Positions 1 through 61,904 of a stretch of DNA of 61,904 nt are shown one piece after another. The stretch spans positions 1-61,904 of the forward strand of contig JALVQN010000211.1 of assembly GCA_027025555.1 (NCBI GenBank). The letters run 5' to 3'. Within the stretch, counting starts at the first letter, position 1. The number at the start of each line of letters is the position of its first letter. Source of the stretch: Desulfobacterales bacterium (GTDB lineage Bacteria > Desulfobacterota > Desulfobacteria > Desulfobacterales > UBA2156). The notes under the pieces are model-generated. The model was given only the letters and a program-made list of their open reading frames with translations, did not search any database and was not told the origin of the DNA. A program made the translations under genes and the position numbers.

Positions 1-118
1 ATTTCCACCAAGAGCCCCCCTCCCCGGGAGATGATGTCCTTGTATCTCTCAAAGAGTGTGGTGCGGTTTTCTTCAGAAACCTCGGGATCGGCGATGACGA
101 TGGTTTCGTATCGTTTCA
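1..118 (-). CDS. rpsF: 30S ribosomal protein bS6, N-terminal part (gene runs off the left edge)
   Basis: Reverse complement from the ATG at 118-116 reads MKRYETIVIADPEVSEENRTTLFERYKDIISRGGGLLVE, which fits the conserved bS6 N-terminus pattern. It is absent from the ORF track because the window edge truncates it. Confidence 0.6.
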
Positions 119-281
119 TGAGACCTCCTTACGGCTGTTCAGCCCCGGGCCGACATCCCGGAGCAAGGATGGTGAAAGGCTAATTTTTTAAAAAGATCCT
201 TTTAGAGAAAAGAAAGGCGCTTGTCAATGCTTTTATTGCAGGTTTTCTCCCGGTTTGATTCGGGAGCGATCAGGGGGGCGG

Positions 282-941
282 TCATTGGAGTTCCCGGATC
301 TTTTCGATGTCCGGGGTCTTGCCGATTAGAATCAGGATGTCGCTGTCTTTGACCACGAAGTCCGCCGAAGGGATGACCACAAAGCGTTCCGGGACCAGTT
401 CCTTCACCGCGATGATGTAGACCCCGTAGCGGCGCCTCAGGTCGATTTCCGAAAGCTTTTTGCCGATGAAGGACAGGGGCGGATCGAGTTCCATGAGGGT
501 GTACCCTTCTTCTTGAAGGGGCAAAAATTCGATGATGTTGGGCCGGGTGAGCCGAAAGGCCAGCCGGGAGGCCATGTCTTTGTTGGGCCGGATGGTTTCG
601 GAGACCCCGACTTTTTTCAAGATTTGTGCATGGATGTCGTCTTCCGCCTTGGCGATGATGTTTTTGATCTTAAGTTCATGGAGGTGGTAGCAGATCAGGA
701 TGCTGGTGGAGATGTTGGCGCCGGTGCTGACGATGACGGCGTCCATTTCCTCAATGCCCAGGCCTTTGAGGGATTCCACATCGGTGGCGTCGAGCACGAT
801 GGCATGGGTGGCGTAGGGCGCCACGCCTTGAATGCGATCCCGGTTGCGATCGATGGCAATCACCTCGTTGTTTTCCTCGAAAAGGGTCCTTGCCACATGG
901 AAACCGAAACTCCCCACTCCGATGACGCCGATGCGTTTCAT
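282..941 (-). CDS. trkA: K+ uptake system NAD-binding peripheral subunit (TrkA/KtrA family)
   Basis: 219 aa with an N-terminal Rossmann motif (IGVIGVGSFG) and a C-terminal TrkA-C-like domain. Lies 12 nt downstream of the TrkH-like gene. Confidence 0.85.
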   Translation of the reverse strand: MKRIGVIGVGSFGFHVARTLFEENNEVIAIDRNRDRIQGVAPYATHAIVLDATDVESLKGLGIEEMDAVIVSTGANISTSILICYHLHELKIKNIIAKAEDDIHAQILKKVGVSETIRPNKDMASRLAFRLTRPNIIEFLPLQEEGYTLMELDPPLSFIGKKLSEIDLRRRYGVYIIAVKELVPERFVVIPSADFVVKDSDILILIGKTPDIEKIRELQ

Positions 942-953
942 GGAAACCCTCCG

Positions 954-2324
954 TCAACCGATCATAAGGTTTTCTTGGGCGTATTCCAGGCCTTTTTTGG
1001 AAACAGGCCCCGTGATGATATAGGCAAAGGTCGGCACCCCCACCCGGCCGATGACCATGACGGCGATGATGATCAGCTTGCCCAAGGGATTCAAGGCACT
1101 CGTGGCCCCCATGGAAAGCCCCACGGTACCGAATGCCGAGATGGTTTCAAAGAGCAACCTTAAAAAGCGGCTGTGGTCCGGCGTGCCGGTGCCGTTTCCC
1201 ATGTCTGTCAAAAGGAGCAGGAAAAAGGCCGCTGCAACGATGCCGATGGACAAAAGGACCATGGACAGCGCCTTGGTGGTGGTGTCCTCGGGGAGGGTCT
1301 TTTTAAAGAGGCTGACGCGCCGCCATCCCTTCAGGCGGCTTTTCGAGAAGGCCGCCAGTACGGCCAGGGTGGTGGTTTTCACCCCGCCTCCGCAGGAACC
1401 GGGGGAAGCCCCGAAAAACATCAGAAACATCATCATGGCGAGGCTGGCATTGTTCAGGCCGGCGATGTCCACAGTGTTGAAGCCGGCGGTCCGGCAGGTG
1501 ACGGACTGGAACAGGGCGGCCATCCATCCATCGAAAGGGCCCTGTTCCTGGAGGAGGCGCCTTTCGGCCAGGATCAACATGACGGCACCCAAAACGATGA
1601 GCACGCCGCTGGTCCACAGGACCGCCTTGGTTTGAATGGAAAAGCGGCGTATCTTCCCTTTCTTGGATACGATTTTCGAATATATTTCAAAAACCACGGG
1701 AAACCCCAGCCCGCCCAAGACGATGAGGCTGCCCACGGTCAGATTCAACACAATGGACGTCCGCTCCATTATAAAACTCGTGGAAAACAGAGAAAAACCG
1801 GCGTTGCAAAAAGCCGAAACGGCATGGAAAAGGCCCAAAAAGAGGGCTTTTCCCAAGGGATACGTTTTCCACCAATGGAAAAACAGCAGCAGCGTCCCGC
1901 AGCATTCCACAGCGGCCGTGAAGACAAGGATCGACTTGAGCAGCGTGTAGATGTCTTTCCGGGGCGTGTGCGAGAAGATCTCCTGAACCGCCATGCGGTG
2001 TTGAAAAAGGACCCTCAATCCGATGAGATGGAAGAACATCACCGAAAGCGTCATGATGCCCAGGCCCCCCAACTGGATGAGACCCAGGATCACGGTCTGG
2101 CCAAAGCGCGTGAAATCGCCTGCCGTATCCAGGACGATGAGCCCGGTGACGCATACGGCGGACGTTGCCGTAAAGAGCGCATCGATGAAAGGGATGCCGT
2201 GGGTCACCGTGGCTGCAGGCAGCATCAGCAGAGCGATCCCGATCCCGATGGCCGCAAGGTAGCTGAAGAGCATCAAAAAGGCCGGGTGAAGCCTGTTCAG
2301 TCTTTGCAAGATCCGTTTGAACAT
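954..2324 (-). CDS. trkH: K+ transporter membrane subunit (TrkH/KtrB family)
   Basis: Polytopic membrane protein with repeated pore-loop-like segments (TAVCVTGL, CNAGFS, RTAGFNT, GTVGLS). Start placed at MFKRIL (2324) rather than the upstream ATG at 2360. Confidence 0.85.
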   Translation of the reverse strand: MFKRILQRLNRLHPAFLMLFSYLAAIGIGIALLMLPAATVTHGIPFIDALFTATSAVCVTGLIVLDTAGDFTRFGQTVILGLIQLGGLGIMTLSVMFFHLIGLRVLFQHRMAVQEIFSHTPRKDIYTLLKSILVFTAAVECCGTLLLFFHWWKTYPLGKALFLGLFHAVSAFCNAGFSLFSTSFIMERTSIVLNLTVGSLIVLGGLGFPVVFEIYSKIVSKKGKIRRFSIQTKAVLWTSGVLIVLGAVMLILAERRLLQEQGPFDGWMAALFQSVTCRTAGFNTVDIAGLNNASLAMMMFLMFFGASPGSCGGGVKTTTLAVLAAFSKSRLKGWRRVSLFKKTLPEDTTTKALSMVLLSIGIVAAAFFLLLLTDMGNGTGTPDHSRFLRLLFETISAFGTVGLSMGATSALNPLGKLIIIAVMVIGRVGVPTFAYIITGPVSKKGLEYAQENLMIG

Positions 2325-2534
2325 GGGGGCGCCGTGCCCTGGACAGGGCCCAAATGCCATGGGCCGCTTCCCGATGGTGTTCGATTCAAGGAGGTTCCCT
2401 TTTCCCTGTCTTGGCCCTTATCCCTTTTTGCCGTATTTGGCAACCGCTTGGGATGGGAAAGCCCATATACATGGGCGATCCGCCTGGAAGAGGCGCCGGT
2501 TGACACCCGGGGGATTCCTGATAGAGTGCATCCG

Positions 2535-3644
2535 ATGAAAAAGAAGCCGACAACCCGCACTTTCGGGCACGTGCGGGTCCCCTTGAAACGGGTCCACCTG
2601 GAACTGACCAATGTGTGTGAGTTCAACTGCGTCTTTTGCCCCAAGTCCCGCATGACGCGGCCGCCCGGATTCATGGAGACACGCCTTGCCAAGGAGACGC
2701 TTTCGACCCTGGGCGCCGAAGGCATCTGTGACAAGGTGACGCTGCACGTCATGGGAGAGCCCACCCTTCACAAGGATTTTTTCGAAATTCTCGCCCATGC
2801 CCGGAACCGGAAGGTCCCCATCGGGCTCACCACCAACGGAAGAAGCCTGGGCGGGCCTGTGGGACGGCGTCTCCTGTCGTATCCGTTGCACCAGATCGAT
2901 GTCTCGCTTCAGACGCCCGATCCCGCTTCTTTTTCTTTACGGAAAGCCCGATCCTTGTCCTTTGAGGCGTATCTGTCGGGGATTCTGGACTTCTTTTTTG
3001 CTTACAAGAAACGGTATCCCGAAACGATTTTCAAATTCCGCTTTCTCAATACCCGATTTTCAAAAAAGGAGATGGAGAAGGCCGCGGGTCCGTTGAAGGT
3101 CATCTCCTCCACGCGGCAGCTCCGGCGGCTCTTTCATCTGTGGGCAAATCGGGTGCACACGGGCTTAAATACCGATCCCGTTCAAAAGGCGGCCGTGGAC
3201 AAAAAGATCGATACGCTGGTGACCTATAAGTGGAACGTCCTCGAGGTGCATCCCCGGGTCTACTTCGAGACCTATGTCCTGGAGGATTGGGGGCACGCCT
3301 TTGACTCGCGCCCGGTTCGGGAGGCCTGGGCCGGATATTGTTTCGGCATGCGGGACCACTTCGCCGTCCTGTACAATGGGGATGTCACCCTGTGTTGCAT
3401 CGATTACGACGGCCAGACCGCCATCGGAAACCTGAAAGAAGCTTCCCTGGAACAGATCCTGTCTTCCGATGCGCTCGGTGAGATCCTGGCGGGCTTTGAT
3501 CGTTTTCGGCTGGTCCATCCCTATTGCAAAAAGTGCCTGGGCAGTACGGGACGGGTTTCCTGGCTCGTCAAGCCCCTGGCCTCCATTGCCGCCCTTAAAC
3601 TCCTGAGGCCCTTTTTCTACGCCAAAAAGAGAATCGATTCCTAG
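2535..3644 (+). CDS. radical SAM protein with C-terminal SPASM-like Cys cluster
   Basis: CEFNCVFC (CX3CX2C) near the N-terminus. C-terminal Cys-rich region (CFG...LCCIDYDG...YCKKC). Only the last 369 codons of ORF 1173..3644 are used; the upstream part is antisense to trkH. Confidence 0.8.
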   Translation: MKKKPTTRTFGHVRVPLKRVHLELTNVCEFNCVFCPKSRMTRPPGFMETRLAKETLSTLGAEGICDKVTLHVMGEPTLHKDFFEILAHARNRKVPIGLTTNGRSLGGPVGRRLLSYPLHQIDVSLQTPDPASFSLRKARSLSFEAYLSGILDFFFAYKKRYPETIFKFRFLNTRFSKKEMEKAAGPLKVISSTRQLRRLFHLWANRVHTGLNTDPVQKAAVDKKIDTLVTYKWNVLEVHPRVYFETYVLEDWGHAFDSRPVREAWAGYCFGMRDHFAVLYNGDVTLCCIDYDGQTAIGNLKEASLEQILSSDALGEILAGFDRFRLVHPYCKKCLGSTGRVSWLVKPLASIAALKLLRPFFYAKKRIDS

Positions 3645-3692
3645 ACCCTCGGACGCAGGCCGCCCTTTTCCCCCGGGACCCGGTATCCGGGA

Positions 3693-5258
3693 TCAAGCGA
3701 AATGCCTTGGATTCAGATCATACTTCTTGAGCCGGTATTGGAGGGTGGAGCGCGGCAGACCCAGAAGCCGGGCGGCTCCGTTTTCGCCGCCCACCACGCC
3801 GCGGCACTGGATCAAGGCCTGACGGATGTGTTCCCGTTCCACTTCATCCAGGGTCGCCACCCTGGAGGGGATCGGGAGGTTGCCGTTGATTTGCAGCACC
3901 TGTTCAATATCGCTTTCACGAATCCGTTCGTCCGGGCGTAAAATGATCATTCTTTTGATGAAGTTTTTCAGCTCTCGCACGTTGCCCGGCCAATGATATT
4001 GGCATAGAGCATCCAAGGCCCGGTCCGTGTAACGGGGCGCCAGTCGATTTATTCTTTTGGCTTGTAGTTCGGTGAGTTTTTCCACCAGCAGCGGGATGTC
4101 TTCTTTGCGTTGTCTCAAGGGCGGCACGTTGATGTTGACGGCATTGAGTCGATAGTAGAGGTCTTTCCGGAATTGACCGGCGGCAACGGCCGCCTCGATG
4201 TCCTTGTTGGTGGCGGCAATAACCCGAAAATCCACTTCTATGGAGCGGCTGTCTCCCACCCGTTCGAAACGGCGATCCTGCAAGACGTGCAGCAGTTTGG
4301 CCTGCAGGGACGCCGGCAGTTCCCCGACTTCGTCCAGAAACATGGTGCCGCCGCTGGCCATTTCGAAACGCCCGGTGCGCCGGGTGTCCGCCCCGGTGAA
4401 GGCGCCCTTGGCATGACCGAAAAGCTCGCTTTCAAAAAGCGAGGATGTCAGTGCCGGGCAGTTGGTCTTCACGAAGAGCTTGTCCCGGCGGGGGCTCAGG
4501 TTGTGAATGCAGCGGGCGATGTAGTCCTTGCCGGTCCCGGTCTCCCCGGTGATCAGCACGGTCACGTCCGTGTCGGCCAGGCGCTCGATGAGCTGCATGA
4601 TTTCCCCCATGGCCGGAGAGGCGAAAAAAAATCCGTCCGCATGGTAGTCCTCATCGGCATGGGCCATCAGGAACTGCTTTTCCCGCACCAGGTGGGCGTT
4701 GAGTTGCTTCAAATGGGTGTAGGCCAGCATGTTGTCCACGGCGATGGCCACCTGGTTGGAGACTTCGGTGAGCACTTGGGTCAGTTCCGGGATGTCCGCG
4801 GGTTTTTGGCGGAAGGAAAAATTGATGGTGCCTAAAATCATCCGGCGAACCACCAGGGGAAACGCCATGGTGCAGGTCAGCCCGGCAGCAAGCATGGAAC
4901 CGACGGAACTGCTGTCCCGGTAACGGCCCAGGTCTTCAATGATCACCGGTTTGCCGGAAAGGATGGCCATCTGGCTGATGGTGCCCTTGGAGAGGGGCCG
5001 GCTGTCTTTGCAGGAGATGCCGGCCGGATCGATGCCGTCGGAAGCGGCAAAATAGCTCAAGGACTGGGTGTCGGGATCATAGAGGTTGATGCTCAGGCGG
5101 TCATAGGAGAAGTGCTTGCGCAACTCGGTGGCCAGGGCCCGGAAAAGTTCCTCGCGGGTGGTGCGAGTGATAACGGCATTGTTGATTTTCAGAAGAATCT
5201 GATAGCGGGTCGCCGGATTCCAGCGCATGGGCAGGCTCCTGTAGGCATCGATCGACAA
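3693..5258 (-). CDS. sigma54-dependent transcriptional activator with N-terminal GAF domain
   Basis: 521 aa with Walker A (GETGTGKD), the GAFTGA sigma54-contact motif and a C-terminal Fis-type HTH. The N-terminal roughly 180 aa are GAF-like. Divergent from the uxaA-like operon. Confidence 0.9.
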   Translation of the reverse strand: MSIDAYRSLPMRWNPATRYQILLKINNAVITRTTREELFRALATELRKHFSYDRLSINLYDPDTQSLSYFAASDGIDPAGISCKDSRPLSKGTISQMAILSGKPVIIEDLGRYRDSSSVGSMLAAGLTCTMAFPLVVRRMILGTINFSFRQKPADIPELTQVLTEVSNQVAIAVDNMLAYTHLKQLNAHLVREKQFLMAHADEDYHADGFFFASPAMGEIMQLIERLADTDVTVLITGETGTGKDYIARCIHNLSPRRDKLFVKTNCPALTSSLFESELFGHAKGAFTGADTRRTGRFEMASGGTMFLDEVGELPASLQAKLLHVLQDRRFERVGDSRSIEVDFRVIAATNKDIEAAVAAGQFRKDLYYRLNAVNINVPPLRQRKEDIPLLVEKLTELQAKRINRLAPRYTDRALDALCQYHWPGNVRELKNFIKRMIILRPDERIRESDIEQVLQINGNLPIPSRVATLDEVEREHIRQALIQCRGVVGGENGAARLLGLPRSTLQYRLKKYDLNPRHFA

Positions 5259-5301
5259 AAGAGGCTGCGGAAGACTTTACCACCGGGAAGGTCAAAGTCA
5301 A

Positions 5302-5334
5302 GCCCAATATTGGGCATCATGCCCAATATTGGGC
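5302..5334. promoter_or_regulatory. two copies of the perfect 14-bp palindrome GCCCAATATTGGGC (candidate activator UAS)
   Basis: GCCCAATATTGGGC occurs at 5302-5315 and 5321-5334, with a degenerate third copy (GCCCAATGTTCCGC) at 5346-5359. They lie about 80-110 bp upstream of the -24/-12 element and next to the activator gene. Confidence 0.5.
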
Positions 5335-5412
5335 CCCAAAATCAGGCCCAATGTTCCGCCCTTGATAATAAAATATACTATTATATCCAAAAGTTACAAA
5401 TTTCCGGCATCC

Positions 5413-5427
5413 GGCATGGGATTTGCA
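5413..5427 (+). promoter_or_regulatory. sigma54 (-24/-12) promoter candidate
   Basis: GGCATgggatTTGCA with canonical GG-to-GC spacing (12 nt). Oriented toward the ATG at 5564. Confidence 0.6.
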
Positions 5428-5563
5428 GTCATCGTCTTTGAAAGCGCAAAGCGCATCGAAAAAATGATTTTTCAAGCGTTTCTTTTTTCCAAGACACGGG
5501 TGTTCACGCTGGAATTGACCTGAAACCATTTATTCAACATTGCCAACAGAATGGAGGGCGAAG

Positions 5564-5842
5564 ATGATCCAATTTTTAATTCATGACAGCCAGGATACGG
5601 TGGGTGTGGCGACGGTGGACATCAAGGCCGGAGAGGGGGCTCAGGGGCTTTACATGGACAGCCAGGAGAAGATGGAGGTAAGCGCGCTGCAGGATATCCC
5701 GCTTGGCCACAAGATCGCCCTGGCGGACCACAAGGTAGACGACGGGGTGATCAAATACGGCCATGATATTGGCCGCGTCGTGGCGCCCATTAAGAAAGGC
5801 GAACATGTTCACATTCACAATTTGAAAACCAGGAGGTGGTAA
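5564..5842 (+). CDS. UxaA-family small subunit (SAF domain), SuyA-like
   Basis: 92 aa matching the N-terminal SAF domain of altronate/galactarate dehydratases ([22 protein letters not shown]). Encoded separately from the catalytic part. GGAGGG RBS precedes the ATG at 5564. Confidence 0.75.
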
Positions 5843-5844
5843 CC

Positions 5845-7011
5845 ATGAGCAATTTGGGAACCGTATGGGGATACAGGCGCGAAAACGGGCGGGTGGGCAT
5901 CCGCAACCATGTTGTGATTCTACCCCTGGATGACCTTTCAAACTCGGCATGCGAGAAGGTGGCTTACAGCGTCAAGGGGTGCAAGGCGATTCCCCATGCT
6001 TACGGGCGGTTGCAATTCGGCAAGGACCTGGAGCTTTTTTTCCGCACCCTAATCGGCACCGGTGCCAATCCGAATGTGGCGGCTGTGGTGGTCATCGGCA
6101 TCGAGCCCGAATGGACCAACACCATCGTTGAGGGCATCGCTGAAACCGGCAAACCCGTGGTCGGTTTTTCCATCGAACGCTACGGCGATTTCAAGACCGT
6201 CGAAATGGCTTCCCGGAAGGCTTACGAGTTCATGCAATGGGCCAGCGAGCAGCGGCGTGAAGAAGCCGACCTGAAGGAGATCTGGGTTTCGACCAAATGC
6301 GGCGAGTCGGATACAACCAGCGGACTGGCCTCGAACCCTACGGTGGGCAATGTCTTTGACAGGCTGGTTGCAGCCGGTGCAACCTGCAGTTTCGGGGAAA
6401 CCTCCGAGATCACCGGGGGTGAAGAGGTATGTAAACAACGGGCCGCCACGGTGGAAGCGGGCGAAGAATTCATGCGGATTTTTAATGCCTACCAAGCCAT
6501 GATCGAGCGTTACAAGACCGATGATCTGTCCGGCAGCCAGCCCACCAAGGGCAACATCCGGGGCGGGTTGACCACCATCGAAGAGAAGGCCCTGGGCAAT
6601 CTGCAGAAAATTGGCAAGACATGCCGATACGTGGGCTGCCTGGACAAGGCCGAAAGCCCGAAAGGGCCCGGTCTCTGGTTCATGGACACTTCCTCGGCGG
6701 CCGCCGAGGCGGTCACCCTGTGGGCGGCGGCCGGATTCGTGGCGCATCTGTTCCCCACCGGTCAGGGGAACATCGTGGGCAATCCCATCGAACCGGTGAT
6801 CAAGCTGTCGGCCAATCCCTTGACGGTCAAAACCATGGCCGAGCACATCGACTACGACTGCTCGGCGATCCTGAAGGGGGAGATGACACTGGACGAGTCC
6901 GGTGAAGGCCTGCTGGAAATATTGAAAAGAACCTGCAACGGCCGCCTGACGGCCACCGAACTGCTGGGGCATGAAGAGTTCGTGCTGACCAAGCTTTACG
7001 AGAGTGCTTAA
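5845..7011 (+). CDS. UxaA-family large (catalytic) subunit, SuyB-like
   Basis: 388 aa corresponding to the C-terminal domain of altronate/galactarate dehydratase ([32 protein letters not shown]). AGGAGG RBS. Starts 2 nt after the small-subunit stop. Confidence 0.8.
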
Positions 7012-7122
7012 AGAGTGTTGGGGAGGGGATTTTCCGGCCTGCGGATGAAAATCAACCAAGGATACATAAGGCTTAGGAACTGTTTCAGAACCAAAAAGGG
7101 ACAAGAGAAAGGAGGCCGTACC

Positions 7123-8073
7123 ATGAAGCGGATGCTCAGTATATTTTTGGCCCTGGTCTGTGTGATGATGTTTGCCGTGCCCACCCTGGCCGGCAAGTAT
7201 CCCGCCAAAAAGATCGTTTACCAGATCCCGTTTAACCCCGGAGGCCAGTCGGATCTGGAAGCCCGCCGCCAGCAGCCGCTGCTGGAGAAACTGCTGGGCG
7301 TAAAGGTGGTGATCGAATACAAGCCCGGCGGCGGGGGATCCGTGGGCTGGGCCAACCTGGTGCGCAAGAAGCCGGACGGCTATTTTATTTCCGGCATCAA
7401 CATTCCCCACATCATTTTGCAGCCCCTGGCCAGGGGCAATGCAGGCTACAAGACCGAGCAGATTGTGCCCATCGCCTTTTTCCAGGCCACGCCCATCGGG
7501 CTGGCGGTCTTGAAAAAATCCCCCTTCAAGACCCTCAAGGATTTCGTGGACTACGCCAAAAAGAACCCCGGCGCCATCACCGTCGGCGGTTCCGGCACCT
7601 GGTCCGGGCACCACATCGCCAACTTGCAGTTCCAGAAGATGGCCGGCATCAAGCTGACCTACATCCCCAGCAAGGGAGCGGCTCCCAGCGTGGCCTCTTT
7701 TTTGGGCGGGCACGTGCAGGCCTTGTGGGGCAACTCCAATGACCTGTACCAGCACCGGGAACGTATCCGGGTGCTGGGTTTCGGCACCGAGAAACCCTTC
7801 GCGCCCATGCCCGAGGTTCCCACTTTCAAGAGCCAGGGGTATGCCCTGTTGGCCTCCATAGACCGGGGAGCCGGGGCGCCTCCCGGAACGCCTCCAGAGA
7901 TTATCCAGGTTCTGGAAAAGGCCTTTCTCACCATTGCCAACGACCCCGCCATCAAGGCGAAAATGCTCCAAGACGGGTTTATTCCCATTGCCATGGATTC
8001 GGCCCGGAGCAAGGCCTACATCGCCGAAAAGATCAAGCAGTGGGCGCCGGTGGTCAAGGAGTTTAAAAAGTAG
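7123..8073 (+). CDS. tctC: tripartite tricarboxylate transporter (TTT) substrate-binding protein, TctC/Bug family
   Basis: Signal peptide MKRMLSIFLALVCVMMFAVPTLA. Bug-family signature region FNPGGQSD...KPGGGGSVG. Confidence 0.85.
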   Translation: MKRMLSIFLALVCVMMFAVPTLAGKYPAKKIVYQIPFNPGGQSDLEARRQQPLLEKLLGVKVVIEYKPGGGGSVGWANLVRKKPDGYFISGINIPHIILQPLARGNAGYKTEQIVPIAFFQATPIGLAVLKKSPFKTLKDFVDYAKKNPGAITVGGSGTWSGHHIANLQFQKMAGIKLTYIPSKGAAPSVASFLGGHVQALWGNSNDLYQHRERIRVLGFGTEKPFAPMPEVPTFKSQGYALLASIDRGAGAPPGTPPEIIQVLEKAFLTIANDPAIKAKMLQDGFIPIAMDSARSKAYIAEKIKQWAPVVKEFKK

Positions 8074-8149
8074 AGCGATCCTGCAGACATTCCAACTCGG
8101 GGGCCGGCACCTCTCCCGCCGGCCCCCCCACCCATGAAGCGGTGCGGAC

Positions 8150-9676
8150 ATGCTTGATGCGGCAATCTCGGGTCTCGGCCACGTCTTCGAATTTTACAAT
8201 TTTTTATCCCTTTTCATCGGCGTGGTCATGGGAATCCTCTTCGGGGCGCTTCCCGGCCTGACGGCCACCATGGGACTGGCCCTGTTGGTCCCGTTTACCT
8301 TTACCATGTCACCGGCCAGCGGACTGATCATGTTGGCCGGCATCTACGTGGGGTCCATGTACGGGGATGCCATCCCCGCCACCCTGATCAACACACCCGG
8401 CACGCCGGCGGCCATCGCCACCACATTCGACGGGTTTCCCCTGGCTCAGAAGGGCATGGCCCAGCACGCCCTGGTCACCGCGGCGGTGGCGTCGTCGTTC
8501 GGATCCCTGCTGGCCAACATCGTGCTGGCCTTCGCCGCCCCGCCCCTGGCCGAGGCCTCCCTGAAGTTCGGTCCCTCCGAGTATTTCTGGCTGGGCGTGT
8601 TCGGCCTGACCATTATCGCCACCCTGTCTTCCGGTTTTATTTTCAAGGGCCTGCTGGGCGGGGCCATGGGGTTGATCCTGAGCACCGTGGGGATGTCGCC
8701 CCTGGGGGGTGATGTCCGGCTCACCTTCGGTTTCCCGGAACTGCAGGCGGGCATCGATTTGATCGTGGCGTTGATCGGCTTTTTCTGTTTGCCCGAGATT
8801 CTCACCAGCATCGTGGGACAGCGGCGCCGTTCCTATACTTCCCGGCAGGTCAACCCCAGCCTGAAGGTCATCGGCGAAGTCATCCGGGACCTGTTCAGGC
8901 AACCCGTTTTGATGCTGCGCTCCTCTTTCATCGGCACCATTATCGGGTTTGCGCCGGGCGCCGGGGGCAACATCGCCAGCATGGTTTCTTACAACGAGGC
9001 GGTTCGCTGGGACAAGCACCCGGAAGAGTACGGCAAGGGAACCATCAAGGGGGTGGCGGCCTCGGAGGCGGCCAACAGCGCCATGGCGCCCGGGTCGCTG
9101 ATACCGCTGTTGACCCTGGGCATTCCCGGCTCCCCTCCTGCGGCGGTCATCCTCGGCGCCTTGATGCTGCACGGCATGCGTCCCGGCGCGGAGCTGTTTT
9201 CCGCCTATGCCGACGTGACCTATGCCTTCATCATGGGACTGCTGGTGGCGGCCTTCCTGGTGACGCTCATCGGCACCTTCGGCTCATTCGTCTTTTCCCG
9301 CATCATCAACATTCCAGCGCGTTTTTTGGCCCCGGTCGTGGTTTTCATGACGATCCTGGGATCATACGCCATTCGCAACAACGTGCTGGATGTGTGGATC
9401 ATGCTGGTGTTCGGCATCATCGGTTTGGTCAGCAACAAGCTCAAGTTCCACCCGGCCACCATCGTGCTGGGCCTTATCCTGGGACCTTTCGTGGAGGAGG
9501 GCCTGGTCCAGTCCATCCTGGCCGGAAAAGCGGCGGGCAGCGTTATCCGTTACATGACCCTCCAGCCCATTTCCATGGTGCTGATCGCCATGAGCCTGAT
9601 GTCCGCCCTGTGGCCGCTGTATGCTTCCTGGCGGGAAAAGAAGCGGAACCCAGCCAGGGGCGCCAGAGAGAAATGA
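8150..9676 (+). CDS. tctA: TTT large permease, TctA family
   Basis: 508-aa polytopic protein with TctA-type motifs (GALPGLTATMG, GFAPGAGGNIAS, LGIPGSPP). Confidence 0.9.
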   Translation: MLDAAISGLGHVFEFYNFLSLFIGVVMGILFGALPGLTATMGLALLVPFTFTMSPASGLIMLAGIYVGSMYGDAIPATLINTPGTPAAIATTFDGFPLAQKGMAQHALVTAAVASSFGSLLANIVLAFAAPPLAEASLKFGPSEYFWLGVFGLTIIATLSSGFIFKGLLGGAMGLILSTVGMSPLGGDVRLTFGFPELQAGIDLIVALIGFFCLPEILTSIVGQRRRSYTSRQVNPSLKVIGEVIRDLFRQPVLMLRSSFIGTIIGFAPGAGGNIASMVSYNEAVRWDKHPEEYGKGTIKGVAASEAANSAMAPGSLIPLLTLGIPGSPPAAVILGALMLHGMRPGAELFSAYADVTYAFIMGLLVAAFLVTLIGTFGSFVFSRIINIPARFLAPVVVFMTILGSYAIRNNVLDVWIMLVFGIIGLVSNKLKFHPATIVLGLILGPFVEEGLVQSILAGKAAGSVIRYMTLQPISMVLIAMSLMSALWPLYASWREKKRNPARGAREK

Positions 9677-10125
9677 GCATGTTGAATGCGGATTTGATCA
9701 TCGGCATCTTCGCCTGGGTGGTGGGAGGCGTGGTTTTCGTCACGACTCGAGAGCTGAGCCCTCTGGGCGGCATGTTTGTCAACTATGTGCTGGTGGCCAT
9801 CTTTTTTCTGGGGGCCCTCATGCTCCTCAAGGGCTTCATAAAACCGGAAAAAATACAATTTTTTGAATCTGCGGGGGAACGTCGTAACATTATCATCGGG
9901 GTGGTCATGTTGGTGGTTTATTTGTATTTCATGCCCAAGGCGGGGTTTCTGCCGACAAGCTACATATTCTATATGGCCTTCAACATGTTTCTGGCCGAAG
10001 CGCCCTGGGCGCGGAAAAGCATCCTGCAATCGGCAGCGCTCAGTGCCGTGGTGGTCACCTTTTTTTACATGGTGTTTCATTACGGCCTGGGGGTTCCTTT
10101 GCCTGCCGGCGCATGGTGGGAGTAG
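9673..10125 (+). CDS. tctB: TTT small permease, TctB family
   Basis: 150-aa protein with 4 TM segments. Its ATG overlaps the tctA stop (ATGA). The order C-A-B differs from the usual C-B-A. Confidence 0.7.
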   Translation: MSMLNADLIIGIFAWVVGGVVFVTTRELSPLGGMFVNYVLVAIFFLGALMLLKGFIKPEKIQFFESAGERRNIIIGVVMLVVYLYFMPKAGFLPTSYIFYMAFNMFLAEAPWARKSILQSAALSAVVVTFFYMVFHYGLGVPLPAGAWWE

Positions 10126-10139
10126 AGGGATGTGGTGTT

Positions 10140-11183
10140 ATGCAACGATATGATCCTGAAAAAATTAAGCAACTGGCGGCAGACATTGCCCGGGCAGCTG
10201 GCGTACGGCCTCGGGACGCCGAGGTTCTGGCGGATTCCCTGGTGGAGGCCGATGTGCACGGCACTTCCACCCACGGCATATCCCGCTTGAATATCTATAT
10301 CCGACGAATCCAAAAGGGACTCATCGATCCCCGTGCAGGGCTGCAGATCGAGCGTCGGCGCCCGGCGGTCCTTGCGGTGGATGCCGGCAACGGCCTCGGG
10401 CAGGTCCAGGCGGTCAAGGTCCTGGAGCACCTGACGCCCCTGGCGCGGGAATTCGGGGTGGCGGCCGCCGCCATCCGCCGTTCCCAGCATTTCGGCACCC
10501 TGTCTTACTATTGCAACCGGGCGGCATCCCAGGACATGATGTTGCTTGCCACCACCAGCAGCGAACCGGCCATGTCGCCCGCGGGCGGCAGCCAGGCGTT
10601 TTTCGGCACCAATCCCATCGGGATTTCGTTTCCCACCGGCAAAGGATTCCCGGTGAAGATTGACCTGGCCACCTCCCGGGTGGCCCGGGGCAACATCATC
10701 GCCGCTCAAAAAAAAGGGGAGTCCATTCCGGAGGGCTGGGCCCTGGATCCCGACGGGGCCCCCACCACGGATGCGGGCCGGGCTTTGCTGGGTACGGTCT
10801 TGACCATGGCGGGCCACAAGGGCTATGCCCTGGCCATGATGGTGGAGGTGTTGTCCAGTGTGCTGTCCGGTGCAGCCGTGGGTGCGGCCATCGGTTCCAT
10901 GTACAAAGATTTTGATCGCCCGCAGAATGTGGGACATTTCTTCTGTCTCATGGATATAGCGGCCTTCATGGATGCGGCCGAATTCAGGCGTCGCATGGAT
11001 GCCATGATTGACGCCATTAAATCCTGTCACCGCCGGCCCGGTGTTGAGGAAATCCTCGTGCCGGGGGAACGGTCGCACCGGGTCGCCTTGGAGAACCGGA
11101 AGGAAGGCATTGTTGTGGGAGAGGCGACTCTGCAAGAGCTCAAAACCTTATGTCATGAACTCCAAATTCCCTTTATTTTGTAA
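10140..11183 (+). CDS. Ldh_2 family (malate/L-lactate/sulfolactate-type) oxidoreductase
   Basis: 347 aa with family-typical motifs (DVHGTSTHGISRL, SSEPAMSPAGG, GHKGYALA). Confidence 0.85.
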   Translation: MQRYDPEKIKQLAADIARAAGVRPRDAEVLADSLVEADVHGTSTHGISRLNIYIRRIQKGLIDPRAGLQIERRRPAVLAVDAGNGLGQVQAVKVLEHLTPLAREFGVAAAAIRRSQHFGTLSYYCNRAASQDMMLLATTSSEPAMSPAGGSQAFFGTNPIGISFPTGKGFPVKIDLATSRVARGNIIAAQKKGESIPEGWALDPDGAPTTDAGRALLGTVLTMAGHKGYALAMMVEVLSSVLSGAAVGAAIGSMYKDFDRPQNVGHFFCLMDIAAFMDAAEFRRRMDAMIDAIKSCHRRPGVEEILVPGERSHRVALENRKEGIVVGEATLQELKTLCHELQIPFIL

Positions 11184-11201
11184 CAGGCAGATGGATCGGT
11201 T

Positions 11202-12191
11202 ATGAAAAGAATTCTGGTTACGGAAAATATCACCGGTACCGCCATGGAGGCGTTGCAACGCACGTTCCGGGTGGACTTTGAACCGGATCTGTGGCGATTC
11301 CCCGAGGAGTTGGCTCAAGCGGTACGCGCTGCTGACGGACTCATCGTGCGCAACCAGACCCGGGTGACGCCGGAATTGATTCAACGGGCCCCTGAGCTTC
11401 AGGTCATCGGGCGCGCCGGCGCCGGCCTGGACAACATCGATGTGGAGGCGGCCAGTGCCGCCGGGATCGTGGTGGTTTACGCCCCCGAGCAAAATTCCAT
11501 TTCCGTGGCGGAGTTGACCCTGGCGGTGATGCTGGCCCTGGCCCGGAAACTCCCCGCCGCGGATCGTGACACCAAGGCCGGGGGATGGAACCGGCGGGAT
11601 TTTACCGGCGTGGAGCTTTACGGGAAAATTCTCGGCATCGTGGGCCTGGGACGGATCGGGTATCGCACGGCCCTGCGCGCCAAGGCGTTTGGCATGGATG
11701 TGATCGCCCATGATGCATATGTCAACCCCGACGGCATCACGGTTTCGGAGCCCAGGATCCCCCTGATGGATTTATCCGAGCTGTTGCGTCGCAGTGACGT
11801 GGTGGTCTGTCATCTCCCCTTGACCGATGCAACCCGCCACTTATTCAACTATGAAAACTTCTGCATGATGCAACCCACGGCCTTCTTTGTCAACAATTCC
11901 CGCGGCGCCGTGGTGGATGAAACGGGTCTGATCCGGGCCCTGGAAGAAAAGAAAATCGCCGGTGCCGCCTTGGATGTCCGGCAAAAGGAACCGCCGGTGC
12001 AAGATGCCCTCTGCAGGAGGGACAACGTCATCCTCACCCCGCACATCGGGGCCTTCACGCGAGAGGGCCAGCAGAGGGTGGTGACGTCTGTGTGCCGGGA
12101 TGTGGCGGCTGTGCTGGAAGGTCACGCAGCCAAGAACTATGCCAACTTCTCCCGTTTCTCCAGAGGGACCCGATTCCAACAACAGCTTTAA
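11202..12191 (+). CDS. D-isomer-specific 2-hydroxyacid dehydrogenase (PGDH-like)
   Basis: 329 aa with the NAD-binding motif GIVGLGRIG and the catalytic region NNSRG...LDV...TPHIGA. Confidence 0.85.
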   Translation: MKRILVTENITGTAMEALQRTFRVDFEPDLWRFPEELAQAVRAADGLIVRNQTRVTPELIQRAPELQVIGRAGAGLDNIDVEAASAAGIVVVYAPEQNSISVAELTLAVMLALARKLPAADRDTKAGGWNRRDFTGVELYGKILGIVGLGRIGYRTALRAKAFGMDVIAHDAYVNPDGITVSEPRIPLMDLSELLRRSDVVVCHLPLTDATRHLFNYENFCMMQPTAFFVNNSRGAVVDETGLIRALEEKKIAGAALDVRQKEPPVQDALCRRDNVILTPHIGAFTREGQQRVVTSVCRDVAAVLEGHAAKNYANFSRFSRGTRFQQQL

Positions 12192-13780
12192 GACTTCACG
12201 AGATAATTGCGCATCATGCCCATGTCCTCATGTTCTAAATTGTGGCAGTGGTAGAGGAACAGGCCCGGGTAATCGTCGAAGCCGACCAAGATTTTGACGC
12301 TTTCACCGGGCATCAGGAGGACCGTGTCTTTCCACCCCGCATCCACGTAGCCTTCGTGCCGTAACCCGCTGCGTGCCAGGACCCGGAATTGCTTGCCGTG
12401 CAGGTGCATGGGATGGGGCGTTTGCATCATCGGCATCATGCCGCCTCCGGTGTTATGAAACTCCCAGATTTCCCGGGAACCCAACCGAACGATCTCGTCA
12501 CCCGCCACATCTTCCATCTGAAATACCCGCCCGTTGATGGACCATTGCATGTGTCGCCCGGTGAGATGGAATCGTCGCGGACGATGGACATTGTCCGCCA
12601 GGTCCGGACGGGGAGGCTCAATCTCTGCAAGCCTGGGCGGCAGCGTGGAGCGCTTCTTCACTTTTTGCGTCACCTTGATTTTGAAGACGGGAAATCGGGC
12701 GCCAAGCAAAAGGGTTTGGCGTGTCCCCCTTCTCCCGGACATCCTCATCCCCCGGCCCATGCGGCCGCTTCCCATTGGCCCGCCGTCAAAAGGAAGGCTC
12801 ACGAGGGCGCTTTCATATCCCACCGGCGCCCCGCTGAAATCCCTCCAGAGTTCGATACGTTCGCCCGGGGCCAAAAATACATAGGCACGGGAAACCGGCT
12901 TTTCAAGGAGGCCTCCATCCGTGCCGATGACGGTCAGGGGCCGGCCGTCTCCCCATGCCAGGCGAAAGATCCGAGAGTTGGAGCCGTTTAACAGGCGCAA
13001 CCGGTAGGCGGTGGTTGATACGGGCAATGTAAAATCGGGCATGCCGTTGATCAGGATCGAATCGCCCAAAAAACCGGTCATCTGTTCCATCCCATGTCCT
13101 GAGAGGTATACCAGCTGGTTGTCGCCGTCAAAGGTGCGATCTTGAATGACCAAAGGCACGTCATAGCCCCCGTCGGGCAACCCCAGGGATCGCTCTTCTT
13201 CATCGGAAACAAGCAAAAGGCCGGCCAGACCTTGATAAACCTGGACCCCGGTGCGTCTGTGGGGATGCGGATGATACCAATAGGTGCCGGCGCGGTTCTT
13301 CACTTCAAACTCATAGAGATAGGACCGGCCGGAGGGAACCACAAAGCGTGGATGGCCATCCATGATGGCAGGCACATGGAGGCCGTGCCAATGGATAATC
13401 GATTTTTCGAAAATGGCGTTTTCAAAACGGATCCGTATTTTCTCGCCCTGACGCACTTTAATGACGGGTCCCAGATAGCTTTCGGGAAGTGGCACCACCC
13501 GGGATTGATCCCCCTTGTGAACCATGGCGTCGTAGCGCCAAATCCGCGTTCGCTCTCCGGGGAAAAGGGCCAGTTCATCGGGGTGGGCCGTCATGGAAAT
13601 ATCCAGATCCGGAATGAACTTTTTCTTTGAAGCGGTGTTGGGATTTCGTGCAGCAGCAAGAGGATCAAGAAAAGGCAGAAAGCTGCCGGTCATCAAACCC
13701 AGTGCGCCGAAGCCGGCCAGTTTCAGAAATTGCCTTCGATCCTTTTCGGTTTTCATCCGCAAGCGCGTGGCGTTTTTCAT
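12188..13780 (-). CDS. TAT-exported multicopper oxidase
   Basis: Twin-arginine signal (DRRQFLKLAGFG). Copper motifs IHWHGLH, WYHPHPH, HPMHLHG and HCHNLEHEDMGMM. Start moved to MKNATR (13780) because the -24/-12 element overlaps the upstream ATG at 13831. Confidence 0.85.
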   Translation of the reverse strand: MKNATRLRMKTEKDRRQFLKLAGFGALGLMTGSFLPFLDPLAAARNPNTASKKKFIPDLDISMTAHPDELALFPGERTRIWRYDAMVHKGDQSRVVPLPESYLGPVIKVRQGEKIRIRFENAIFEKSIIHWHGLHVPAIMDGHPRFVVPSGRSYLYEFEVKNRAGTYWYHPHPHRRTGVQVYQGLAGLLLVSDEEERSLGLPDGGYDVPLVIQDRTFDGDNQLVYLSGHGMEQMTGFLGDSILINGMPDFTLPVSTTAYRLRLLNGSNSRIFRLAWGDGRPLTVIGTDGGLLEKPVSRAYVFLAPGERIELWRDFSGAPVGYESALVSLPFDGGPMGSGRMGRGMRMSGRRGTRQTLLLGARFPVFKIKVTQKVKKRSTLPPRLAEIEPPRPDLADNVHRPRRFHLTGRHMQWSINGRVFQMEDVAGDEIVRLGSREIWEFHNTGGGMMPMMQTPHPMHLHGKQFRVLARSGLRHEGYVDAGWKDTVLLMPGESVKILVGFDDYPGLFLYHCHNLEHEDMGMMRNYLVKS

Positions 13781-13839
13781 GGGTCTCTCCCCTGGCAAAA
13801 AGTTGTTAATTTTAATTTTCCTGTCGCACACCCCAAAAG

Positions 13840-13855
13840 AGCAAACTGCATGCCA
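13840..13855 (-). promoter_or_regulatory. sigma54 (-24/-12) promoter candidate for the multicopper oxidase
   Basis: The minus strand reads TGGCATgcagtTTGCT with canonical spacing, about 60 nt upstream of the ATG at 13780. Confidence 0.55.
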
Positions 13856-13963
13856 TTTCGGAAAAAAGAGGCGGTCTGTTTTTATGTTATTGAATTTAAT
13901 GCAATAATTTTTTCCGCCGTTTTGTTGAAAAGCAGATGGAAGAAAAGGATCAAGCCAACTGGA

Positions 13964-14012
13964 TAAGAATTACCCCATTTCGCGACGGAGCCTTTGAAAA
14001 GGGTAATTCTTA
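13964..14012. repeat. perfect 12-bp inverted repeat TAAGAATTACCC / GGGTAATTCTTA with 25-nt spacer
   Basis: Arms at 13964-13975 and 14001-14012. Lies 110-160 bp upstream of the sigma54 element and about 130 bp downstream of the permease stop. Could be a UAS or a hairpin. Confidence 0.4.
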
Positions 14013-14143
14013 CCCATGGTTCCTGCTGGCGCGAAGAAGGAGACTTCTTTAATGAACCTCTTTCAGCAGCAGACCCTGGATGGAACAGGCGCCTGTCGCC
14101 TCGTGGGCCCCATGGGGTATATGGGAGCGCCGAAAACGGGGGG

Positions 14144-16438
14144 TTATCCCAGCACTCTTTTGACGATGGATTTCACCGCACCCTCGTGGCGTTTGACGAT
14201 CATCACCGGGGTCTTGGAATAGCGGGCGACTTTTTCGGGGATTTCTCCGAAGAGGACACTCGAAAAAACCCCTTCCCGGGAAGCGCCGAGAACGATCAGG
14301 TCGTAATCGGCGGCCGCTTTCACCAGGGTGGGAGCAATGCGTTTCCCGGTCAGCAGGTCCATCCGAGCCTTTTCTTTCAACGCCGTAAGATGCAGGGTCT
14401 TTTGAATCCACAAGCGGGCGTTGTCGCGCTTGTGTGCGTCCGCTCCGGGAGGGACGACATAACAGCAGGTGATCTCGTATCCGTAAGCCTGCTGATAGAG
14501 GCTGAGGTATTCGGCTGCCAGGTGGGCATGGGGACCCCCGGCGGTGGGAAACAGGACCCGGTGGATCGGACGGTCACCGGTCAATTTAACCGTAATCAGG
14601 TCGCAAGGTGCCAGGCGGACCACTTTGTCCGTGACTTCCCCGAATATGCGATCCCGGGTGGTGGTGTAGCCCTTCCATCCCATCAACACCAGGGAGGCCT
14701 TTTCGACGAGCGCGGTCTGCAGGATACCGTCGTATACCCGGTGGGCGATGCGAAGCGCGGAGCGGGTTTCCACGCCCTGCTCCCTGCCGAATTGGATGGC
14801 TCTTTTTAAAAGGGGCGTCTTGTGATGGATCCAGCGCATCCCTTCGTGGGGCGGCAGGTGAATGGGAATGTTCACCACCCCCAGCACCACGATTTCCCCT
14901 TCATGGGCTTTGGCGATGGGAATCGCCAGCCGCATCAGCGGAAGGACGTGATCGGGATTGTGGAGGGGAATGAGGATGCGGTAAGTAAATGTATCCGTCT
15001 TTTTGCCCACCTGAACCTCAAGCACCTGGGGCATGTCGGCCGCCGTGGTCTTCTCGAAATAGATGAAGTAGATCAACAACCCGGCGATCACCCATCCCAG
15101 GGTGATGTACCAGGCCCGGGGATCGAAATTGAACTGATAGAGGGCCAGCAGCATGTTGAGGAAGATGGCCGCCACGGGAGTGACCGGGTAAAGGGGGACG
15201 CGGAAACCGCCTTTGAGTTCCGGAAACTTGCGCCGCAGGGCGATCAGGGACAGGTTCACCAGGGAGAAGGTGAGCAAAAACATGACACTGGCCGCGGATC
15301 CGATGACGTGAATGGGAAAGAGCAGGGCAATGACCAGCACGATCACACCGGTGGCCGCAATCGCCAGGTGCGGCGTTCGACGTGTGGAATGAATTCGACA
15401 AAGGGCTTCGGGCAGCATCTTGTCCCGGCTCATTGAATAGGCCACCCGCGACGACGCCAGGATGGTGGCATTCAAAGCGGACACCGTGGACAACAGGCCG
15501 CCGAAGATAATCAGGGCGATGCCGAAAAAGGGCATGAAGTTTTCAGCGGCCTTGGCAATGGCCGTTTCCTGGTACCGCCCGAGAAATTCCCACGAAGTGC
15601 CCGATTTCGGATGAATGGCGCCGATGCACACCACCACGATGAGCAAATAGATCGTCACCGTGACAGCCAGGGATATCAGGGTCGCCCGGGGTATGGTCTT
15701 TTCCGGCGCTTTGATCTCCTCGGCCACGGTGGCGATGAGATCGTAGCCTTCAAAGGCGATGAACGTGAGCCCCATGGCCATGAAGACCCCGTGGAATCCC
15801 TTTGGAAAAAAGGGCTTGAAGCCGGCAAGCGCCTGACTCGGGACGTGGACGATTTGTTTGAGGCCGTAAGCGATGAAAATAAGCAATATGATAATTTTCG
15901 CCAGGGTGATCACGTTTTCCACATTGCCGGTCAGCGCCGTTCCGTGCATGTTGATCAAGATGAACGCCGTTGCCACGAGGACCGTCATGAAGAGCGCCGG
16001 TCCCCGGTGACCGGCCGTTTCAAAGACAAAGTTCGAAACAATCGGAAAATAGGTCTGCACAAACTCCCAGAAATAGCTGCCGAATCCGCGGGCGTAAAGG
16101 GCGCAGGCGATGATGTAACAAAACCACAGCATCCACCCCGAAGCAAACCCCGCCGGCCCGGGGAAGGCTTTTTTGATATAGGAATACCCTCCTCCGGATT
16201 TGGGGTAGGCCGAGGCCAGTTCGGCGTAACTGAGGGCGGTCAGCAGGGTGACCATGCCGTTGAGGATAAATGCCAGAAGGGCGGCCGGCCCGGCCTCGCC
16301 TGCGGCAATGCCGGTCAAAACGAAAATGCCGGCACCGATCATGGCGCCGATGCCGATCATGGAAGCATCAAAGAGGCCCAGATCCCGGGCAAAGGAAACC
16401 TTGCCATTGCCGGAGCCGTTATTTTTCGGAGAAGCCAT
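14144..16438 (-). CDS. APC-family amino acid/polyamine permease fused to two universal stress protein domains
   Basis: 764 aa. About 12 TM segments in the first roughly 450 aa, with APC-like motifs (GAGIFVLTG). Two USP-like alpha/beta domains follow in the last roughly 290 aa. Confidence 0.85.
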   Translation of the reverse strand: MASPKNNGSGNGKVSFARDLGLFDASMIGIGAMIGAGIFVLTGIAAGEAGPAALLAFILNGMVTLLTALSYAELASAYPKSGGGYSYIKKAFPGPAGFASGWMLWFCYIIACALYARGFGSYFWEFVQTYFPIVSNFVFETAGHRGPALFMTVLVATAFILINMHGTALTGNVENVITLAKIIILLIFIAYGLKQIVHVPSQALAGFKPFFPKGFHGVFMAMGLTFIAFEGYDLIATVAEEIKAPEKTIPRATLISLAVTVTIYLLIVVVCIGAIHPKSGTSWEFLGRYQETAIAKAAENFMPFFGIALIIFGGLLSTVSALNATILASSRVAYSMSRDKMLPEALCRIHSTRRTPHLAIAATGVIVLVIALLFPIHVIGSAASVMFLLTFSLVNLSLIALRRKFPELKGGFRVPLYPVTPVAAIFLNMLLALYQFNFDPRAWYITLGWVIAGLLIYFIYFEKTTAADMPQVLEVQVGKKTDTFTYRILIPLHNPDHVLPLMRLAIPIAKAHEGEIVVLGVVNIPIHLPPHEGMRWIHHKTPLLKRAIQFGREQGVETRSALRIAHRVYDGILQTALVEKASLVLMGWKGYTTTRDRIFGEVTDKVVRLAPCDLITVKLTGDRPIHRVLFPTAGGPHAHLAAEYLSLYQQAYGYEITCCYVVPPGADAHKRDNARLWIQKTLHLTALKEKARMDLLTGKRIAPTLVKAAADYDLIVLGASREGVFSSVLFGEIPEKVARYSKTPVMIVKRHEGAVKSIVKRVLG

Positions 16439-16783
16439 GGACTTGAGGCGGCCTTAGGGGGTGCTGGGAGGAAGGATTGCCCCGCCTTGTCTTGCAAGGC
16501 CGGCGGAGGCGTTTGCCGGGATTGGAATGCTACCTGGAGTCGCCTTTAGGGCCGATTTTCCAGGATGACTATCGTTAATTGGTTGCCGCATTGAGGGTTA
16601 ACCGGTTGTAATGATGAATTTATTTCGTGTTTCAAGCGCCTTGGACCCTTCCAGTTTCAGCGATCGTATCATGTTCGATGGTAACTGCAATCAATTTAAT
16701 AACGCATGGAAGGATTTCATGGATTGATGTTCCAGGATGGATCCAAGGGAGAGGCCGGAGACCGGTTTAAGAATTGTTGCTGA

Positions 16784-17137
16784 TCAGCGGCGTCCTTGTT
16801 TGCCGGTGGCGTTGAAAATGGCGTTGAAAATCTCATTGTCTGCTGAAATACACCGTCTTTTGAGGAGGTTGTATTTTTCCAAAAGGGCCTTTCCCTCTTG
16901 AGACAACCGCGACCCTTCCTTTCGGTCCGTGTGAACGAGCCGGGTGTTGAGGTGTTTTTCGGAGGTCTTGATTTTGCTCCACACCGCCTTGTAGGACATC
17001 TTCATCTTCTTGGCCGTCTGGTTGATGGAGCCCGTTTGCTCGATGTTTTCCAGGATTTCCGCGCGGCCTTTGCCGATGATGATGTTGTTGTTTTCATCCA
17101 CGATCCATTGGCTGGATCGGAGGTTGAGTCTGGCCAT
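16784..17137 (-). CDS. ModE-N-terminal-like winged-helix regulator
   Basis: 117 aa starting at MARLNL. GKGRAEILENIEQTGSINQTAKKMKMSYKAVWSKI matches the ModE/LysR-type HTH segment. No Mop domains are present. Confidence 0.65.
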   Translation of the reverse strand: MARLNLRSSQWIVDENNNIIIGKGRAEILENIEQTGSINQTAKKMKMSYKAVWSKIKTSEKHLNTRLVHTDRKEGSRLSQEGKALLEKYNLLKRRCISADNEIFNAIFNATGKQGRR

Positions 17138-17213
17138 GGGCTTGTCTTTTTCCGGTTTGAAAGGCTTCCGGTTGGCGTAAAAACGCAATCTGTCCGGGCA
17201 AGAAACGTTTTGA

Positions 17214-18245
17214 TCAGGCGCTTTTTCCAAAGGGACAGTGGGGATACGTACACCGGGGGCAGTCTTTGCAAAGTCCCCCATGGCCCATAAAGGCCAGCGC
17301 CGCTTTGCCGATCCGTTCACCGGCCAGGACCCGGGGCAGCACCAAATCGAGCGCCGTTGTGCGATGATACAGCCCGCAGGCGGGCACCCCCAGGAGAGGG
17401 ACGTCTTCCAAATAGGCCACCAGGAACATGGCCCCGGGGAGGACGGCGGCGCCGTAGTGCATTTCGGTGGCGCCGGCCAGTCGAATCCCCTTCCGGGTGA
17501 CATCGTCCGGGTCCACGCTCATCCCGCCGCTGAGCATCAAAAGATCGCATCCGCGATCCAGGTGGTCCCGGATGGCTTGACTGATCTTCTCCGCATCATC
17601 CGGAGCAACGGTAATGCCCGCCACCCGGCTTCCCAGGGCTTCGATCTTTTCGGAAAGAATCGGTGCAAAGCGATCTTCGATGAGGCCGTGGTAGACTTCA
17701 TTGCCCGTGATCACGATTCCCACCAGGGCCCGGCGCAGGGCGTGCACAGAGAGCACCGCACCGTTTTGTGCGGCGATGGCGGCGGCCCGTTCAATGGCCG
17801 CCCGTTTCATGACCAGCGGAATCGCCCGGGTGGCGGCCACCAGGGCCCCCTTTTGAACGAGGGTGTTGTTGTGTAGCGTCGCGCACATCACCTCGTCCAC
17901 CATATTAAAGGCTGCCAGGGCCGTCGTGTCCACGTGCAACAGGCCGTCTCTTTCGGCGAAAAGCTTGATTTTTCCTTCCCGGGGAGCCTCTTCCCGGACG
18001 ATGCCGTCACCGGCCAGGGCGTGTGCCAGCATGGCGGCCGCCTGATCTTCATGGATTTCATCCGCCTCCAGGTGGATCACATAGAGGTGGTTCTTCCCCA
18101 GTTTTTGAAGATGGCATACGTCTTCGTTGCACACGGTGTATCCTTTTCGAAAGGCGGGCCCTTTGAATTCGCCGGGGCGTATTTCCGTGATGTCATGGGC
18201 CAATGGGATCCCAACGGCATCTTTTAATTTGATTTTCTTCAACAT
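17214..18245 (-). CDS. molybdopterin-binding (MoeA/MoaB-like) domain protein with Cys-rich tail
   Basis: 343 aa starting at MLKKIKL. MoCF-biosynthesis-type segment (VGIVITGNEV...LMLSGGMSVDPDD). C-terminal CKDCPRCTYPHC cluster. Confidence 0.7.
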   Translation of the reverse strand: MLKKIKLKDAVGIPLAHDITEIRPGEFKGPAFRKGYTVCNEDVCHLQKLGKNHLYVIHLEADEIHEDQAAAMLAHALAGDGIVREEAPREGKIKLFAERDGLLHVDTTALAAFNMVDEVMCATLHNNTLVQKGALVAATRAIPLVMKRAAIERAAAIAAQNGAVLSVHALRRALVGIVITGNEVYHGLIEDRFAPILSEKIEALGSRVAGITVAPDDAEKISQAIRDHLDRGCDLLMLSGGMSVDPDDVTRKGIRLAGATEMHYGAAVLPGAMFLVAYLEDVPLLGVPACGLYHRTTALDLVLPRVLAGERIGKAALAFMGHGGLCKDCPRCTYPHCPFGKSA

Positions 18246-18295
18246 CGTGACGTCTCCTTTTCGAAAACCTCGGCATCGGGGCTTGGAAAGGACAC

Positions 18296-18919
18296 TTATT
18301 CCGGCGCCCAGCTCATATCCGACCACGTCACCTCACGGGCATTGGAAAAGTAGGCCCCATGGGCACACGGTTTGCATAAGATCAGTCCTTCTTTTTGGAC
18401 TTCCCGGCAATCCCGGATGACCTGACCACAGCGCGAACAGACGGCCTTGTAACGGGTGGGACCGGGCATGTCGAAATCTTGGATCTGCATCTCCACCTGC
18501 TGGACCCGAAAGAGCACGCTGTCGGGCATGCGCCTATAGGCCAGAAGTTGCTGGGGGCATTTTCCGGTCACTTCCGGCGCATAAACCGGTGCAAGATCCC
18601 GGGCTTCTTCCGTGGACACCACGCGGTAGGCTTTGTGGGTTTCCAGGTTCACAAAGGTGGCGGCCATGATGCCGTAGTCCACGAATTTCAGGGAGCGGCG
18701 CCCCAGCTTGACGCCGGTGACATGGGCCACGGCGTCCGCGGTGCACCGATCCAATTCCACGTAGATGATCAGCTTTTTGATCTGGTCATGGCGCGAGGGC
18801 GCGTCCAGATCAATGAGCCGACAGCCCAGCATGGCCATGCGCACCCCCACCACTTGACCCGGGCAAAGATGGCCGTGGGCGGCAGCAGAGCCTTTCAAAA
18901 GGGTTTCAAAGTCTTTCAT
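18296..18919 (-). CDS. FmdE/FwdE-family protein with C-terminal zinc ribbon
   Basis: HGHLCPGQVVG motif, followed by CSRCGQ...CKPC. Confidence 0.8.
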   Translation of the reverse strand: MKDFETLLKGSAAAHGHLCPGQVVGVRMAMLGCRLIDLDAPSRHDQIKKLIIYVELDRCTADAVAHVTGVKLGRRSLKFVDYGIMAATFVNLETHKAYRVVSTEEARDLAPVYAPEVTGKCPQQLLAYRRMPDSVLFRVQQVEMQIQDFDMPGPTRYKAVCSRCGQVIRDCREVQKEGLILCKPCAHGAYFSNAREVTWSDMSWAPE

Positions 18920-19292
18920 GCCGTCGGTTCCATCCTTATATTATTTTTAACATAACAGCGCCCCAAAAAAAAAGCGCTTTTTTCTGGTGAGCATTTTCTT
19001 TATCACCAATTCACGGTTGAGGGCCTGGTCTATAAGGCTTTCGGTAAACATCTTGAACCTGACTACCCGCTCCGATCCCTCCCCGGTGAGACCGGTCAAG
19101 CCGTTCCGCAGCCCCGCGGGGGCCTTCCTGATTCCTCCGGCTGCGGCGCCTGGGTGTGCATCCTGATGAGCCCGATCCTCGAGAGCTCCTCGAACACGCT
19201 CATCCGCATGGCCAAGTCCAACCCGCCTGTGGCTAATCCGCTTTCCATCTCCTTCGAGGTGGCGATGCTGCCGGATAGAATCGCCACCAAGT

Positions 19293-20585
19293 CTAGAGGG
19301 GCTCAAGGCGACAGGGGGACTCGTCCCTCTTGCGGGCCACGGCATCTCCCGACCGCTCGCCGATTATCTTGAAGAAGTCCCATTTGTTGCGCATCTTCAC
19401 GGGGTGCTTCCCCTTGGCCACAAAGGTGGTCTGGATGCACTGGTGGTCCCAAGATCGCCAGTATTCGGTGTCCTTCAGACTCCTGAAACGGTGCCCCTCG
19501 AGCTTCCTTATCACCGATCGGGAGTCGAAGGTCCCCGCGCGTTCCACCGCGTCCGCATACTCCATGATGTTGGTATAGGCTGCCTCCGCCCCATTACCCG
19601 GCGGGGTTCCGTAGAGGTCAAGGAACTTGTCCACAAAGACCTTGGCCGCGGGGAACCGGTCCTTGAGCCCCCAATACCAGGGCATGGTGGTAAGGACGTT
19701 ATACATATTGTAGGGACCGGCCTTGAGGGCCATGTGGATCTCCATCAACGGGATGAATATCTTCATCTTCTTCTTGAACCCCAGCTGGGTGGCCTGGGTC
19801 AGGGATTTGACCATGTCCCTTCCGAAGTGGTTGAGGACCAGCACGTCCGGCTTGGCCCTCTCGGCCTCCCTCAGGGGTTTGAGAAAGTTCTTTGTCCCCA
19901 AGGGAGTGGCCACCGACCCCACCGTGATGCACCCGGCCTTCTCCACCACCATCCGCAAGGTCTTCTCACAGGACCAGCCCCAGGTGTAGTCGGCGGTTAT
20001 ATGAAAATACCTGACGTTTTTGCCGAACTTCTCCAAGAGTACCTCTCCCGCCGCCTTGGAAGACATCCAGGCGTTGTTGTATTTCCTGAAGGTATGGCGG
20101 TGGCAGTATTTGCCGGTGGTCTCGTCGGAGTGGGTCACGGTTGCCATGAAGACCCTCTTTTCCTCCTGACAGACCTTGCTCACGGCAATGGCCACCGCGG
20201 AGCTGGAACCGCCCGTCACCATCACCGCCTTCTCCCTGCGGATGAGGTTCCGGGCGTTTTTGGCTGCCCGCTTGGGATTGGAGCCCGTATTCCTCACCAC
20301 ATACCTGACTTTGCGGCCCAGGACGCCGCCCTTCATCCGGTTGAGCTCATCAATGGCCACCTTGAAAGCGTTTAGCTGATCCTTCCCCTGCAAGGAATAG
20401 GGCCCTGTAAGGGGGACGTTCAGCCCAAAGACCACGTTCCTTTTTTCCTTACCCCAGGCCCGGGAAACCCAGATGAGCGGGCAGCCGACCCCGGTTGCGG
20501 CCAACCCGGCCGCGGCTTTGGCCGCCTTGCCGCAAAACTCCCTGCGGCTGATTCCAGATCCCTTGCCTTCTCTTTTCCTGTTCAT
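19293..20585 (-). CDS. periplasmic binding protein, LivK/type-I (Peripla_BP_6-like), TAT signal
   Basis: Start at MNRKREG (20585). Twin-arginine signal (ISRREFCGKAAKAAAGLAA). Body resembles Leu/Ile/Val-type binding proteins (VVFGLNVPLTGPYS...). No adjacent ABC permease or ATPase. Confidence 0.8.
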   Translation of the reverse strand: MNRKREGKGSGISRREFCGKAAKAAAGLAATGVGCPLIWVSRAWGKEKRNVVFGLNVPLTGPYSLQGKDQLNAFKVAIDELNRMKGGVLGRKVRYVVRNTGSNPKRAAKNARNLIRREKAVMVTGGSSSAVAIAVSKVCQEEKRVFMATVTHSDETTGKYCHRHTFRKYNNAWMSSKAAGEVLLEKFGKNVRYFHITADYTWGWSCEKTLRMVVEKAGCITVGSVATPLGTKNFLKPLREAERAKPDVLVLNHFGRDMVKSLTQATQLGFKKKMKIFIPLMEIHMALKAGPYNMYNVLTTMPWYWGLKDRFPAAKVFVDKFLDLYGTPPGNGAEAAYTNIMEYADAVERAGTFDSRSVIRKLEGHRFRSLKDTEYWRSWDHQCIQTTFVAKGKHPVKMRNKWDFFKIIGERSGDAVARKRDESPCRLEPL

Positions 20586-20614
20586 AGCTTGTCCCCCCTC
20601 AGAAGCTCGTCCTT

Positions 20615-21457
20615 TTAGTAGGTCATGGCCCTCAGAAACGCGGAAAGGGGCGTCTCCTCCGGTCGCACAAAGCCGTTGAGCTTCGCCCTTTTCAGGGCCC
20701 TGTGCCCTTTGGGCATGGCAAGGAGCGCCTTTTGAACCTTCCCGGCAACGCCCTTGGGCACCCGCTTGGGGTGATAGGTGAAAACCCAGTTTGGGAGCCA
20801 CTCCCCCTTGAAAAGCACCTTGATATCAGCCATCTTCACCACCTTGGCCAATCTGTCTAGGGCTGACTCCCTTACGAATCCCGCATCCGCCTTGCCGTCG
20901 TAGACCGCCTTTATCACGTTTTCCTGCTTGTTCTGCGGAGCCACCACCACCTTCATGTCCCTCTCCGGTTCCAGCCCCCGCCCGCGGAGAAAAAGCGCCT
21001 GGGAGACCCACCCGCCCGCAGAGGTGTAGGCCACAATACAGACGGTCCTGCCCTTGAGATGCTCCGGGACGGATATCCCTGAGTCCCTTCTCACTATCGC
21101 CACCCCCCGGAACTTGACCCCATCCTTTCCTTTACTGGCTACAGCTATGGGCCTTATCATTTCGGAGACCCTGGTGAAGACATACGGGTTCTGGTAGGCG
21201 AAGTCCACCCTCCCTTTGTACACCATCTCTATGTGCTGTGCGTAGTTTCTAGGTATTATCAGCTTGAACTCCTCACCGGTGGTCTCCTCCAGGTAGTCCA
21301 GAAGCGGCTGGAACCTCTGCATGAGCTCTATGGGGAAGTATCTCGGTAAGACGGCCACCTTATATCTCTTGGCCGCGGCGCCTTGCGCGGAAAGAGAGAC
21401 AAAGGCGAGTATCAACGCCATTACCACCGCTGAAGTCTTGAATCTAAAGGCCATCAT
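20615..21457 (-). CDS. PhnD/SsuA-like periplasmic substrate-binding protein
   Basis: Signal peptide MMAFRFKTSAVVMALILAFVSLSAQGA. The PhnD-like fold is inferred from YKVAVLP...VDFAY...AGGW. Confidence 0.75.
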   Translation of the reverse strand: MMAFRFKTSAVVMALILAFVSLSAQGAAAKRYKVAVLPRYFPIELMQRFQPLLDYLEETTGEEFKLIIPRNYAQHIEMVYKGRVDFAYQNPYVFTRVSEMIRPIAVASKGKDGVKFRGVAIVRRDSGISVPEHLKGRTVCIVAYTSAGGWVSQALFLRGRGLEPERDMKVVVAPQNKQENVIKAVYDGKADAGFVRESALDRLAKVVKMADIKVLFKGEWLPNWVFTYHPKRVPKGVAGKVQKALLAMPKGHRALKRAKLNGFVRPEETPLSAFLRAMTY

Positions 21458-21499
21458 GACATCACCTTTCCTTTTGTCGGCGTGGCGAGAGCGTGAATA

Positions 21500-22747
21500 T
21501 TACACCGCCGCCCGCCTTCTTCTCCTTAAGCGTTTGATAGCGGTCCTCATGGAGTCCTGCATACGGGTGATGGAATCGGCTAGAAGACCGAGCTCGTCGG
21601 TGGCCTTAACCTCCACCGCGGCGTCGAGGTTGCCCAAGGAGATGTCGTCCGCCACCCGGGCGAGGCCCACAATGGTGTTTATGATCCTCCTGGCGTAGAG
21701 GGTCACGAGGGCCACCACCACCGCCAGGGTAATAACGATGGTAACGGCCAGGGTGTTACGGGTCACCACGCTGAGCCTGGTTATGGAGTCGGTCATCTTG
21801 GCCACGGGCAGGAGGAACTCATCCACGTAGGTGGTGGCCGCCACCAACAAAGGGGTTCCCTTCACCCTGCTAACCACCATAAACTTCTTCCGAACCACCC
21901 CGTCGGGGTCCAGCCAGTCGTAGTAGCCCGCCTTGGTCTCCTCCTCTTCGGTGGGGCCGACAAAGATGTTCCACCACGTGTCGTAGCGGCTCTCTTTGAG
22001 CTTTGTCTTCCTCACCTTGGTGATATCGACATCCACGAGGGAGGGGTCCGCGTGGGTCCGCATGATGAATCTGCCGTCCGGGGTCCTCTCATAGACCGAG
22101 GTGTAGCCGGTCTGCCCCACCGGCTGGAGCCCCAGCTCCCGAAACTCGGGTGTGTCGAAGATCTCCTCATAGGTCATCTCGGGCCTGGCCTCAATGTAGA
22201 GCCTCACCTGCTCCGCCACACCCAGGGAGACCTGCTCCACCATCTCCTCCGCGATCCTGGAGAGGCTCCTCTTGGTGGAAGTGGTCATGATCTCCCCCAC
22301 CTTGTCCATCTGATGGAGTGAGTAGATGCCGCCGAAAGCGATGGCCAGCGTCAGGGGCACGAGCACCTGGATGAGGAGCCTGGTTCTAAGACCCATTCCC
22401 TTTATCTTGCCAGCGCCCGCGGCCAGGGGCGAAGCCGCGGCGGCAGGCCGCGGAGCCGGTTTCCCTTTCGGGGGCGGGTTCTCCGCCGCAGGTGCGGTAT
22501 GGGGCGGCCGGGGAGGTTCGGTGGGGGAAGCCGTCTGCCCTCCGCCCGCCGCGGGGACGGCCTGGCTCCTCTCAGAGGGCTCTCGCACAGGGGGAGCCGG
22601 AGAAGCGGGAGACTCGGTCTCCGGCCTGGGCTTCACCACCACAATCACCCCCTTGCAGGAAGGGCAGGTGAGCTTGATCCTATCTTTTGTGATCCTGTTG
22701 GGATCTAGGGTGTACCTTTTTTTACAACGCGCGCACTGAATTATCAT
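21500..22747 (-). CDS. MJ0042-type zinc ribbon, Pro-rich linker, TM, Cache-like periplasmic domain, TM, HAMP; no output domain
   Basis: N-terminus MIIQCARCKKRYTL...CPSCKG. Two TM helices flank about 190 aa. The protein ends about 60 aa after TM2 with a HAMP-like segment (DDISLGNLDAAVEVKATDELGLLADS). Confidence 0.75.
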   Translation of the reverse strand: MIIQCARCKKRYTLDPNRITKDRIKLTCPSCKGVIVVVKPRPETESPASPAPPVREPSERSQAVPAAGGGQTASPTEPPRPPHTAPAAENPPPKGKPAPRPAAAASPLAAGAGKIKGMGLRTRLLIQVLVPLTLAIAFGGIYSLHQMDKVGEIMTTSTKRSLSRIAEEMVEQVSLGVAEQVRLYIEARPEMTYEEIFDTPEFRELGLQPVGQTGYTSVYERTPDGRFIMRTHADPSLVDVDITKVRKTKLKESRYDTWWNIFVGPTEEEETKAGYYDWLDPDGVVRKKFMVVSRVKGTPLLVAATTYVDEFLLPVAKMTDSITRLSVVTRNTLAVTIVITLAVVVALVTLYARRIINTIVGLARVADDISLGNLDAAVEVKATDELGLLADSITRMQDSMRTAIKRLRRRRRAAV

Positions 22748-22760
22748 GACTCACCACTCC

Positions 22761-23558
22761 TTATGAAACACGGCTTAAAAGGTCCAGCATGGCCTTCTGG
22801 AAGGCCAGTCTCTTCTCATCCCTGGGGATCTCCGCAGCCAGCACCTCCACCAGCTCCGCGGCCCGGCTTCTGGGGAGCGCATCCAAGGACTCCCCCATTT
22901 CCTCCAAGACGTCCTCCAGCACCACCTCCGCCATAGGGCCCAAAGCGTCGGTCAGAAAACCCCTGAGCGCGGAGATAAAATCTCCGTTTATGGAAGAGGG
23001 CTGAGTGCGGGAGGCGGGCCCGACCTCTACAGAGACCAGCATGCCGGACTCCACAAGCCTGCTGAGCCGCCTGCGGAGATCAGTGAAGCTCATGTTGAGC
23101 CTCTCCCCTACCTGCCCCACATTGCTCACGCCGTCCAGATGGGCCAAGATGCGCCAGGTCTCACGGTCGAGCTTGATCTCTTTGGTGTCCAACGTGTCCG
23201 AGAGCTTGAGCACTACCTCCTTGGAAGGGATGAGCTCCAGAACCTTGGCCCTTGCCGAGCGCAACCGTTTCATCTCTTCCTTGAGGCGGGCCATGGGAGA
23301 CTCTATGGTCGCGCGGGGTGCGGACTCTCCGGCAACGAAGGTATAAGACCCGGCATTAAGGTCCAGGATGTCCACCAGGGCATCAAGCCCTTCGTTCCCC
23401 GCAAAATGAGCGTGCACTATCTCCCCGTTCGTAAAATAGACTCCGCCCTCTCCAGAAGCGGCCACAACCGACAACAGCCCCGTCTGTTTGCCCATATGGA
23501 GGATACCTATAAGCTCCCCGATCTTTATCTTCTCCAAACTGCCGCTGAAGATATCCAT
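22761..23558 (-). CDS. DUF4388 (PatA-N-like) domain protein with central winged-helix-like segment
   Basis: N-terminus GSLEKIKIGELIGILHMGKQTGLL...GGVYFTNGEIVHA is typical of DUF4388. The middle segment (ILAHLDGVSNVGQVGERLNMSFTDLRRRLSRLVESGMLV) looks MarR/wHTH-like. Confidence 0.7.
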   Translation of the reverse strand: MDIFSGSLEKIKIGELIGILHMGKQTGLLSVVAASGEGGVYFTNGEIVHAHFAGNEGLDALVDILDLNAGSYTFVAGESAPRATIESPMARLKEEMKRLRSARAKVLELIPSKEVVLKLSDTLDTKEIKLDRETWRILAHLDGVSNVGQVGERLNMSFTDLRRRLSRLVESGMLVSVEVGPASRTQPSSINGDFISALRGFLTDALGPMAEVVLEDVLEEMGESLDALPRSRAAELVEVLAAEIPRDEKRLAFQKAMLDLLSRVS

Positions 23559-24030
23559 AAGAATCCCCGTTGGTTGAGTTGAATTGATAAGAACTTGGTT
23601 TTTAGGAGTGTGTCACGTGAGGGACTCCCATCAAATACGGTTGTATGCGGTTAGGGAATAGGCACTACATATTGTGTCCCAATAACACGGCGATGATCCT
23701 CCTATGTCACCCGCCGATCAAATATCCTATACTGACTCAATCTGATTGTCAAGACAGAGGCTAGCTCACAAAATCCGTGGTTGGTTTTAGATGAGGTGTA
23801 GGTTTGCCCTTGATGGCAAGGGGAGAAAATCCTACCGCAGGTCTGTGGTCCACCAGCGAGTGGCTGTCAGAGCCGCACTTTGAGCAGCGTGTACCATGAA
23901 TGGCGGATAGCAGCAAATCCGCACATACCTCTTTCCCTCATGGTCACGTTCACTTCACCTTTTGAATGGAAAATGTCAGGTTCGTGGAAATTCCCAGCTC
24001 CTCAAGCGAAGATTTTAAGGGAGCAGTTAC

Positions 24031-25644
24031 CTATCGGCCCTGCATTTTTTGGGGCAGGGTGAAATAAAAAGTGCTGGACACCCCTTGGATGCTTTCGGCC
24101 CAGATTCTTCCGCCATGGGCTTGGACGATGGCCTTGCAGATAGCCAGTCCCAGGCCCGTGCCTTCGGTCTTTCCGTATCCGCCCGAAGGCACGGTGGAAA
24201 ATTTATCGAAGATGCTCTTGAGGTTTTCCTCTGGAATGCCGATGCCCTGGTCTTTCACCGAAACCGTCACCCATTCGGGATCCTTGTTGACCTGAATTTG
24301 AATTTGAGTATCCGGGCCGGAAAATTTGACGGCGTTGTCGATGAGGTTGACCATCACCTGTTCCATGCGCTCCAGGTCCATTTCCACCAGGACCTCCCCG
24401 GGATTTTCATACACAAGGGAGATGCCCTTTTCAAAGGCCAAGGGAGCGATAATTTCGATGACTTCTTCGATGAATACCCCCAGGTCCACCTGATCGAAGG
24501 CCCATTCGATCTTTTTGGCTTCGATTTTGGTGAAGTCGAAGAGGTCCGAGACCAGATGAATCAGGCGGCTCAAGTTTTTATCAATAATTTCAAGGTAGTT
24601 TCGATTGTCTTCCTTTTTGAGGGTGCGGTTCAGGTAATCGATGCCCCCCCGGATGACGGTCAGGGGCGTGCGGAGCTCATGGGACATGTTGGCCAGAAAA
24701 TCGGATTTTAATTGATCAAGGGTTTGAAGCTCTCGGTTGGCCTCGGACAACTCTCGGGTGGCCTGGGCGATTTTTTCCCTGAGATCGTCGCGGCCCCTGG
24801 CAAGGCGTTCGGCCATGGTGTTAAAACGGCGCCCCAGGGTTTCAAACTCGTCGCCGGTGTCAAGGGCCACCCGGGCCTCCAGGTTGCCTTTTCCGATTTC
24901 ATCCGTCATCTTTTCAAGTTTTTTCAAGGGATTGATGACAAACCGGTGCATCATGATATAAAGGGTGAACACGGTGATGAAAATGAGGGCACTCCCGGCA
25001 ACCACAAGCTTTAAGTGGCTCTTTCGGGTGGCAGCGCGCATTTTCTCAACCGGCAAAAAGATGCTCAATCCTCCCCGGATAATATTCAGTACATCGCCTT
25101 TGCGGTTGTGGCATTTCAAACACTGTTTTTCCAGGTAAAGCGGTACGATGTATTGAAAATAGGGCGTGCCGTTTTCCCGGACAAACTGAAAGATTTCGCG
25201 GGTTTTTTGCTTTTGAAACAAGTGCAGCGCCTTTTTTTCGAAAGGGTCCGGCTTGTTTTTCGGATTCAGGGGATTCAGGCTGGTCAGGCGGAAGCGATAG
25301 AGGTTTTGTCGGATGGAATATTGGGAGAGTTTCCGCGTGACCATGGAAGGGGTGAAGCGCTGATAGACACCCCGGGACGTTTCCAGCGTATCTTCGAAAA
25401 AACAGTTGATATGCCTGGCCCCTCGGCTTTGCAAATTGACAAAGACACCGCCGCAGTCCGTGATCCATTGACGGGTGAGGATGATCTGACGGGACAGCAC
25501 CCGGGCCTGATTCACCACCTGAGCCCTGTACTGTTTCTCGTTTTGAACGTCGGCCCAGGCAAAAAGGATCCCCAAAATGGGCAGGATGATGAGCACGATG
25601 CAAAGGAAGAATTTCCATTGGAGGGAAAGATGGATTCTGTTCAC
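24031..25644 (-). CDS. sensor histidine kinase with DUF3365 (Tll0287-like) haem-c sensor domain
   Basis: N-terminal TM. Periplasmic domain with a CLKCH haem-c motif. Second TM, HAMP, HisKA (SHELRTPL) and HATPase_c (GTGLGLAI). Confidence 0.9.
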   Translation of the reverse strand: MNRIHLSLQWKFFLCIVLIILPILGILFAWADVQNEKQYRAQVVNQARVLSRQIILTRQWITDCGGVFVNLQSRGARHINCFFEDTLETSRGVYQRFTPSMVTRKLSQYSIRQNLYRFRLTSLNPLNPKNKPDPFEKKALHLFQKQKTREIFQFVRENGTPYFQYIVPLYLEKQCLKCHNRKGDVLNIIRGGLSIFLPVEKMRAATRKSHLKLVVAGSALIFITVFTLYIMMHRFVINPLKKLEKMTDEIGKGNLEARVALDTGDEFETLGRRFNTMAERLARGRDDLREKIAQATRELSEANRELQTLDQLKSDFLANMSHELRTPLTVIRGGIDYLNRTLKKEDNRNYLEIIDKNLSRLIHLVSDLFDFTKIEAKKIEWAFDQVDLGVFIEEVIEIIAPLAFEKGISLVYENPGEVLVEMDLERMEQVMVNLIDNAVKFSGPDTQIQIQVNKDPEWVTVSVKDQGIGIPEENLKSIFDKFSTVPSGGYGKTEGTGLGLAICKAIVQAHGGRIWAESIQGVSSTFYFTLPQKMQGR

Positions 25645-26200
25645 TGTCTGACCTCCTCCATCGCTTGATGAACCGCAACAGCGGGCGCATTCCCCGCTGC
25701 TTGCAACGGGGAATCTTCAATCCACTCCGAAAAGGGCATCTCCTGGCCGCCATTTTGTTGATCGATGTTTTTTTATAACCCAAATGGCGGGATTTACAGG
25801 CGCCCACGGGTTTCGATGCAGGCATCCATACCTAATTGGTAAGATTCTACCATAGACCCTGTTTTCTGTCACTTCCTTTGCACGATACAGTCTTCCGGGC
25901 CGGTTGCATCGAATCTGAAAAAGATAAGGGGCGTTTTTGACGATTCCGTTTTAACGATGAAATCCAAAGTGCGTTCTTTGCCTTGATATTCGGATACGTT
26001 TCTGGTTTCATGGCCAAGGCCGTAACCGGTAAAAGCGAGCATGCTGCACCCCGTACGAAAAACCGGAGCCGTTGGCCGTCAAGGAGCTTGCGATTTGAGC
26101 CAGAGCTTCGAGACGCTTTCAGAATAAATCGGCAAAAAGAGGTCCAGGCGGTTTTGCAACCCATCCCCGGCCGTTAACCATTGGAGGCAAGGGCAGTCCA

Positions 26201-26911
26201 GTGCCCAAAGAAACAGGAAGGGCCAAGCGCATCCTCGTGGTGGATGACGATAAGGATATCGTCCAGACCCTCAAAGGGAACCTGGAACTGGATGGGTACA
26301 CGGTTTTGACGGCCCTGGACGGCCGTTCCGGCCTTGAAATCGCAAAAACCCACCGCCCCGATCTGATCATCCTCGACCTGAATCTTCCGGATATCGACGG
26401 GATCAAGACATGCCAGATCATCCGACGTGAATTTGACTTTCCCATCATCATGCTGACGGCGCGGGACCGGGTTTCAGACAAGGTGCTGGGGCTGGAATGC
26501 GGCGCGGATGATTACATTGTCAAGCCTTTCAACTTCTTGGAACTTTCTGCCAGGATCAAGTCCATTTTCAAGCGCATGGAAAGAAGCCTGGTCAACGATC
26601 ATTATGAATTCAGGGATCTTTCCATCAATTTCATCTCCAGGACCCTGAAGGTCCGCGGCGAGCCGGTGAAGCTGACCAAGACCGAATTTGAACTTTTGGC
26701 GCTTTTTGTGTCCTATCCCGGTGAAGTCCTGTCCCGGGATTTTATCCAACAGCAGGTCTGGCGGGATTCCCAGTTGTATCAAACCAGCCGTGCCGTGGAC
26801 GTACATGTGCAACGGCTTCGCAAAAAGATTGAAAGGGAAGCGGAAAGCCCGGAATATATCGTGACGGTGACCGGAGTGGGGTACAAATTTCAGGCCGAAA
26901 AGCGCCCTTAA
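26201..26911 (+). CDS. OmpR/PhoB-family response regulator
   Basis: Receiver domain (ILVVDDD...DLIILDLNLPD...K) plus a C-terminal winged helix (TKTEFELLALF...VTVTGVGYKF). GTG start as in the ORF track. Confidence 0.9.
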   Translation: MPKETGRAKRILVVDDDKDIVQTLKGNLELDGYTVLTALDGRSGLEIAKTHRPDLIILDLNLPDIDGIKTCQIIRREFDFPIIMLTARDRVSDKVLGLECGADDYIVKPFNFLELSARIKSIFKRMERSLVNDHYEFRDLSINFISRTLKVRGEPVKLTKTEFELLALFVSYPGEVLSRDFIQQQVWRDSQLYQTSRAVDVHVQRLRKKIEREAESPEYIVTVTGVGYKFQAEKRP

Positions 26912-26941
26912 GACATGTTACAAAAGTTACAGCCTTGTTTC

Positions 26942-26969
26942 TTGACTAATGGAATTAAACTGGTATAAG
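26942..26969 (+). promoter_or_regulatory. sigma70-type promoter candidate for napC/hao
   Basis: TTGACT (26942-26947), 16-nt spacer, TATAAG (26964-26969), about 75 nt upstream of the ATG at 27044. Confidence 0.4.
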
Positions 26970-27043
26970 AGTCAAAAGCTTAGGCGTGGATTGGGGAGGG
27001 TTTTTACCGGCGTCCTTACCCTAACGGAGCGTGAGGTAACGGA

Positions 27044-27610
27044 ATGAGTGAAGAAGCTGTTCCCAAGAAGACCAAAAACAAAAAGGGGTGGGTTTTCGGC
27101 CTGATTATCGGCGTGGTGCTGACGGTCATGATGGTGCTGGCGTCGGGTTTCATGATTGAGACCACCAACACGGACACTTTTTGTGTTTCCTGCCATGTCA
27201 TGACGCCGTTCCGGGATGCGTGGACCCAGGCCGTGCACGGCGGCCAGAATCCCCAGGGGTTTGCCGCCCAGTGTGTGGACTGCCATCTGCCCCACGGGGA
27301 TTTTTTCGAGTTTTTGATGACCAAGGCCGTCACGGGCACGGGCGATGTCATCCAAAATTTCTATATTGACCCGAAAACCTATGATTGGGCCGGCACGGCA
27401 GAGAAAAACCGGCTCAAGTTCACCTTCGACAGCGCCTGTCGCCATTGCCACCATGTCCTGACGCCGCCGGGCATGCCCCGGGGGGGATTTTTGGCCCACC
27501 GGGCCTATTTGCGAGGGGCCACGAAAAAACGATGTACCGAATGCCATCCCCATGTGGGGCATAAGAACATGATCGAGAGGGCCAATGCGTTTTTCAAAAA
27601 GGAGATATAA
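27044..27610 (+). CDS. NapC/NirT/NrfH-family membrane-anchored tetrahaem cytochrome c
   Basis: N-terminal TM helix. Four CXXCH motifs (CVSCH, CVDCH, CRHCH, CTECH). 188 aa. Confidence 0.9.
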   Translation: MSEEAVPKKTKNKKGWVFGLIIGVVLTVMMVLASGFMIETTNTDTFCVSCHVMTPFRDAWTQAVHGGQNPQGFAAQCVDCHLPHGDFFEFLMTKAVTGTGDVIQNFYIDPKTYDWAGTAEKNRLKFTFDSACRHCHHVLTPPGMPRGGFLAHRAYLRGATKKRCTECHPHVGHKNMIERANAFFKKEI

Positions 27611-27655
27611 ACTGGTCTGTTAACTCAAGCCGAGTCACGTGGAAAGGAGGGTCGT

Positions 27656-29053
27656 ATGAAGCAGTCGTTTGGCAAAACGGGGATATTGTGCCTTGTCCTG
27701 CTTTTGACAGGGATGGCTGCTTACGCCTTGGCGCAAACCCAGGAGACCAACTTGGCGCCAAAGGAGTTGGTCATCAAGAGGGGCTTCACCCAGAAGGCGT
27801 TGCAATGCATCGAATGCCATGCCAAGAAGATGCCGGGCATTGTTGAGAGCTGGCGCTCCAGCAGGATGAGCCATGCGGGGATTTCATGCTACGATTGCCA
27901 CGTGGTGAAGAAAAGCTCCCCCATGGCCAGCCAGTGTGAGGGTCTCAAGGGGACCGATACCTTCATCTCTCCCATGGTCTCCTCCAAGACCTGCTCCCGT
28001 TGCCACCCCCAGGAAGTGGAACAATTCCTGAAAAGCGGCCACGGGGCCCTGGCCAGTTCGGCGGTGATGGACCCCAAAAGGGGCAAACTCATCAAGCTCA
28101 TGTACTATTTTGAAGGGTGCGGATTCATGGACAAACTCAATCCCGCCGACCTCATCGCCACCGGGAAGACCCCTGAGGGACAGCCCAACTACATCCGCGC
28201 TTCCAGGGCCGCCGGCTGCCAGATGTGCCACGGCACCCTGGTGGAACTGGGCCCGGACAACAAGCCCATCAATGAGACCTGGCCGGCCGGCGTGGGGACC
28301 CGCTATCCGGACGGCTCCATCGGGACCTGTACGGTGTGCCACGAGCGCCACACGTTTTCCATCGCCGATGCCAGGAAACCGGAGGCCTGCGGTGCCTGCC
28401 ACCTGGGGCCGGATCACCCCAACATCGAGATTTACCTGGAGAGCAAGCACGGGCAGCTCTTCCAGGTTCAGGGGGAACACTGGAAGTTCGACAGCCCGCC
28501 GGGGGCATGGGAGCCCGGGGATTATCTGGCGCCCACCTGTGCCACGTGCCATATGAGCGGCATTGGAGACCTGGCCACCACCCACAACGTCCAGGAACGG
28601 TTGAAGTGGGACCTGATGCATAAAAAGAGCGTGATCCGCAGCGGTAACCGGGGAGACGGTGCAAAGGGCGAGCCGTTGATGCGCCGGGTCTGTGCCAACT
28701 GCCACAGCAAAACCCACACCAACGTCCAGCGGGCCACCCTGGACCACATGGTGGAGCTTTACAACAAACAGTGGGCGGCAGCCGTGAAGATGAAAGAGGA
28801 TCTGGCCAAGAAGGGACTTTTGAAGAAGGATCCATGGAAGGATCCTTTCCTGGAGCTCACGTATTACCTGTGGCATCACACCGGAAGAAGGGCCCGCCAG
28901 GGGGCCGCCATGAATGCGCCCGATTATGCGCATTGGCACGGGACCTTCCAGATGTTCCAGGTGCTCAAGGATATGGAAGATATCTATAACTATCGGGTCA
29001 AAAACAACAAGATCGAGGATCTCAGCCCGGTGATGAGCACGGCGCCGTACTAA
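27656..29053 (+). CDS. periplasmic octahaem cytochrome c, hydroxylamine-oxidoreductase (HAO)-like
   Basis: Sec signal peptide. Eight CXXCH motifs (CIECH, CYDCH, CSRCH, CQMCH, CTVCH, CGACH, CATCH, CANCH). Paired with a NapC/NrfH-type gene, as in epsilon-type Hao systems. Confidence 0.8.
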
Positions 29054-29116
29054 GCTGAAGTTTCTGATGCAAGGGATCCCTCAACGCAACGGGGATCCCT
29101 TCCCGCCTCATTTTTG

Positions 29117-29148
29117 AAAGGATCCCCTTGAGCGGGGGATCCTTTTTT
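29117..29148 (+). terminator. intrinsic terminator after the hao-like gene
   Basis: Stem AAAGGATCCCC / GGGGATCCTTT with loop TTGAGC, followed by a T-run. A second GGGATCCC hairpin precedes it at 29072-29100. Confidence 0.6.
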
Positions 29149-29283
29149 ATGCAATTTCTCCACGCTGTTTTAAGGACGCGGCAATCAGGGTTGCCGGCGC
29201 CCGCCCAAAGCGGTAGAAAAATGTGAATCAAAAGCGCAACGGAGCCTTGTCGCCGTTGAAAATCCCTATTGAGGAGGCATGCC

Positions 29284-31014
29284 ATGAGGGAAAAGCGCCT
29301 TGTCGCCCACACCTTCGGCAAATGTCTGGTTTTCATCCTTTTTTCCCTTGTCCTTTGGGGGGCACCGCTTTGGGTGAAGGCCGCCACGGTAAAGAACGTC
29401 ATCCTCATGATTCCCGATGGATGCTCCTTCGAGCAGTACACCCTGGCCCGATGGGTCAAGGGGGCCCCTTTGGCCATGGATGCAATCCTTGTGGGGGCGG
29501 TCAAAACCCATATTGCCGACTCCGTGGTGGCGGATTCCGCCCCGGCGGCATCGGCCTATGCCACGGGGGTGCGCACCAGTGACAAATTCATCAGTATTGC
29601 GCCCAGAAGAAAAGGACGGATTTCTCCTTTGAAGGCGTCCCCCCCGGTTGCGCCCTATCGTCCCCTGGCCACGGTGTTGGAGGCGGCCAGGCTCAGCGGC
29701 CGGGCCGTGGGTGTTGTTTCCACATCGAGCGTCACCCATGCCACGCCGGCTGCATTTTTCGCCCATGTGGCCCACCGGAAAAAGCAAAACGACATCATGG
29801 AACAGGCCGTCTATCAGGACCTGGACGTGGTTTTCGGGGGCGGCGGACGCTACCTGGTGGCCGGAAAAGCCGACGACCGCAAGGCTTCCTATGAAAAAGG
29901 CGTGGAAGCTCTTCCCGCCAAGCAGTGGGCGAGAAAAGGAAAGAGAAAGGATGGGGAAAACCTGATCCGGGTGCTCCGGGAGAAGGGGTACACGTTGGTT
30001 TCAACACGCAAGGAGCTGCGGCGTTTGACCCGGGGCCCTGTTTTCGGCATCTTTGCGGCAAAGCACATGGCGGCGGAAATCGATCGGCCGCACATTGCCC
30101 CCAATCAGCCCAGCCTGGCGGAGATGACCCGAAAGGCCATCGCCCTTTTGGCCGAAGATCCGCAAGGGTTTTTCCTGATGGTGGAGGGCAGCCAGGTGGA
30201 CTGGGCCTGCCACGCCAATGATCCGGCGCATCTGGTCTCCGACCTTCTCGTGTTCGATGAGGCGGTGGGCGTCGCCCTGGATTTTGCCAAAACCCGCGGC
30301 GACACCCTCCTGCTGGTCATGCCCGACCACAACACCGGCGGCATGTCCATCGGCAACTGGGCCACCAGCCGCACCTATTCTCAAATGAAGCCGGCGGACT
30401 TGGTGGGGCCTCTCCGAAGGATGAAGGTTTCGGCGCCGCTTTTGTTGAAAAAAATGAAGGGGGTCCGGACCCCGGAAAAGGTCATGGAGGTGGTTCGGGA
30501 TTTTTGGGACTTGCGCATTACACGGCAAGACGCCCGGACGATCCTGGACAAAATGGTCCTGTACGGGAAGAAAAGGGCGCACTACGCCTTCGGCGAAGTC
30601 TTGTCTCCCAAATACCTTGCCATTGGATGGTCCACCCACGGGCATTGCGGAGGCGACGTTCCCCTGGGCGCCTTCGGACCGGACCGGCCTTGTGGCCTTC
30701 TGGACGCCCCGCAGGTCGGAAAGAGGATGGCCCGGGCCCTGGGCGTGGACCTGGATGCAGCCACCCGCCGCCTGTTCGTGGATCCGTCAAAAATTTTCGG
30801 GGCGTCCCATGTGACCCTGGACACTTCCGATCCAGAGAACCCGGTGATCCGGATTCGCGACCGCGGAAGGCCCTTTGTGCTCCCGGTGAATAAGAATCTG
30901 CTTCAAGCCGGTGACCGGATGGAGGCGTTGGAAGGCGTGGCGGTTTACATTCGGCAAACTAAGAAAGCCTATATCCCGCAACAAGCCGTGGAACTGATCC
31001 AAAAGAGCCGGTAG
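29284..31014 (+). CDS. alkaline phosphatase (PhoA family), secreted
   Basis: Signal peptide. Nucleophile region VADSAPAASAYATG. Metal-site region DWACHAND...PDHNTGG. Confidence 0.85.
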   Translation: MREKRLVAHTFGKCLVFILFSLVLWGAPLWVKAATVKNVILMIPDGCSFEQYTLARWVKGAPLAMDAILVGAVKTHIADSVVADSAPAASAYATGVRTSDKFISIAPRRKGRISPLKASPPVAPYRPLATVLEAARLSGRAVGVVSTSSVTHATPAAFFAHVAHRKKQNDIMEQAVYQDLDVVFGGGGRYLVAGKADDRKASYEKGVEALPAKQWARKGKRKDGENLIRVLREKGYTLVSTRKELRRLTRGPVFGIFAAKHMAAEIDRPHIAPNQPSLAEMTRKAIALLAEDPQGFFLMVEGSQVDWACHANDPAHLVSDLLVFDEAVGVALDFAKTRGDTLLLVMPDHNTGGMSIGNWATSRTYSQMKPADLVGPLRRMKVSAPLLLKKMKGVRTPEKVMEVVRDFWDLRITRQDARTILDKMVLYGKKRAHYAFGEVLSPKYLAIGWSTHGHCGGDVPLGAFGPDRPCGLLDAPQVGKRMARALGVDLDAATRRLFVDPSKIFGASHVTLDTSDPENPVIRIRDRGRPFVLPVNKNLLQAGDRMEALEGVAVYIRQTKKAYIPQQAVELIQKSR

Positions 31015-31276
31015 GGGCTTATGACCAGACCTTTCCAAGACGCCTTCGGGCCCCGGAGAGTCTTAGGGTGCCTGGCGCATTTCTCGAGGCCCCTGTTTCA
31101 AGATGCCTGTGGGGTTTATCGCCTAGGGGGGATCTTTTGCGGGCCGGCTTGTTGTAAAATCTCTTGGTTTGAAAAGCATGGGAGACGTTGGGTAAGCCCC
31201 TCCTGCCCGGACCCTTTTGAGAGGACCCGGGCAGGAGCGAAAGGGCTTTCATTCGGCCGACAGGTCTTGTTTGGCC

Positions 31277-33532
31277 TTATTCCGGAAAGGCCTCCCCGGA
31301 GTTGACGGTTACGGGTTTGAGCTTTGCGATGGCTTTCAGCATGAAAAGGAGCAACGCCCCGGATCCGATGATGATGAGAAAGTCCGGAATTATCCGGGTC
31401 TGGCCGAGGAACTGGACCATGTCCTTTTGCCAGAATGCGTTGGAGCGGGCATGCCAGAATCCATATCGAATGTTGTCCAGGACATGGAGAATGCCGTTGG
31501 GCAACAGTGTGCCGGCGAACATGATGAACAGGCCGATGTTGGTTCCCCAGAACGCCACCTTTAAAAGCTTGGTGTTCCAGCCTTCATCGGTAACCAGGCC
31601 CCGCATGGAGAACAGAAGGAGACCGATGGCCAGCAGGCCATAAGTGCCGAACAGGGCGGTGTGGCCGTGGTTCACGGTGAGATAGGTGGCGTGCTCGAAG
31701 TAGTTGACCACCGGGGTGGTAATGGAGAGCCCCATCACGCCTGCGCCCAAAAACTCCCAGGCCACCGACGCCATGAGGAACATGAGGGGATAGCGGTAAG
31801 GAAAGTTGCTTCCCGCTTTCACCAGGGCCTTTTGGCTGTGCCAGACTTCTGCCAGCAAAAGTAAAATGGGAACCGGTTCCAAAGAGGAAATGGTGGAACC
31901 GAGCGCCAGCCAGAAGGACGGTTCCCCGAACCAATAGTAATGATGGCCCACACCGATGATACCGGAAGAAAGGGCCAGGGCCACGGTGAAATAAACGGTC
32001 CGGAGCCCTGCTTTCAGTTCCACCAGGCCGAGGTTCACCATCACGAAGACGATGGCCGCTGCAGCAAAGAACTCAAAGGCGCCTTCCACCCAGGTGTGCA
32101 CCACCCACCACCGCCAGAAGTCCGCGATGGTGAGATGGGTTTTGGGGTTGTAAAAGAGGCCGAAACAGAAAAAGCCCACCACCGCAATGCCGGAATAGGT
32201 CAGGAAATGGGGCAGGCCCCACTTGTCCTGGCCGGCGGCGAAGTGGCCTTTCAAGGCCCGAACCACCAAGAAAAGCCAGATGACCAGGCCCACCAGGAGG
32301 AGAATCTGCCAGAGCCTGCCGATCTCAAGGAATTCCCACCCCTGATGCCCCAGCCAGAACCAGAGGTCCCCGATGAGGCCTTTGATGCCCAGCACTTCAC
32401 CCACAAGGCTTCCCAGGGCCACCACCACCACGGCCACAAAGAGGACATCCACCAAAAACCCCTGGCCTTTCGGCTCTTTCCCGCCCACACGCGGTGCCAC
32501 GAAAAGGGTCATGCCGATCCAGGCCGTGGCGATCCAGAAGACGGCCAGCTGGAGATGCCAGGTCTTGGCCCAGTTATAGGGAATGAACTTGGCGATGGTA
32601 TCAAAACCGTAGAAGGAATCCGGATGCACCGTGTAATGGGCCATCAGTCCCCCCATGTTGACCTGGAGGAAGAAAAGTGCCGCCACCACCAGGAAGTATT
32701 TGGCGGTCTTTCTCTGGCTGGGGGAGATCCCGGCCGCTGCCAGGGCCTGGGCCGGTTCAGGCTGATACGGCAGAGCCCCCCGGTTGAACTGGTACTTGTG
32801 ATAGAGGAAGATCATGAGCCCCAGGCAGACGCCGAAGGCCACCAGGGAAATGGCGGACCACACCAGGGATTTTCCCGACACCCGGTTTCCCACATCCGGA
32901 TCGTGGGGCCAGTTGTTGGTATAGGTATGATCGTCGCCGGGACGGGTGGTTCCGGCCGCCCATGCGGTCCAGAAGAAAAAATCGGCCAGGTCCGTAAGCT
33001 CCTGGGAGTCCTGGATGGTTCCGGCCCGGATGGTGCCGCCCTTTTCGCCGTAAGTAAAAAGGGCATCATAAAACTTCCGGTTCTCCATGAAGGCGTATTC
33101 CTGGAGGGGAGTGAGGGTCAAGGTGTCTGTATGCTTATCATAGGCATTGGTTTTGATTTGCCGGATGACCGTGGCGTCCACGGCGCCCTTGACATGGTCT
33201 TCCAGGCTCGGATAGGGGGCCTTATACTTGTCTTGGGCCAGCTTTTCCCGCATGGTGATGCCCATGTTGTGGAGCGCCTGGGCTGTAAAGTCGGGCCCCC
33301 GGTAGGTGCCGTGGCCCCAGACGCTGCCCAGGTCCATGAGCCCGTACTTTTGCCAGACGCTTTGGCCGGACAAGATGTGTTCCCTGTCCGTCAAGACCGT
33401 GCCTTTTGTTGAGATCACCTTCCCGGGATAGGGCGGCAGGTCCTTGGTGGTGAAAAAGTACCCGATCAGTGCCACCGCAATGGCCCCGAAAATGGCGATG
33501 AGAAAATAGTTGCGAAGCCCTTTGCTGATCAT
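31277..33532 (-). CDS. norZ: quinol-dependent nitric oxide reductase (qNOR, NorZ/NorB-long)
   Basis: About 750 aa. N-terminal TM plus a periplasmic extension, then a 12-TM haem-copper-oxidase-like core (WGHGTY, VNHGHTALFG, GVGHHYYW). Start set at MISKGL (33532), behind an AAGGAGG RBS. Confidence 0.9.
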   Translation of the reverse strand: MISKGLRNYFLIAIFGAIAVALIGYFFTTKDLPPYPGKVISTKGTVLTDREHILSGQSVWQKYGLMDLGSVWGHGTYRGPDFTAQALHNMGITMREKLAQDKYKAPYPSLEDHVKGAVDATVIRQIKTNAYDKHTDTLTLTPLQEYAFMENRKFYDALFTYGEKGGTIRAGTIQDSQELTDLADFFFWTAWAAGTTRPGDDHTYTNNWPHDPDVGNRVSGKSLVWSAISLVAFGVCLGLMIFLYHKYQFNRGALPYQPEPAQALAAAGISPSQRKTAKYFLVVAALFFLQVNMGGLMAHYTVHPDSFYGFDTIAKFIPYNWAKTWHLQLAVFWIATAWIGMTLFVAPRVGGKEPKGQGFLVDVLFVAVVVVALGSLVGEVLGIKGLIGDLWFWLGHQGWEFLEIGRLWQILLLVGLVIWLFLVVRALKGHFAAGQDKWGLPHFLTYSGIAVVGFFCFGLFYNPKTHLTIADFWRWWVVHTWVEGAFEFFAAAAIVFVMVNLGLVELKAGLRTVYFTVALALSSGIIGVGHHYYWFGEPSFWLALGSTISSLEPVPILLLLAEVWHSQKALVKAGSNFPYRYPLMFLMASVAWEFLGAGVMGLSITTPVVNYFEHATYLTVNHGHTALFGTYGLLAIGLLLFSMRGLVTDEGWNTKLLKVAFWGTNIGLFIMFAGTLLPNGILHVLDNIRYGFWHARSNAFWQKDMVQFLGQTRIIPDFLIIIGSGALLLFMLKAIAKLKPVTVNSGEAFPE

Positions 33533-33608
33533 GGCAACCTCCTTTTTTGAAAGGTTTGAATGCATTGCGCTTTTTCCGCCCCAGTGCCCATGACGCCCTG
33601 GTCGCGGT

Positions 33609-33926
33609 TCAGATGGGGGGGGCGATGGTGACCAAAAGCCTCAGATCAGTGGTCGCCTTCAGGCCGTGGGGGTCACGGATGGCGGTGATGAGGACATCCC
33701 CTGCCTTGACGGGACGTCCGGTGTCGTCGGCGCCGAGAAACGTCCCCTTTCCCTGGACAATGGTGAGACAGACTTCCCCGTCGATGTCGTGGCTGTGGAC
33801 CGGAAGGACCTGCCCGGCCTTGAAGTTGAAGTTGAGGATTTTCATGTACGGCGAATCGTGAACCAACAACCGTTTCATGGCCTTGTCGTCAAAGTCGTTG
33901 GCTTCATAAAGGCTGACGGCTTTCAT
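33609..33926 (-). CDS. cupin-domain protein
   Basis: 105 aa with the cupin motif (GQVLPVHSHDIDGEVCLTIVQGKG...AGDVLI). Its ATG overlaps the Rrf2 gene stop (ATGA). Confidence 0.75.
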   Translation of the reverse strand: MKAVSLYEANDFDDKAMKRLLVHDSPYMKILNFNFKAGQVLPVHSHDIDGEVCLTIVQGKGTFLGADDTGRPVKAGDVLITAIRDPHGLKATTDLRLLVTIAPPI

Positions 33927-34354
33927 GGGTGTTCTCCTTTGTTTGGCGTTTTCACGGAAGACCTGTGGGATGCAATTTCATGCACGGTGGTCTCTTGAAG
34001 CATCTTTTCAAACTGGCGGGCGATGTGTTGCCATTTGTGATGCAGTCCGCAGCTGCCGTCACAGGTATCGAATCCCAGGAAACACCGTTGAAAGTCTTCG
34101 AGCCTCATGAAGAGTCCGAGGACCTCCTTCAGGGTGATCTCGGACCCCGGCCGGGCCAACACGAATCCTCCCCGTCTTCCCCGGACAGATTGAATGAGGC
34201 CCCCCTGAACGAGGCGGTGGAGAATCTTGGAAAGAAAATTTTTCGGGATCCCCGTCTGTTCTGAGATGACCTGGGTCAGGATCGGCTCTTGGTGTTTGTG
34301 ATCGGCCAGATACCCCATGGCCCTGAGGGCATACATCCCGGTCTGAGTCAGCAA
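33923..34354 (-). CDS. Rrf2-family (NsrR-like) transcriptional regulator
   Basis: N-terminal wHTH (YALRAMGYLA...ISEQTGIPKNFLSKILHRL). Three-Cys cluster CFLGFDTCDGSC. TTG start behind an AAAGGAGGG RBS. Confidence 0.85.
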   Translation of the reverse strand: MLTQTGMYALRAMGYLADHKHQEPILTQVISEQTGIPKNFLSKILHRLVQGGLIQSVRGRRGGFVLARPGSEITLKEVLGLFMRLEDFQRCFLGFDTCDGSCGLHHKWQHIARQFEKMLQETTVHEIASHRSSVKTPNKGEHP

Positions 34355-34376
34355 CGCGTCCCTCCTTTTGACGCTT

Positions 34377-34405
34377 CAAATAGGATATCTTCATCTATTT
34401 GTCAA
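34377..34405 (-). promoter_or_regulatory. promoter/operator candidate of the Rrf2-cupin-qNOR operon
   Basis: The minus strand reads TTGACA, 17 nt, TATTTG. The AT-rich inverted repeat CAAATAG-N11-CTATTTG (34377-34401) overlaps the -35/-10 region. Confidence 0.4.
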
Positions 34406-34540
34406 GTATTTTTTTCAATGGGCCCCGCCTTCTCCGGCCGGCCCGCTCTTTTCCGGGGACCGGGGAAATCCTCGGCAACGGGATCGCACGATTTTGAAAC
34501 AAGCTCGGAATGCCCGGAAAACAGAGGGGTTCAGAGAGGC

Positions 34541-34825
34541 TTATCCCCTGAAGGCCTTCCAATCCACGAAGATGGCGTACTCCCTCGGAAAGAGGGCGAC
34601 CCGGTCTCCCGGGAAAATGACCGTGTCTTTCGGAACGGCTCGGTGATTCACCATGACCAGCTGAACCCTGTCCGGAGGGATTCGGGTTGCCCCCAGGAGT
34701 TTTTCAAGGGGCGTGGGCGCCTCGTGGGGACGCTCAAGGCGGCGACAGGGGGCGGCCCGAGGCTTTGCCGCAAGGATCCGAACAGATGGAGTTGAATGGA
34801 TGCGCTCATGGGAGATGCCTTTCAA
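34541..34825 (-). CDS. small beta-grasp (MoaD/ThiS-like) protein lacking a C-terminal GG
   Basis: 94 codons from a TTG that overlaps the metW stop (TTGA). PLEKLLGATRIPPDRVQLVMVNHRAVPKDTVIFPGDRVALFP resembles the MoaD/ThiS core. Ends ...DWKAFRG. Confidence 0.4.
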   Translation of the reverse strand: MKGISHERIHSTPSVRILAAKPRAAPCRRLERPHEAPTPLEKLLGATRIPPDRVQLVMVNHRAVPKDTVIFPGDRVALFPREYAIFVDWKAFRG

Positions 34826-35457
34826 CGGTTTCGCTTTGAAATCAGAAAAATGCCGTAAGTGGCGCGCAGATTCGGTAAAAATCGGATGATTTTCCCGTAT
34901 CTGTCCTGGGTATGGGTATTGATGGCCGCCTCCTTGAGGATGGTGACCCCCCTTTCTTTCGAATATTTCCGGAAATCCCGGATGGTGATCACCCGGATGT
35001 TGGGCGTATTGTACCACTGATAGGGGAGCTGGGGCGTGACCGGCGCATAGCCGCTCAAAAGCAACTGCAGCCGGACCTTCCAATGGCTGAAATTGGGGAA
35101 ACTGACAATGCCTTTTTTCCCGATTCTCAGCATGGCGTCGAGGAGGGAGGAAGGCGCATAAATCTGCTGGAGCGTCTGGCTCAACACCACGTAATCAAAA
35201 GCCTCTTCAGGGTAATCGGCGATCTCTTCATTGATATCCCCCTGGAGGACTGAAAGCCCCCGCTCGATGCAGCGCGCCACCTTTTCCTCGTCGTGATCAA
35301 TGCCGCACCCGATGACGTTTTTTTCTGTCTTCAGGTAAAGCAAAAGGTCGCCCTCTCCGCATCCGAGGCTGATGACCCGGGATCCTGGATCGATCCACGA
35401 AGCAATGATCTTTAAATCGAACCGGATGCCGTCAGGCGCGGGATTCCTGGTGGACAC
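34822..35457 (-). CDS. metW: methionine biosynthesis protein MetW
   Basis: 211 aa. SAM-methyltransferase-like motif (VISLGCGEGDLL) and the MetW-typical C-terminus (SFPNFSHWKVRLQLL...YQWYNTPNIR). Overlaps the end of metX. Confidence 0.9.
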   Translation of the reverse strand: MSTRNPAPDGIRFDLKIIASWIDPGSRVISLGCGEGDLLLYLKTEKNVIGCGIDHDEEKVARCIERGLSVLQGDINEEIADYPEEAFDYVVLSQTLQQIYAPSSLLDAMLRIGKKGIVSFPNFSHWKVRLQLLLSGYAPVTPQLPYQWYNTPNIRVITIRDFRKYSKERGVTILKEAAINTHTQDRYGKIIRFLPNLRATYGIFLISKRNR

Positions 35458-36604
35458 GCTCTAAAAATCCTTTCACAAGGGCGCTCAACCGTTCGTTGGG
35501 AAGCAAAAAGGCGTCATGCCCCCACTGGGCGTCGATCTCACAGAAACTGACATCCAGGCCCGTCTTTTTCATGGCCTGGACCATGGCCCGGGATTGATAG
35601 GTGGGATAAAGCCAATCCGAAGTAAAGGAGACCACCAGAAATTTTGCTTTGGTCTTTGAAAAGGCCCCCACCGCAGAGCCGCCCCCGTGCTGCTTTTCCA
35701 GGTCAAAGTAGTCGGCCGCCTTGGTGATGTACAAAAAGGAGTTGGCATCGAAGCGCTCCACGAACTTGGTCCCCTGATACCGCAGATAGCTTTCCACCTG
35801 AAAATCGGCATCGAAGTTGAAGGAAAAGTCGGCCTTGTTCTGGAGCCGTCTCCCGAATTTCAGCCGCATGGACGCGTCGGAAAGGTAGGTGATATGACCG
35901 ATCATCCGGGCCACCGCAAGCCCATGGAGGGGCTTGGTCCCTGAGTAGTAATCGCCTCCGTTCCAGTTTGGATCGGCCATGATGGCCTGTCGGGCCACCT
36001 CGTTGAACGCGATGGCCAGGGCCGAATGGCGGGTGGTGGTGGCCAAGGGAATGGCCGAGACCACGCGCTCCGGATATCGGACACACCATTCCAGAACCTG
36101 CATGCCGCCGATGGAGCCTCCCACGGCGCACAGGATCTTTTCGATCCCCAGATGGTCCAAGAGGGCCTTTTGGGCCCGCACCATGTCCCCGATGGTGACC
36201 ACAGGAAAGGTCAACCCGTAAGGCCGGCCGGTCTTGGGATCCACGGAGGACGGCCCTGTGGAACCCATGCAGCTGCCCAGGATGTTGGAGCAGATCACGA
36301 AGTACCTGTTCGTGTCGATCCCCTTTCCGGGGCCCACCATGATATCCCACCAGCCCGGCTTGGGATCCTCGGCATGATAGTATCCGGCCGCATGAGAATC
36401 TCCGGAAAGGGCGTGCAAAAGCAAAATCACGTTGTCCTTTTTCTCGGAAAGGCGGCCAAAGGTTTCAAAGGCGAGCGTCACCGGTCCGAGGGTCGCACCG
36501 CTTTCCAGCACCATGGCCTTGGGCCCTTCGGCAAAGGTGAAATACTGCTTCCGAACCACTCCCACGGATACGCTTTTTCGGTCGTGTTGAATATATTCGC
36601 TCAT
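35432..36604 (-). CDS. metX: homoserine O-acetyltransferase
   Basis: 390 aa alpha/beta hydrolase with the nucleophile elbow GGSIGGMQ and family-typical regions (HALSGDSHAAG, GHDAFLL). Confidence 0.9.
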   Translation of the reverse strand: MSEYIQHDRKSVSVGVVRKQYFTFAEGPKAMVLESGATLGPVTLAFETFGRLSEKKDNVILLLHALSGDSHAAGYYHAEDPKPGWWDIMVGPGKGIDTNRYFVICSNILGSCMGSTGPSSVDPKTGRPYGLTFPVVTIGDMVRAQKALLDHLGIEKILCAVGGSIGGMQVLEWCVRYPERVVSAIPLATTTRHSALAIAFNEVARQAIMADPNWNGGDYYSGTKPLHGLAVARMIGHITYLSDASMRLKFGRRLQNKADFSFNFDADFQVESYLRYQGTKFVERFDANSFLYITKAADYFDLEKQHGGGSAVGAFSKTKAKFLVVSFTSDWLYPTYQSRAMVQAMKKTGLDVSFCEIDAQWGHDAFLLPNERLSALVKGFLERVHQESRA

Positions 36605-36646
36605 TTAAAAAAGAAGAAGGGATCTCCTGAAGCCCCTTTCCCGGGG

Positions 36647-37933
36647 CTAGACGGCGTCCAGCCCCTGTTGAAGGTCTTCGATGATATCGTCCCTGTGTTC
36701 GATGCCGACGGACAGCCGGACAAGGTCCGGTGTGAGGCCCCCTGCCCGTTGTTCTGCTTCCGTGAGCTGGGAATGGGAAGTGCTGGCAGGGTGCAGGGCA
36801 AGGCTCTTGGCATCGCCCACGTTGGCAAGATGCGAAAAGAGCTTCAGGTTTTCGATGAAGGCTTTCCCGGCTTCCATGCCGCCGGCAACGCCGAAGACCA
36901 CCATGCCGCCGAAGCCCTTGCGCAGGTATTTCCGGGCGATTTCATGGGACGGATCCCCGGAAAGCCCCGGGTAGCGGACCCAGGAAACCTTGGGATGCCC
37001 GGACAGGAATTGGGCCACGGCCATGGCGTTTTCACAGTGACGTTGCATCCGGAGCGGCAGGGTCTCCAGCCCTTGTAAGAAGAGCCAGGCATTGTCCGGA
37101 GAAATGCATGCGCCCATGTTGCGCAAAGGCACCAGCCGCATCCTCAAGATAAAAGCCAATGGGTTGAGGTCTCCGAGATCGTGGGCAAAACGGAGATGAT
37201 GATAGCTCGGGTCCGGTTCATTGTAGAGCCGGAACTTGGGATCGGTCCAATCGAATTTCCCCGAGTCCACCACAATGCCCCCGATGGCCGTACCGTGTCC
37301 CCCCATCCACTTGGTGATGGAGTGGACCACGATGTCCGCCCCATGGTCGATGGCCCTCATGAGGTAAGGGGTCGTGAAAGTCGCGTCAACGATCAAGGGA
37401 AGGTGGTGTTGTTTGGCGATATGGGCCACCGCTTCCATGTCCGCCACATCCAGGCCCGGATTCCCGATGGTCTCCAGGTACAAGGCCCGGGTCTTTGGGG
37501 TGATGGCCTTTTCGAAACTGGGCGGATCCCGGACATCCGCCAGCCTCGCATGGATGCCGAACTGGGGGAGGATGCCGGTAAAGAGGGTGTGGGTGCCGCC
37601 GTAGAGATTGCTGGCGGAGACGAACTCCTCCCCGGCGGAGCAGATATTGATGATACTGTAATACACCGCCGATGTTCCTGAAGAAAGCGCCAGGGCCGCG
37701 GCACCCCCTTCCATGGCGGCCACCCGGTTTTCCAGGACCTCCTGGGTGGGATTCATGATCCGGGTGTAGATGTTGCCCAACGCTTTCAAGGCAAACAGGT
37801 CGGCGGCGTGGGCCGTGTCCCTAAAGACATAGGACGAGGTGCGATAAACGGGGACGGCTCTTGAAAGGGTTGCGGGATCAGGCTCTTGACCCGCGTGAAC
37901 GCACAGGGTTTCCAGGCGGTAGGGACGTGTCAT
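36647..37933 (-). CDS. metY: O-acetylhomoserine aminocarboxypropyltransferase / sulfhydrylase
   Basis: PLP-dependent Cys/Met-metabolism family ([17 protein letters not shown] Schiff-base lysine). Start at MTRPYR, preceded by a GAAGGA RBS. An alternative ATG lies at 37948. Confidence 0.9.
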
Positions 37934-37954
37934 CGTTTTTCCTTCCATGGGGGT

Positions 37955-38332
37955 TCAGGCGATTTGATGCCGGAAAACGTCGCAGGATTTGCAGCGTTCA
38001 ATCTTTTCTCGCCAGGAGGCATGCACCTCTCCCTCGCAAAGGGTACCGTTGATGAACCAGCACAGGTGGCCGGCGCGAAACTCCCGGGCCGGACAGACGG
38101 CTTTGTGTTTTTTGGGACATTTCTTGAGGGTCCAGCAGGGCTTTTTTCGCTTTCCGTCGTCGTTTAGGCGTGAAACCAGGAAAAAGACCTGGCGTTCCGC
38201 GTGGGGAGGGATGGTGCGCCATCCTTGTTCATAGCTGTGCACCGCTTTGATGGACGTACTCAACAGCTGGGCCATCTGTTTCTGGGTTTTTCTCAGCCGT
38301 TTCCGATAGGCGCTGAATTCTTGGCGCGTCAT
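37955..38332 (-). CDS. XRE-type HTH protein with C-terminal Cys-rich (two CW dipeptides, 7 Cys) domain
   Basis: N-terminus YRKRLRKTQKQMAQLLSTSIKAVHSYEQG is an XRE-type HTH. C-terminus reads CWTLKKCPKKHKAVCPAREFRAGHLCWFINGTLCEGE...CKSCDVF. Stop lies 6-21 nt before metY. Confidence 0.75.
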   Translation of the reverse strand: MTRQEFSAYRKRLRKTQKQMAQLLSTSIKAVHSYEQGWRTIPPHAERQVFFLVSRLNDDGKRKKPCWTLKKCPKKHKAVCPAREFRAGHLCWFINGTLCEGEVHASWREKIERCKSCDVFRHQIA

Positions 38333-38355
38333 GGGAACCTCCGTGGGTCAAGATG

Positions 38356-38386
38356 CCTGCTTATACCACAAAGTGATATAAGCAGG
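38356..38386. promoter_or_regulatory. perfect 10-bp inverted repeat CCTGCTTATA-N11-TATAAGCAGG overlapping a promoter
   Basis: The minus strand reads TTGACC...TGgTATAAG (extended -10-like), then GGAGG and the ATG at 38332. The repeat spans the spacer and the -10. Confidence 0.5.
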
Positions 38387-38527
38387 TCAAGAAAAATAAA
38401 CCGCAGAAAGGCGCCCCGGCAAATTCGGGCGGTGCCTTGCACCCTGCGGAGCGGAAATGGAAAAACAGCCGCCTTTTTGGAAGGCCGTGATCGTTCCCTC
38501 TGCCTTCAGGCGGCTTCCAGGGCGGCG

Positions 38528-39094
38528 TTATCCCTTTTGGGGAGTCAGCCATACGGTATGGACATCGCCCACCGCGTCCCGTATGGTAAGAAAAGCGCTC
38601 AGGAGCCTGTTGTAAATCATGGCCAAGGCAAGGGTGTCCGTCAAAAGGCCCAGGGCATTCAGGTCCTTTTCCGAAATGGCCCAGGCCCTGGAATGGTAGA
38701 GGCGCAGTGCCCCGATGACTTTTTCCGAAAATGTGATGGGAAGGTGGACGATGGCGCCGATGCCTTCTTTTTTGGCCTCTTGGGGGTATTGGAGCTGCGT
38801 GGACCTGCGAGCGTTTTGGATGACAAAGGGGTTGCCTTTCCTACTCCCCCGGAGACTCTTTTTGAAAAAGAGCGGCCCCTTGTTCAGGTATTCCGGACTC
38901 AACCCGAAACTGGCCAGGATCTCCATTTCTTTGGTTTCCGGATTCAGCACAAAAAGGCTGCTTCCCTTGATTCCCAGGGATCCCACCAAGAGCTGGGTGA
39001 GATGGACGCCCAGGGTTTCCATGCTTTCCGGTTTTTTGATGATCCGATTTGCAGCCTTTAACAGATCGAAGGTGACTTTGCCTTTTGCGGCCAT
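38528..39094 (-). CDS. stand-alone GAF-domain protein
   Basis: 188 aa. GAF-like pattern (LHLTQLLVGSLGIKGSSLFVLN...GIGAIVHLPITFSEKVIGALRLY). Confidence 0.7.
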   Translation of the reverse strand: MAAKGKVTFDLLKAANRIIKKPESMETLGVHLTQLLVGSLGIKGSSLFVLNPETKEMEILASFGLSPEYLNKGPLFFKKSLRGSRKGNPFVIQNARRSTQLQYPQEAKKEGIGAIVHLPITFSEKVIGALRLYHSRAWAISEKDLNALGLLTDTLALAMIYNRLLSAFLTIRDAVGDVHTVWLTPQKG

Positions 39095-39183
39095 ATTTTA
39101 CCTCCTCAAAATTTTCGGGATGCCCTTTACGAAAATCACGGCCCGCCCCATCTGTTTTTGAAACAAAGGACCTCAACAAAGAC

Positions 39184-39651
39184 TCAGGAGACGATGCACA
39201 CGGTCTTGCCGGAGATATTCGAAACGACTTTTTGAAATACGGTACCGGTGAAAAAACGGGCCACCCGGCCGGGCTTGCGGTTCAAGATGATAATGGCGTG
39301 TCCCCCCTTGCGCGCCTGGTCGATGATTTCTGATGCGATGTCTTTATGCTTGGCCCGGAAGACCATCTTCACATTGGATGGGGGAAATCCGTTTTCCACA
39401 AGGGCGTCTTTCACCTGCTTGAACTCTGTTTCCAATTCGTCAATGCGGTTTCTCACAAATTTCATGCCATCGGTGAGTTTTTCCATGACCGTGCCCTTGC
39501 TGGTTTCGATTTTGGGAAGCGGCATGTAGGCATGAAAGAGGGTGATCACCACCGAAGGCGCACGGGGAGAGAAGGTGCGGACTGCAAAGTCTATGGCTTT
39601 CTGATCGCTCTCGGAGAAATTGTAAGGAAGCAGTACCTTTTCACGTGCCAT
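39184..39651 (-). CDS. universal stress protein (UspA family)
   Basis: 155 aa from MAREKVLLP, behind a GGAGGG RBS. C-terminal USP pattern (HAIIILNRKPGRVARFFTGTVFQKVV). Confidence 0.8.
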   Translation of the reverse strand: MAREKVLLPYNFSESDQKAIDFAVRTFSPRAPSVVITLFHAYMPLPKIETSKGTVMEKLTDGMKFVRNRIDELETEFKQVKDALVENGFPPSNVKMVFRAKHKDIASEIIDQARKGGHAIIILNRKPGRVARFFTGTVFQKVVSNISGKTVCIVS

Positions 39652-39881
39652 CTCGCCCTCCTTGCTGATGAAAAATAGGGATGGGGACCGTTTGAATCCG
39701 GCGTCGACCGCAACATGTGGATGCCTGCCGCGTCGCCTTCCCGGGGCCTCTTGGAGTCTAGCGCGCCCGAGTTCGGCCGTCAACCGAATAATGCCCACAT
39801 TGTGTCAAAACACCCCCAAAAACGGCGGACGACCGGGGATGAAAAGACCCTACGAAAGCCGGGAGATCCTTCTTCAGGTGT

Positions 39882-41249
39882 TCAAGCGCGGAATCGATTC
39901 GCCTGGATTCCGTATTTTTTCATGCGGTTCCATACCGTGACCCGGCAGACACCCAGGATCCGGGCCGCCTGAGACTGGTTTCCTTTGGCCTCCCGGAGCG
40001 CTTCAATGAGCGCTTCCTTATCTTTAAAATCATTTTCTTTTTTGGCCCCTGCACCCTTTCTTTTGTCAACGGGTTGCTTGGGGAGGTGCTCCAGGGTCAG
40101 GGGCCCCTTGTCGGCCAAAACAAAGGCGTACTCCAGGGTGCTTTTCAGCTCCCTGACGTTTCCCGGCCAGGAATATTCCATGAGGGCCTCCATGGCCGCG
40201 CGGTGAATCCCGGTGACCGGCTTTTGGGTCTTTTCTTGAAGTCGGCGGATGAAGGTATCCACCAAAAGGGGAATGTCTTCAATGCGTTCCCGCAACGGGG
40301 GCAGGTGAATGGGAATCACGTTGATGCGGAAAAAAAAGTCTTCCCTGAAGAGGTTCTGTTCGATCAATGCCGCAAGGTTCTTATTGGTGGCCGTGATGAT
40401 CCGGACATCCACGGGAATGGGGCGATGATCCCCCACCCGCTCGATTTGTTTGGATTCCAGCACATTGAGCAGTTTGACCTGAACGGAAAGGGGCACATCC
40501 CCGATTTCATCCAGGAAGAGATCCCCGCCATGGGCCGCCTCGAACCGGCCGAGGCGATGGCGGTAAGCCCCGGTAAACGCCCCTTTGATGTGCCCGAAGA
40601 GTTCGCTTTCCAAAAGGGACTCATTCAATGCCGCACAGTTGAGCTGGATGAAAGGGCCCTCCCGTCGCGTTCCCAGCCGGTGGATGGCTTGGGCCACCAA
40701 GTCCTTCCCGGTGCCGCTCTCTCCGTACACAATGACCGGCGCATCACTGCGGGCCGCCCTTTGGATCATTTCAAAGACCTGTTTCATGGCAGGGGATTTC
40801 CCCACAATCCCGCAGAATTGGTCCCCACATTCCAGCTGGCGGGAAAGCTGTTCGATTTTTTCATCCAGACGGAATACTTCCGAAATATCGGTGAAGGTTT
40901 CCACGGCCCCCAGCGTCTTGCCGTCGGGCCCGGTCAGAAGGGAGGCGTTTTTGAGGATGTGGAGGTAACCGCCATCCTTTTTGATGATGGCACACCGTTT
41001 TTTATCCTGTTCGCCATGACGGAACAGGGCGCACCAGTTGTCATTTTCCTTTGTTCGGAAGGTTTCGCAGGCGTCACATCGCAGCAGGGTGCACGGCCTT
41101 CCGATGACTTCTTCGGCACGGTATCCCGTGAGGCGTTCAAACGCCTCGTTGATCATGAGGATGGTCCCATCGGTACCCACCACCAGGAGCCCCTCATTCA
41201 AGGTGTTGATGATTTGCTCCAGGTAGCGATTGATTTCCGTTTCATTCAT
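39882..41249 (-). CDS. sigma54-dependent activator with N-terminal PAS domain
   Basis: PAS domain (LNEGLLVVGTDGTILMINEAFERLTGY) with several Cys. Walker A (GESGTGKD), GAFTGA motif and a C-terminal Fis-type HTH. Divergent from the TusA operon. Confidence 0.9.
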   Translation of the reverse strand: MNETEINRYLEQIINTLNEGLLVVGTDGTILMINEAFERLTGYRAEEVIGRPCTLLRCDACETFRTKENDNWCALFRHGEQDKKRCAIIKKDGGYLHILKNASLLTGPDGKTLGAVETFTDISEVFRLDEKIEQLSRQLECGDQFCGIVGKSPAMKQVFEMIQRAARSDAPVIVYGESGTGKDLVAQAIHRLGTRREGPFIQLNCAALNESLLESELFGHIKGAFTGAYRHRLGRFEAAHGGDLFLDEIGDVPLSVQVKLLNVLESKQIERVGDHRPIPVDVRIITATNKNLAALIEQNLFREDFFFRINVIPIHLPPLRERIEDIPLLVDTFIRRLQEKTQKPVTGIHRAAMEALMEYSWPGNVRELKSTLEYAFVLADKGPLTLEHLPKQPVDKRKGAGAKKENDFKDKEALIEALREAKGNQSQAARILGVCRVTVWNRMKKYGIQANRFRA

Positions 41250-41272
41250 GGGCGCTCCGGGGAGGTATTTGT

Positions 41273-41313
41273 TTAAACATGTGTTTAATTAACATTAATC
41301 GATTAAACATGTC
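41273..41313. promoter_or_regulatory. UAS candidate: 16-bp perfect palindrome TTAAACATGTGTTTAA plus a repeated half-site
   Basis: Palindrome at 41273-41288. TTAAACATGTC recurs at 41303-41313. They lie 70-125 bp upstream of the -24/-12 element. Confidence 0.5.
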
Positions 41314-41384
41314 AAGGTTCTTTTTCGATTTTAAAATTGTAGGAATATGAGGGGATTAGGTGGGTGATGGCCGGGAAAATGCAT

Positions 41385-41400
41385 TGGCATCAATCTTGCT
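41385..41400 (+). promoter_or_regulatory. sigma54 (-24/-12) promoter candidate
   Basis: TGGCATcaatcTTGCT with canonical spacing. The predicted start site near 41410 excludes the ATGs at 41360 and 41405 and favours the ATG at 41438. Confidence 0.6.
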
Positions 41401-41437
41401 TTCCATGAGGAAGAGGATTGTAGGCAGGATAGAAGGG

Positions 41438-41665
41438 ATGGTTTCAAGAACGAAGATCGATCTCATCGGCAATGCCCGGCCCATTTGCCTTTTAAAGTGT
41501 AAAAGCACCTTAAATCAAATGAATACCGGGGACACCTTGGAGGTCTTGCTGGGGGATCCCGGAGTGGTCCACGAACTGATCGCCATTATCAACCGCTCTT
41601 CGGACCGGGTGGTCCAATGGGTGCAGGAGGGGGATCACTTCAGGATCCAGATTGAAAAGGGATAG
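41438..41665 (+). CDS. TusA/SirA-like small sulfur-carrier protein (non-canonical Cys motif)
   Basis: 75 aa. GNARPICLLKCKSTLNQMNTGDTLEVLLGD...RIQIEKG has TusA-like length and layout, but the Cys context is PICLLK rather than CPxP. Confidence 0.6.
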   Translation: MVSRTKIDLIGNARPICLLKCKSTLNQMNTGDTLEVLLGDPGVVHELIAIINRSSDRVVQWVQEGDHFRIQIEKG

Positions 41666-41691
41666 CGGTTCATCCATCAACGGGGGTTTTT

Positions 41692-42633
41692 ATGGAAATC
41701 AACAGACGATCCTTTCTCAAATTTTCCGGTGCGTTGGCGGCCGGCTCCGCGCTGAAGCCCACCGTTGTCCATGGGGGAAAGCCTCCAGCGCCGCCTGAGG
41801 ATGCCTTGGGATGCCTGGTGGACACCACCCTTTGTGTGGGATGCAGGAAGTGTGAACAGGCCTGCAACGCGCGTCACCATCTTCCCAAGCCGAAGGAATC
41901 CTTCGAAGAGATGACCGTTTTGGAAAACGAACGGCGGATGGACGAGACGTCGTACACGGTGGTGAACAAATACTACCCCAAACAGATCGGCACCCTCACC
42001 TGGCGGACCCGGCCCACCTTCGTCAAGTTCCAGTGCATGCATTGCAATGATCCTTCCTGTGTGTCGGCATGTATCGTGGGGGCCCTCACCAAGCAGGAGA
42101 ACGGGGCCGTGATCTATGATCCGAAAAAGTGCATCGGGTGCCGCTACTGCATGGTGGCATGTCCTTTTCAGGTCCCGGCCTATGAATACCGCAATGCCCT
42201 GACCCCCCAGGTGAGGAAGTGCACCTTTTGTTTCCAGTATGTGAAAGAGGGGGGGCTCCCGGCCTGTGCCCAGGTGTGTCCCAGGGAGGTGATCACCTTC
42301 GGCAAAAGGGCCGATTTGCTGCGCCTGGCCAAGTGGAAGATGAAGAGCAACCCGGGCAAGTATGTGGATCATATCTACGGGGAAAAGGAGGTGGGAGGGA
42401 CCTCGTGGCTCTACCTGGCCTCCGAACCCTTTGAGTCCATCGGCTTTCCCAAGCTCGGGACCAAAGCCCCGCCGAGACTCACGGAATCCATTCAGCACGG
42501 TCTTTTTCAATATTTTGCGGCGCCCATCGGCCTGTACGCACTTTTGGGAGGGATCATGTGGTTTACCGGTTACCTGAAACATTCCCACCGGGGCACCCCC
42601 CAAGAGACCCATGAGAAAGGAGACGCATCATGA
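41692..42633 (+). CDS. TAT-exported 4x[4Fe-4S] ferredoxin-type subunit (HybA/DsrO/NrfC family) with C-terminal TM anchor
   Basis: Signal peptide INRRSFLKFSGALAAG. Cys clusters CVGCRKCEQAC, CMHCNDPSCVSAC, CIGCRYCMVAC and CTFC...CAQVC. C-terminal helix APIGLYALLGGIMWFTGYL. Confidence 0.85.
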   Translation: MEINRRSFLKFSGALAAGSALKPTVVHGGKPPAPPEDALGCLVDTTLCVGCRKCEQACNARHHLPKPKESFEEMTVLENERRMDETSYTVVNKYYPKQIGTLTWRTRPTFVKFQCMHCNDPSCVSACIVGALTKQENGAVIYDPKKCIGCRYCMVACPFQVPAYEYRNALTPQVRKCTFCFQYVKEGGLPACAQVCPREVITFGKRADLLRLAKWKMKSNPGKYVDHIYGEKEVGGTSWLYLASEPFESIGFPKLGTKAPPRLTESIQHGLFQYFAAPIGLYALLGGIMWFTGYLKHSHRGTPQETHEKGDAS

Positions 42634-45600
42634 ACCTCCATGAAGAGGCCGCTCCGGTTCAAGAGAAGTTCCTGACCCCCGGGGTCATGGTCCTGCTGGG
42701 CGTCATGGGCGTGGGTGCCGCGTTTATCCTTACCCGCTTCCTTTTCGGCATCGGGAAGGTGGCCAACTTGAACAACCAGTTTCCCTGGGGCATCTGGATC
42801 GGCATCGATGTGGCTTCCGGCGTGGCCCTGGCCGCCGGCGGCTTCACCACCGGCGCCATCGCCTATGTCTTCAACCGGGACCAGTTTCATGCGGTCATTC
42901 GGCCGGCCCTGCTCACCGCCATGCTGGGCTATACGTTTGTGGTCCTGGGACTGGTGGTGGATATCGGAAGATACTGGAATATCACCAGCCCTGTTTTTCA
43001 TCATAACGGCAACTCGGTCCTTTTCGAAGTGGCCATGTGCGTGATGATCTATCTCCACGTCCTTTATATCGAGTTCATCCCCATTGTGGTGGAACGCTTC
43101 AAGGGCCGGGTGGCCCTGCCGGGGCCCCTTGCCGTCCTCAACGGGCCCATCGAGGCCCTCCTCGGCTTTGCCGACAAGGTCCTTTCCAAGATCATGTGGG
43201 TCTTCATCATCGCCGGGATCGTCCTTTCCTGCCTGCACCAATCCAGCCTGGGGTCTTTGATGCTGATCGCTCCGTACAAGGTCCATCCCTTGTGGTACAC
43301 GCCCATCCTGCCCCTCCTTTTCCTGCTGAGCGCCTTTGCCGCCGGCTATCCCATGGTGGTCTTCGAATCGATCCTCGCCGCCAAATCGTTCGACCGGCGA
43401 CCCGAGATGGAGGTGCTCACCCCCCTTGCCCGGTACATGCCGGTGCTCATGGGGCTCTACCTCGTTTTCAAGCTGGGAGACATGGTGGCCCGCGGCACGT
43501 ATGTGTATCTGCTCGACGGCACCTATCAGACGAATTCCTTCATCGTGGAGGTTCTCTTCGGCGTCATATTCCCTTTTGTGTTGTTGTTGTTCAAAAGGGT
43601 GCGGAAGTCCGCGGGATGGCTCTTTTTCGCCTCCACGCTCTGGGTCCTGGGCATCTTGTTGAATCGCATCAATGTCTTCGTGGTCAGTTATACCCCTCCC
43701 TATAAAATCGTATCCTATTTTCCGGCCCTGGGAGAGGTGTTCATTACGGCGGGCCTGATTTCCGGGCTCATGTTCCTGTATCGGGTCTTTGTGTTCATCT
43801 TCCCGGTGCTGGGGAAACAACCGAAAAAGATGTCTCCCACGGCCCTGGGCATGGTCATTGTCATGGGGGTCATGGTCTTCAATGGAAGGGCCCTGGGAAA
43901 GGAAATGGATGCGGCCTCCAAGCGTCCCATGACCCTTCACGCTGCCTCGGTGCCCTCCATCAAGGACGCCCCCAAGGTTTTCATCCTCGAAAGCGCTGTG
44001 ATTAAGAAATACAGCGACCTGTACGAACCGGTGCGGTTTATGCACAGCAAGCATGCCAACGTGCTGGGGGATTGTTCCATCTGCCACCACCGGATGCCCC
44101 GGGAAGAAGGAGACACGTACGGCGCACCGGTGAAAATGGAACAGCTTCGGGCCATGAAAAAGGTGCCGGTGGCATGTTCGGTGTGTCATGGGGATCCCTT
44201 TAATCCCAGACAACTCCAGGTGCCGGGGCTGAAGGGCGCCTATCACCGGCTTTGCATGGACTGCCACAAAGAGGCCGAACAGGTTCCCCATGTGCGGGGT
44301 CCGGTGTTGTACAGCGCCATGGTCCGGGGGCCCGTGGCCCGCACTTTGGACACCCGGGCCCCCACGGATTGTTTGGCCTGTCATGCCAAGAAGGTGCCGG
44401 ACCACACGAAACTGGTGACGCTTGAGGGACAGGTGGACGCCCAGGCCGTGACGAAAAATTGCCTTTCCTGTCATCGAGCCGAAGGCGAGGCCCTCTTGAA
44501 GACTTCCCATTGGAAATGGCGGGGTCCCTCCCCCTACACCATCGGCCACGAAAAACGCACCGATCTGGGGAAACACTCCAATACCATCAACAATTTTTGT
44601 ATCAACCTCAACGGCAACTGGCCCCGCTGCACCTCCTGTCACATCGGATACGGCTGGAAGGATGCCGACTTTGACTTCAAGGATATGTCGAAGATCGACT
44701 GCCTGGTGTGCCACGACACCACCGGCACCTACAAGAAGGCCCCGGCGGGTGCGGGATTTCCGAAAAAGGACGTGGATCTGGTGAAGGTGGCCAAACACGT
44801 GGGCCGGCCCAGCCGGGCCACCTGCGGCATGAACTGCCATTTCAGGGGCGGCGGCGGACCCGGGGTCAAGCACGGGGAATTGGGCCCGACCCTCCTGATG
44901 GGGACCTCCCAAAACGACGTCCATATGGGTGTGGACAGGAAAGGGATGAATTTCAAGTGCCAGGATTGTCACAAGACCCGGAACCATATGATCTCCGGGA
45001 GAAGCATTTCCATTCCGGCTTCGGAAGGGGACCTGTCCTGCGAGTACTGCCATACGGACCGCCCGCATATCGGGGCCGATCCGGTGGACCATCATTTGAA
45101 CCGGCATACCAAGCATGTGGCCTGCCAGACCTGCCATATCCCCCTTTATGCCAAAAATGCCCCCACCAAAATCTACTGGGATTGGTCCACCGCGGGTCAG
45201 GACCGGAAAGTGGAAAAGGATCCATACGACATGCCCACGTATCACAAGAAAAAGGGGAGCTTTAAATGGAAACAATCGGCCAAGCCCAGGTACTTTTGGT
45301 ACAACGGCACCGTGAAACGCTATGTGCTGGGGGATCGCATCAACGAAAAGGGGGTTACGGAGCTGACCAAGCCTGTGGGAAGCCCGGCGGATCCGGCATC
45401 CCGGATCTACCCCTTCAAGATCCATTCCGGGAAACAGATCAGTGATGCCGTGTACAAATATTTGATTACCCCCAAGCTTTACGGAGGGTTTTGGAAGCAC
45501 TGGGACTGGGATAAAGCAGCCAGAGACGGCATGGCGGCGGCGGGGTTGAAATACAGCGGCGAATATGAGTTCGTGGATACGGTCATGTACTGGGGGTTGA

Positions 45601-45902
45601 CCCACGAGGTCCTTCCCAAAGAGGAGGCCCTTTCGTGTGCCCATTGTCACCGGTCCCTCTCAAAAGCGCCCTACTGCGGCCGGTGCCACCAGGAAGCGCC
45701 GGGACAGGATTTCAAGAAGTTGGCCACCAGGGGGATCGACTTTAAGGCCCTGGCCGAGCAGGGCAAGGACGTGGCGGCGCTCATCGGGACCACCGATTAT
45801 CTCGATTTTAAGGCCCTGGGATATGCCGGGGATCCCGTCGAGACAGGGGGCCGGTTCAAGACATTGCCGTTGAGCCGCCGCCAGGTCACCGCGTTAAAAT
45901 AG
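42630..45902 (+). CDS. fusion protein: NrfD/PsrC-type polytopic membrane module plus a 13-haem periplasmic cytochrome c (tetrahaem c3-like region plus octahaem tetrathionate-reductase-like region)
   Basis: 1090 aa. The first roughly 400 aa are polytopic and NrfD-like. The remainder carries 12 CXXCH motifs and one CX3CH (CGMNCH). The central part (SHWKWRG, CTSCHIGYGW, CLVCHDTTGTYKK, HFRGGGGPGVKHG) resembles OTR-family octahaem cytochromes. Its ATG overlaps the upstream stop (ATGA). Confidence 0.85.
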   Translation: MNLHEEAAPVQEKFLTPGVMVLLGVMGVGAAFILTRFLFGIGKVANLNNQFPWGIWIGIDVASGVALAAGGFTTGAIAYVFNRDQFHAVIRPALLTAMLGYTFVVLGLVVDIGRYWNITSPVFHHNGNSVLFEVAMCVMIYLHVLYIEFIPIVVERFKGRVALPGPLAVLNGPIEALLGFADKVLSKIMWVFIIAGIVLSCLHQSSLGSLMLIAPYKVHPLWYTPILPLLFLLSAFAAGYPMVVFESILAAKSFDRRPEMEVLTPLARYMPVLMGLYLVFKLGDMVARGTYVYLLDGTYQTNSFIVEVLFGVIFPFVLLLFKRVRKSAGWLFFASTLWVLGILLNRINVFVVSYTPPYKIVSYFPALGEVFITAGLISGLMFLYRVFVFIFPVLGKQPKKMSPTALGMVIVMGVMVFNGRALGKEMDAASKRPMTLHAASVPSIKDAPKVFILESAVIKKYSDLYEPVRFMHSKHANVLGDCSICHHRMPREEGDTYGAPVKMEQLRAMKKVPVACSVCHGDPFNPRQLQVPGLKGAYHRLCMDCHKEAEQVPHVRGPVLYSAMVRGPVARTLDTRAPTDCLACHAKKVPDHTKLVTLEGQVDAQAVTKNCLSCHRAEGEALLKTSHWKWRGPSPYTIGHEKRTDLGKHSNTINNFCINLNGNWPRCTSCHIGYGWKDADFDFKDMSKIDCLVCHDTTGTYKKAPAGAGFPKKDVDLVKVAKHVGRPSRATCGMNCHFRGGGGPGVKHGELGPTLLMGTSQNDVHMGVDRKGMNFKCQDCHKTRNHMISGRSISIPASEGDLSCEYCHTDRPHIGADPVDHHLNRHTKHVACQTCHIPLYAKNAPTKIYWDWSTAGQDRKVEKDPYDMPTYHKKKGSFKWKQSAKPRYFWYNGTVKRYVLGDRINEKGVTELTKPVGSPADPASRIYPFKIHSGKQISDAVYKYLITPKLYGGFWKHWDWDKAARDGMAAAGLKYSGEYEFVDTVMYWGLTHEVLPKEEALSCAHCHRSLSKAPYCGRCHQEAPGQDFKKLATRGIDFKALAEQGKDVAALIGTTDYLDFKALGYAGDPVETGGRFKTLPLSRRQVTALK

Positions 45903-45961
45903 CTCAGACGGCACACCCCTGGGCCATTTCAGCGGTTCATTGAAAAAAAGGAGGAGACGCG

Positions 45962-46294
45962 ATGTTCAAAAAAGGGGCAATCATTTTCTTGGCAGTGTTG
46001 TTGGTGGGGGTTTACATCGGCCTGGTCTTGGCGGCCGAGAAGAAGGGGAATGATCGAAAAGGAAAGTATCTTTTCCGGAAAAATTGCCGGTCTTGCCACG
46101 TGGAAGGGGGCAGTGCAAAGGAGCTCAGCCCGGTGAGCAAGACCCAGGCCGAATGGGAGAAGGCGTTTAAGGAGTACGAAAGCCTTTCCTGCAAGGACGA
46201 GTGGCGCAAACTTTCCGATCAGGACAGACTCGACATTTTTACTTATCTTCATGAGCATGCATACGATTCGCCGTCCCCCATCAAGTGCAGTTAG
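45962..46294 (+). CDS. membrane-anchored monohaem cytochrome c
   Basis: 110 aa with an N-terminal hydrophobic helix and a single CRSCH motif. Confidence 0.7.
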   Translation: MFKKGAIIFLAVLLVGVYIGLVLAAEKKGNDRKGKYLFRKNCRSCHVEGGSAKELSPVSKTQAEWEKAFKEYESLSCKDEWRKLSDQDRLDIFTYLHEHAYDSPSPIKCS

Positions 46295-46342
46295 GCAGGG
46301 GGGCTGAAAAGGTGCTGGAAAGCGGATTCGGGGGAGATTGAC

Positions 46343-48535
46343 ATGGCCAAACGATCCCAAAGAGCGGTGAGCCGCCGGGGATTCCTGAAGGCTTCCACGG
46401 CGGCGGCCGCGGCGGTGTCCCTGGGAAGGGGAAAGGTGCTCCATGCCCTGGTACCCGCCGGGAAGGCGACGCCCAGGACAGGGCCCAAAGATGTGTATTC
46501 GGCTTGCGACATGTGTTTCAACAAATGCGGCCTGATCGCCCGGGTGGATGATTTGGGGGTGGTTCGAAAACTCGATCCCAACCCCAAATTCCACAAGTCC
46601 CGGGGGATGCTGTGTGCCCGGGGGAATGCGGGCGTCCGGCAGCTTTATGATCCGGATCGCCTGAAATATCCCCTGTTGAGGAAGGGCAAGCGGGGAGAGG
46701 GGCGCTGGCAACGCCTTTCATGGGATCAAGCCCTGGATTATGCCGCCGAAAAGCTCCAAGCCATCGGTGAGAAGTATACCCGTTGCGGTGTCCTGTTCAT
46801 GGCCGGCACCGACCTGCAATCCCAGTTTGTCCATCGATTTGCCGAGGTGTTCGGCTCATACAACGTGATTTCCCATGAAAGCAACTGTCTTTTGAGCCGA
46901 AACCGCGCTTTTTTGGATACCTTCGGGGAGGTGCCCGTCCCGGATGTTTTGAATTGTAAATATCTGATCATGGCCGGCGCCAACCGGTTTGAAGCCCTTG
47001 TGACCCCGGACAGCATCGACCTGATGACCGCCTTAAAAAAGGGGAGCAAGCTGGTGGTCCTCGATCCTCGGTTCACCAAGACCGCAGCCCTGGCCACCGA
47101 GTGGCATCCCATCCGGCCGGGGACCGACATGGCCTTTTTTTTGGCCGTGGCCCATGTGCTCATTGAAGAAGGCCTTTACGATAAAGCGTTTGTGGCCCAA
47201 AAGACCTTTGGATTCGAAAGGCTTGCCCCCCACATCAGGCAGTATCCGCCGGAATGGGCCGAAAAGGAGTGTGAGATTCCGGCAGCCCACATCCGGCGGA
47301 TCGCCAGGGAACTGGCGGCGGCGGCACCGGCGGCCATGGTCTATCCGGGAAGACGCAGTTCGGACTACGAGAATTCCACCCAGATCCGCCGTGCTTTCGC
47401 CATCGTCAACGCCCTGTTGGGGAATTGGGACCGTCCCGGGGGACTGACGGTCGCCCGCAAGGTCCCCTTGAAGAAGCCCCCCTATGATGCGCCTTTCTAT
47501 GAAGACAATCCGGACGGCCGGATCGATGAAGGCAGGTCTCTCATGATGTTCGGGGAAGAGGGGTCCTTCAAGCATGCCCGGGATGCGGTCATCGAAGGAA
47601 AGCCGTATCCGGTCAAGGGATTCTTCACGTACAAGACGAATCCCATGCAAACGGGCGCCAACCGAAAAAAGACGGTCCGCATGATCGAGACGCTCGATTT
47701 CATGCTCACCGTGGATATCGCCATGAGCGATACGGCGTGGATGGCCGACCTGGTCCTCCCGGCGCCCAGCTACCTGGAACGCCGAGATCCCGTATCGGCG
47801 TTGCAGGGAGCCTCGGCGTGCGCCTGTGTCATCACACGGGATCCGGTGGTAAAGCCCCTGTTTGAGGCCAAACCGGTGGTGTGGATCGTCGGCGAACTGG
47901 CCAAACGTTTGGGGCTGGGGGAATTTTTCGATTTTACCATGGATGCGTATCGAAAGGCCCAGTTGAAGAAGCTTCCCGGTGCCGAGGCGGCTTTGAAAAA
48001 AGACGGCGTGTACCATCACCCCGGAAAGCTCTACGGGGTCTATGAGGGCAAGCCTTTCAAGACCCTTTCCAAGAAGATCGAGTTGTACAACCAGCGTTAT
48101 GAAAAAGCCGGGATCGACCCCATGCCGGTCTATCGCCCGCCCAAACCGGTGCCCGACGGGCATTTCCGGCTGGTGGTGGGGCGCAGCGCGTATATCACCC
48201 AGGGATCGACCACCAATAATGTGCTTCTTCACGAACTCGTTCCCGAAAACACCTTGTGGCTTCACCCCAAACCGGCGCGTCGGCTCGGCATCCGACCCGG
48301 CGACTGGGTGGTGGTCTCCAGCAACGTGGGAACCCAGAGGCTGAAAGTCCGGGTCACCGAGGAAACAAGGGAAGATACGGTCTATATGGACTCAGGCTTT
48401 GGGGTCCTGTCCAAGGGCCTCACCCGCGTTTTCGGCAAAGGCGCCAGCATCGTGGAGATTCTGGAAGATTTCAATGATGAAATCTCCGGGAACATGGCCA
48501 TGCACGAGACCTTCGTCACCGTGAAACGGGGCTAA
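46343..48535 (+). CDS. TAT-exported molybdopterin oxidoreductase catalytic subunit, PsrA/PhsA/TtrA-like
   Basis: Signal peptide VSRRGFLKASTAAAAAVS. N-terminal FeS motif CDMCFNKCG...C. About 730 aa MopB architecture with a conserved Cys in HESNCLLSRN. Confidence 0.9.
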   Translation: MAKRSQRAVSRRGFLKASTAAAAAVSLGRGKVLHALVPAGKATPRTGPKDVYSACDMCFNKCGLIARVDDLGVVRKLDPNPKFHKSRGMLCARGNAGVRQLYDPDRLKYPLLRKGKRGEGRWQRLSWDQALDYAAEKLQAIGEKYTRCGVLFMAGTDLQSQFVHRFAEVFGSYNVISHESNCLLSRNRAFLDTFGEVPVPDVLNCKYLIMAGANRFEALVTPDSIDLMTALKKGSKLVVLDPRFTKTAALATEWHPIRPGTDMAFFLAVAHVLIEEGLYDKAFVAQKTFGFERLAPHIRQYPPEWAEKECEIPAAHIRRIARELAAAAPAAMVYPGRRSSDYENSTQIRRAFAIVNALLGNWDRPGGLTVARKVPLKKPPYDAPFYEDNPDGRIDEGRSLMMFGEEGSFKHARDAVIEGKPYPVKGFFTYKTNPMQTGANRKKTVRMIETLDFMLTVDIAMSDTAWMADLVLPAPSYLERRDPVSALQGASACACVITRDPVVKPLFEAKPVVWIVGELAKRLGLGEFFDFTMDAYRKAQLKKLPGAEAALKKDGVYHHPGKLYGVYEGKPFKTLSKKIELYNQRYEKAGIDPMPVYRPPKPVPDGHFRLVVGRSAYITQGSTTNNVLLHELVPENTLWLHPKPARRLGIRPGDWVVVSSNVGTQRLKVRVTEETREDTVYMDSGFGVLSKGLTRVFGKGASIVEILEDFNDEISGNMAMHETFVTVKRG

Positions 48536-48572
48536 GGCCCCCGTTCCGCATTGAAAAGGATAAGGACGGCCG

Positions 48573-49220
48573 ATGAAAAGCAAGCCTCATAAAAAATATG
48601 CCATCGTCATCGACACCTTCAAGTGTTTCGACTGCAAGGCATGCATGATCGCCTGTAAGGTGGAAAACAATGTCCCGGAGGGGTTCTGGCGGAACTGGGT
48701 CCGCCACACCGGAGGTGTCAAAGGCAGGCGCACCCAGTTTCAGCCCGGGCAGTGCATGCAGTGTGACGCACCTTCCTGTGTGGCGGCCTGCCCGGTGGGG
48801 GCCACCTATAAACAGGAAGACGGTCTGGTGGTCATCGATCCGGCAAAGTGTATCGGGTGCGGCAACTGTGTGACGGCATGCCCTTATGGGGCGCGCTACA
48901 GGAATCCCCTCAGCCATACGGCCGACAAGTGCGACTTTTGTGAACACCGCCTCAAACGGGGGGAAGAACCGGCCTGTGTGATCACCTGTCCCACCAAGGC
49001 CCGCATTTTCGGAGACCTCAACGATCCTGAAAGCCGGGTCAGCCGGTTGATGAAAGAGGAACGGCTGGTCCAGGTGATCAATCCCGTGTTCGATACCCGA
49101 CCGAACATCTATTATTGGGCCGGAACCCGCCTTCTGGACTGGCCCAAAATCCCCACCCTGCCGGGCGGGGTTCACATGCCGAAGGCGTTCTGGAAGACTC
49201 CCATGGAAGAACGGACCTGA
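48573..49220 (+). CDS. 4Fe-4S dicluster electron-transfer subunit, PsrB/PhsB-like
   Basis: Cys clusters CFDCKACMIAC, CMQCDAPSCVAAC, CIGCGNCVTAC and CDFC...CVITC. 215 aa. Confidence 0.9.
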   Translation: MKSKPHKKYAIVIDTFKCFDCKACMIACKVENNVPEGFWRNWVRHTGGVKGRRTQFQPGQCMQCDAPSCVAACPVGATYKQEDGLVVIDPAKCIGCGNCVTACPYGARYRNPLSHTADKCDFCEHRLKRGEEPACVITCPTKARIFGDLNDPESRVSRLMKEERLVQVINPVFDTRPNIYYWAGTRLLDWPKIPTLPGGVHMPKAFWKTPMEERT

Positions 49221-49257
49221 GCCGGACCACAACCCTAAAAAGAAAGGAGCTTACGTC

Positions 49258-50388
49258 ATGAGACGATGGAAAGGCACCCTTTGGCTGCCGCTGGCGGCCC
49301 TGGTGGTGGGCGCATTGCTCATGGGGTGCGCCGCCCCCCAAAAGACGGCAACCCCGGCAAAAGCAAAGCCCGAGTGGTGGTTCCACGACACGGTGAACAT
49401 CGACTTCGTGAAACAGTATGCCGTGATGCCCCAACCCAAGGGTGTCATGATCGTCGATGCCCGGCCGAAAAGGGCCAAGTACGACAAGGGGCACATTCCC
49501 ACGGCCGTCAGCATTCCGGCCAGGCAGTTCGACAAGTTCAAGGATCGGCTGCCCAAGGATAAGAAGACCCTTTTGATCTTCTACTGCGGGGGCCCCACCT
49601 GAAAGCTGAGTCATCAGGCCGCCAGGAAGGCGGTCAAGCTGGGATACACCCAGGTCAAGGTCTTTGCCGACGGTTTTCCGGCCTGGGAAAAAGACCCTGA
49701 AACCTATACGGTCGTGGAAATCAGTTGGCTTTTGGAAAAGATGAAAGCCAGGGTCCCCATGACCCTCGTCGATGCCCGGCCCAAGCGCGCCAAATATGAC
49801 AAGGGCCATATCCCGGGTGCCGTCAGCATTCCGGCCAGGCAGTTCGACAAGTTCAAGGATCGGCTGCCCAAAGACAAGAAAGCCCTCTTGGTCTTTTATT
49901 GCGGAGGCTATACCTGAAAGCTGAGTCATCAGGCCGCCAGGAAGGCGGTCAAGCTGGGATACACCCAGGTCAAGGTCTTTGCCGCCGGATACCCGGCATG
50001 GAAGAAGGCGGCGGCTGCAACGGCCGCCCCCGCACCGGTTACGATTAAAACCGGCACCGCCGAGGGCACCATTGACATCGCCTCTTTCGAAAAGATCCTG
50101 TCGGAAAATCCCAACAGCATCTATCTCATCGATGTCCGGGATCCGGAGGAATACAAGGCGGGCCATTTCAAGACGGCCGTCAATATTCCCGTGGATGATC
50201 TGGAAAAACAGATCAAGACACTGGCTGCGGACAAACCCATCGTCTTTGTTTGCGCCACCGGCGCCAGGAGCGGCGAATCCTTTTACATGGTTAAGGATCT
50301 TCGCCCTGATATCAAGGAGGTCTATTTCCTGGATGCCGAAGTGACCTATAACAAAGACGGATCCTATCGCATCAAAGCGCCCCAGTGA
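49258..50388 (+). CDS. periplasmic lipoprotein with three rhodanese domains; two in-frame TGA codons (49600, 49915) interpreted as selenocysteine
   Basis: AAAGGAG RBS and an LLMGC lipobox. ORF-track pieces 49258..49602, 49714..49917 and 50191..50388 share one frame. No other stops lie between them. Domains 1 and 2 read FYCGG(P/Y)T-TGA-KLSHQAARKAVKLGY. Domain 3 has an ordinary CATGARS loop. Confidence 0.7.
49617..49635 (+). other. candidate bacterial SECIS hairpin 1
   Basis: GGCCGCC-AGGAA-GGCGGTC (7-bp stem including one G-U pair) begins 14 nt after the TGA at 49600-49602. It lies inside a 73-nt stretch (49597-49669) that is repeated exactly. Confidence 0.45.
49932..49950 (+). other. candidate bacterial SECIS hairpin 2
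   Basis: Identical hairpin 14 nt after the TGA at 49915-49917. It lies inside 49912-49984, the exact copy of 49597-49669. Confidence 0.45.
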
Positions 50389-50424
50389 GGTATGAGGTCT
50401 GCCTCCCTCATTCCTCCCTTCCCA

Positions 50425-50462
50425 CCGAGACCCCTGGTCCGATCCGGTACCCGGGGTCTCGG
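50425..50462. terminator. 10-bp GC-rich hairpin between convergent genes
   Basis: CCGAGACCCC (50425-50434) pairs with GGGGTCTCGG (50453-50462). No clear T-tract. Sits between the rhodanese stop (50388) and the TorD-like stop (50489). Confidence 0.35.
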
Positions 50463-50488
50463 CCCTCCCCTGATCCTTTTCGGATCGC

Positions 50489-51160
50489 TCACGGGAGGTC
50501 GGTAGCGTTTGCAGGCGTGACAGCCGAAATAAACTGTAAAAAGGACAGAAGGATTGAGGCGGACAATCCATAGAAGGGACAGCCCGTTTCTCCTTCATTG
50601 AGTCTTGCAGTGACGACCGAAACCCATGGCAATAAGGCGCTCCGGGTAAAGGCTGCGGCTTCTTCCAGAAGATCCCCCCGGGAGCTCATCCATCCCTGCT
50701 CCAGGAGAAAGTAGAGATACTCCAGCTGGATGCACAGGTGGTCGGGCGGTTCCGTGCGGTCCTGGGCCACATCCAGCCCGGCCCCGGCCAGCCGTTTCTT
50801 CATTTCCACGGCCGGAGGTCCCATCATCAAGGCCTCTTCGCCCTCGTAACAAGAAGCGTACAGATAAGCGGAAAGAGGCCCCTTCCGATTCACGAAGAGC
50901 CGGACATAGGCCTCTTCCAAGTGCCCGAAGAGTAAATCAGGCTCTGAAAAGGCGTGGATTTCCTGTTGCGCGAGAGAAACGGCGTCGCGGGGAGAATAGG
51001 GGATATCGGCCTTCAACCGCACAAAGGGCGCCCACCAGCGGGAATCCAGGAGTGCTTTGCAAAAAAAGGGGTCAGGCCCCCAGAAGACGGCGCACATCTT
51101 GGAGAGGCCATCGAGGAAATCGGAGGGTCCTCCGGGAGTGGAAAAGCGTGCCTTTTTCAT
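50489..51160 (-). CDS. TorD/DmsD-family redox-enzyme maturation chaperone
   Basis: 223 aa. Family-like segments (EAYVRLFVN, PPDHLCIQLEYLYFLL). Convergent with the molybdoenzyme operon. Confidence 0.75.
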   Translation of the reverse strand: MKKARFSTPGGPSDFLDGLSKMCAVFWGPDPFFCKALLDSRWWAPFVRLKADIPYSPRDAVSLAQQEIHAFSEPDLLFGHLEEAYVRLFVNRKGPLSAYLYASCYEGEEALMMGPPAVEMKKRLAGAGLDVAQDRTEPPDHLCIQLEYLYFLLEQGWMSSRGDLLEEAAAFTRSALLPWVSVVTARLNEGETGCPFYGLSASILLSFLQFISAVTPANATDLP

Positions 51161-51172
51161 CCTCCATGCGTT

Positions 51173-51460
51173 TCAGTGGAAATTGCCTTCTGAATAAGAG
51201 CGGGCGACCCGGTCCATATATTCCTGGAGGGAATCAAAGACCAGGTATTGTTCGATGCGGTCCCAGGCGATGGCCGTCGACACGCCGGAGGCCCAGTCGT
51301 TGGGCGTGGTGCCTTCGGCGATGCGTCCCACCATGAAGATTTTATCGCCCTGGATCTGAAAGGCCACGTCTTCAAGGACCACGCTCTCCTCGGAAGTCCG
51401 GCTGCCAAGATAAATCAAGACGATTTTTTCTGAAAGATCCGGAAAATAGAATTCGTTCAA
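51173..51460 (-). CDS. hypothetical protein, co-oriented upstream of the TorD-like gene
   Basis: About 95 aa from a TTG behind a GGAGGGGGG RBS (the ORF-track ATG at 51487 lacks an RBS). No recognisable motif. Stop lies 12 nt before the TorD-like start. Confidence 0.45.
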   Translation of the reverse strand: MNEFYFPDLSEKIVLIYLGSRTSEESVVLEDVAFQIQGDKIFMVGRIAEGTTPNDWASGVSTAIAWDRIEQYLVFDSLQEYMDRVARSYSEGNFH

Positions 51461-51668
51461 TGTCCCCCCTCCATGGGCTGGACGCATTGGGAAAGGCCCT
51501 TTGCCTCCAGGCCCGTCTTGTCGGGTATGGAAGTCCCTGTCCCTTCATGGATATGGCGCCGCCGGACGCCATGGCCTCCATTCATACACCCGCGGCCGCG
51601 GTGTTGACAACATCAAATCATCGGCCGGCACAGGCCTTAAAGGTTGAGAATCGGGCGGGCCGGGAAGC

Positions 51669-52358
51669 TCAATCCACCAGTTGGATCAGGGTTTCCGGGG
51701 TTCCCGGCGGGCCGTTGACGCCCTTGTACTGGAGGAAAACGCCGTCTGAGCGTCTGAACCAATAGTGGGCGCGCCACAACTTTTCGAGGAGCCCGGTCAG
51801 GGTGATCCGGACTTTGTTGGCCAGGACGCGCCGGCCGCCCACCGTGATGGCCTCCGGCTCCAATCGACAGGCTTTGAGCCGAAGGAGTTTCAAGGTATCG
51901 GGCCGGATCATCCAGAAGGTGTCCTCCGCCTTCCCGGTGGCGGCCATGTGCCCCAGGGCGTTGGGGGCCGCCTGGTACCAGGAGAGCTCCCCCACGGACA
52001 CCCGTTTGTCAATGGGGCGCCCTTTGAAGGTCCCGGTGAGGTGAATCGTGTCTTTATTGCGCTTGGCCGTGATCCGGGTGTGGGTGTTGATGAATTGCCA
52101 CTGGAAGGTCTGGCCGGCGCTGTTGCATACGGTGATGAAGGTATTTTCCGGCTCCATGACCCGCACCGTCATCGGGTCTTGATGATCTTCCTCCCGAATG
52201 TAGTGAAAGGTCTCCTTTCCCTCAGTCTGCCGGTAGCGATGCCGTTTCAGGCGGGTTCCGCCGGCCCGGCCGGCGGAAAAAAGCACGCCGGCAACGGCCA
52301 TGAGGCACAGAAGTGCTCCTGTTTCCCGTAAAAAGAAAATCTTTCCCTTTTTTCTCAT
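51669..52358 (-). CDS. hypothetical exported/membrane-anchored protein
   Basis: Start at MRKKGKIFFL, followed by a hydrophobic helix (ALLCLMAVAGVLF). No recognised domain. Confidence 0.5.
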   Translation of the reverse strand: MRKKGKIFFLRETGALLCLMAVAGVLFSAGRAGGTRLKRHRYRQTEGKETFHYIREEDHQDPMTVRVMEPENTFITVCNSAGQTFQWQFINTHTRITAKRNKDTIHLTGTFKGRPIDKRVSVGELSWYQAAPNALGHMAATGKAEDTFWMIRPDTLKLLRLKACRLEPEAITVGGRRVLANKVRITLTGLLEKLWRAHYWFRRSDGVFLQYKGVNGPPGTPETLIQLVD

Positions 52359-52694
52359 TGACCCGAAATCCTTATACCAGGTCAAAAACGTATTTTTGAA
52401 CCGGTCTGAAGCCCGTATTTTTTTCTCTTGGAGTCATTTTGGGAGCTTATATCCTCTTTGGGGGGACAGATCAACCCTGAAAGGGCCGCCTGGAGCGCGA
52501 AAAAATGCAGAATCGGCACCGGCATGTTCCCCACAAGCATAAAAATACCGTTAAAAAGTGTCACACTTCAATTGACATGGAAAAGTGCCGGTACTAAGGA
52601 GCCTGAGAGTCTCGATTTTAATTGACGAGGAAGGCTTTCAAACCGGTTTTGAAGGCGTCCATTGAGCGCCCCTTTGGAACAGACAGGAAAACCG

Positions 52695-53873
52695 ATGCAA
52701 ACACCCCGGGACACCTCCCAGGACCTGCCGGAATCCCGATCCTTTCACCGGGGGACCGTGTTGGTCCTTTCGTTGTGCCATCTGGTCCATGACATCTACT
52801 CGGGCTTTTTATCCCCCCTGCTTCCGCTTCTCATCCAGAAGCTCTCCTTGTCTTTGACCCGGGCCGGTCTTTTGTCCACGGTGATGCAGCTTCCTTCCCT
52901 GTTGAATCCTTTCATCGGTGTGCTTGCCGACCGGGTGAGCGTAAAAGGGTTCATCGTTTTGGCCCCGGCGGTCACCGCCGTGACCATGAGCCTCATCGGA
53001 GTGGCTCCCACTTACGGCGTGCTCCTTATCCTCCTGGGGCTTGCCGGCATCAGCGTGGCCGTCTTCCATGTCCCCGCCCCGGTATTGGTGGCCAACTTTT
53101 CCGGGGACCAAAAGGGCATGGGGATGAGCTGGTTCATGGTGGGCGGCGAATTGGCCCGGACCCTGGGGCCCATGGCTGCAGTGGGCGCGGTCTCTCTTCT
53201 GGGGCTGGAAGGCTTTTACCCCGTCATGGGATTCGGTCTTCTGGCTTCCCTGTGGCTCTTTTTCCACCTCAAGGACGTGCCCATGAACACTCCTGTGAAA
53301 AAGGACGTGTCCCTGGTTCGAACCTGGCAGAAGATGCGGCACGTTCTCCTGCCGCTGACCGGCATCCTGGTGGCCCGCGGCTTCATGCACGCCTGCATGA
53401 CCCCCTTTTTGCCCACCTTCATCAAGATTCACACCGGCGATCTCTGGCTGGCCGGGATTTCGCTGACGCTGCTGGAGAGTGCCGGGGTGGGGGGTGTTTT
53501 GTTGTCGGGGATCCTGAGCGACCGGCTGGGCCGAAGGAAAATCCTTTTCGCCTCCATGGTGGGCGCGCCCCTGGCCCTGGTCTTGGTCTCGGTGCTGGAC
53601 GGCTGGCTCCGGCTGGTCTCCGTCGTTGTGATGGGATTTACCCTGCTTTCCACGACACCGGTGATGCTGGCGCTGGTGCAGGAGCACAGCACCTCGAGCC
53701 CGGCCGCGGCCAACGGGTTTTTCATGATGGTCTCCTTCACGGCGCGTTCCGCCGTCACGGTGGGGGTGGGGTTCATCGCCGACGGCATCGGGCTTCAGGC
53801 CACCTACCTGGTCAGTGCCGTGCTGGGCCTGGCCGGGTTGCCCTTCATCTGGATGTTGCCAAAAAGAAGATGA
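52695..53873 (+). CDS. MFS transporter
   Basis: About 12 TM segments and an MFS loop motif (LSDRLGRRK). Start placed at MQTPRD. Confidence 0.85.
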   Translation: MQTPRDTSQDLPESRSFHRGTVLVLSLCHLVHDIYSGFLSPLLPLLIQKLSLSLTRAGLLSTVMQLPSLLNPFIGVLADRVSVKGFIVLAPAVTAVTMSLIGVAPTYGVLLILLGLAGISVAVFHVPAPVLVANFSGDQKGMGMSWFMVGGELARTLGPMAAVGAVSLLGLEGFYPVMGFGLLASLWLFFHLKDVPMNTPVKKDVSLVRTWQKMRHVLLPLTGILVARGFMHACMTPFLPTFIKIHTGDLWLAGISLTLLESAGVGGVLLSGILSDRLGRRKILFASMVGAPLALVLVSVLDGWLRLVSVVVMGFTLLSTTPVMLALVQEHSTSSPAAANGFFMMVSFTARSAVTVGVGFIADGIGLQATYLVSAVLGLAGLPFIWMLPKRR

Positions 53874-53886
53874 CAGGCGCGCCCGG

Positions 53887-54867
53887 CTAATTTTCAGGCG
53901 TTGCCTTGTTCATGTCCTGGACCAAGGCCGTGACGGCCCTGATCTGTCCATCGGCGATGAGGAAAGGGTAGGCGTTGTCGGAGGAGATGCCCGGACGGGT
54001 CTTTGCTTCCTTTTTTTGCTTTTTGAAAAGCTTCAGGACGTGTTTTGCCTTCCCCGTCACAACGATTTCGATTTCCGGGTCTTTGAAGTCTTCCTTTTTT
54101 GAGCCCTGGATGTAGTCTTGACATTTCAGACCCGTCAGCGACGAGAGGATGTGGGTGATTTTTGCTGCATCGACCGGTTTGCCGTCTTGGGTCTGCCAGG
54201 CATCCCCTTCCTTTTGCGGCGCCTTTTGACTTTCCTTGGAGGCGTTCTCTCCTTTTGCGGCGGGTTTTTCGGTTTTTCCCGGTCGAATCAGCCGGAGCGA
54301 TTTTCCCTGAAAGGTGATGGAAAGTTCCCGGACATCCGCCTTTTCAAAGGACAAAACGGTCTTGTCCCGGAGGCTTGCCACAGTGACGTTGAACTTGGCC
54401 TTCAGGTTGCCCTGGGCCTGGTACACATTGGGGTCCCCGGCGATTTTCACATGGGTGTGACGAAAGGTGGATGCAGTGCTGCCGATGTCGAACTCCCGCT
54501 TCACCGTGCCGCCTGCAAAGGCTTTCACGTGGATCCTTTTATCCTCTCCAAGATCGTAACGGGCGTAATTTTTCGATTCAGAGACCCGGGCCGAAAGAAA
54601 AAGGGCGGCCGCGGCATCCAGAAGGTCGGCCACCTTTTCCCGGTCCGCCGGGACGTCCCCGGGGGACAGATACCAGCGGTCCTTTTTTCTGCTCAACACG
54701 ATGGTGTCGTTTCCCTTGAGGATTTCGAGCCGGGTCAATGCCGTGGCCGAGACTTCAGGCAGCTTCGGCAGCACGTATCGGGTGCGGTCGGACTCCCGAA
54801 ACATCAGGTACGCCGCCGCCGCCACGATGACTATGACAAGAAGGAGGTATTCGAGCCTGGTTTTCAT
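53887..54867 (-). CDS. DUF4340-domain protein (accessory to GldG-type ABC systems)
   Basis: Start at MKTRLEY, followed by a TM helix. The repetitive beta-rich body and its position downstream of the GldG-like gene are typical of DUF4340. Confidence 0.65.
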   Translation of the reverse strand: MKTRLEYLLLVIVIVAAAAYLMFRESDRTRYVLPKLPEVSATALTRLEILKGNDTIVLSRKKDRWYLSPGDVPADREKVADLLDAAAALFLSARVSESKNYARYDLGEDKRIHVKAFAGGTVKREFDIGSTASTFRHTHVKIAGDPNVYQAQGNLKAKFNVTVASLRDKTVLSFEKADVRELSITFQGKSLRLIRPGKTEKPAAKGENASKESQKAPQKEGDAWQTQDGKPVDAAKITHILSSLTGLKCQDYIQGSKKEDFKDPEIEIVVTGKAKHVLKLFKKQKKEAKTRPGISSDNAYPFLIADGQIRAVTALVQDMNKATPEN

Positions 54868-54917
54868 CGGATGCGTTCTCCCAAAACGAACAGGGCTTGC
54901 TTGGCCCGGGCCGGGGG

Positions 54918-57110
54918 CTAACCGGCCTGTTTCATGTAGATTTCCTGGATCCGCTTTTTCCTCCGGGCGCGGGCAGCCCATACCCCCAGCCCGAAAAGGA
55001 CCACCATCACCGGCGGTCCGATGACCATGAGACTCTTGACCATGGTCTTGGTGAAGCCACTGATTTCACGGAGGGGATTGAAGCGGGCCTTCTTTCCCCG
55101 CAAGACGGCGATGGCCTCCCGGTCGTTCAAGTAATCCAGAAGGTTCATGATGAAAACAGCGTTTTCGGTTTTGCCTTCCGGATCCAGGACATTGTCTTTG
55201 AGCATCTCCGAAGAGGCCATGATGAATATCCGGGCCGGCTTTCCCTTGGACAGGAAGGCTTTTTCCGCTTGAATCCGGGACACATCGGAATCCTGTTGGG
55301 ACGTATCCTTTCTTTTTTCCTTTTCCCGGGCCTTATCGGGGGCTTCGGGTTTTTCAGGGATCGGCTTCCCGGCAAAGTAACTGGAGAATCGACCTTCCAG
55401 AAGCAATGCCAGTGTTTTTTTGCCTTTGCGATCTTTGGAAGCCGGCGGCCGGAGAAACATGGGATTGAGGACGATGCGGTCTTGCAACTCCCAGGCGTCT
55501 TTTGAAGATGAAAGGAGCGGATAGACCCGGATGCCGTTTTCCTTCAGCTTCTTTTCATCCACGCTCAAAGGGGACACCTTGACCGCCACGATCGCCTTGA
55601 TGGATTTCATGAAATCCAGCGTTTTGTCGATGTTTTGGTCTTTGATGATGGGGGCAAAATAGAGCGGTTGTTCACCGCCCCCCTGCTCCCGGGGAAGACT
55701 CTGCTTGAAGCAATGTTCATCCAGCACCAGGGATTTTTTGAGGGTGACGCCCCAGTGGGACAACAGCTTTTCGAGGCCGGAGTCAAAGGGCTGCAGGACC
55801 TGACCCCCTCCGAACATCATGGCCTGGGGACCCGTGGCTTCCTTCAGGGCGTCGGGAAGAAGCATGAGGTTGGTGCCCCGCATCAGGGCCTGGTCGATCT
55901 GGAAGAGCGCATAGTCGGAAAGCGGTTCGGTGGGGCCTGCGATGATCAGGCATCCCAGGTTGGCCGGGATGGGTTCCTCGAGGACCCGGATGGGTTTGAT
56001 GGCATATCCCTGGGAAGCCAGTCGGGAAAAGTTTGCCAGGGCATTTCGGTCCCTTTGCCCGGGCATCCCGCTTCCGAACGGCGCGGGCGTACCGTGGTCG
56101 GCCATGTATCCCAGGTCCGCATTGATGTGAATGAGGCGTTCAATGCCGGTATTGAGCATCTCCTCCACGCGGTTCAGATCGGCCAATTCGTATCGGGTTC
56201 CGATGACCGGGATCCGGAAGACGCTCAACAGGGGCAATTCCACCTTTTGGTCGCCATGGGACAGGACCATCCCGATGGCGCCTTTGCCGGCTTTGATCTT
56301 TCCGTTAAAAAGGGCCGGCCATTTCAACTGCAAGACGTTATATTTGGACAAGAGGGCTTCGGCCTTTGCATCCTTCGATGGGTCCACGTGAAGATATTCA
56401 AGCTTTCCGTAGAGCTTGGCGTTGAGTCGATCCACGATCCTGGCGATGGATTCGGGGTAATCGGAAAGGGCCTTGATCCCCATGTGGGGGGCCACGGATT
56501 CCAGGGAAGAGGAGAGAATCAGGGTGACCCGGATCTTGCCTTTCAAGTTGAGCAGGGCGCTGACCTTGTTGTTGAGCTTCTGGATGGCGGTGGTCAAACG
56601 GTATTCCAGGTCATCGGTGGCGGTGATGGCCCCGATCCGCTCCACGATATCCCCGTGGATCAACACCAGCCCCATGTAGGCCTTTTTGAACTTGATCTCG
56701 TCTTGCTCCACCGTTTGAATCTGCAAGGGGCGGATCCCGTAAGCTTCGGCCATTTTCCGGTTTTGCCGGCTCGAAGGGTCGACCCCTTCCCCTTCCGGAT
56801 TGACATCGAAGAACCGAAAGTTGAAAAAGCGGTTGGCCGAGGCCGCATACGCTTCCAGGAGGTCCTTGAGGTATCGCTCCGTCTGGTTATGGGGCGCCGG
56901 GAGGTTTTTGGTGAAAAAGACATGGATGGTCAAGGGTTCCGAAAGGGTGGAGACCACCTGTCGGCTGGCGTCCGACAGACAATAGCGCTTGTCTTTCGTC
57001 AGGTCCACCCTGAAAAACAGGGTGATGCCGGCGATGTTGATGAGCACCACGGCGAGGATATAAAGCAAGAACTTGGCGTATCTGCCTGCGGTTCGGCGTT
57101 TGGACATCAC
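54918..57110 (-). CDS. GldG-like ABC-transporter auxiliary protein (N- and C-terminal TM anchors)
   Basis: 730 aa. N-terminal TM (FLLYILAVVLINIAGITLFF), a large extracytoplasmic domain and a C-terminal TM. Confidence 0.75.
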   Translation of the reverse strand: MMSKRRTAGRYAKFLLYILAVVLINIAGITLFFRVDLTKDKRYCLSDASRQVVSTLSEPLTIHVFFTKNLPAPHNQTERYLKDLLEAYAASANRFFNFRFFDVNPEGEGVDPSSRQNRKMAEAYGIRPLQIQTVEQDEIKFKKAYMGLVLIHGDIVERIGAITATDDLEYRLTTAIQKLNNKVSALLNLKGKIRVTLILSSSLESVAPHMGIKALSDYPESIARIVDRLNAKLYGKLEYLHVDPSKDAKAEALLSKYNVLQLKWPALFNGKIKAGKGAIGMVLSHGDQKVELPLLSVFRIPVIGTRYELADLNRVEEMLNTGIERLIHINADLGYMADHGTPAPFGSGMPGQRDRNALANFSRLASQGYAIKPIRVLEEPIPANLGCLIIAGPTEPLSDYALFQIDQALMRGTNLMLLPDALKEATGPQAMMFGGGQVLQPFDSGLEKLLSHWGVTLKKSLVLDEHCFKQSLPREQGGGEQPLYFAPIIKDQNIDKTLDFMKSIKAIVAVKVSPLSVDEKKLKENGIRVYPLLSSSKDAWELQDRIVLNPMFLRPPASKDRKGKKTLALLLEGRFSSYFAGKPIPEKPEAPDKAREKEKRKDTSQQDSDVSRIQAEKAFLSKGKPARIFIMASSEMLKDNVLDPEGKTENAVFIMNLLDYLNDREAIAVLRGKKARFNPLREISGFTKTMVKSLMVIGPPVMVVLFGLGVWAARARRKKRIQEIYMKQAG

Positions 57111-57117
57111 AGATCCT

Positions 57118-57822
57118 TTATTTTTGATCCTGCATCACGAGGGTTGCGGCATACAGGGCGATGAACATGACGCTGAAGAAATAGAGGATATCCCGGGAGT
57201 CGATGACACCCTTGGCGATGTTTCCAAAGTGCGGGTCGGCTGCCAGGTAGGCGACGGCGCCCAGCCACGAATCCGGGAGGAAAAAAAGCATCTTGTCGAG
57301 GACGGTGAGGCAAAAACAGATAAGCGCCCCCAGGATAAAGGCAATGACCTGGTTTGTGGTAAGGGCGGAGGCGAAGAGCCCGATGGCGGAGAAAGCCGCC
57401 CCCAGGAGGAGGGCACCGGCGAATCCGCCCATGACAGGGCCCCAGTCCAGATCCCCGAGGAAGGCGATGACGATGGGATACGTCACGGTGGGGAGGAGGA
57501 GGGCCGCCACAAAGAGGACGGCGGAGAGGAACTTGCCCATGACCACGTCCGAAAACCGGACAGGGAGGGTGAGCAACACTTCAAGGGATCCCGCAGCGCG
57601 TTCTTCGGAAAAAAGGCGCATGGTCACCGCAGGAATCACGAAGGAAAAGGTCATGGGGAGGAGGTTGAAGAAGTTACGCATGTCCGCCTGATTGAACAGG
57701 AAGAAGGTGGTGAAGAAGAGCCAGCCGGTTACCATGAGAAAGACGGCAATGACGATATAGGCGATGGGGGAAACGAAGTAATCCTTGATTTCTTTTCCGA
57801 TGATGGCGACGAGGGGTCCCAT
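57118..57822 (-). CDS. ABC-2 type permease (GldF-like)
   Basis: 234 aa with 6 TM segments. Stop lies 7 nt before the GldG-like start. Start is adjacent to the ATPase stop. Confidence 0.85.
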   Translation of the reverse strand: MGPLVAIIGKEIKDYFVSPIAYIVIAVFLMVTGWLFFTTFFLFNQADMRNFFNLLPMTFSFVIPAVTMRLFSEERAAGSLEVLLTLPVRFSDVVMGKFLSAVLFVAALLLPTVTYPIVIAFLGDLDWGPVMGGFAGALLLGAAFSAIGLFASALTTNQVIAFILGALICFCLTVLDKMLFFLPDSWLGAVAYLAADPHFGNIAKGVIDSRDILYFFSVMFIALYAATLVMQDQK

Positions 57823-57823
57823 T

Positions 57824-58762
57824 TCAATCCTCCCGGGTGAGTTCTCGGAATATGGTTTCGAGGTTCTGGGTCTGCTGATGCAGTTCGATCAGGCTCCAAT
57901 CCGTGGCCTTGATGGCTTGGTAGAGATCTTCACGCGGGTCAGACCCCTCCCGGCACCGAAGGGATAGGGACAGGGTTTCCGTGTCGGGCCTGCCGACTTC
58001 CTGGACGTCCAGGATCCCTTCCACGGCTTTCAGCCTCGATATGGCCGCATCGGCCCGGGCATGGCGCAGGGAGAGGAGGACCACCTGATCCAGCCCGGAG
58101 ATCTCCTGGAGGGCCTGGGTGTCATCGTCGGCCACGATCTTTCCCCGGTGAATGATGATCACCCGGTCACAGGTGGCCTCGGCCTCGCTGAGGATGTGGG
58201 TGGACAGGATAATGGTCTTTTCCCGGGAGGCCCGCCGGATGATATCCCGAATTTCCACGATCTGGTTGGGATCGAGTCCTGAAGTGGGTTCATCGAGCAC
58301 CAAAATTTCCGGATCGCCCAGCATGGCGTGTGCCAGGCCCACCCGTTGTTTGAGGCCCCTGGAGAGTTCTCCGATGGCAAAGTGCATGATCTCTTGGATG
58401 CCGCACACCTCTGACAGCTCCTGAATCCGGTGAAGGCGTCTTTTTTCATCCAGGCCCCGGACACGGGCCACGTACTCCAGGTAATCCAAGACAAGCATGT
58501 TCCGGTACAAGGGGGCCGATTCGGGCAAATACCCCATGAGGCGTTTGATCTCAATGGCGTCGGTGAGGATGGAAAGGTGGTTGACCTTGATGTTCCCGGA
58601 GGTGGGGGGGAGATACCCGGTGAGCATGCGAAGGGTGGTGGTTTTCCCGGCACCGTTGGGCCCCAAAAGGCCCACGATCTCCCCTTTTTGAATCGAGAAG
58701 TCGATGCGGTCGACCGCACAGAACCCATCGTAATATTTGGATAAATTTTCGACCTCGATCAC
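57824..58762 (-). CDS. ABC transporter ATP-binding protein (GldA-like)
   Basis: Walker A (GPNGAGKTT), signature (LSRGLKQR) and Walker B (ILVLDEPTSGLD). Confidence 0.9.
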   Translation of the reverse strand: MIEVENLSKYYDGFCAVDRIDFSIQKGEIVGLLGPNGAGKTTTLRMLTGYLPPTSGNIKVNHLSILTDAIEIKRLMGYLPESAPLYRNMLVLDYLEYVARVRGLDEKRRLHRIQELSEVCGIQEIMHFAIGELSRGLKQRVGLAHAMLGDPEILVLDEPTSGLDPNQIVEIRDIIRRASREKTIILSTHILSEAEATCDRVIIIHRGKIVADDDTQALQEISGLDQVVLLSLRHARADAAISRLKAVEGILDVQEVGRPDTETLSLSLRCREGSDPREDLYQAIKATDWSLIELHQQTQNLETIFRELTRED

Positions 58763-58944
58763 GAAGCGGCCTCCTTTGGAGATAAAAGTGAAAGTCGGAA
58801 GCCCTCTTTATCAGCCCGGGAACCGCCGGTCAAGTCCCCTGCCCGGGCCGGGACTCGAGCGGGCGAAAGCGGGGTCCTTTGGGGGCGGGATTCGGAGTTT
58901 GGATGCTTTCTCCGGGATCGTCCAAAGGATGTGTTTCCGGTTAG

Positions 58945-59592
58945 TCAGGTGCCCTTTTCCTGTAAAATGCCGAATCGGAGCCACTTGAAACGGTGTTGGT
59001 CCTGGGGGGATACCTGTTTGCCGATGCGCGCCATGAACAGGTTTTCGGGCCTGATGGCGATATTGGGTTCGTTGGTTTCCATGACGTCAAAGCCAAAGGG
59101 CTTGAAGAGCCGGATCAGCAGGGTTCGGTATTGCTGGGCGGACAAACCCGTGCCCTCCAGATCCCATGTCCAGGAATAGCCCACCATGTAGGCCACCACG
59201 TCCTCGATGCGGGGATGATCCAGGGTGAGCTTGAGGATTTTCCCGGCCACGCGAAAGGTGCGCCAGCTCCGGCACACCTCGATGGCCTTGACCTCCATCA
59301 TCATGCCGGGGCCCAGGGCGGCCCAACGCTCGTCGGGTTCCGGGGGGTCCAGCACGCCGAAGCCGATGATGTGCTTCCGGGTGGACAGGGCAAGCGTCAC
59401 ATTGGTGTCCGGGGACGCGGCCTTGTCTTCCAGGGTTTCCCGTCTGGTGTAAAGGGACTTGTATTGGGCATACGCCTTGAATTCGGGATCGAAAAGAAAC
59501 TCCCGAATCTCTTCGGACGTGCAAAAGGAACGCACCCGGACATTTCCATTGGGCGTGGGCCACAGGAGTTCTTTTTGAAAACTTTCGGCCAT
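58945..59592 (-). CDS. hypothetical protein, possibly an acyl-CoA N-acyltransferase fold
   Basis: 215 aa, located 14 nt downstream of a GNAT gene. Only a weak GNAT-like central segment (IIGFGVLDPP...MEVKAIEV). Function unknown. Confidence 0.5.
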   Translation of the reverse strand: MAESFQKELLWPTPNGNVRVRSFCTSEEIREFLFDPEFKAYAQYKSLYTRRETLEDKAASPDTNVTLALSTRKHIIGFGVLDPPEPDERWAALGPGMMMEVKAIEVCRSWRTFRVAGKILKLTLDHPRIEDVVAYMVGYSWTWDLEGTGLSAQQYRTLLIRLFKPFGFDVMETNEPNIAIRPENLFMARIGKQVSPQDQHRFKWLRFGILQEKGT

Positions 59593-59606
59593 GGCCTGAT
59601 GGCTTT

Positions 59607-60161
59607 TTAAAAATCGCCCCAGTCCTTGTGAAGGCGCTTGATCATGATGATCATGTCGTGGCGTTGGCCCTTCGGATCCTTGGCATAGTCTTTAAGGACG
59701 GCGCTTTTAAAGAAGTCGAGTTTCACTGCAGAATCGATGGCGGCGTCTTCGACACCGGCCACGAAGTCGGCCCTGAGTTCCCTGAGCCCCTTGTCCATGG
59801 CCAGCTGGATGAGGTCGAGCAGCATCCAGGTCCCGAGGCGTTTGTGCCGATGTCCGGGGGATACCATGATGCGCAGTCGGCCCACATGGGCGGTATATCC
59901 GAATCCCCGCAGATGGAGAGAAGCGTGCGCGATGATCTTCTCATCCGAAAGGGCCACGATGGAATAGACGGTTCCTGAATCGATGCCGTCGATCCATTTG
60001 GAAATGACGGAGGGATCCGTCACGTCATAGGGCATATACCACCGGTCGGTTTCCGGGATACGGGCGTAAAACTCCCGCAGGCCCTCTTCGTCGGTCTTTT
60101 CCAGATGCCGGATAACGGCCTCTTGGCCGTTTTTGAGGATGATCTCTTTCGGGTATCGCAT
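59607..60161 (-). CDS. GNAT-family N-acetyltransferase
   Basis: 184 aa with the acetyl-CoA-binding motif region (IMVSPGHRHKRLGTWML). Confidence 0.8.
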   Translation of the reverse strand: MRYPKEIILKNGQEAVIRHLEKTDEEGLREFYARIPETDRWYMPYDVTDPSVISKWIDGIDSGTVYSIVALSDEKIIAHASLHLRGFGYTAHVGRLRIMVSPGHRHKRLGTWMLLDLIQLAMDKGLRELRADFVAGVEDAAIDSAVKLDFFKSAVLKDYAKDPKGQRHDMIIMIKRLHKDWGDF

Positions 60162-60344
60162 CGGTCCTCCGCAAAGGGCGTTTCAATAGATCGCCATGGG
60201 GTCGAGTCACGGCTTTAAAAAAAATAAAGAAACCCTCTTGATATCCGTGGCAATTGCTGGTTTGACGGTAGATCAGTTTGACCCTTGCCGTCAACGCCCT
60301 TTTTGCATGGATTCTTTTTTACCGCTTTTCAAGAAGGTGGCCCC

Positions 60345-61289
60345 ATGAATGCCCCCCTCAAGCTCGGTGTGAGCCGGTGCCTTTTAGGCGAAAGGGTCCG
60401 CTATGACGGGGATCACCGGTTGGATCGATTCCTCACCGATACCTTGGGACGATACGTGGTGTGGGTGCCGGTCTGCCCGGAAATGGAATGCGGCCTGGGG
60501 GTTCCCCGTGAAGCCATGCGGTTGACCGGGACATGCCAAGCGCCGCGGCTGGTCACGCTTTTTAGCGGTCAGGACCACACGCAGAAAATGACCGCGTGGG
60601 CCCAACAGCGGATCGCGGCGCTGGAAGCGGATGATTTAAGCGGGTTCATCTTTAAAAGCCGATCGCCTTCATGCGGGGTGAAAGGGGTGAAGATCTACCC
60701 GGGCAAGGGTCTGCGCGCAAGAAAGGGGCAGGGCCTCTTTGCGGCGATGTTCAGGGCTCATTTCCCCCGCATCCCCGTGGAAGAAGACGAAGGCCTCCAT
60801 GTCCTTCAACGGCGAGACAATTTCCTCGAACGCGTTTTTACCCTGAAACGATGGCGGGAGGCCCTTTCCGGGGAAAAGACCCTGGAGACGCTTTTGGCCT
60901 TCCATGGGACCCACGGCATGCTTGTCCGGTCCCACAGCGGGAAACACTTTCGGCATATGGAGAAGCTGCTCGCTGAAGGGAAACAGAAGCCCGTTGAGGA
61001 GCTCTTGGGTCCATACGAAGCCTTGCTCCTGGAAGCGCTTTCCCTGAAAGCCACCCCGGCCAAGCACATCCGCGTCTTGCAACGCATGACCGCCTATTTG
61101 AAAAACCGGTTGAAGCCATGGGAAAGGCAGGTGCTTCGAGAGGCCGTGAACCGGTACAAAAAAGGCCTGCTCCCTTTGAGTGTTCCCGTGTTCCTGATCA
61201 AAAGCTACGCCCTGAAATACGGAGAAGCCGATCTGGCGGATCAGGTGTATTTGAGGTCGAAGCCCTATGGGATTGAAGCGAAAAAGTAG
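60345..61289 (+). CDS. DUF523 (YbbK/TudS-like) plus DUF1722 two-domain protein
   Basis: Start at MNAPLKLGVSRCLLGERVRYDG...VPVCPE (DUF523 Cys motifs). The C-terminal helical half is DUF1722-like (HYLMLRSHS-type region: HGMLVRSHSGKHF). Confidence 0.8.
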   Translation: MNAPLKLGVSRCLLGERVRYDGDHRLDRFLTDTLGRYVVWVPVCPEMECGLGVPREAMRLTGTCQAPRLVTLFSGQDHTQKMTAWAQQRIAALEADDLSGFIFKSRSPSCGVKGVKIYPGKGLRARKGQGLFAAMFRAHFPRIPVEEDEGLHVLQRRDNFLERVFTLKRWREALSGEKTLETLLAFHGTHGMLVRSHSGKHFRHMEKLLAEGKQKPVEELLGPYEALLLEALSLKATPAKHIRVLQRMTAYLKNRLKPWERQVLREAVNRYKKGLLPLSVPVFLIKSYALKYGEADLADQVYLRSKPYGIEAKK

Positions 61290-61647
61290 GCCCCGAGACT
61301 CCGGGAAACCGGCGCCATGCAAGGCGGGTGCAACCGGTCATGTCCATTGAGCCCCTTGCTCAAGAGGCGAGGCAGTTTCGAAGAGATCATTAGGCGTTTG
61401 AGACCGTCAAGATGTTCGGATTCTGGCCACCGTGAGCCTTTTCCTGAATCCCCTCTTTTTTGACCTATTTTGCTGCTTGTTATAGAGTGCATCCGGATCA
61501 GTAGTGTCCGGTTAAATTTTTCAAAAAGTCTATAACCTATTAGAGTTCTTTGGCAATTTGACCAAAACGGGTGGAATCGATTTGAAATCGGTTTGAGCGA
61601 ACTGGTAATCCTTCTGATCCAAATTTCCCGTCAGGAGGATTGCCCGG

Positions 61648-61743
61648 ATGAATCAAGACTCCACCATTTTTTCTCAAATCATGGATTTCTTGCCGCTTTA
61701 TCAAATTCCGGTTCATCCGGTTTTAGCGTACTTTTGGGATTGA
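61648..61743 (+). pseudogene. possible N-terminal remnant of an IS4-family (DUF4372-type) transposase
   Basis: MNQDSTIFSQIMDFLPLYQ... resembles the conserved DUF4372 start (M..G.TVFSQLMDFLP.Y.F). The frame diverges and stops after 31 codons. GGAGG RBS present. Confidence 0.3.
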
Positions 61744-61806
61744 AAAAAGTGGACAATCCGGTTTCCTTCTTGATGAACGCGAATCCAATCAAGGAGGAAG
61801 GCCATC

Positions 61807-61902
61807 ATGTCCACGAGTTTCTTGTATCATGTTTTTGGAGTTCCATGTGATTCGGAGAGGGTACGTGTGGAGGCGTTTTCGCACAACCCCGATCGGCCGT
61901 AA
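61807..61902 (+). pseudogene. possible N-terminal remnant of an ISL3-family transposase
   Basis: MSTSFLYHVFGV... resembles the ISL3 transposase start (MST..LYH.FG). It diverges after about 12 aa and stops at 61900-61902. Confidence 0.3.
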
Positions 61903-61904
61903 AG

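Follow-up and report, generated by a model that had tools for sequence, protein, structure and literature searches.

Organisation of the locus

The window analysed here is a 61,904-nucleotide stretch of DNA from a Desulfobacterales bacterium (contig JALVQN010000211.1). Seven close-set plus-strand genes fill positions 5564 to 12191 (Table 1). They are spaced by -13 to +111 nt, with two overlapping gene pairs, which is consistent with a single transcription unit, and the Pfam E-values of the encoded proteins exclude chance domain assignments. The boundaries given in a preliminary description of this DNA coincide with the start codon of the first gene and the stop codon of the last. The gene content that it listed was also recovered, namely, a UxaA-family enzyme split into a SAF subunit of about 10 kDa and a catalytic subunit of about 42 kDa, a complete TctC/TctA/TctB (TTT) transporter, an Ldh_2-family oxidoreductase, and a second dehydrogenase of the D-isomer-specific family (2HADH). 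A GGAGG motif lies 8 nt upstream of the ATG of the suyA-like gene.

Table 1. Features of the putative sulfolactate operon and its upstream region
Feature	Position	Strand	Evidence	Remarks
Sigma-54 enhancer-binding protein, candidate operon regulator	3693-5228	-	GAF_2, Sigma54_activat, AAA_lid_14, HTH_8	Divergent
Palindrome GCCCAATATTGGGC	5302-5315, 5321-5334		Two exact copies	19 bp from start to start; candidate upstream activator sites
Candidate sigma-54 (-24/-12) promoter CGGCATGGGATTTGCA	5412-5427	+		~137 nt upstream of suyA start
SAF-domain small subunit, suyA-like	5564-5842	+	PF08666	92 aa, 10.2 kDa
UxaA-family large subunit, suyB-like, catalytic	5845-7011	+	PF04295 (1.8e-32), PF20629 (7.2e-82)	388 aa, 42.1 kDa
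TctC periplasmic substrate-binding protein, SlcH-like	7123-8073	+	PF03401
TctA large membrane subunit, SlcG-like	8150-9676	+	PF01970 (4.5e-143)
TctB small membrane subunit, SlcF-like	9673-10125	+	PF07331, gene call	4-nt overlap with tctA
Ldh_2-family NAD(P)-dependent 2-hydroxyacid dehydrogenase	10113-11183	+	PF02615 (1.7e-117)
Short PGDH/SERA-type D-2-hydroxyacid dehydrogenase (2HADH)	11202-12191	+	PF00389, PF02826

The divergent gene encodes a protein with a GAF sensor, an AAA+ sigma-54 interaction domain and a Fis-type helix-turn-helix (Pfam), and homologues with 53-63% identity are encoded divergently upstream of suyAB in the related loci L016-L021 and L058. Allowing up to 2 mismatches, the palindrome GCCCAATATTGGGC had 2 matches in the window versus 0.48 expected. 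In L016, L019, L021 and L058, the same palindrome lies in the spacer that separates the activator gene from the first gene of the operon; in L018, it precedes tctC. We infer that the sigma-54 activator binds at this palindrome pair. An AT-rich stretch separates the pair from the candidate promoter CGGCATGGGATTTGCA, which has the form GG-N10-GC with 2 mismatches to TGGCAC-N5-TTGCW, a pattern that by itself is no more frequent in the window than expected by chance (27 observed versus 31 expected); the promoter was called from its position and because L019 and L021 have better-matching sites at the corresponding position. Thus, the operon appears to be under sigma-54 control with a conserved palindrome pair, which is a new detail.

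Orthology of the UxaA-family subunits to SuyAB

The large subunit was 65-66% identical to SuyB of recognised sulfonate clusters (Cupriavidus pinatubonensis and Paracoccus versutus) and 68-69% identical to SuyB of Desulfovibrio loci, versus at most 52% for other UxaA-family clades. In a neighbour-joining tree, it formed one clade with SuyB in 93 of 100 bootstraps, and Escherichia coli UxaA and GarD were distant outgroups. The reference set consisted of orthologues validated by gene context, which stood in for the purified SuyAB of P. pantotrophus NKNCYSA and Desulfovibrio DF1 and for C. salexigens SlcC. A tblastn search with the large subunit against 72,556 plasmids returned 13 records at 61-66% identity, the next matches being at 40% or less. 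For the small subunit, identity to the SuyA proteins of C. pinatubonensis, Paracoccus, Methylobacterium and SC52 was 45-54%, versus 33% to its counterpart in a split enzyme that is not SuyB; it has the same C-terminal ending, HNxKTxRW, as those SuyA proteins. Of the four cysteines conserved across the UxaA/GarD superfamily, SuyB excepted (PMC6336799), the large subunit lacks three and retains C152. The products of 5564-7011 are thus orthologous to SuyAB and predicted to have its lyase activity. Recombinant SuyAB of Desulfovibrio sp. DF1 is active and splits sulfolactate, and SuyB homologues more than 70% identical are found across Proteobacteria and sulfate reducers (PMC6278857).

These data bear on a sugar-acid pathway, in which a split altronate-, galactarate-, fuconate- or arabinonate-type dehydratase would act on a sugar acid imported by the TTT system and the dehydrogenases would handle the keto-deoxy product. 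The UxaA/GarD dehydratases (altronate, galactarate, D-arabinonate, D-idonate) share with the window enzyme superfamily, fold and Pfam domains (SAF, GD_AH_second, GD_AH_C), as well as alpha,beta-elimination from a 2-hydroxy acid. Moreover, the sole NCBIfam match of the large subunit is the galactarate dehydratase model, GarD (6u7l) is the sole solved structure retrieved by sequence, and some NCBI records label close homologues "D-galactarate dehydratase". A heteromeric L-fuconate dehydratase of this superfamily has also been proposed from gene context (unpublished data, in PMC6336799). However, the score with the GarD model was 132 bits (cut-off, 731), and the sugar-acid dehydratases are single ~500-aa polypeptides with all four cysteines, whereas the window enzyme is split, lacks three of them as SuyB does, and is distant in the tree. 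Neither an adjacent aldolase, kinase or isomerase gene nor an adjacent keto-deoxy-sugar-acid gene was found, and clade neighbours in 80 species are HpsN/O/P, exporter and SorA-like genes, not sugar-acid genes. We therefore regard a sugar-acid pathway as highly improbable; the clustering proposed earlier to separate SuyB from altronate and galactarate dehydratases came out on the side of SuyB.

Transporter and dehydrogenase pair

The N terminus of TctC, MKRMLSIFLALVCVMMFAVPTLAG, resembles a signal peptide as judged by eye. TctC shared 71% identity with its suyAB-adjacent counterpart in L016, an 89%-identical relative, and 37-43% with other suyAB-adjacent TctC proteins (37-39% for the proteobacterial ones); two of its best five plasmid matches were suyAB adjacent. 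TctA was 82% identical to its L016 counterpart and 45% to the suyAB-adjacent permease of Paracoccus aestuarii. The family and its repeated adjacency to suyAB suggest sulfolactate as the substrate of TctC/TctAB, a specificity that cannot be read from the sequence itself.

The best NCBIfam match of the Ldh_2 protein was sulfolactate dehydrogenase (NF040650; 277 bits, under the 500-bit cut-off), and its second-best PDB match was the L-sulfolactate dehydrogenase of Methanocaldococcus jannaschii (2x06; 244 bits), in agreement with the earlier placement of this protein in the family of the (R)-sulfolactate dehydrogenase ComC. 2HADH matched the TIGR01327 phosphoglycerate dehydrogenase (PGDH) model over the catalytic part alone (342 bits, under the 454-bit cut-off), and its top PDB match was a type III PGDH (1wwk). 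Both proteins scored under every NCBIfam equivalog cut-off. 2HADH was about equally similar to SlcC-type proteins and to genuine SerA (~40%), the latter giving higher bit scores; SlcC itself falls within or beside the SERA clade (PMC6303947).

Identity of the pair to the canonical SuyAB-linked SlcC/ComC was 34-43% (34-40% for Ldh_2), and the top plasmid matches of Ldh_2 were not suyAB linked. In contrast, suyAB-adjacent Ldh_2 proteins of L025, L075 and L089 were 62-73% identical and suyAB-adjacent 2HADH proteins of L075 and L089 were 51-56% identical to those of the window. The window-type pair recurs in the order suyA-suyB-Ldh_2-2HADH in two Acidobacteria loci, and a Verrucomicrobia locus has window-type Ldh_2 adjoining suyAB and a SorA-like gene. 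By sequence comparison, the pair falls into a second and minor lineage linked to SuyAB, apart from canonical SlcC/ComC, a new detail; this lineage has members in Acidobacteria, Verrucomicrobia and Rhodococcus loci. Ldh_2 is a candidate (R)-sulfolactate dehydrogenase with a ComC-like role, and 2HADH is a candidate (S)-sulfolactate dehydrogenase with an SlcC-like role. The families given for the two dehydrogenases in the preliminary description were confirmed.

The divergence of the pair would fit another C3/C4 2-hydroxy acid (a tartrate isomer, glycerate or another sulfonated one), from which the lyase would remove the beta-substituent while the dehydrogenases epimerise. TTT systems transport many carboxylates. 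A further new detail is that sister loci carry, in place of the pair, a LarA-type racemase that is closest to a malate racemase. Moreover, a Variovorax locus has another split-UxaA clade, of unassigned substrate, with similar neighbours. Split UxaA-family enzymes are indeed not exclusive to SuyAB (PMC6336799), and the Variovorax case indicates that gene content by itself is not diagnostic. Nevertheless, the 65-70% SuyB identity across phyla and the conserved linkage to HpsN and sulfite-handling genes argue for a conserved substrate; HpsN produces (R)-sulfolactate. In L025, window-type Ldh_2 itself neighbours suyAB together with SorA-like and exporter-like genes. 2HADH retains the Arg that binds the anion in PGDH-type sites and has VRNQT in place of the PGDH VRS; this Asn variant was present in all SuyAB-linked 2HADHs examined (VRN[RQK]T in 8/8 displayed) and in both SuyAB-linked lineages. 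A substrate other than sulfolactate thus seems quite improbable.

Gene neighbourhoods and proposed pathway

Sulfonate genes surround suyAB in the relatives. Among the 66% group, C. pinatubonensis has LacI-hpsN-hpsO-MFS-hpsP-suyA-suyB, in agreement with the published hpsRNOUPsuyAB (PMC11382572), P. versutus has GntR-suyA-suyB with an adjoining exporter, and Rhodobacteraceae SC52 has TRAP-hpsNOP-suyAB-Ldh-exporter. The same group also includes Rhodococcus koreensis and M. oryzae (TauE-suyAB-DctA-dehydrogenase-Ldh and a sulfite-oxidase-like gene). In the loci of the 80 closest species, suyAB neighbours were Ldh_2 (36), 2HADH (27), TctC (22) and HpsN/O/P (11-16). L016 has S54 < 2HADH-Ldh_2-suyAB-tctCAB. 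The window's set of suyAB, TTT and dehydrogenase genes is found in closely similar order in a Desulfovibrio sp. RGIG3713 MAG (L045; S54 < suyAB-tctCA-2HADH-Ldh_2), on P. aestuarii plasmid p296221 (suyA-suyB-tctC-tctBA-slcC-comC-exporter) and in further loci. The plasmid locus differs in its fused tctB-tctA, reversed dehydrogenase order, GntR regulator and exporter; identities to the window are 66% for SuyB, 45% for SuyA, 37% for TctC, 45% for TctA, 39% for 2HADH and 37% for Ldh_2.

With a probability of roughly 80%, we consider 5564-12191 to be a sulfolactate catabolic operon of the SlcHFG/SlcC-ComC/SuyAB kind; the SuyB clade, the missing cysteines and the gene sets of P. aestuarii and the Desulfovibrio MAG bear out this part of the preliminary description. 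Alternatively, sulfolactate could be an intermediate and the operon could encode the later steps of a pathway derived from DHPS, cysteate or sulfoquinovose, with a transporter for another sulfonate and with Ldh_2 mainly reducing cysteate-derived sulfopyruvate, as in P. pantotrophus. Many related loci couple suyAB to HpsN/O/P and TRAP or MFS DHPS uptake, and cysteate breakdown in P. pantotrophus passes through sulfopyruvate and sulfolactate and uses SuyAB (PMC11193023). This alternative is nonetheless unlikely: neither the operon nor its flanks contain an hpsN, DHPS/sulfolactaldehyde dehydrogenase, aminotransferase or cysteate gene, sulfolactate uptake in Chromohalobacter salexigens and Taurinivorans muris has been assigned to this type of transporter (PMC10507020), and in P. 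aestuarii, L016 and L045 TTT genes accompany suyAB with no DHPS genes present.

For a sulfolactate operon, we propose that the GAF-domain activator would bind the palindromes and open the promoter, giving one transcript over all seven genes. TctC would capture 3-sulfolactate in the periplasm and TctAB would bring it in. The D-specific 2HADH would oxidise (S)-sulfolactate to 3-sulfopyruvate, which the L-specific Ldh_2 would reduce to (R)-sulfolactate; this racemase role is suggested because the two families have opposite stereospecificity and are repeatedly linked to suyAB. Fe(II)-dependent, two-subunit SuyAB would then yield pyruvate, which would enter energy metabolism, and sulfite. The host probably reduces sulfite to sulfide, judging from Desulfobacterales-like relatives and published precedents; no dsr, apr or sat genes and no sulfite exporter were found within the window.

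Like known SuyAB, including that of Desulfovibrio DF1, the window subunits are of ~10 and 42 kDa and encoded by adjacent genes, and they share its clade, cysteine losses and small-subunit motif. They differ in coming from a Desulfobacterales-like genome, in their apparent sigma-54/GAF control instead of a GntR- or LacI-type regulator, and in having no adjoining exporter. The C. salexigens pathway (Denger and Cook 2010, as cited in PMC10507020) and that of T. muris likewise combine TTT uptake, D-2HADH, Ldh_2 and SuyAB in one cluster. T. muris, like the window host a Desulfobacterota anaerobe, respires sulfite; its slcHFG-slcC-comC and suyAB genes are induced by sulfolactate (PMC10507020). In contrast to both, the window has a single seven-gene operon in the order suyAB-tctCAB-Ldh_2-2HADH, with dehydrogenases of the separate lineage. 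Since other bacteria are already known to have this pathway, the locus is a well-supported yet fairly ordinary new example. Most likely, the operon would let this deltaproteobacterium-like anaerobe import sulfolactate, interconvert its mirror forms and cleave it to pyruvate and sulfite.

Gene organization of the operon and identity of the lyase

When DHPS or sulfoquinovose, a sulfosugar of plants and algae, is broken down, sulfolactate is a major product; through its cleavage by the (2R)-sulfolactate sulfo-lyase SuyAB, sulfite re-enters the sulfur cycle. We assign to the operon, with a probability of about 0.8, an overall role in the uptake, racemisation and desulfonation of sulfolactate, a pathway that is already published, as is its presence in sulfidogenic anaerobes. 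The preliminary description of seven close-packed genes on the plus strand between 5564 and 12191 was correct, coordinates included. Two of the gene pairs overlap, the widest gap is 111 nt, and the stop of the suyA-like gene and the start of the suyB-like gene are 2 nt apart. A complete TctC/TctA/TctB set is found inside the operon, alongside the catabolic genes. At the operon end, a gene for a CueO-like multicopper oxidase (12188-13831, minus strand) converges on the last gene, and its frame overlaps the stop of that gene by 4 nt.

Genes of the operon and the divergently oriented activator gene
Product	Position	Strand	Length	Mass	Pfam	Remark
Sigma-54 activator with GAF sensor domain	3693-5228	-				divergent from operon
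SAF-domain protein (suyA-like)	5564-5842	+	92 aa	10.2 kDa		
UxaA-family protein (suyB-like)	5845-7011	+	388 aa	42.1 kDa		GD_AH_second and GD_AH_C domains
TctC	7123-8073	+	316 aa		PF03401	signal-peptide-like N-terminus
TctA	8150-9676	+	508 aa		PF01970	
TctB	9673-10125	+	150 aa		PF07331	
Ldh_2-family dehydrogenase	10113-11183	+	356 aa		PF02615	
D-isomer-specific 2-hydroxyacid dehydrogenase (2HADH)	11202-12191	+	329 aa			

The lyase is heteromeric, with an SAF subunit of ~10 kDa and a catalytic subunit of ~42 kDa encoded by adjacent genes, which matches a feature of SuyAB (small subunit of ~8-10 kDa). This split architecture does not settle the identity of the enzyme, since a heteromeric L-fuconate dehydratase was also inferred in a survey of the UxaA/GarD superfamily (PMC6336799) and since another split clade is found in Variovorax. 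SuyB proteins supported by their genomic context were thus sought for comparison. A tblastn search of 72,556 plasmids returned 13 records at 61-66% identity to the large subunit, the remainder being at 40% or less. The 66% group included the Cupriavidus pinatubonensis cluster LacI-hpsN-hpsO-MFS-hpsP-suyA-suyB, which is the published hpsRNOUPsuyAB DHPS cluster (PMC11382572), Paracoccus versutus (GntR-suyA-suyB-exporter, with an hpsN-like gene nearby) and a Rhodobacteraceae plasmid (TRAP-hpsN-hpsO-hpsP-suyA-suyB-Ldh-exporter). Methylobacterium oryzae, also in this group, has genes for TauE, a carrier of the DctA type, an exporter and two dehydrogenases there, along with one resembling molybdopterin sulfite oxidases; Rhodococcus koreensis, another member, has an aldehyde dehydrogenase, an MFS carrier, two further dehydrogenases and Ldh. 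Such context-validated orthologues served as SuyB references, standing in for the purified enzymes of P. pantotrophus and Desulfovibrio sp. DF1. The large subunit was 65-66% identical to SuyB of the C. pinatubonensis hpsRNOUPsuyAB-type and Paracoccus suyAB-exporter clusters, and at most 52% identical to members of other clades. The outcome was similar when 1.84 billion cluster representatives were screened: one full-length match stood at 66%, a few at 42-52% and all others at 40% or less.

As an alternative, the preliminary description had proposed a sugar-acid dehydratase pathway of the altronate or galactarate type. In a PDB sequence search with the large subunit, the sole match was indeed GarD (6u7l), there being no SuyAB structure for comparison. 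Against the sugar-acid reading, however, the subunit scored 132 bits with the galactarate dehydratase model TIGR03248, far below the cut-off of 731. When 111 sequences were placed in a neighbour-joining tree, the large subunit and its close relatives grouped with context-validated SuyB, not with altronate or galactarate dehydratases: 93 of 100 bootstrap replicates contained the SuyB clade with the window protein in it, and E. coli UxaA and GarD were remote outgroups to all split enzymes. Moreover, where UxaA has C132, C166 and C199, the window protein and each of the 12 SuyB-clade sequences have Leu, Arg and a gap, while the fourth cysteine, C152, is retained in the window protein. These four cysteines were described as conserved across the UxaA/GarD superfamily with the exception of sulfolactate sulfo-lyase (PMC6336799). 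Since ~40% of the other family representatives likewise lack the three cysteines, their loss is a necessary but insufficient criterion for SuyB. With both phylogeny and cysteine pattern against it, the sugar-acid dehydratase reading was rejected.

The small subunit was 45-54% identical to validated SuyA proteins, versus 33% to the Variovorax small subunit, and has the C-terminal HNxKTxRW motif in common with the validated proteins. Recombinant SuyAB of Desulfovibrio sp. DF1 converts sulfolactate to pyruvate and sulfite, and SuyB homologues that are more than 70% identical occur in Proteobacteria, deltaproteobacterial sulfate reducers and Firmicutes (PMC6278857). Desulfovibrio loci reached 68-69% identity to the window large subunit in our scan of 80 loci. 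The matches listed in a protein search were near-identical metagenomic homologues only, whose automated names ("(2R)-sulfolactate sulfo-lyase subunit beta", "UxaA family hydrolase", "D-galactarate dehydratase") were not taken as evidence. Judged by phylogeny and residue pattern, 5564-7011 encodes a SuyAB orthologue, and the sulfolactate interpretation of the lyase is well supported at the sequence level. Its predicted reaction is the Fe(II)-dependent cleavage of (2R)-3-sulfolactate to pyruvate and sulfite.

The other split UxaA-family clade is represented on plasmid 3 of Variovorax sp. PBL-E5 (locus L012, 4514-9277) by an enzyme 39% identical to the window large subunit. It is flanked by genes for GntR, a hydroxyacid dehydrogenase, TctC and an Ldh-family oxidoreductase, the same types of neighbour as in the SuyAB operon.

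Neighbourhood conservation, transporter and candidate promoter region

To compare gene contexts, we fetched those 80 species loci whose SuyB is nearest to that of the window (66-89% identity) and mapped a panel of reference proteins onto them; this set contains none from P. pantotrophus, Desulfovibrio DF1, C. salexigens or T. muris. The window's own protein, when looked up, led just to a 10.5-kb copy of this contig and added no further context. Within 10 kb of suyB, SuyA was found in 79 of the 80 loci, Ldh_2 in 36, 2HADH in 27, a GntR regulator in 26, TctC in 22, HpsN/O/P in 11-16, TRAP carriers in 12-13 and the sigma-54 activator in 10. The closest species, a Deltaproteobacteria MAG with an 89%-identical SuyB (L016), has the order S54 < 2HADH-Ldh_2-suyA-suyB-tctC-tctA-tctB, where S54 is the GAF/sigma-54 activator gene, and a rumen Desulfovibrio MAG has S54 < suyAB-tctCA-2HADH-Ldh_2. 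Nearly the order of the window is seen in Paracoccus aestuarii, with GntR-suyA-suyB-tctC-tctBA-hydroxyacid dehydrogenase-Ldh-exporter. In Taurinivorans muris, sulfolactate induces slcHFG-slcC-comC and suyAB (PMC10507020).

The window TctC was 71% identical to the suyAB-adjacent TctC of L016 and 37-43% identical to other suyAB-adjacent TctC proteins. Among its plasmid matches, two of the top five adjoin suyAB; the best, from Salipiger, does not. This TTT system of the Salipiger sp. CCB-MM3 plasmid (L096, 4598-10970) has in its vicinity two genes for LysR regulators and one for an enzyme of the mandelate racemase family, and a gene of this family is also present downstream of the P. aestuarii suyAB cluster (L014, 16250-17413). 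Such neighbours may be a link to sulfosugar-acid dehydratases.

Between the activator gene and the operon, the 14-bp palindrome GCCCAATATTGGGC occurs in two exact copies (5302-5315 and 5321-5334), with 0.48 expected by chance. Downstream of these lie an AT-rich stretch and then a GG-N10-GC element, CGGCATGGGATTTGCA, at 5412-5427. The same palindrome adjoins the activator gene in L016 (7147) and in three further suyAB loci, L019 (9505), L021 (9525, 9544) and L058 (2752, 2771), and is found upstream of tctC in L018 (3308). It is often doubled, with copies 19 bp apart, in suyAB loci with varied cargo (TTT, TRAP-hpsNOP, LarA). GCCCAATATTGGGC is probably the binding site of the GAF/sigma-54 activator. 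L019 and L021 have better -24/-12 sites at the position matching the window's element. The sigma-54 consensus was not enriched in the window (27 found versus 31 expected), and scans for terminators and sigma-70 promoters gave nothing convincing within or after the operon. The arrangement fits a predicted sigma-54 promoter with upstream activator sites.

The dehydrogenase pair and proposed racemisation modules

The Ldh_2 protein had as its best NCBIfam match NF040650 (sulfolactate dehydrogenase), at 277 bits with a cut-off of 500. Its solved relatives were a Thermus type 2 malate/lactate dehydrogenase (248 bits), followed by the M. jannaschii L-sulfolactate dehydrogenase 2x06 (244 bits) and, far lower, ureidoglycolate dehydrogenase (174 bits). 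It was 34-40% identical to the common bacterial suyAB-linked type of the (R)-sulfolactate dehydrogenase ComC and fell into a separate clade with proteins from two Acidobacteria loci (L075 and L089), a Verrucomicrobia locus (L025) and Rhodococcus. Because of the score below the equivalog cut-off and the separate clade, we filed it as working like ComC and not as a ComC orthologue. The 2HADH matched the PGDH model over positions 1-313 of 525 only, being SERA-like without the regulatory domains, and its best solved structure was a type III PGDH (1wwk); the (S)-sulfolactate dehydrogenase SlcC was reported to sit in or beside the SERA clade (PMC6303947). It also belongs to a separate clade, at 36-43% identity to the common suyAB-linked SlcC type.

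Both window dehydrogenases thus belong to the expected families but are not orthologues of the common suyAB-linked pair, to which they were 34-43% identical, even when compared with L016. In the minor clade, the two Acidobacteria loci have the order suyA-suyB-Ldh_2-2HADH, with identities to the window proteins of 62-63% (Ldh_2) and 51-56% (the suyAB-adjacent 2HADH); the Verrucomicrobia Ldh_2 (73%) lies beside SorA-like and exporter-like genes, and Rhodococcus is the sister of this clade. The acidobacterial members were previously annotated comC/slcC (PMC6018796). Reverse searches of the plasmids with both dehydrogenases did not single out a sulfolactate role, as SerA and unlinked Ldh-family proteins scored at least as high as suyAB-linked ones. 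The phosphate-binding Arg-Ser loop of PGDH, VRS in 1wwk and human PHGDH, is replaced by VRN[RQK]T in both suyAB-linked 2HADH lineages (8 of 8 suyAB-linked sequences inspected), and VRN[RQK]T is absent from the Variovorax enzyme and from a more distant 2HADH that locus L033 has close to suyAB; this is an ad hoc signature found here and not an established criterion. The two dehydrogenases, on balance, would seem to act together as a sulfolactate racemase, a role for which the opposite stereospecificity of the two families and their repeated independent linkage to suyAB argue, rather than orthology.

Two lineages were distinguished among SuyAB-linked Ldh_2/2HADH pairs when those of the window (10113-12191) and L016 (7693-9539) were compared with L075, L089, L025 and a further locus, L097. 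L016 has the common Paracoccus-type pair, unlike the minor-lineage pair of the window. That close relatives carry pairs of different lineages implies a replacement of the dehydrogenase module between them.

A LarA-family gene (Lar_N/LarA_C) adjoins suyAB in eight loci (L001, at 8541-9569; L002, at 8268-9569; L017, L018, L037, L041, L052 and L058), all Desulfobacterota-type by genome names; one belongs to a cultured organism, Desulfovibrio cuneatus DSM 11391. The Ldh_2/2HADH pair is absent from all eight. The closest solved relative of the LarA homologue is the malate racemase Mar2 (237 bits), and the literature searched contained no paper that connects LarA with sulfolactate. We propose this homologue as a candidate nickel-pincer sulfolactate racemase. 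The LarA loci, together with the two dehydrogenase lineages, suggest module swapping at the racemisation step.

It is possible, at slightly less than even odds, that sulfolactate racemisation was solved three separate times in anaerobes on one conserved chassis of SuyAB, uptake system, sigma-54/GAF activator and its palindrome. One route may be the canonical SlcC/ComC pair, as in L016; a second may be the unrelated-lineage Ldh_2/2HADH pair of the window, as an independently recruited sulfolactate racemase; and a third may be the nickel-pincer LarA-family enzyme, an undescribed sulfolactate racemase, including that of Desulfovibrio cuneatus DSM 11391.

Host, fate of sulfite and significance

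The closest homologues came from Desulfobacterales-type MAGs and Desulfotignum. No dsr, apr, sat or sulfite exporter gene was found in the rest of the window. The released sulfite could plausibly serve as an electron acceptor, as analogy with Desulfovibrio DF1, Bilophila and T. muris would suggest.

Genes for anaerobic respiration are present in the window. A four-gene respiratory cluster (41692-49220, plus strand) encodes two Fe-S proteins, one HmcB-like with a TAT signal and the other TtrB/DsrO-like, as well as a PhsA-like molybdopterin subunit that scored 560 bits and stayed below its cut-off. In its fourth product, of 1090 aa, an NrfD/HmcC-like membrane protein is fused to a cytochrome of the octahaem tetrathionate-reductase family (TIGR04315, 524 bits, exceeding the cut-off). 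This fusion seems unusual, and the gene content hints that an inorganic sulfur compound is respired. Elsewhere in the window are a multihaem cytochrome (27656-29053, plus strand) and a quinol-type nitric oxide reductase-like protein with NorB and cytochrome c-like domains (31277-33565, minus strand).

For annotation, clade and cysteine pattern, and not neighbours, separate SuyB from other split UxaA enzymes. The locus is a compact seven-gene unit suited to expression and testing, and the comparison suggests that racemisation modules are interchangeable, with a candidate LarA-type sulfolactate racemase among them. With this complete operon for uptake, racemisation and desulfonation, the use of organosulfonates extends past the Desulfovibrionaceae, where it has been studied, to a Desulfobacterales-like lineage, and, if the host reduces sulfite, this would amount to organosulfonate respiration.

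Follow-up and report, generated by a model that had tools for sequence, protein, structure and literature searches.

Closest described systems

In NrfABCD of E. coli and MccACD/SirACD of Wolinella and Shewanella the catalytic multihaem cytochrome is periplasmic and is accompanied by an FeS protein with four clusters and by a quinol subunit of the NrfD family that has no cofactor (PMC8076601). The locus analyzed here, located in a stretch of 61,904 nucleotides from a Desulfobacterales bacterium (GCA_027025555.1 JALVQN010000211.1:1-61904; the whole stretch is hereafter called the window), shares these features, and a tetrahaem domain takes the place of NrfB, the electron-wire cytochrome of NrfABCD. 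In contrast to these systems, its catalytic domain belongs to the OTR family and not to NrfA or MccA, its cytochrome is covalently joined to the membrane subunit via an extra helix, its FeS and membrane parts are of the HybA/HybB-HmcB/HmcC type, and a second, molybdenum-based enzyme is added. The best models for the FeS, membrane and tetrahaem parts come from Hmc/Nhc/Ohc and from HybA-HybB of E. coli Hyd-2, but all scores are under the curated cut-offs; unlike these systems, the window has neither hydrogenase genes nor cytoplasmic subunits of the HmcDEF type, and its cytochrome has a catalytic OTR domain and a fusion to the membrane subunit.

OTR of Shewanella oneidensis (1SP3) is soluble and stands alone, and neither a partner nor a physiological role has been defined for it (PMC12949373). 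The whole enzyme aligns with the domain in the window: all eight haem sites line up, Cys64 is present in both, and the Gly55-Lys56 haem-ligand motif has its counterpart in an invariant Gly-Lys. The window domain differs in being membrane-anchored and flanked by the tetrahaem domain on one side and an extra haem with a tail on the other, in having one CX3CH haem motif, and in a Lys-to-Cys spacing that is one residue longer.

The molybdenum enzyme resembles PsrABC/PhsABC (Thermus 2VPZ, Wolinella, Salmonella) in the A subunit, with its TAT signal, FS0 motif, Mo-ligand Cys and Arg332 equivalent, and in the four-cluster B subunit. The psr operon of Desulfurivibrio, which is upregulated during sulfur disproportionation, likewise includes a TorD-type chaperone and a periplasmic triple rhodanese (PMC12142623). 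In the window, by contrast, PsrC/PhsC is lacking, the gene ahead of psrA encodes a monohaem cytochrome c, the A subunit falls short of the PhsA equivalog cut-off (560 vs 694) and has Gly at the position of Thermus PsrA His145, and the rhodanese, compared with the Sud or rhodanese helpers of such systems, contains Sec. By gene content, the MOLY cluster (MolyA, MolyB and the TorD-type MolyC), a proposed marker of sulfur disproportionation in Desulfobacterota, is also similar, in that a CISM A+B pair of the periplasm comes with a TorD-family chaperone but without a membrane anchor of its own (PMC12998232), whereas the pair in the window sits behind an NrfD-cytochrome module and has a cytochrome c and a rhodanese beside it. 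Finally, in ExtHIJKL/MccSep of Geobacter sulfurreducens a rhodanese-like lipoprotein is encoded beside a periplasmic multihaem enzyme, MccSep, which reduces polysulfide using Cys and Sec (PMC13510729); MccSep is a pentahaem protein of another family, and in the window Sec is in the rhodanese, not in the cytochrome.

Organization and conservation of the locus

The following features were identified:

39882-41249, minus strand: divergent sigma54-dependent activator with PAS, AAA+ and Fis-type HTH domains (Pfam PAS, Sigma54_activat, AAA_lid_14, HTH_8)
41270-41312, no strand assigned: putative upstream activator sites, direct and inverted TGTTTAA/TTAAACA repeats
41385-41400, plus strand: predicted sigma54 -24/-12 promoter, TGGCATCAATCTTGCT (pattern match with one mismatch)
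41438-41665, plus strand: small cytoplasmic TusA-fold protein, 75 aa (Pfam TusA, 43.9 bits)
41692-42633, plus strand: TAT-exported four-cluster FeS protein of the HybA/HmcB type (TAT_signal, Fer4_11)
42630-43829, plus strand: HybB/NrfD-type quinone-interacting membrane domain, residues 1-400 of the fusion protein (Pfam NrfD)
43842-43898, plus strand: extra hydrophobic helix, fusion residues 405-423 (hydropathy)
44007-44399, plus strand: tetrahaem c3/c7-type domain, fusion residues ~460-590 (Pfam Cytochrome_C7)
44400-45674, plus strand: OTR-family octahaem domain, fusion residues 591-1015 (TIGR04315, 524 bits vs cut-off 375)
45675-45902, plus strand: 13th haem (CGRCH) and conserved C-terminal tail, fusion residues 1016-1090 (haem motif)
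45962-46294, plus strand: monohaem cytochrome c with an N-terminal signal or anchor (Pfam Cytochrome_CBB3, Cytochrom_C)
46343-48535, plus strand: TAT-exported Mo/W-bisPGD catalytic subunit of the Psr/Phs clade (Pfam Molybdop_Fe4S4, Molybdopterin, Molydop_binding)
48573-49220, plus strand: four-cluster ferredoxin subunit of the PsrB/TtrB/NrfC type (Fer4_11)
49258-50388, plus strand: triple-rhodanese lipoprotein (lipobox LLMGC, three Rhodanese stretches)
49618-49634, plus strand: SECIS-like hairpin GCCGCC-AGGAA-GGCGGT, 18 nt after the first in-frame TGA (fold)
50489-51160, minus strand: convergent TorD/NarJ-family maturation chaperone (Pfam Nitrate_red_del, 80 bits; TorD model, 66 bits)

A preliminary description of this DNA had listed seven closely spaced, co-oriented genes behind one -24/-12 promoter. 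All gaps were reproduced from the ORF coordinates: 26 nt between the TusA-like and the HybA-like gene (41665 to 41692), a 4-nt ATGA overlap of the FeS and fusion genes (42630/42633), and then 59, 48, 37 and 37 nt. The gene order and domain content were borne out by Pfam and NCBIfam searches, except that the TusA-like protein has the fold but not the catalytic Cys. A matching promoter element was found ahead of the genes, and matches to sigma70-like promoters or terminators within the cluster occurred only at chance level.

The gene cluster is kept in many independent assemblies and is thus not a chance arrangement. We compared 80 related loci, which fall into two clades. The activator, the TGTTTAA sites, the -24/-12 promoter, the HybA-like FeS protein, the HybB/NrfD-like protein and the 13-haem cytochrome are common to both. 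In the fused clade, which includes the window, the membrane protein and the cytochrome are one polypeptide; in the unfused clade the cytochrome is encoded by a separate gene and begins with a signal peptide. The co-occurrence that had been proposed as a check was found: among the 37 fused-clade loci that leave room 3' of the fusion gene, 32 have psrA there, and psrB was detected in 20 of 21. psrAB is missing from five fused-clade loci and from the entire unfused clade, where rhodanese-containing neighbours also occur. Conversely, four loci lack the OTR domain and keep HybA, the NrfD-tetrahaem protein and the cytochrome c, with the HybA and NrfD-tetrahaem genes directly 5' of the cytochrome c gene and psrAB; three of the four show psrA (the contig of the other stops first) and two retain the rhodanese. 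This comparison indicates that the system is modular.

Regulation

The PAS domain of the activator had been described as Cys-rich, and its five cysteines (Cys53, Cys58, Cys61, Cys73 and Cys86) proved to be conserved in 55-56 of 56 homologues from both clades. The activator gene adjoins the hybA-like gene in most loci. The k-mer TGTTTAA was found on either strand in 44 of 50 homologous intergenic regions, and 36 of 50 related loci have a comparable -24/-12 element (at least 9 of 11 consensus positions matched) at the corresponding place, 300-400 nt ahead of hybA; shuffled controls matched on average at 4-6 of 11 positions. FisR is a precedent for a sigma54 activator responsive to sulfide or persulfide (PMC7315123), and the five-Cys PAS domain may likewise sense the redox state or reactive sulfur.

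The TusA-like and HybA-like proteins

The TusA-like ORF opens at 41360, but we favour the ATG at 41438 as the start because it fits both the N-termini of homologues and the position of the promoter. In an alignment of 47 homologues the protein is without the catalytic Cys-Pro motif, and an alternative Cys (P-x-C) is replaced in about 11 of the 47. Since the Cys-Pro motif is absent and the alternative Cys is not conserved, the protein is weak evidence for persulfide carriage. The earlier argument for sulfur handling from the TusA-like and rhodanese proteins is therefore weakened in its TusA part, while the Psr/Phs and rhodanese context still speaks for it.

The HybA-like FeS protein is encoded in nearly all 80 loci and has a hydrophobic C-terminal tail. 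Its scores with the HmcB (338 bits) and HybA (261 bits) models are both slightly below the cut-offs.

The fusion protein

The fusion gene spans 42630-45902 on the plus strand. Because structure prediction yielded a pLDDT of only 35, the topology of its product is taken from hydropathy alone. The membrane domain scores 351 bits with the HybB model and 277 bits with the HmcC model and has about ten hydrophobic segments; for HybB-type subunits 10 TMH are predicted (PMC8076601). Together with the HybA-type FeS protein, it is predicted to be a quinone-interacting module. Since the unfused-clade cytochrome starts with a signal peptide, the extra helix is read as the former signal peptide of a once-separate cytochrome, and it would bring the chain into the periplasm.

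The cytochrome part consists of a 4-haem wire, the OTR-family octahaem domain and one extra haem. The tetrahaem domain resembles the C-terminal domain of HmcA, with CxxCH motifs at residues 482, 516, 542 and 581; the haem motifs of the OTR domain are at 611, 667, 691, 732 (CX3CH), 777, 804, 832 and 1003. The match to Shewanella OTR 1SP3 (456 bits) covers query residues 164-575 and chain residues 15-423, and Cys657 of the fusion corresponds to OTR Cys64. In 27 related loci the codon of this Cys is TGA (Sec). The tail, also carried by the unfused clade with the same 13th haem, extends past the aligned portion of Shewanella OTR and includes the invariant columns C1016, C1019, H1020 and G1064-F1076.

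The cytochrome c, the PsrAB-like pair and the chaperone

In the alignment of 28 homologues of the monohaem cytochrome c, Cys77, His99 and Cys109 are invariant and no Met is conserved. Of 27 loci with its gene, 26 also have psrA; in the remaining one the contig is too short to show whether psrA follows.

The catalytic subunit groups with chalcogen (Psr/Phs) enzymes and not with a non-chalcogen clade. Its best solved relative is Thermus PsrA (2VPW, 434 bits over the full length; next best 227 bits) and among NCBIfam models PhsA comes first (560 bits; the second reaches 252); the identity to annotated enterobacterial PhsA is 32.6% over the full length. Cys182 is aligned to the Mo-ligand Cys173 of Thermus PsrA, and Arg337 to Arg332. 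The PsrB-like translation has four Cys groups and no signal peptide of its own, and scores below the cut-offs of all its models (TtrB 180, NrfC 159, DsrO 157 bits). Among 19 loci with enough room (7 kb or more), the chaperone gene lies 3' of psrAB in 12.

As had been noted, the pair has no PsrC of its own: there is no other NrfD/PsrC-type gene among the flanking ORFs scanned (27656-39798 and 51669-61289), and no dedicated PsrC between psrB and the rhodanese gene in the related loci. From the four OTR-less loci that keep the anchor genes we infer that, as suggested in the preliminary description, both enzymes may share a single anchor.

The selenocysteine-containing rhodanese

The rhodanese gene indeed has two in-frame TGA codons (49600-49602 and 49915-49917). 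Domains 1 and 2 thus read C-x4-U (CGGPT-U-KLS and CGGYT-U-KLS) and domain 3 has a canonical CxxGxRS loop; the protein fits form 1 of the 'UxxS' rhodanese selenoproteins listed in PMC13188914. TGA is kept in 14 related loci, with TGC instead in L019 (domain 2), L030 and L033. A second SECIS-like hairpin, identical to the first, follows the second TGA (49933-49949). Across 23 distinct sequences the motif CCGCC-NGGAA-GGCGG is maintained, and in L002 (CCGCT/AGCGG) and L012 (CTGCC/GGCAG) base changes on the two arms compensate each other; the motif is absent from Cys-encoding orthologues. Neither Sec-insertion genes nor tRNA-Sec were found in the window. Since Sec alternates with Cys, it is a catalytic residue and not a marker of the substrate, and the earlier suggestion of selenium-compound chemistry finds no basis in it. 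Together with the replacement of the OTR active-site Cys by Sec in 27 loci, this alternation points to nucleophilic chalcogen chemistry.

Proposed function and alternative explanations

The best explanation, which we hold with moderate confidence, is that a single operon under sigma54 control encodes a respiratory system that faces the periplasm and is made of interchangeable modules. Such a system would quite plausibly be a quinol-linked (or cytochrome-pool-linked) reductase for S-S-bonded inorganic sulfur, with two catalytic modules and one electron-entry module. Electrons from menaquinol, or possibly from a periplasmic cytochrome c3 pool, would pass through NrfD/HybA to the tetrahaem domain. 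This domain would then supply the active site of OTR as well as PsrB and PsrA, the latter two through the extra haem, the monohaem cytochrome c or both. Both catalytic centres would reduce S-S-bonded inorganic sulfur species, with tetrathionate or sulfite as candidate substrates of the haem site and thiosulfate or polysulfide as candidates for the Mo site. The C-x4-U rhodanese may bind and deliver sulfane sulfur, as Sud does for Wolinella Psr. In a 2026 genetic study OTR was proposed to act on sulfite alongside Psr (PMC12949373). Against this explanation, nitrite and hydroxylamine are better substrates than tetrathionate for purified OTRs, loss of otr causes no tetrathionate phenotype (PMC12949373), and the related Hmc/Nhc modules feed electrons into the quinone pool (PMC8076601). 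The missing Cys of the TusA-like protein and the absence of Sec-insertion genes and tRNA-Sec from the window also count against it.

Contact between PsrAB and the fusion protein is a further difficulty. The B subunit of canonical PsrABC docks on PsrC, and here HybA presumably occupies this position. Moreover, since psrAB is absent from five fused-clade loci and the whole unfused clade, the OTR module is autonomous, and the coupling of OTR and PsrAB could be merely regulatory. These loci support a fairly unlikely alternative, two independent enzymes that are co-transcribed and form no shared complex: HybA, NrfD and OTR would be a self-contained quinol:acceptor reductase, and PsrAB would act with the cytochrome c and the rhodanese as a soluble reductase in the periplasm, receiving its electrons either from the general pool of cytochrome c3 or from an anchor whose gene lies elsewhere. 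The small cytochrome c that accompanies psrAB is consistent with this, as are the anchor-less MolyAB clusters with a TorD-type chaperone known in Desulfobacterota (PMC12998232), but the OTR-less loci, which keep HybA and NrfD-tetrahaem directly 5' of the cytochrome c gene and psrAB, argue for a connection, and so do the tight spacing, the single conserved sigma54 promoter and the chance-level internal signals. The direction of electron flow could also be the opposite, with periplasmic thiosulfate, sulfite or polysulfide oxidised or dismutated and electrons passed to menaquinone via the Hmc/Nhc-like module. We consider this improbable, as menaquinone accepts electrons poorly from the thiosulfate/tetrathionate couple, the characterised Psr/Phs and OTR family members are reductases, and Sox, Soe and Dsr genes are absent among the flanking ORFs scanned; what speaks for it is that the top-scoring models for the FeS and membrane parts are HmcB/HmcC and HybA/HybB, members of complexes that pass periplasmic electrons to quinone (PMC8076601), that anchor-less molybdoenzyme and TorD clusters correlate with S0 disproportionation (PMC12998232), and that psr and the triple rhodanese are upregulated in disproportionating Desulfurivibrio (PMC12142623).

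The in vitro preference of OTR enzymes for nitrite and hydroxylamine over tetrathionate (PMC12949373), along with a qNOR-like NorB gene 8 kb upstream, would fit an OTR domain acting as a nitrite/hydroxylamine reductase or detoxifier beside unrelated sulfur-type passengers. The consistent linkage to Psr/Phs-type and rhodanese genes, the rhodanese-containing neighbours in the unfused clade, the active-site Sec in 27 loci and the lack of adjacent nap, nrf and hcp genes among the flanking ORFs scanned make this very unlikely. The Psr/Phs family includes SrrA of Bacillus selenitireducens, and the Psr-like enzyme might similarly be a selenite reductase, with the rhodanese as an ExtH-like selenium carrier in respiration or detoxification of selenium or tellurium oxyanions. 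The rhodanese domains do match the ExtH and TsoB models weakly, and the Geobacter ext cluster encodes a Sec-containing multihaem cytochrome together with a rhodanese lipoprotein (PMC13510729). To this reading, too, we assign a very low probability: the ExtH score of 27 bits is far below the cut-off of 200, the Sec/Cys alternation marks a catalytic residue, and Geobacter ExtKL (MccSep) proved to be a polysulfide reductase (PMC13510729).

In summary, the operon is widespread and conserved, yet uncharacterised, in uncultured Desulfobacterales, and it provides a concrete route to testing the natural role of OTR-type cytochromes.

Organization of the locus

The locus at 41273-51160, part of a metagenome scaffold (ENA ERZ23491057), places an octahaem tetrathionate reductase (OTR)-family cytochrome, fused to a membrane subunit, beside a molybdoenzyme and a putative selenoprotein rhodanese. 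The preliminary description had proposed seven co-oriented genes behind one sigma54 promoter. The order of these genes, the gaps between them (26, -4, 59, 48, 37 and 37 nt) and the flanking genes agree exactly with our ORF map, and the domain assignment of each gene agrees with Pfam and NCBIfam.

Genes of the locus (the seven co-oriented genes from the ORF map and Pfam/NCBIfam; the two flanking genes from the ORF map)
39882-41249, divergent, activator gene
41360/41438-41665, + strand, TusA-like gene
41692-42633, + strand, hybA-like gene
42630-45902, + strand, NrfD-cytochrome fusion gene
45962-46294, + strand, monohaem cytochrome c gene
46343-48535, + strand, psrA-like gene
48573-49220, + strand, psrB-like gene
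49258-50388, + strand, rhodanese gene
50489-51160, convergent, chaperone gene

The -24/-12 element of the proposed sigma54 promoter is present at 41385-41400 (TGGCATCAATCTTGCT). It puts the transcription start 3' of the ATG at 41405, the start picked by the public gene caller; since homologues start at the same place as the alternative ATG, the TusA-like gene most likely begins at 41438. Matches to sigma70-type promoters and terminators within the cluster were not commoner than in shuffled sequence.

Several other features of the window were recorded. Another sigma54-type -24/-12 match (TGGCATGCAGTTTGCT, 13840-13855, - strand) immediately precedes a multicopper oxidase gene (12188-13831, - strand), and the window also encodes a further, GAF-containing sigma54 activator (3693-5258, - strand). 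Genes for another multihaem cytochrome with Multi-haem_cyto and c7-type domains (27656-29053, + strand) and for a NorB-like protein of the qNOR type with an N-terminal cytochrome c-like domain (31277-33565, - strand) are located 8-14 kb upstream of the locus. The stretch of about 1.5 kb from the chaperone gene to an MFS transporter gene (51161-52660) holds ORFs without a Pfam match, for example 51669-52385 (- strand).

Conservation and modularity of the locus

An alignment-seeded scan of species-representative genomes yielded 80 loci, onto which all window proteins were mapped by TBLASTN. These loci form two clades. Clade 1 (60-84% identity), in which nrfD is fused to the cytochrome, includes Desulfobacterales and Desulfarculia MAGs, Desulfocarbo indianensis and the Desulfococcaceae strains HSG8 and HSG9; clade 2 (about 50% identity), in which hybA, nrfD (about 400 aa) and the gene for a 13-haem cytochrome of 712 aa are unfused, includes Desulfosarcina variabilis, D. 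widdelii, D. alkanivorans, Desulfatitalea and Desulfatibacillum alkenivorans.

The co-occurrence of the fusion gene with psrAB, seen in the window by the preliminary description, recurs in clade 1: of the 37 loci that offer at least 1 kb of room, 32 have psrA directly downstream, and psrB followed psrA in 20 of 21 loci. Nineteen clade 1 loci have at least 7 kb of room; 11 of them contain the rhodanese, 12 the chaperone and 13 the cytochrome c. No psrAB genes were found in clade 2, and the monohaem cytochrome c occurs essentially only together with psrAB (26 of 27 loci). Four related loci (L043, L044, L045:5713-7536 and L053:6507-8333) encode a 607-608-aa NrfD-tetrahaem protein ending just past the fourth haem, without an OTR domain. 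All four retain hybA and the cytochrome c gene, and on contigs that extend far enough the genes for PsrA, PsrB, the rhodanese and the chaperone lie downstream as in the window. Together, the OTR-less loci, the psrAB-less clade and the linkage of cytochrome c to psrAB show HybA and NrfD-tetrahaem as a putative electron-entry module that is paired with OTR, with PsrAB or with both.

Downstream of the psrAB-less Desulfosarcina loci there is a gene for a metallo-beta-lactamase-fold protein with two rhodanese domains (L054:14797-16287, L057:14376-15914), preceded in L057 by a peroxiredoxin gene. Another psrAB-less version is followed by a pyridine-nucleotide-disulfide oxidoreductase gene (L032:13511-14851). 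On the MAG contig CAZHAH010000005.1 (loci L002 and L003) the fusion gene occurs twice, with about 17 kb between the copies and a psrA-like gene after each.

The NrfD-cytochrome fusion and its OTR domain

Residues 1-400 of the fusion protein match Pfam NrfD, and the closest models are HybB (351 bits) and HmcC (277 bits). The similarity to known complexes is only partial. Compared with Hyd-2, both components score under the cut-offs (HybA 260.9 vs 263, HybB 350.7 vs 450), and the window contains no hydrogenase genes; compared with the Hmc complex, all three components do so (HmcB 338 vs 420, HmcC 277 vs 550, HmcA 66 vs 400), and no cytoplasmic Hmc subunits (HmcD-F) are encoded near the locus. 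In public annotations the fusion protein is named either "Ni/Fe-hydrogenase cytochrome b subunit" or "octaheme c-type cytochrome".

An AlphaFold2 model of the fusion protein (12-sequence alignment; mean pLDDT 35, pTM 0.28) was unusable, and the topology was therefore derived from hydropathy alone. The profile has about ten hydrophobic segments, in line with the ten helices predicted for HybB-type subunits (PMC8076601), followed by an extra one at residues 405-423. In the unfused genomes the separate cytochrome has a signal peptide at the place matching this eleventh helix, which is thus most simply explained as a former signal peptide that would now take the chain into the periplasm.

The periplasmic part begins with a tetrahaem c3/c7-type domain (CxxCH at 482, 516, 542 and 581). 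It is followed by the OTR-family domain (residues 591-1009), which scores 523.8 bits with TIGR04315 (curated cut-off 375) and 456 bits with Shewanella OTR (1SP3), all eight haem sites being in register. Seven of its haem motifs are CxxCH and one is CX3CH (CGMNCH opposite CGSCH of OTR). This CX3CH, at the fourth OTR haem site (window 44823-44840), is found in the fused clade, whereas Shewanella OTR and the unfused clade have CxxCH. Shewanella OTR is a soluble stand-alone periplasmic protein; in the window the domain lies inside a 1090-aa membrane fusion, and in the related unfused genomes inside the 712-aa 13-haem protein encoded next to hybA and nrfD.

The active site of OTR, as Mowat and colleagues reportedly described it in 2004, comprises the haem ligand Lys56 and the neighbouring Cys64. 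Cys657 of the fusion protein aligns with Cys64, and each of the 75 loci scored has either Cys or a predicted Sec here. The counterpart of Gly55-Lys56 of OTR would be an invariant Gly-Lys whose distance to the Cys is one residue longer, so that an ungapped alignment places His649 opposite Lys56. In 27 of the 75 related loci, among them Desulfosarcina variabilis, D. widdelii and D. alkanivorans, the codon of the active-site Cys (NNF-C-...-CTSCH) is an in-frame TGA after which the frame continues (L054 at about 11974, L057, L058, L059, L061-L080 and L035/L036); the equivalent window codon (44598-44600, Cys657) is TGT. By these codons, the OTR-family cytochromes are a predicted Sec/Cys pair at the active site. 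The Sec form of the TIGR04315 cytochrome is entered as "GenBank annotated" in a selenoproteome review (PMC13188914).

Past the aligned part of Shewanella OTR, both clades have a 13th haem (CGRCH) and then a C-terminal tail that is invariant (ALGY-GDP-x4-GGRF-x2-L; haem and tail at window 45675-45899). The tail is a candidate docking segment.

The molybdoenzyme and the monohaem cytochrome c

The A subunit has a TAT signal, an FS0 cysteine motif and three MopB domains (Pfam). Among solved structures its best match is PsrA of Thermus thermophilus (434 bits over the full length), followed by acetylene hydratase (227 bits) and ArrA (151 bits). Its Cys182 aligns with Cys173 of PsrA, Arg337 with Arg332, and a Gly occupies the position of PsrA His145; residue roles in PsrA, including that of Cys173 as the Mo ligand, were reportedly established by Jormakka and colleagues in 2008. 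The best NCBIfam model is PhsA NF012032 (560.1 bits, under the equivalog cut-off of 694), the DmsA/YnfE, Fdh, ArrA and TtrA models scoring far lower, and the best annotated plasmid matches are enterobacterial phsA genes (32.6% identity, full length). Structure, model and identity comparisons thus place the catalytic subunit, as the preliminary description had supposed, in the Psr/Phs group; a strict PhsA orthologue it is not. Substrates within this group are not readable from sequence (PMC12998232), and one Psr homologue reduces both thiosulfate and tetrathionate (PMC12949373).

The B subunit, encoded beside A, is a four-cluster ferredoxin (Fer4_11, four Cys groups) without a signal peptide. 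That this PsrAB-like pair has no anchor of its own is borne out by the ORF map, which has no gene between psrB and the rhodanese gene, and by the scanned flanking ORFs, none of which has an NrfD-family match. The related loci likewise have no NrfD-type gene between psrB and the rhodanese gene.

The monohaem cytochrome c family (window 45962-46294) has no conserved Met but has, beyond CxxCH, the invariant residues Cys77, His99 and Cys109, of which Cys109 belongs to a DSPSPxKC stretch at the C-terminus. This pattern would allow either His/Cys or bis-His ligation of the haem, the former being characteristic of cytochromes that handle sulfur.

The rhodanese and the TusA-like protein

The rhodanese protein combines an LLMGC lipobox with three rhodanese domains, whose loops read CGGPT-TGA-KLS in domain 1, CGGYT-TGA-KLS in domain 2 and a canonical CxxGxRS in domain 3. 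Besides the window, 14 related loci have the TGA at this position and read on in frame beyond it; in L019 (domain 2), L030 and L033 it is replaced by TGC. A hairpin, CCGCC-NGGAA-GGCGG, 18-20 nt 3' of the TGA, is kept in 23 distinct sequences. In L002 and L012 this SECIS-like element carries compensatory changes; the Cys versions do not keep the motif. A gathering-threshold Rfam scan of the window gave no match, and hence no curated SECIS family; the tRNA scan of the window found nothing, tRNA-Sec included, and neither Sec-insertion (sel) genes nor a separate PsrC were found in the rest of the window.

These features fit a predicted "UxxS" rhodanese selenoprotein form 1. A 2026 review of selenoproteomes (PMC13188914) already lists this form as well as the Sec TIGR04315 cytochrome. 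The predicted Sec is five residues past the canonical catalytic Cys, and the corresponding loop in TsoB is U-x4-U, which suggests that C-x4-U may work as a selenenyl-sulfide redox pair, as opposed to a simple carrier of persulfide. Orthology of the rhodanese to ExtH or TsoB was rejected, the scores being far under the cut-offs.

At the DNA level, domains 1 and 2 are a direct repeat of 241 nt with 87% identity (window 49451-49691 and 49766-50006). The 70 nt from each TGA on, including the SECIS-like hairpin, are identical, suggesting gene conversion or RNA constraint. The public gene call cuts the rhodanese (window 49258-50388; L081:9969-11099) at the TGA codons into fragments of 114, 67 and 65 aa.

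The first gene of the cluster had been described as TusA-like, with a role in sulfur handling. The TusA fold holds (PF01206, 43.9 bits vs a gathering score of 28.6), but the catalytic Cys is absent: the window protein has Arg-Pro where TusA has Cys-Pro, and about 11 of 47 homologues carry G, N or S in place of a nearby P-x-C cysteine. The missing catalytic Cys led us to discard the protein as a persulfide carrier, and sulfur carriage by it appears unlikely. The position of the gene directly behind the promoter is nevertheless conserved.

Regulation

The sigma54 activator, found in both clades, combines an AAA+ sigma54-interaction domain with an HTH and adjoins the -24/-12 promoter with its upstream sites. 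A -24/-12 element matching at least 9 of 11 consensus positions was found 300-400 nt 5' of hybA in 36 of 50 loci; a scored search was used because a strict regular expression recovered only 11 of the 50 and missed most. TGTTTAA repeats are present in 44 of 50 homologous intergenic regions. The PAS domain of the activator is Cys-rich, as noted previously, and Cys53, Cys58, Cys61, Cys73 and Cys86 are kept in 55-56 of 56 homologues. FisR, a sulfide/persulfide-responsive sigma54 activator, has regulatory-domain cysteines in Cupriavidus (PMC7315123).

Proposed function and alternative explanations

The component parts, their export signals and their co-conservation are read from the sequences, and a pathway can be proposed on this basis. 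Electrons from menaquinol would enter through NrfD/HybA and pass to the haem wire, with periplasmic cytochrome c3 as a possible extra donor through the HmcA-like tetrahaem domain. The wire would feed the OTR site and also PsrB and then PsrA, the latter two through the 13th haem, the monohaem cytochrome c or both. Sulfane sulfur would be delivered by the rhodanese. In Wolinella, Sud supplies sulfane sulfur to Psr. A triple rhodanese of the Desulfurivibrio psr operon has been proposed to supply sulfane sulfur (PMC12142623). The HybAB-type module may help in the reduction of low-potential acceptors via the proton-motive force. Menaquinol reduction of such acceptors, for example thiosulfate, reportedly requires proton-motive force (work of Stoffels and colleagues in 2012). 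Ion pathways are predicted in NrfD-like subunits of this type (PMC8076601). Both tetrathionate, which OTR reduces in vitro, and sulfite would be compatible with a sequential pathway beside a thiosulfate- or polysulfide-reducing Mo enzyme; sulfite reduction by OTR, alongside Psr, was suggested in a 2026 genetic study (PMC12949373).

One tentative model, which we consider rather doubtful as a whole, is a single membrane supercomplex, in which the HybAB quinol module and the fused haem wire would feed both the OTR haem site and the Psr/Phs Mo site, the two acting in sequence on one sulfur chain, with the C-x4-Sec rhodanese channelling sulfane sulfur. The chain could start from tetrathionate and run by way of thiosulfate to sulfide plus sulfite, or start from thiosulfate and run by way of sulfite to sulfide. 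A less likely alternative to the proposed pathway is that the two enzymes are co-transcribed but share no complex. Less likely again, the system would operate in an oxidative or disproportionation direction, with the same parts carrying electrons towards the quinone pool.

N-oxide reduction, with nitrite or hydroxylamine as substrate of the OTR domain, is a further and unlikely alternative. Selenium chemistry, equally unlikely, had been raised by the preliminary description from the selenocysteine in the rhodanese; predicted Sec and Cys alternate among the rhodanese orthologues, and we dropped the argument from Sec to a selenium substrate for this reason. If the supercomplex were real, it would provide the long-missing physiological role of OTR-type cytochromes.

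Molybdoenzyme pairs without their own anchor have a comparable precedent in ArrAB-CymA. PsrABC and PhsABC have their own NrfD-type C subunit in the operon, whereas the window PsrAB has no PsrC. NrfABCD and MccACD are similar in architecture; the window differs in having OTR as the catalytic cytochrome and in its fusion to the membrane subunit. The MOLY cluster, with an A and B CISM pair, a TorD-type chaperone and no anchor, is alike in architecture (PMC12998232). A review of NrfD complexes mentions no OTR-based complex or fusion (PMC8076601). The combination had not been recognised as a characterised system, and the literature, as far as it was covered, agrees, containing annotation-level mentions of otr and no description of the operon.

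The locus thus represents a new wiring solution, with an NrfD subunit fused to a cytochrome and a CISM enzyme that lacks a dedicated anchor. It also raises an annotation issue, as gene callers split the predicted selenoprotein rhodanese and the fusion is named as a hydrogenase cytochrome b subunit. The physiological substrate and electron donor of OTR-type octahaem cytochromes have been an open question since the 2004 structure. Here OTR is hard-wired to a defined quinol module; one clade also links it to an enzyme of the Psr/Phs type and to a protein of sulfur transfer, and another has predicted Sec in place of its active-site Cys. Specific, testable hypotheses follow from these features. Cultured hosts are available: Desulfocarbo indianensis (fused, with psrAB), Desulfosarcina species (unfused, Sec) and Desulfatibacillum alkenivorans (unfused, Cys). 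The physiological role of OTR thereby becomes testable in cultured sulfate reducers, and the locus bears on the processing of sulfur intermediates by abundant marine Desulfobacterales.

Follow-up and report, generated by a model that had tools for sequence, protein, structure and literature searches.

A membrane quinone module of the HybB/NrfD type and a 13-haem cytochrome with an OTR-family octahaem core joined in a single gene: a widespread and apparently undescribed fusion

The window analysed in this study is the whole 61,904-nucleotide contig JALVQN010000211.1 of a Desulfobacterales bacterium (assembly GCA_027025555.1). The genes and features at the locus, with the parts of the fusion ORF following the ORF itself, are listed below.

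39882..41249, minus strand: single-component σ54 enhancer-binding protein, divergent, with PAS, σ54 AAA+ and Fis-type HTH domains
41385..41400, plus strand: σ54-type −24/−12 promoter, TGGCAT-N5-TTGCT, between the activator gene and the operon
41438..41665, plus strand: TusA-fold protein of 75 aa, operon gene 1 (Pfam TusA, E=8.6e-12)
41692..42633, plus strand: HybA/HmcB-like FeS subunit, TAT-exported, with four FeS-cluster motifs and a C-terminal TM anchor
42630..45902, plus strand: fusion ORF of 1090 aa, open throughout
42630..43817, plus strand: HybB/NrfD-type quinone-interacting module, residues 1-396, 10 TM helices
43821..43901, plus strand: helix 11, hydrophobic and signal-peptide-like, residues 398-424
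43992..44399, plus strand: c3-type tetrahaem domain, residues ~455-590 (C482, C516, C542, C581)
44400..45656, plus strand: OTR-family octahaem domain, residues 591-1009
44571..44600, plus strand: candidate active-site loop (K648 codon 44571-44573, C657 codon 44598-44600)
45657..45902, plus strand: C-terminal extension with the 13th haem motif, C1016-G-R-C-H, and a conserved tail, DFKALGYxGDP..GGRF
45962..46294, plus strand: monohaem cytochrome c of 110 aa with a signal peptide (Pfam Cytochrome_CBB3, E=3e-7)
46343..48535, plus strand: PsrA/PhsA-like molybdopterin oxidoreductase, TAT-exported (Pfam Molybdopterin, Molydop_binding, Molybdop_Fe4S4)
48573..49220, plus strand: PsrB/TtrB/NrfC-like FeS protein with four FeS-cluster motifs and without a signal peptide
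49258..50388, plus strand: lipoprotein with three rhodanese domains and in-frame TGA codons at 49600-49602 and 49915-49917
50489..51160, minus strand: TorD/NarJ-type chaperone (Pfam Nitrate_red_del, E=2e-22)

In the fusion ORF, one gene encodes a membrane quinone module of the HybB/NrfD type followed by a 13-haem cytochrome with an OTR-family octahaem core; the order is 10-helix module, helix 11, c3-type tetrahaem domain, OTR octahaem domain and one extra haem. The predicted masses of its product without haem and with 13 haems are 121 and ~129 kDa, respectively. An earlier reading of the letters alone (hereafter the sequence-only reading) had proposed translational coupling to a TAT-exported FeS subunit, and this was confirmed: the upstream gene, which has both the TAT signal and the four FeS-cluster motifs, ends in a TGA that overlaps the start ATG (ATGA, in the context CATCATGAACC). 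The same reading had counted 13 haems as four c3-like motifs, an octahaem core and two further CXXCH motifs. The total holds and the division does not; the correct tally is 4 + 8 + 1, because C1003 belongs to the eighth OTR haem and only C1016 is additional. The 13 haem motifs were invariant among 82 relatives, with the single exception of H781 (81/82), and this conservation is far beyond the chance expectation. Full-length homologues share 68-82% identity.

A sequencing or assembly frameshift that artificially joined two genes had been feared, and in half of the related loci the parts are indeed separate, a few bases apart or with an ATGA overlap. However, the same uninterrupted ORF recurs in 38 independent assemblies, at least 120 protein clusters drawn from NCBI, JGI, ENA and Logan carry the fusion, and the junction region is alignable and conserved. 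We reject this explanation on account of that recurrence and regard its probability as negligible. The phylogenetic survey showed that the fusion is widespread, with 38 of the 75 classifiable genome loci fused across several phyla and carriers in Desulfobacterota, Myxococcota and Acidobacteriota. In the sister clade, whose cultured members include Desulfatibacillum, Desulfosarcina and Desulfobacter, two neighbouring genes encode the parts; Desulfocarbo indianensis has the fused type, Desulfatibacillum alkenivorans the split one. Fused or split, the sequences for the FeS subunit, the NrfD module and the 13-haem cytochrome adjoin one another in all 75 classifiable loci, and the HybA/HmcB-like FeS gene adjoins the NrfD module in every locus that is complete at that end.

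The NrfD-like nature of the membrane module is supported by the Pfam NrfD match of residues 44-354 (E=5e-24, 85.9 bits vs a cutoff of 25.8) and by 34% identity to E. coli HybB from end to end (E=8e-71). Its NCBIfam scores for HybB and HmcC were 350.7 and 276.6 bits, respectively, each under its own cutoff, and Foldseek matched it to ActC of ACIII with E values of 8e-9 to 2e-7. The FeS subunit has Pfam TAT_signal and Fer4_11 matches, shares 34% full-length identity with E. coli HybA (E=8e-60), and scored 338 bits for NCBIfam HmcB (cutoff 420) and 260.9 bits for HybA (cutoff 263), both below the cutoff. By these comparisons, the membrane/FeS pair is specifically HybB/HybA-like. The AF2 model of the fusion protein, of mediocre quality (mean pLDDT 67, and <50 near residues 647-661), has 11 TM helices, the last being the additional one that the sequence-only reading placed after the NrfD-like module. 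Both termini of the membrane module are cytoplasmic and the positive-inside rule gives the fusion protein an N-in/C-out topology, so that the haem domains lie in the periplasm; it is helix 11 that brings the cytochrome part there. R91, Y101, E148 and H203 are invariant and align with R89, Y99, E148 and H184 of HybB, respectively, residues required for Hyd-2 activity according to what PMC8076601 cites from Lubek 2019. Because these essential HybB residues all have invariant counterparts, the membrane module looks functional.

The four c3-like motifs noticed in the sequence-only reading belong to a tetrahaem domain that matches Pfam Cytochrome_C7 (E=1e-14) and resembles the last domain of HmcA and NhcA: the family profile matches the C-terminal domain of HmcA (1z1n residues 428-545, 2e84 residues 445-536) and that of the nine-haem NhcA (1duw and 19hc, residues ~180-273). 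The octahaem part was likewise upheld, with TIGR04315 matching residues 591-1009 at 523.8 bits vs a cutoff of 375, an E value of 7e-135 against PDB 1SP3, and a target-normalised Foldseek TM-score of 0.82 to 1sp3; matches were thus obtained for all the domain types sought by HMM (NrfD, OTR-family and c3-type). Its haem motifs begin at C611, C667, C691, C732, C777, C804, C832 and C1003, and the fourth, read earlier as CXXCH, is actually CX3CH (C732-G-M-N-C736-H). Some OTR homologues that stand alone, such as P0128, share the C-terminal extension. In the candidate active-site loop, K648 is invariant (82/82 sequences) and C657 nearly so (80/82). We take K648 to be equivalent to the haem ligand Lys56 of OTR and C657 to its Cys64, residues whose roles Mowat and colleagues reportedly described in 2004. 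At the position of C657, 31 of 72 related loci have a TGA codon, followed by a conserved SECIS-like hairpin. Alternation of Cys and Sec typically marks a catalytic redox residue. The conservation of K648 and of the haem motifs, together with the alternation of Cys657 with UGA plus hairpin, argues for an OTR domain that is catalytic and not a passive wire.

The activator gene (Pfam Sigma54_activat, E=1e-69, plus PAS and HTH_8) keeps its divergent placement across most of the related loci, and the σ54 promoter pattern has 2 matches in the window vs 0.10 expected by chance. The Ohc operon of D. vulgaris also stands behind a divergent σ54 activator (PMC4641369). The TusA gene keeps its position in related loci, and its product has 'RPIC' at the place of the canonical TusA motif CPxP. 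The molybdoenzyme has T. thermophilus PsrA (2vpw) as its best PDB match (E=1e-128) and scored 560 bits for NCBIfam PhsA, below the cutoff of 694; the TorD/NarJ-type chaperone, also encoded in other loci of clade A, to which the present locus belongs, probably serves it. Each TGA codon of the rhodanese gene lies within FYCGGxT[TGA]K and is followed by a GCCGCC-AGGAA-GGCGG hairpin; the same codons and hairpins were found in seven other loci, with TGC once. In clade A, the genes for TusA, the PsrA-like and PsrB-like proteins and the triple rhodanese are conserved with the core, and the monohaem cytochrome c is kept before or after psrAB. The gene neighbours therefore point to sulfur-compound reduction for clade A only, since in the sister and basal clades no psrAB or rhodanese gene adjoins the core. 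One locus (L038) encodes NrfD::c3 with cytochrome c, PsrAB and rhodanese and without the OTR domain, which suggests that the quinol module can serve PsrAB without it.

The sequence-only reading did not recognise the architecture. We found no description of an NrfD::13-haem/OTR fusion in the literature, and the words 'fused', 'octaheme' and 'Otr' are all absent from a 2021 review of NrfD subunits. The fusion is apparently undescribed; the type of complex is already known, for example from MccACD, NrfABCD, Nhc/Hmc and Ohc. Because complexes that combine a multihaem cytochrome with NrfD-type and FeS subunits are known, and half of the relatives are split, the fusion is apparently a widespread, undescribed variant of the quinol-linked multihaem reductases and not a new class. 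Precedents for the reductase proposed below are MccACD, a quinol:sulfite oxidoreductase in which an octahaem cytochrome is combined with NrfD-type and FeS subunits (PMC8076601), and MccSep, a haem-containing polysulfide reductase that depends on Sec (PMC13510729).

We lean, by a modest degree, towards the view that the fusion ORF and the upstream FeS gene encode a menaquinol-linked periplasmic reductase, with MccACD and Ohc/Nhc as analogues, whose substrate is most probably a sulfur compound. Menaquinol would be oxidised at the HybB/NrfD-type module, which would have no redox cofactor of its own and conserved proton-path residues. Electrons would pass to the HybA/HmcB-like FeS subunit, with its four cluster motifs, at the periplasmic face, then to the c3-type tetrahaem domain, kept at the membrane by helix 11, and by way of the OTR haems to the haem ligated by Lys648 (motif C667-T-S-C-H), where a small oxidised substrate would be reduced with Cys657 assisting, most probably a tetrathionate-/polysulfide-type S-S compound or sulfite. 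In clade A, the quinol module would probably also feed the PsrAB-like molybdoenzyme of thiosulfate/polysulfide type by way of the haem wire and monohaem cytochrome c, and the rhodanese lipoprotein of the periplasm, in which two selenocysteines are predicted, would deal with sulfane sulfur. The PAS-domain σ54 activator would turn the operon on. A quinol-oxidising module, a haem wire and a potentially catalytic octahaem domain had been proposed earlier; the analysis establishes the domains, as it does the topology, the conservation, the linkage of the genes and the alternation of Sec and Cys, and we infer the direction of electron flow, as we do the substrate, the PsrAB link and the persistence of one chain. 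Counting against a reductase, OTR is dispensable for tetrathionate respiration in Shewanella sp. ANA-3, no physiological role has been proven for OTR itself, and the usual scheme for HybAB-, Nhc- and Ohc-type modules runs from a periplasmic donor to quinone.

That opposite direction is the basis of an electron-collecting complex of the Hmc/Nhc/Ohc/Qrc type, in which periplasmic donors (cytochrome c3, hydrogenase, formate dehydrogenase, or a substrate oxidised by the complex itself, such as thiosulfate) would deliver electrons through the 13-haem domain and the FeS subunit to menaquinone at the HybB-like module; a variant, to which the counter-arguments below do not speak, would place oxidative catalysis at the OTR site. 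The homology of the c3 domain to the last domain of HmcA and NhcA fits this direction, as do the HybA/HybB-like pair, which in Hyd-2 reduces quinone, and the D. vulgaris Ohc complex, in which electrons are described as running from the octahaem OhcA to OhcB and then OhcC (PMC4641369). However, the OTR ligand lysine is invariant and position 657 alternates between Cys and selenocysteine (31/72 relatives); a pure wire has no reason to retain a costly Sec there, and no hydrogenase or formate dehydrogenase gene was linked to the core in the loci surveyed, so we consider electron collection unlikely. We think still less of a quinol-linked nitrite or hydroxylamine reductase for detoxification or ammonification, with the sulfur genes unrelated or loosely coupled, which would be an improbable outcome here. 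OTR enzymes in vitro are most prominently nitrite and hydroxylamine reductases, with very low tetrathionate reductase/thiosulfate oxidase activity (PMC12949373). Against this, nothing nitrogen-related was linked to the core in 79 loci (0/79), and clade A ties the core closely to TusA, PsrAB and rhodanese. A Cys/Sec near haem suits chalcogen chemistry, as in MccSep; nitrite reductases are not known to require such a residue.

The claim of a single polypeptide stands for the gene, a single continuous ORF, and is not secure for the mature protein: in this clade, helix 11 has the features of a textbook signal peptide. The translated chain may be a precursor that signal peptidase cuts after helix 11 (~G424|K425) into a HybB-like subunit of ~47 kDa and a periplasmic 13-haem cytochrome of ~82 kDa, like the products of the split-gene relatives; we rate this only a little short of an even chance, and it would agree with every functional reading. 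The clade A segment that follows the NrfD module has all the marks of a Sec signal peptide, namely a positive n-region that keeps its Met (PKKMS/T) and 13-16 hydrophobic residues followed by AxA in 51/82 sequences, and the stretch around these marks is poorly conserved. Where the genes are split, that for the cytochrome begins exactly at the position of helix 11 with its own signal peptide, which in the sister clade is cleavable or of the lipobox type. Cleavage at an internal signal sequence has a precedent in the cytochrome b-c1 precursor encoded by Bradyrhizobium fbcH. However, helix 11 of the present ORF (PKKMS, then ALGMVIVMGVMVF, then NGRALG|K) has a c-region less canonical than that of most relatives, and in the basal fused clades helix 11 is longer and without AxA, where it probably stays as an anchor.

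The fusion ORF at 42630-45902 (+) consists of 1090 uninterrupted codons, which bears out the single continuous frame, joining an NrfD-like module to a cytochrome, described by the sequence-only reading. Its ATG overlaps the TGA of the upstream FeS gene (..CATCATGAACC..), whose product carries a twin-arginine signal and four FeS-cluster motifs, in agreement with the ATGA coupling to a TAT FeS subunit that had been proposed. A frameshift artefact joining two genes was rejected because the fusion recurs widely in other assemblies. A motif scan identified 12 CXXCH motifs and one CX3CH motif (C732-G-M-N-C736-H) in the fusion ORF. The earlier total of 13 haem motifs was correct, but the two further CXXCH motifs placed after the OTR block (OTR, octahaem "tetrathionate reductase") had to be revised, as the first of them is haem 8 of the OTR domain; the count is 4 + 8 + 1. 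Hydropathy, the positive-inside rule, and an AlphaFold2 (AF2) model (pLDDT 67, of moderate quality, with low certainty around the haem sites) agreed on 11 transmembrane helices with a cytoplasmic N-terminus and predicted that the residues after ~425, including the haem part, are periplasmic. The attachment of c-type haem needs the periplasmic side, and the predicted location of the haem domains fits.

Features of the operon and its immediate surroundings
Upstream, divergent: PAS-domain σ54 activator
41385-41400: σ54 -24/-12 element upstream of the operon (two matches in the window against 0.10 expected)
41438-41665 (+): small TusA-fold gene, the operon leader
41692-42633: TAT FeS gene
42630-45902 (+): fusion ORF
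Next downstream: monohaem cytochrome c
46343-48535: TAT molybdoenzyme
Next downstream: PsrB-like FeS protein
49258-50388 (+): triple-rhodanese lipoprotein
Next downstream, on the opposite strand: TorD-like chaperone

Residues 44-354 of the fusion matched the Pfam family NrfD (PF03916) with 85.9 bits against a cutoff of 25.8, and the whole membrane module (residues 1-396) was 34% identical to E. coli HybB end to end (E=8e-71). The nearest curated models were HybB (NF008133, 350.7 bits, cutoff 450) and HmcC (276.6 bits), both below their equivalog cutoffs, and hydrogenase genes were found neither near the fusion ORF nor linked to it in the related loci. A true HybB was rejected on both grounds, and the module is HybB-like only. 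The NrfD fold consists of two four-helix bundles with eight core transmembrane helices, to which the HybB, ActC, and NhcC types add two; the moderate-quality AF2 model of the fusion showed an NrfD-type polytopic fold with 10 + 1 helices. Foldseek matched the module to ActC (8k9e_C, 6btm_C, 6lod_C, and 6f0k_C; E=8e-9 to 2e-7; TM-score to target ~0.55) and also to ActF of alternative complex III, with E=8e-9 to 2e-4 for ActC and ActF together. Single-sequence and profile searches of the PDB with the membrane module gave nothing useful, whereas the fold search and the HybB comparison did.

According to PMC8076601, in the part that cites Lubek 2019, replacement of HybB residues R89, Y99, E148, and H184 impairs hydrogenase-2. 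These residues align with R91, Y101, E148, and H203 of the fusion, which are invariant in the 82 relatives of the alignment of clade A, the fused clade to which the window belongs. This conservation of the HybB proton-path residues gives indirect support to the predicted binding of quinone or quinol by the cofactor-free membrane module. The FeS protein was 34% identical to E. coli HybA over its full length, including the C-terminal anchor, and its gene adjoined the membrane module in every related locus that is complete at that end.

The c3-type domain (residues ~455-590) matched Cytochrome_C7 of Pfam, and the c3 family profile matched the last tetrahaem domains of HmcA and the nine-haem NhcA. 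The OTR domain (residues 591-1009) matched TIGR04315 with 523.8 bits against a cutoff of 375 over model positions 2-429 of 440, so that the NrfD and OTR models both scored above their cutoffs. In the comparison with the Shewanella enzyme structure 1SP3 (E=7e-135), the eight haem motifs at C611, C667, C691, C732, C777, C804, C832, and C1003 were in register, the fold matched with a Foldseek TM-score of 0.82 normalised to the target, and the identity was about 50% by eye over the whole enzyme and 41% by Foldseek. The fourth motif (44823-44840) became CX3CH by a one-residue insertion relative to CGSCH of Shewanella; it is CX3CH in 79 of the 82 clade A sequences and canonical CXXCH in the other three. 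All 13 haem motifs and G647-K648 were invariant in these sequences, except for one H781 substitution (81/82).

The active-site haem of OTR is reportedly, after Mowat in 2004, ligated by Lys56. We take G647-K648 to be the counterpart of Gly55-Lys56 in 1SP3, in which Lys56 is the remote haem ligand; the pairwise alignment sets the two pairs one residue apart, beside a one-residue insertion. The invariance of the lysine in 82 of 82 sequences is in keeping with K648 as the predicted active-site haem ligand. Cys657, in an NNFC motif that matches OTR Cys64, was kept in 80 of the 82. Searches of Pfam, NCBIfam, and the PDB gave no MccA-family match to the cytochrome.

The mature protein may be one chain or two. 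In clade A, the NrfD core is followed by PKKM(S/T), 13-16 hydrophobic residues, and a small-x-small site, with strict AxA present in 51 of the 82 sequences, and the surrounding stretch is otherwise poorly conserved. Because this stretch always resembles a Sec signal peptide in clade A, the precursor may be cut by signal peptidase into a membrane subunit of ~47 kDa and a haem protein of ~82 kDa, instead of persisting as a single chain of ~129 kDa. The version in the window (..VMVFNGRALG/KEM) is a less canonical site, and the fused lineages outside clade A and its split-gene relatives (clade C) have a longer helix 11 without AxA. The cytochrome b-c1 polyprotein FbcH of Bradyrhizobium, which is cleaved by signal peptidase, resembles the fusion in that a quinol-oxidising membrane protein and a c-type cytochrome share one ORF with an internal signal sequence. 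The protein families differ, and cleavage is proven in FbcH but only suspected here. The fusion family lends itself to studying how signal peptides turn into transmembrane linkers or lose that role.

A word-indexed protein search found the same domain set in at least 120 clusters from NCBI, JGI, ENA, and Logan, with lengths of ~1065-1113 aa (one partial, 990 aa) and identities of 68-82%. The databases name these proteins 'Ni/Fe-hydrogenase cytochrome b subunit' or 'tetrathionate reductase family octaheme c-type cytochrome', and the former label is misleading. An exhaustive search of 50%-identity representatives added a handful of full-length clusters at 42-48% identity; it also gave numerous OTR or HybB-like proteins that stand alone, and further HybB::cytochrome fusions. 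These fusions include the cluster representatives P0123, P0134, P0141, P0177, and P0246 (546-797 aa), and the joining of such membrane modules to cytochromes seems to extend beyond the present family.

The distribution of the fusion, which the sequence-only reading had left to a phylogenetic survey, was examined in a scan that took a single genome from each GTDB species. The scan gave at least 596 related loci, of which the best 79 were analysed; the FeS gene, the membrane module, and a cytochrome of 13-14 haems were adjacent in every one of these loci complete at that end. The fused groups, which span several phyla, account for 38 of the 75 loci that could be classified and the split group for 37.

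Clades among the best 79 of at least 596 related loci
Clade A: fused; domain by domain, 67-84% identity to the query (54% for the OTR domain of the outlier locus L025); Desulfobacterales, Desulfarculaceae, Desulfocarbo indianensis, and the Olavius Delta-4 symbiont
Clade B: two genes; Desulfatibacillum alkenivorans, Desulfobacter curvatus, Desulfosarcina alkanivorans, Desulfotignum, and Desulfovibrionales
Clade C: fused; 40-54% identical; Myxococcota, Acidobacteriota/Thermoanaerobaculia, Aminicenantes, and others

The cytochrome gene of clade B begins precisely at the position of helix 11 of the fusion and has its own signal peptide or lipobox; it either overlaps the membrane-module gene by ATGA or is separated from it by a few bases. 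In neighbour-joining trees of each half, clades A and B are sister groups, and the fused lineages of clade C branch outside them. From this branching order, fusion may be the ancestral state and the separation into two genes a later event, although the rooting is weak.

The codon aligned with Cys657 was TGC or TGT in 40, TGA in 31, and CTC in one of the 72 readable loci among the best 79. The TGA loci are split-gene relatives within L046-L081, for example L048 of Desulfosarcina alkanivorans PL12 (at ~10974) and 30 other loci, and in every case the same hairpin, GCAACGAG-GCU-CUCGUUGC, lies 16 nt downstream of the TGA. Automatic ORF calling ends these OTR homologues after five haems. Alternation of Cys in homologues with a UGA that is in frame and precedes a conserved hairpin is the standard mark of a catalytic redox selenocysteine (Sec), and the TGA-type homologues appear from their sequences to contain Sec at the Cys64 position. 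The OTR domain of the window itself has Cys. Sec-containing OTR homologues may already be catalogued, as the word 'octaheme' occurs once in PMC13188914, a selenoproteome review of 2026.

The neighbours of the fusion in clade A point to sulfur metabolism in several ways. The TusA-fold protein has 'GNARPICLLKC' at the position of the canonical 'CPxP' motif of TusA. The usual catalytic Cys position appears to be occupied by Arg, with the Cys shifted three residues, and the protein may not be a standard sulfur carrier. The best solved relative of the molybdoenzyme was Thermus PsrA (2vpw, E=1e-128), and its score against the PhsA model was 560 bits, below the cutoff of 694. No psrC or phsC gene is present, and the fusion is the only NrfD-type module in the operon. 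The frame of the triple-rhodanese gene contains two TGA codons (49600-49602 and 49915-49917), both within the motif FYCGGxT[TGA]KLSH and each followed ~18 nt later by a GCCGCC-AGGAA-GGCGG hairpin. Both features recur in seven other loci, where the codon is once TGC (Cys), and the protein is probably a rhodanese with a Cys-x4-Sec active-site loop. A repetitive 506-aa ORF on the other strand (49078-50598) without family matches was rejected as a gene and regarded as an antisense shadow of the rhodanese repeats.

The complete neighbour set is retained throughout clade A, where the cytochrome c gene may lie before or after psrAB, and it is absent from clades B and C among the best 79 loci. In the related locus L038, a 607-aa NrfD::c3 protein without an OTR domain (5713-7536) is followed by cytochrome c, psrAB, and rhodanese genes, which suggests that the quinol module and c3 domain can serve the molybdoenzyme alone. 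Apart from the element upstream of the operon, the window contains a single exact σ54 -24/-12 match, at 13840-13855 (-) (TGGCATGCAGTTTGCT), directly upstream of a multicopper oxidase gene (12188-13831, -), and a GAF-domain σ54 activator lies at 3693-5258 (-).

Complexes that combine NrfD-type, FeS, and multihaem cytochrome subunits are an already known type. The nearest named systems are MccACD in architecture, Ohc in composition and σ54 regulation, Hmc and Nhc in their FeS, membrane, and c3 modules, and HybAB in sequence. None of these is an established fit as the family: the Hmc and HybB scores are below the cutoffs, MccA homology was not detected, and Ohc, which was compared by its published description, is a candidate. 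In the literature, our coverage of which was incomplete, we found no paper in which an OTR domain is fused to a HybAB-type module and a c3 adaptor or shares an operon with them; ten OTR-like representatives that were looked up had generic names only, with no Desulfovibrio vulgaris entry.

Studies have shown that MccACD (SirACD) of Wolinella and Shewanella is a quinol:sulfite oxidoreductase of an NrfD-type, a four-cluster FeS, and a catalytic octahaem cytochrome subunit (PMC8076601), with a five-coordinate haem in the N-terminal module as in OTR (PMC8076601, PMC9250108). The fusion system has the same three parts, but the likeness is one of architecture only. Its catalytic cytochrome belongs to the OTR family, not to MccA; its subunits are HybB/HybA-like with 10 transmembrane helices instead of the 8-helix MccD type (PMC8076601); and it has an extra c3 tetrahaem adaptor and a 13th haem, with the cytochrome in the same ORF as the membrane subunit.

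Ohc of D. vulgaris (ohcBAC, DVU3143-3145) likewise combines an FeS protein with a periplasmic octahaem cytochrome and with a membrane protein annotated as a hydrogenase b-type cytochrome subunit (HybB-like). Its genes are separate, in the order B-A-C, and OhcA has 8 haems against 13 here. Like the fusion operon, the Ohc operon is σ54-dependent with a divergent single-component σ54 activator (PMC4641369). The likeness to Hmc and Nhc lies in an HmcB-like FeS subunit (338 bits, NCBIfam cutoff 420), an HmcC-like membrane subunit (277 bits, cutoff 550), and a c3 domain corresponding to the last domain of HmcA or NhcA. The HmcA score (66, cutoff 400) was also below the cutoff, and no HmcD-, HmcE-, or HmcF-like genes were found nearby, for which reasons membership of a full Hmc complex was rejected. 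Here a catalytic OTR domain replaces the further c3 domains, the gene order is different, and the genes are fused. HybA and HybB of E. coli share 34% full-length identity with the two proteins, the important HybB residues, and an FeS protein with a TAT signal and C-terminal anchor. Unlike hydrogenase-2, the system has no linked hydrogenase subunits, its partner being a multihaem cytochrome; membership of a hydrogenase was rejected, with the HybB score below the cutoff and hydrogenase genes absent nearby.

The OTR of Shewanella oneidensis (1SP3) has the same fold, the eight motifs in register, the GK ligand motif, and the NNFC motif. It is a soluble, stand-alone enzyme thought to be fed via CymA (PMC12949373), whereas here the c3 domain and quinol module precede the OTR domain, a ninth haem follows it, one motif is CX3CH, and relatives carry Sec at the Cys64 position. 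MccSep of Geobacter, reported in 2026, is a pentahaem selenoprotein polysulfide reductase in which Sec-type and Cys-type members coexist (PMC13510729). It shares with the fusion a haem-based sulfur chemistry dependent on an active-site Sec or Cys, but it is of an unrelated family (five haems, a tetramer, a Cys-ligated haem), and no homology to the fusion was detected.

The physiological substrate and electron donor of OTR are still debated twenty years after its structure; Shewanella sp. ANA-3 can respire tetrathionate without it, and a role in sulfite reduction has been proposed in its place (PMC12949373). OTR-family octahaem cytochromes are common, and the family described here is a handle on their function. 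It wires the OTR domain genetically, and often covalently, to a HybAB-type quinol module, one clade also links it to a Psr-like molybdoenzyme, rhodaneses, and TusA, and the predicted active-site Cys alternates with Sec. The quinol-module linkage, the sulfur neighbours, and the Cys/Sec alternation together give a testable hypothesis of quinol-dependent reduction of a sulfur intermediate. In the mechanism that we consider most likely, menaquinol would be oxidised at the HybB-type module, and electrons would pass to the HybA-like FeS subunit, to the membrane-tethered c3 domain, and along the OTR haems to the K648-ligated haem, where Cys657 would help the reduction of a sulfur compound. The chemistry may parallel that of the Sec-dependent haem reductase MccSep. 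In clade A, a branch, probably via the monohaem cytochrome c, would feed the PsrAB-like enzyme, and the rhodanese would handle sulfane sulfur. We speculated that the PsrAB-like enzyme, if it splits thiosulfate, and a sulfite-reducing OTR would form a tidy periplasmic thiosulfate-to-sulfide pathway.

The main functional rival is flow in the opposite direction, in which a donor would reduce quinone. Such flow has been proposed for Hmc, Nhc, and Ohc, and Ohc has been described as passing electrons towards the membrane protein and not as a reductase (PMC4641369). The alternation of Cys with Sec at position 657 is hard to reconcile with an OTR domain that serves as a passive haem wire. A bolder reading is that the family is a self-contained, energy-coupled quinol:sulfur-compound oxidoreductase, in which an OTR-type haem and the adjacent Cys or Sec would act on an S-S compound or sulfur oxyanion by cleavage or reduction, and in which the fused gene would be ancestral and split later in one clade; our confidence in this whole account is low. 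If such an oxidoreductase exists, OTR enzymes would gain a physiological role in the respiration of sulfur intermediates by sulfate reducers and other anaerobes, and a dedicated electron donor, the HybAB-type module. Cultured hosts exist for the fused type (Desulfocarbo indianensis) and for the split type (Desulfatibacillum, Desulfosarcina, and Desulfobacter), and a fused member is added to the modular NrfD-type respiratory complexes.

Another fused respiratory enzyme, unrelated to the operon, is encoded ~9 kb upstream at 31277-33565 (-): a quinol-type nitric oxide reductase, in which NorB is fused to a cytochrome c-like domain.
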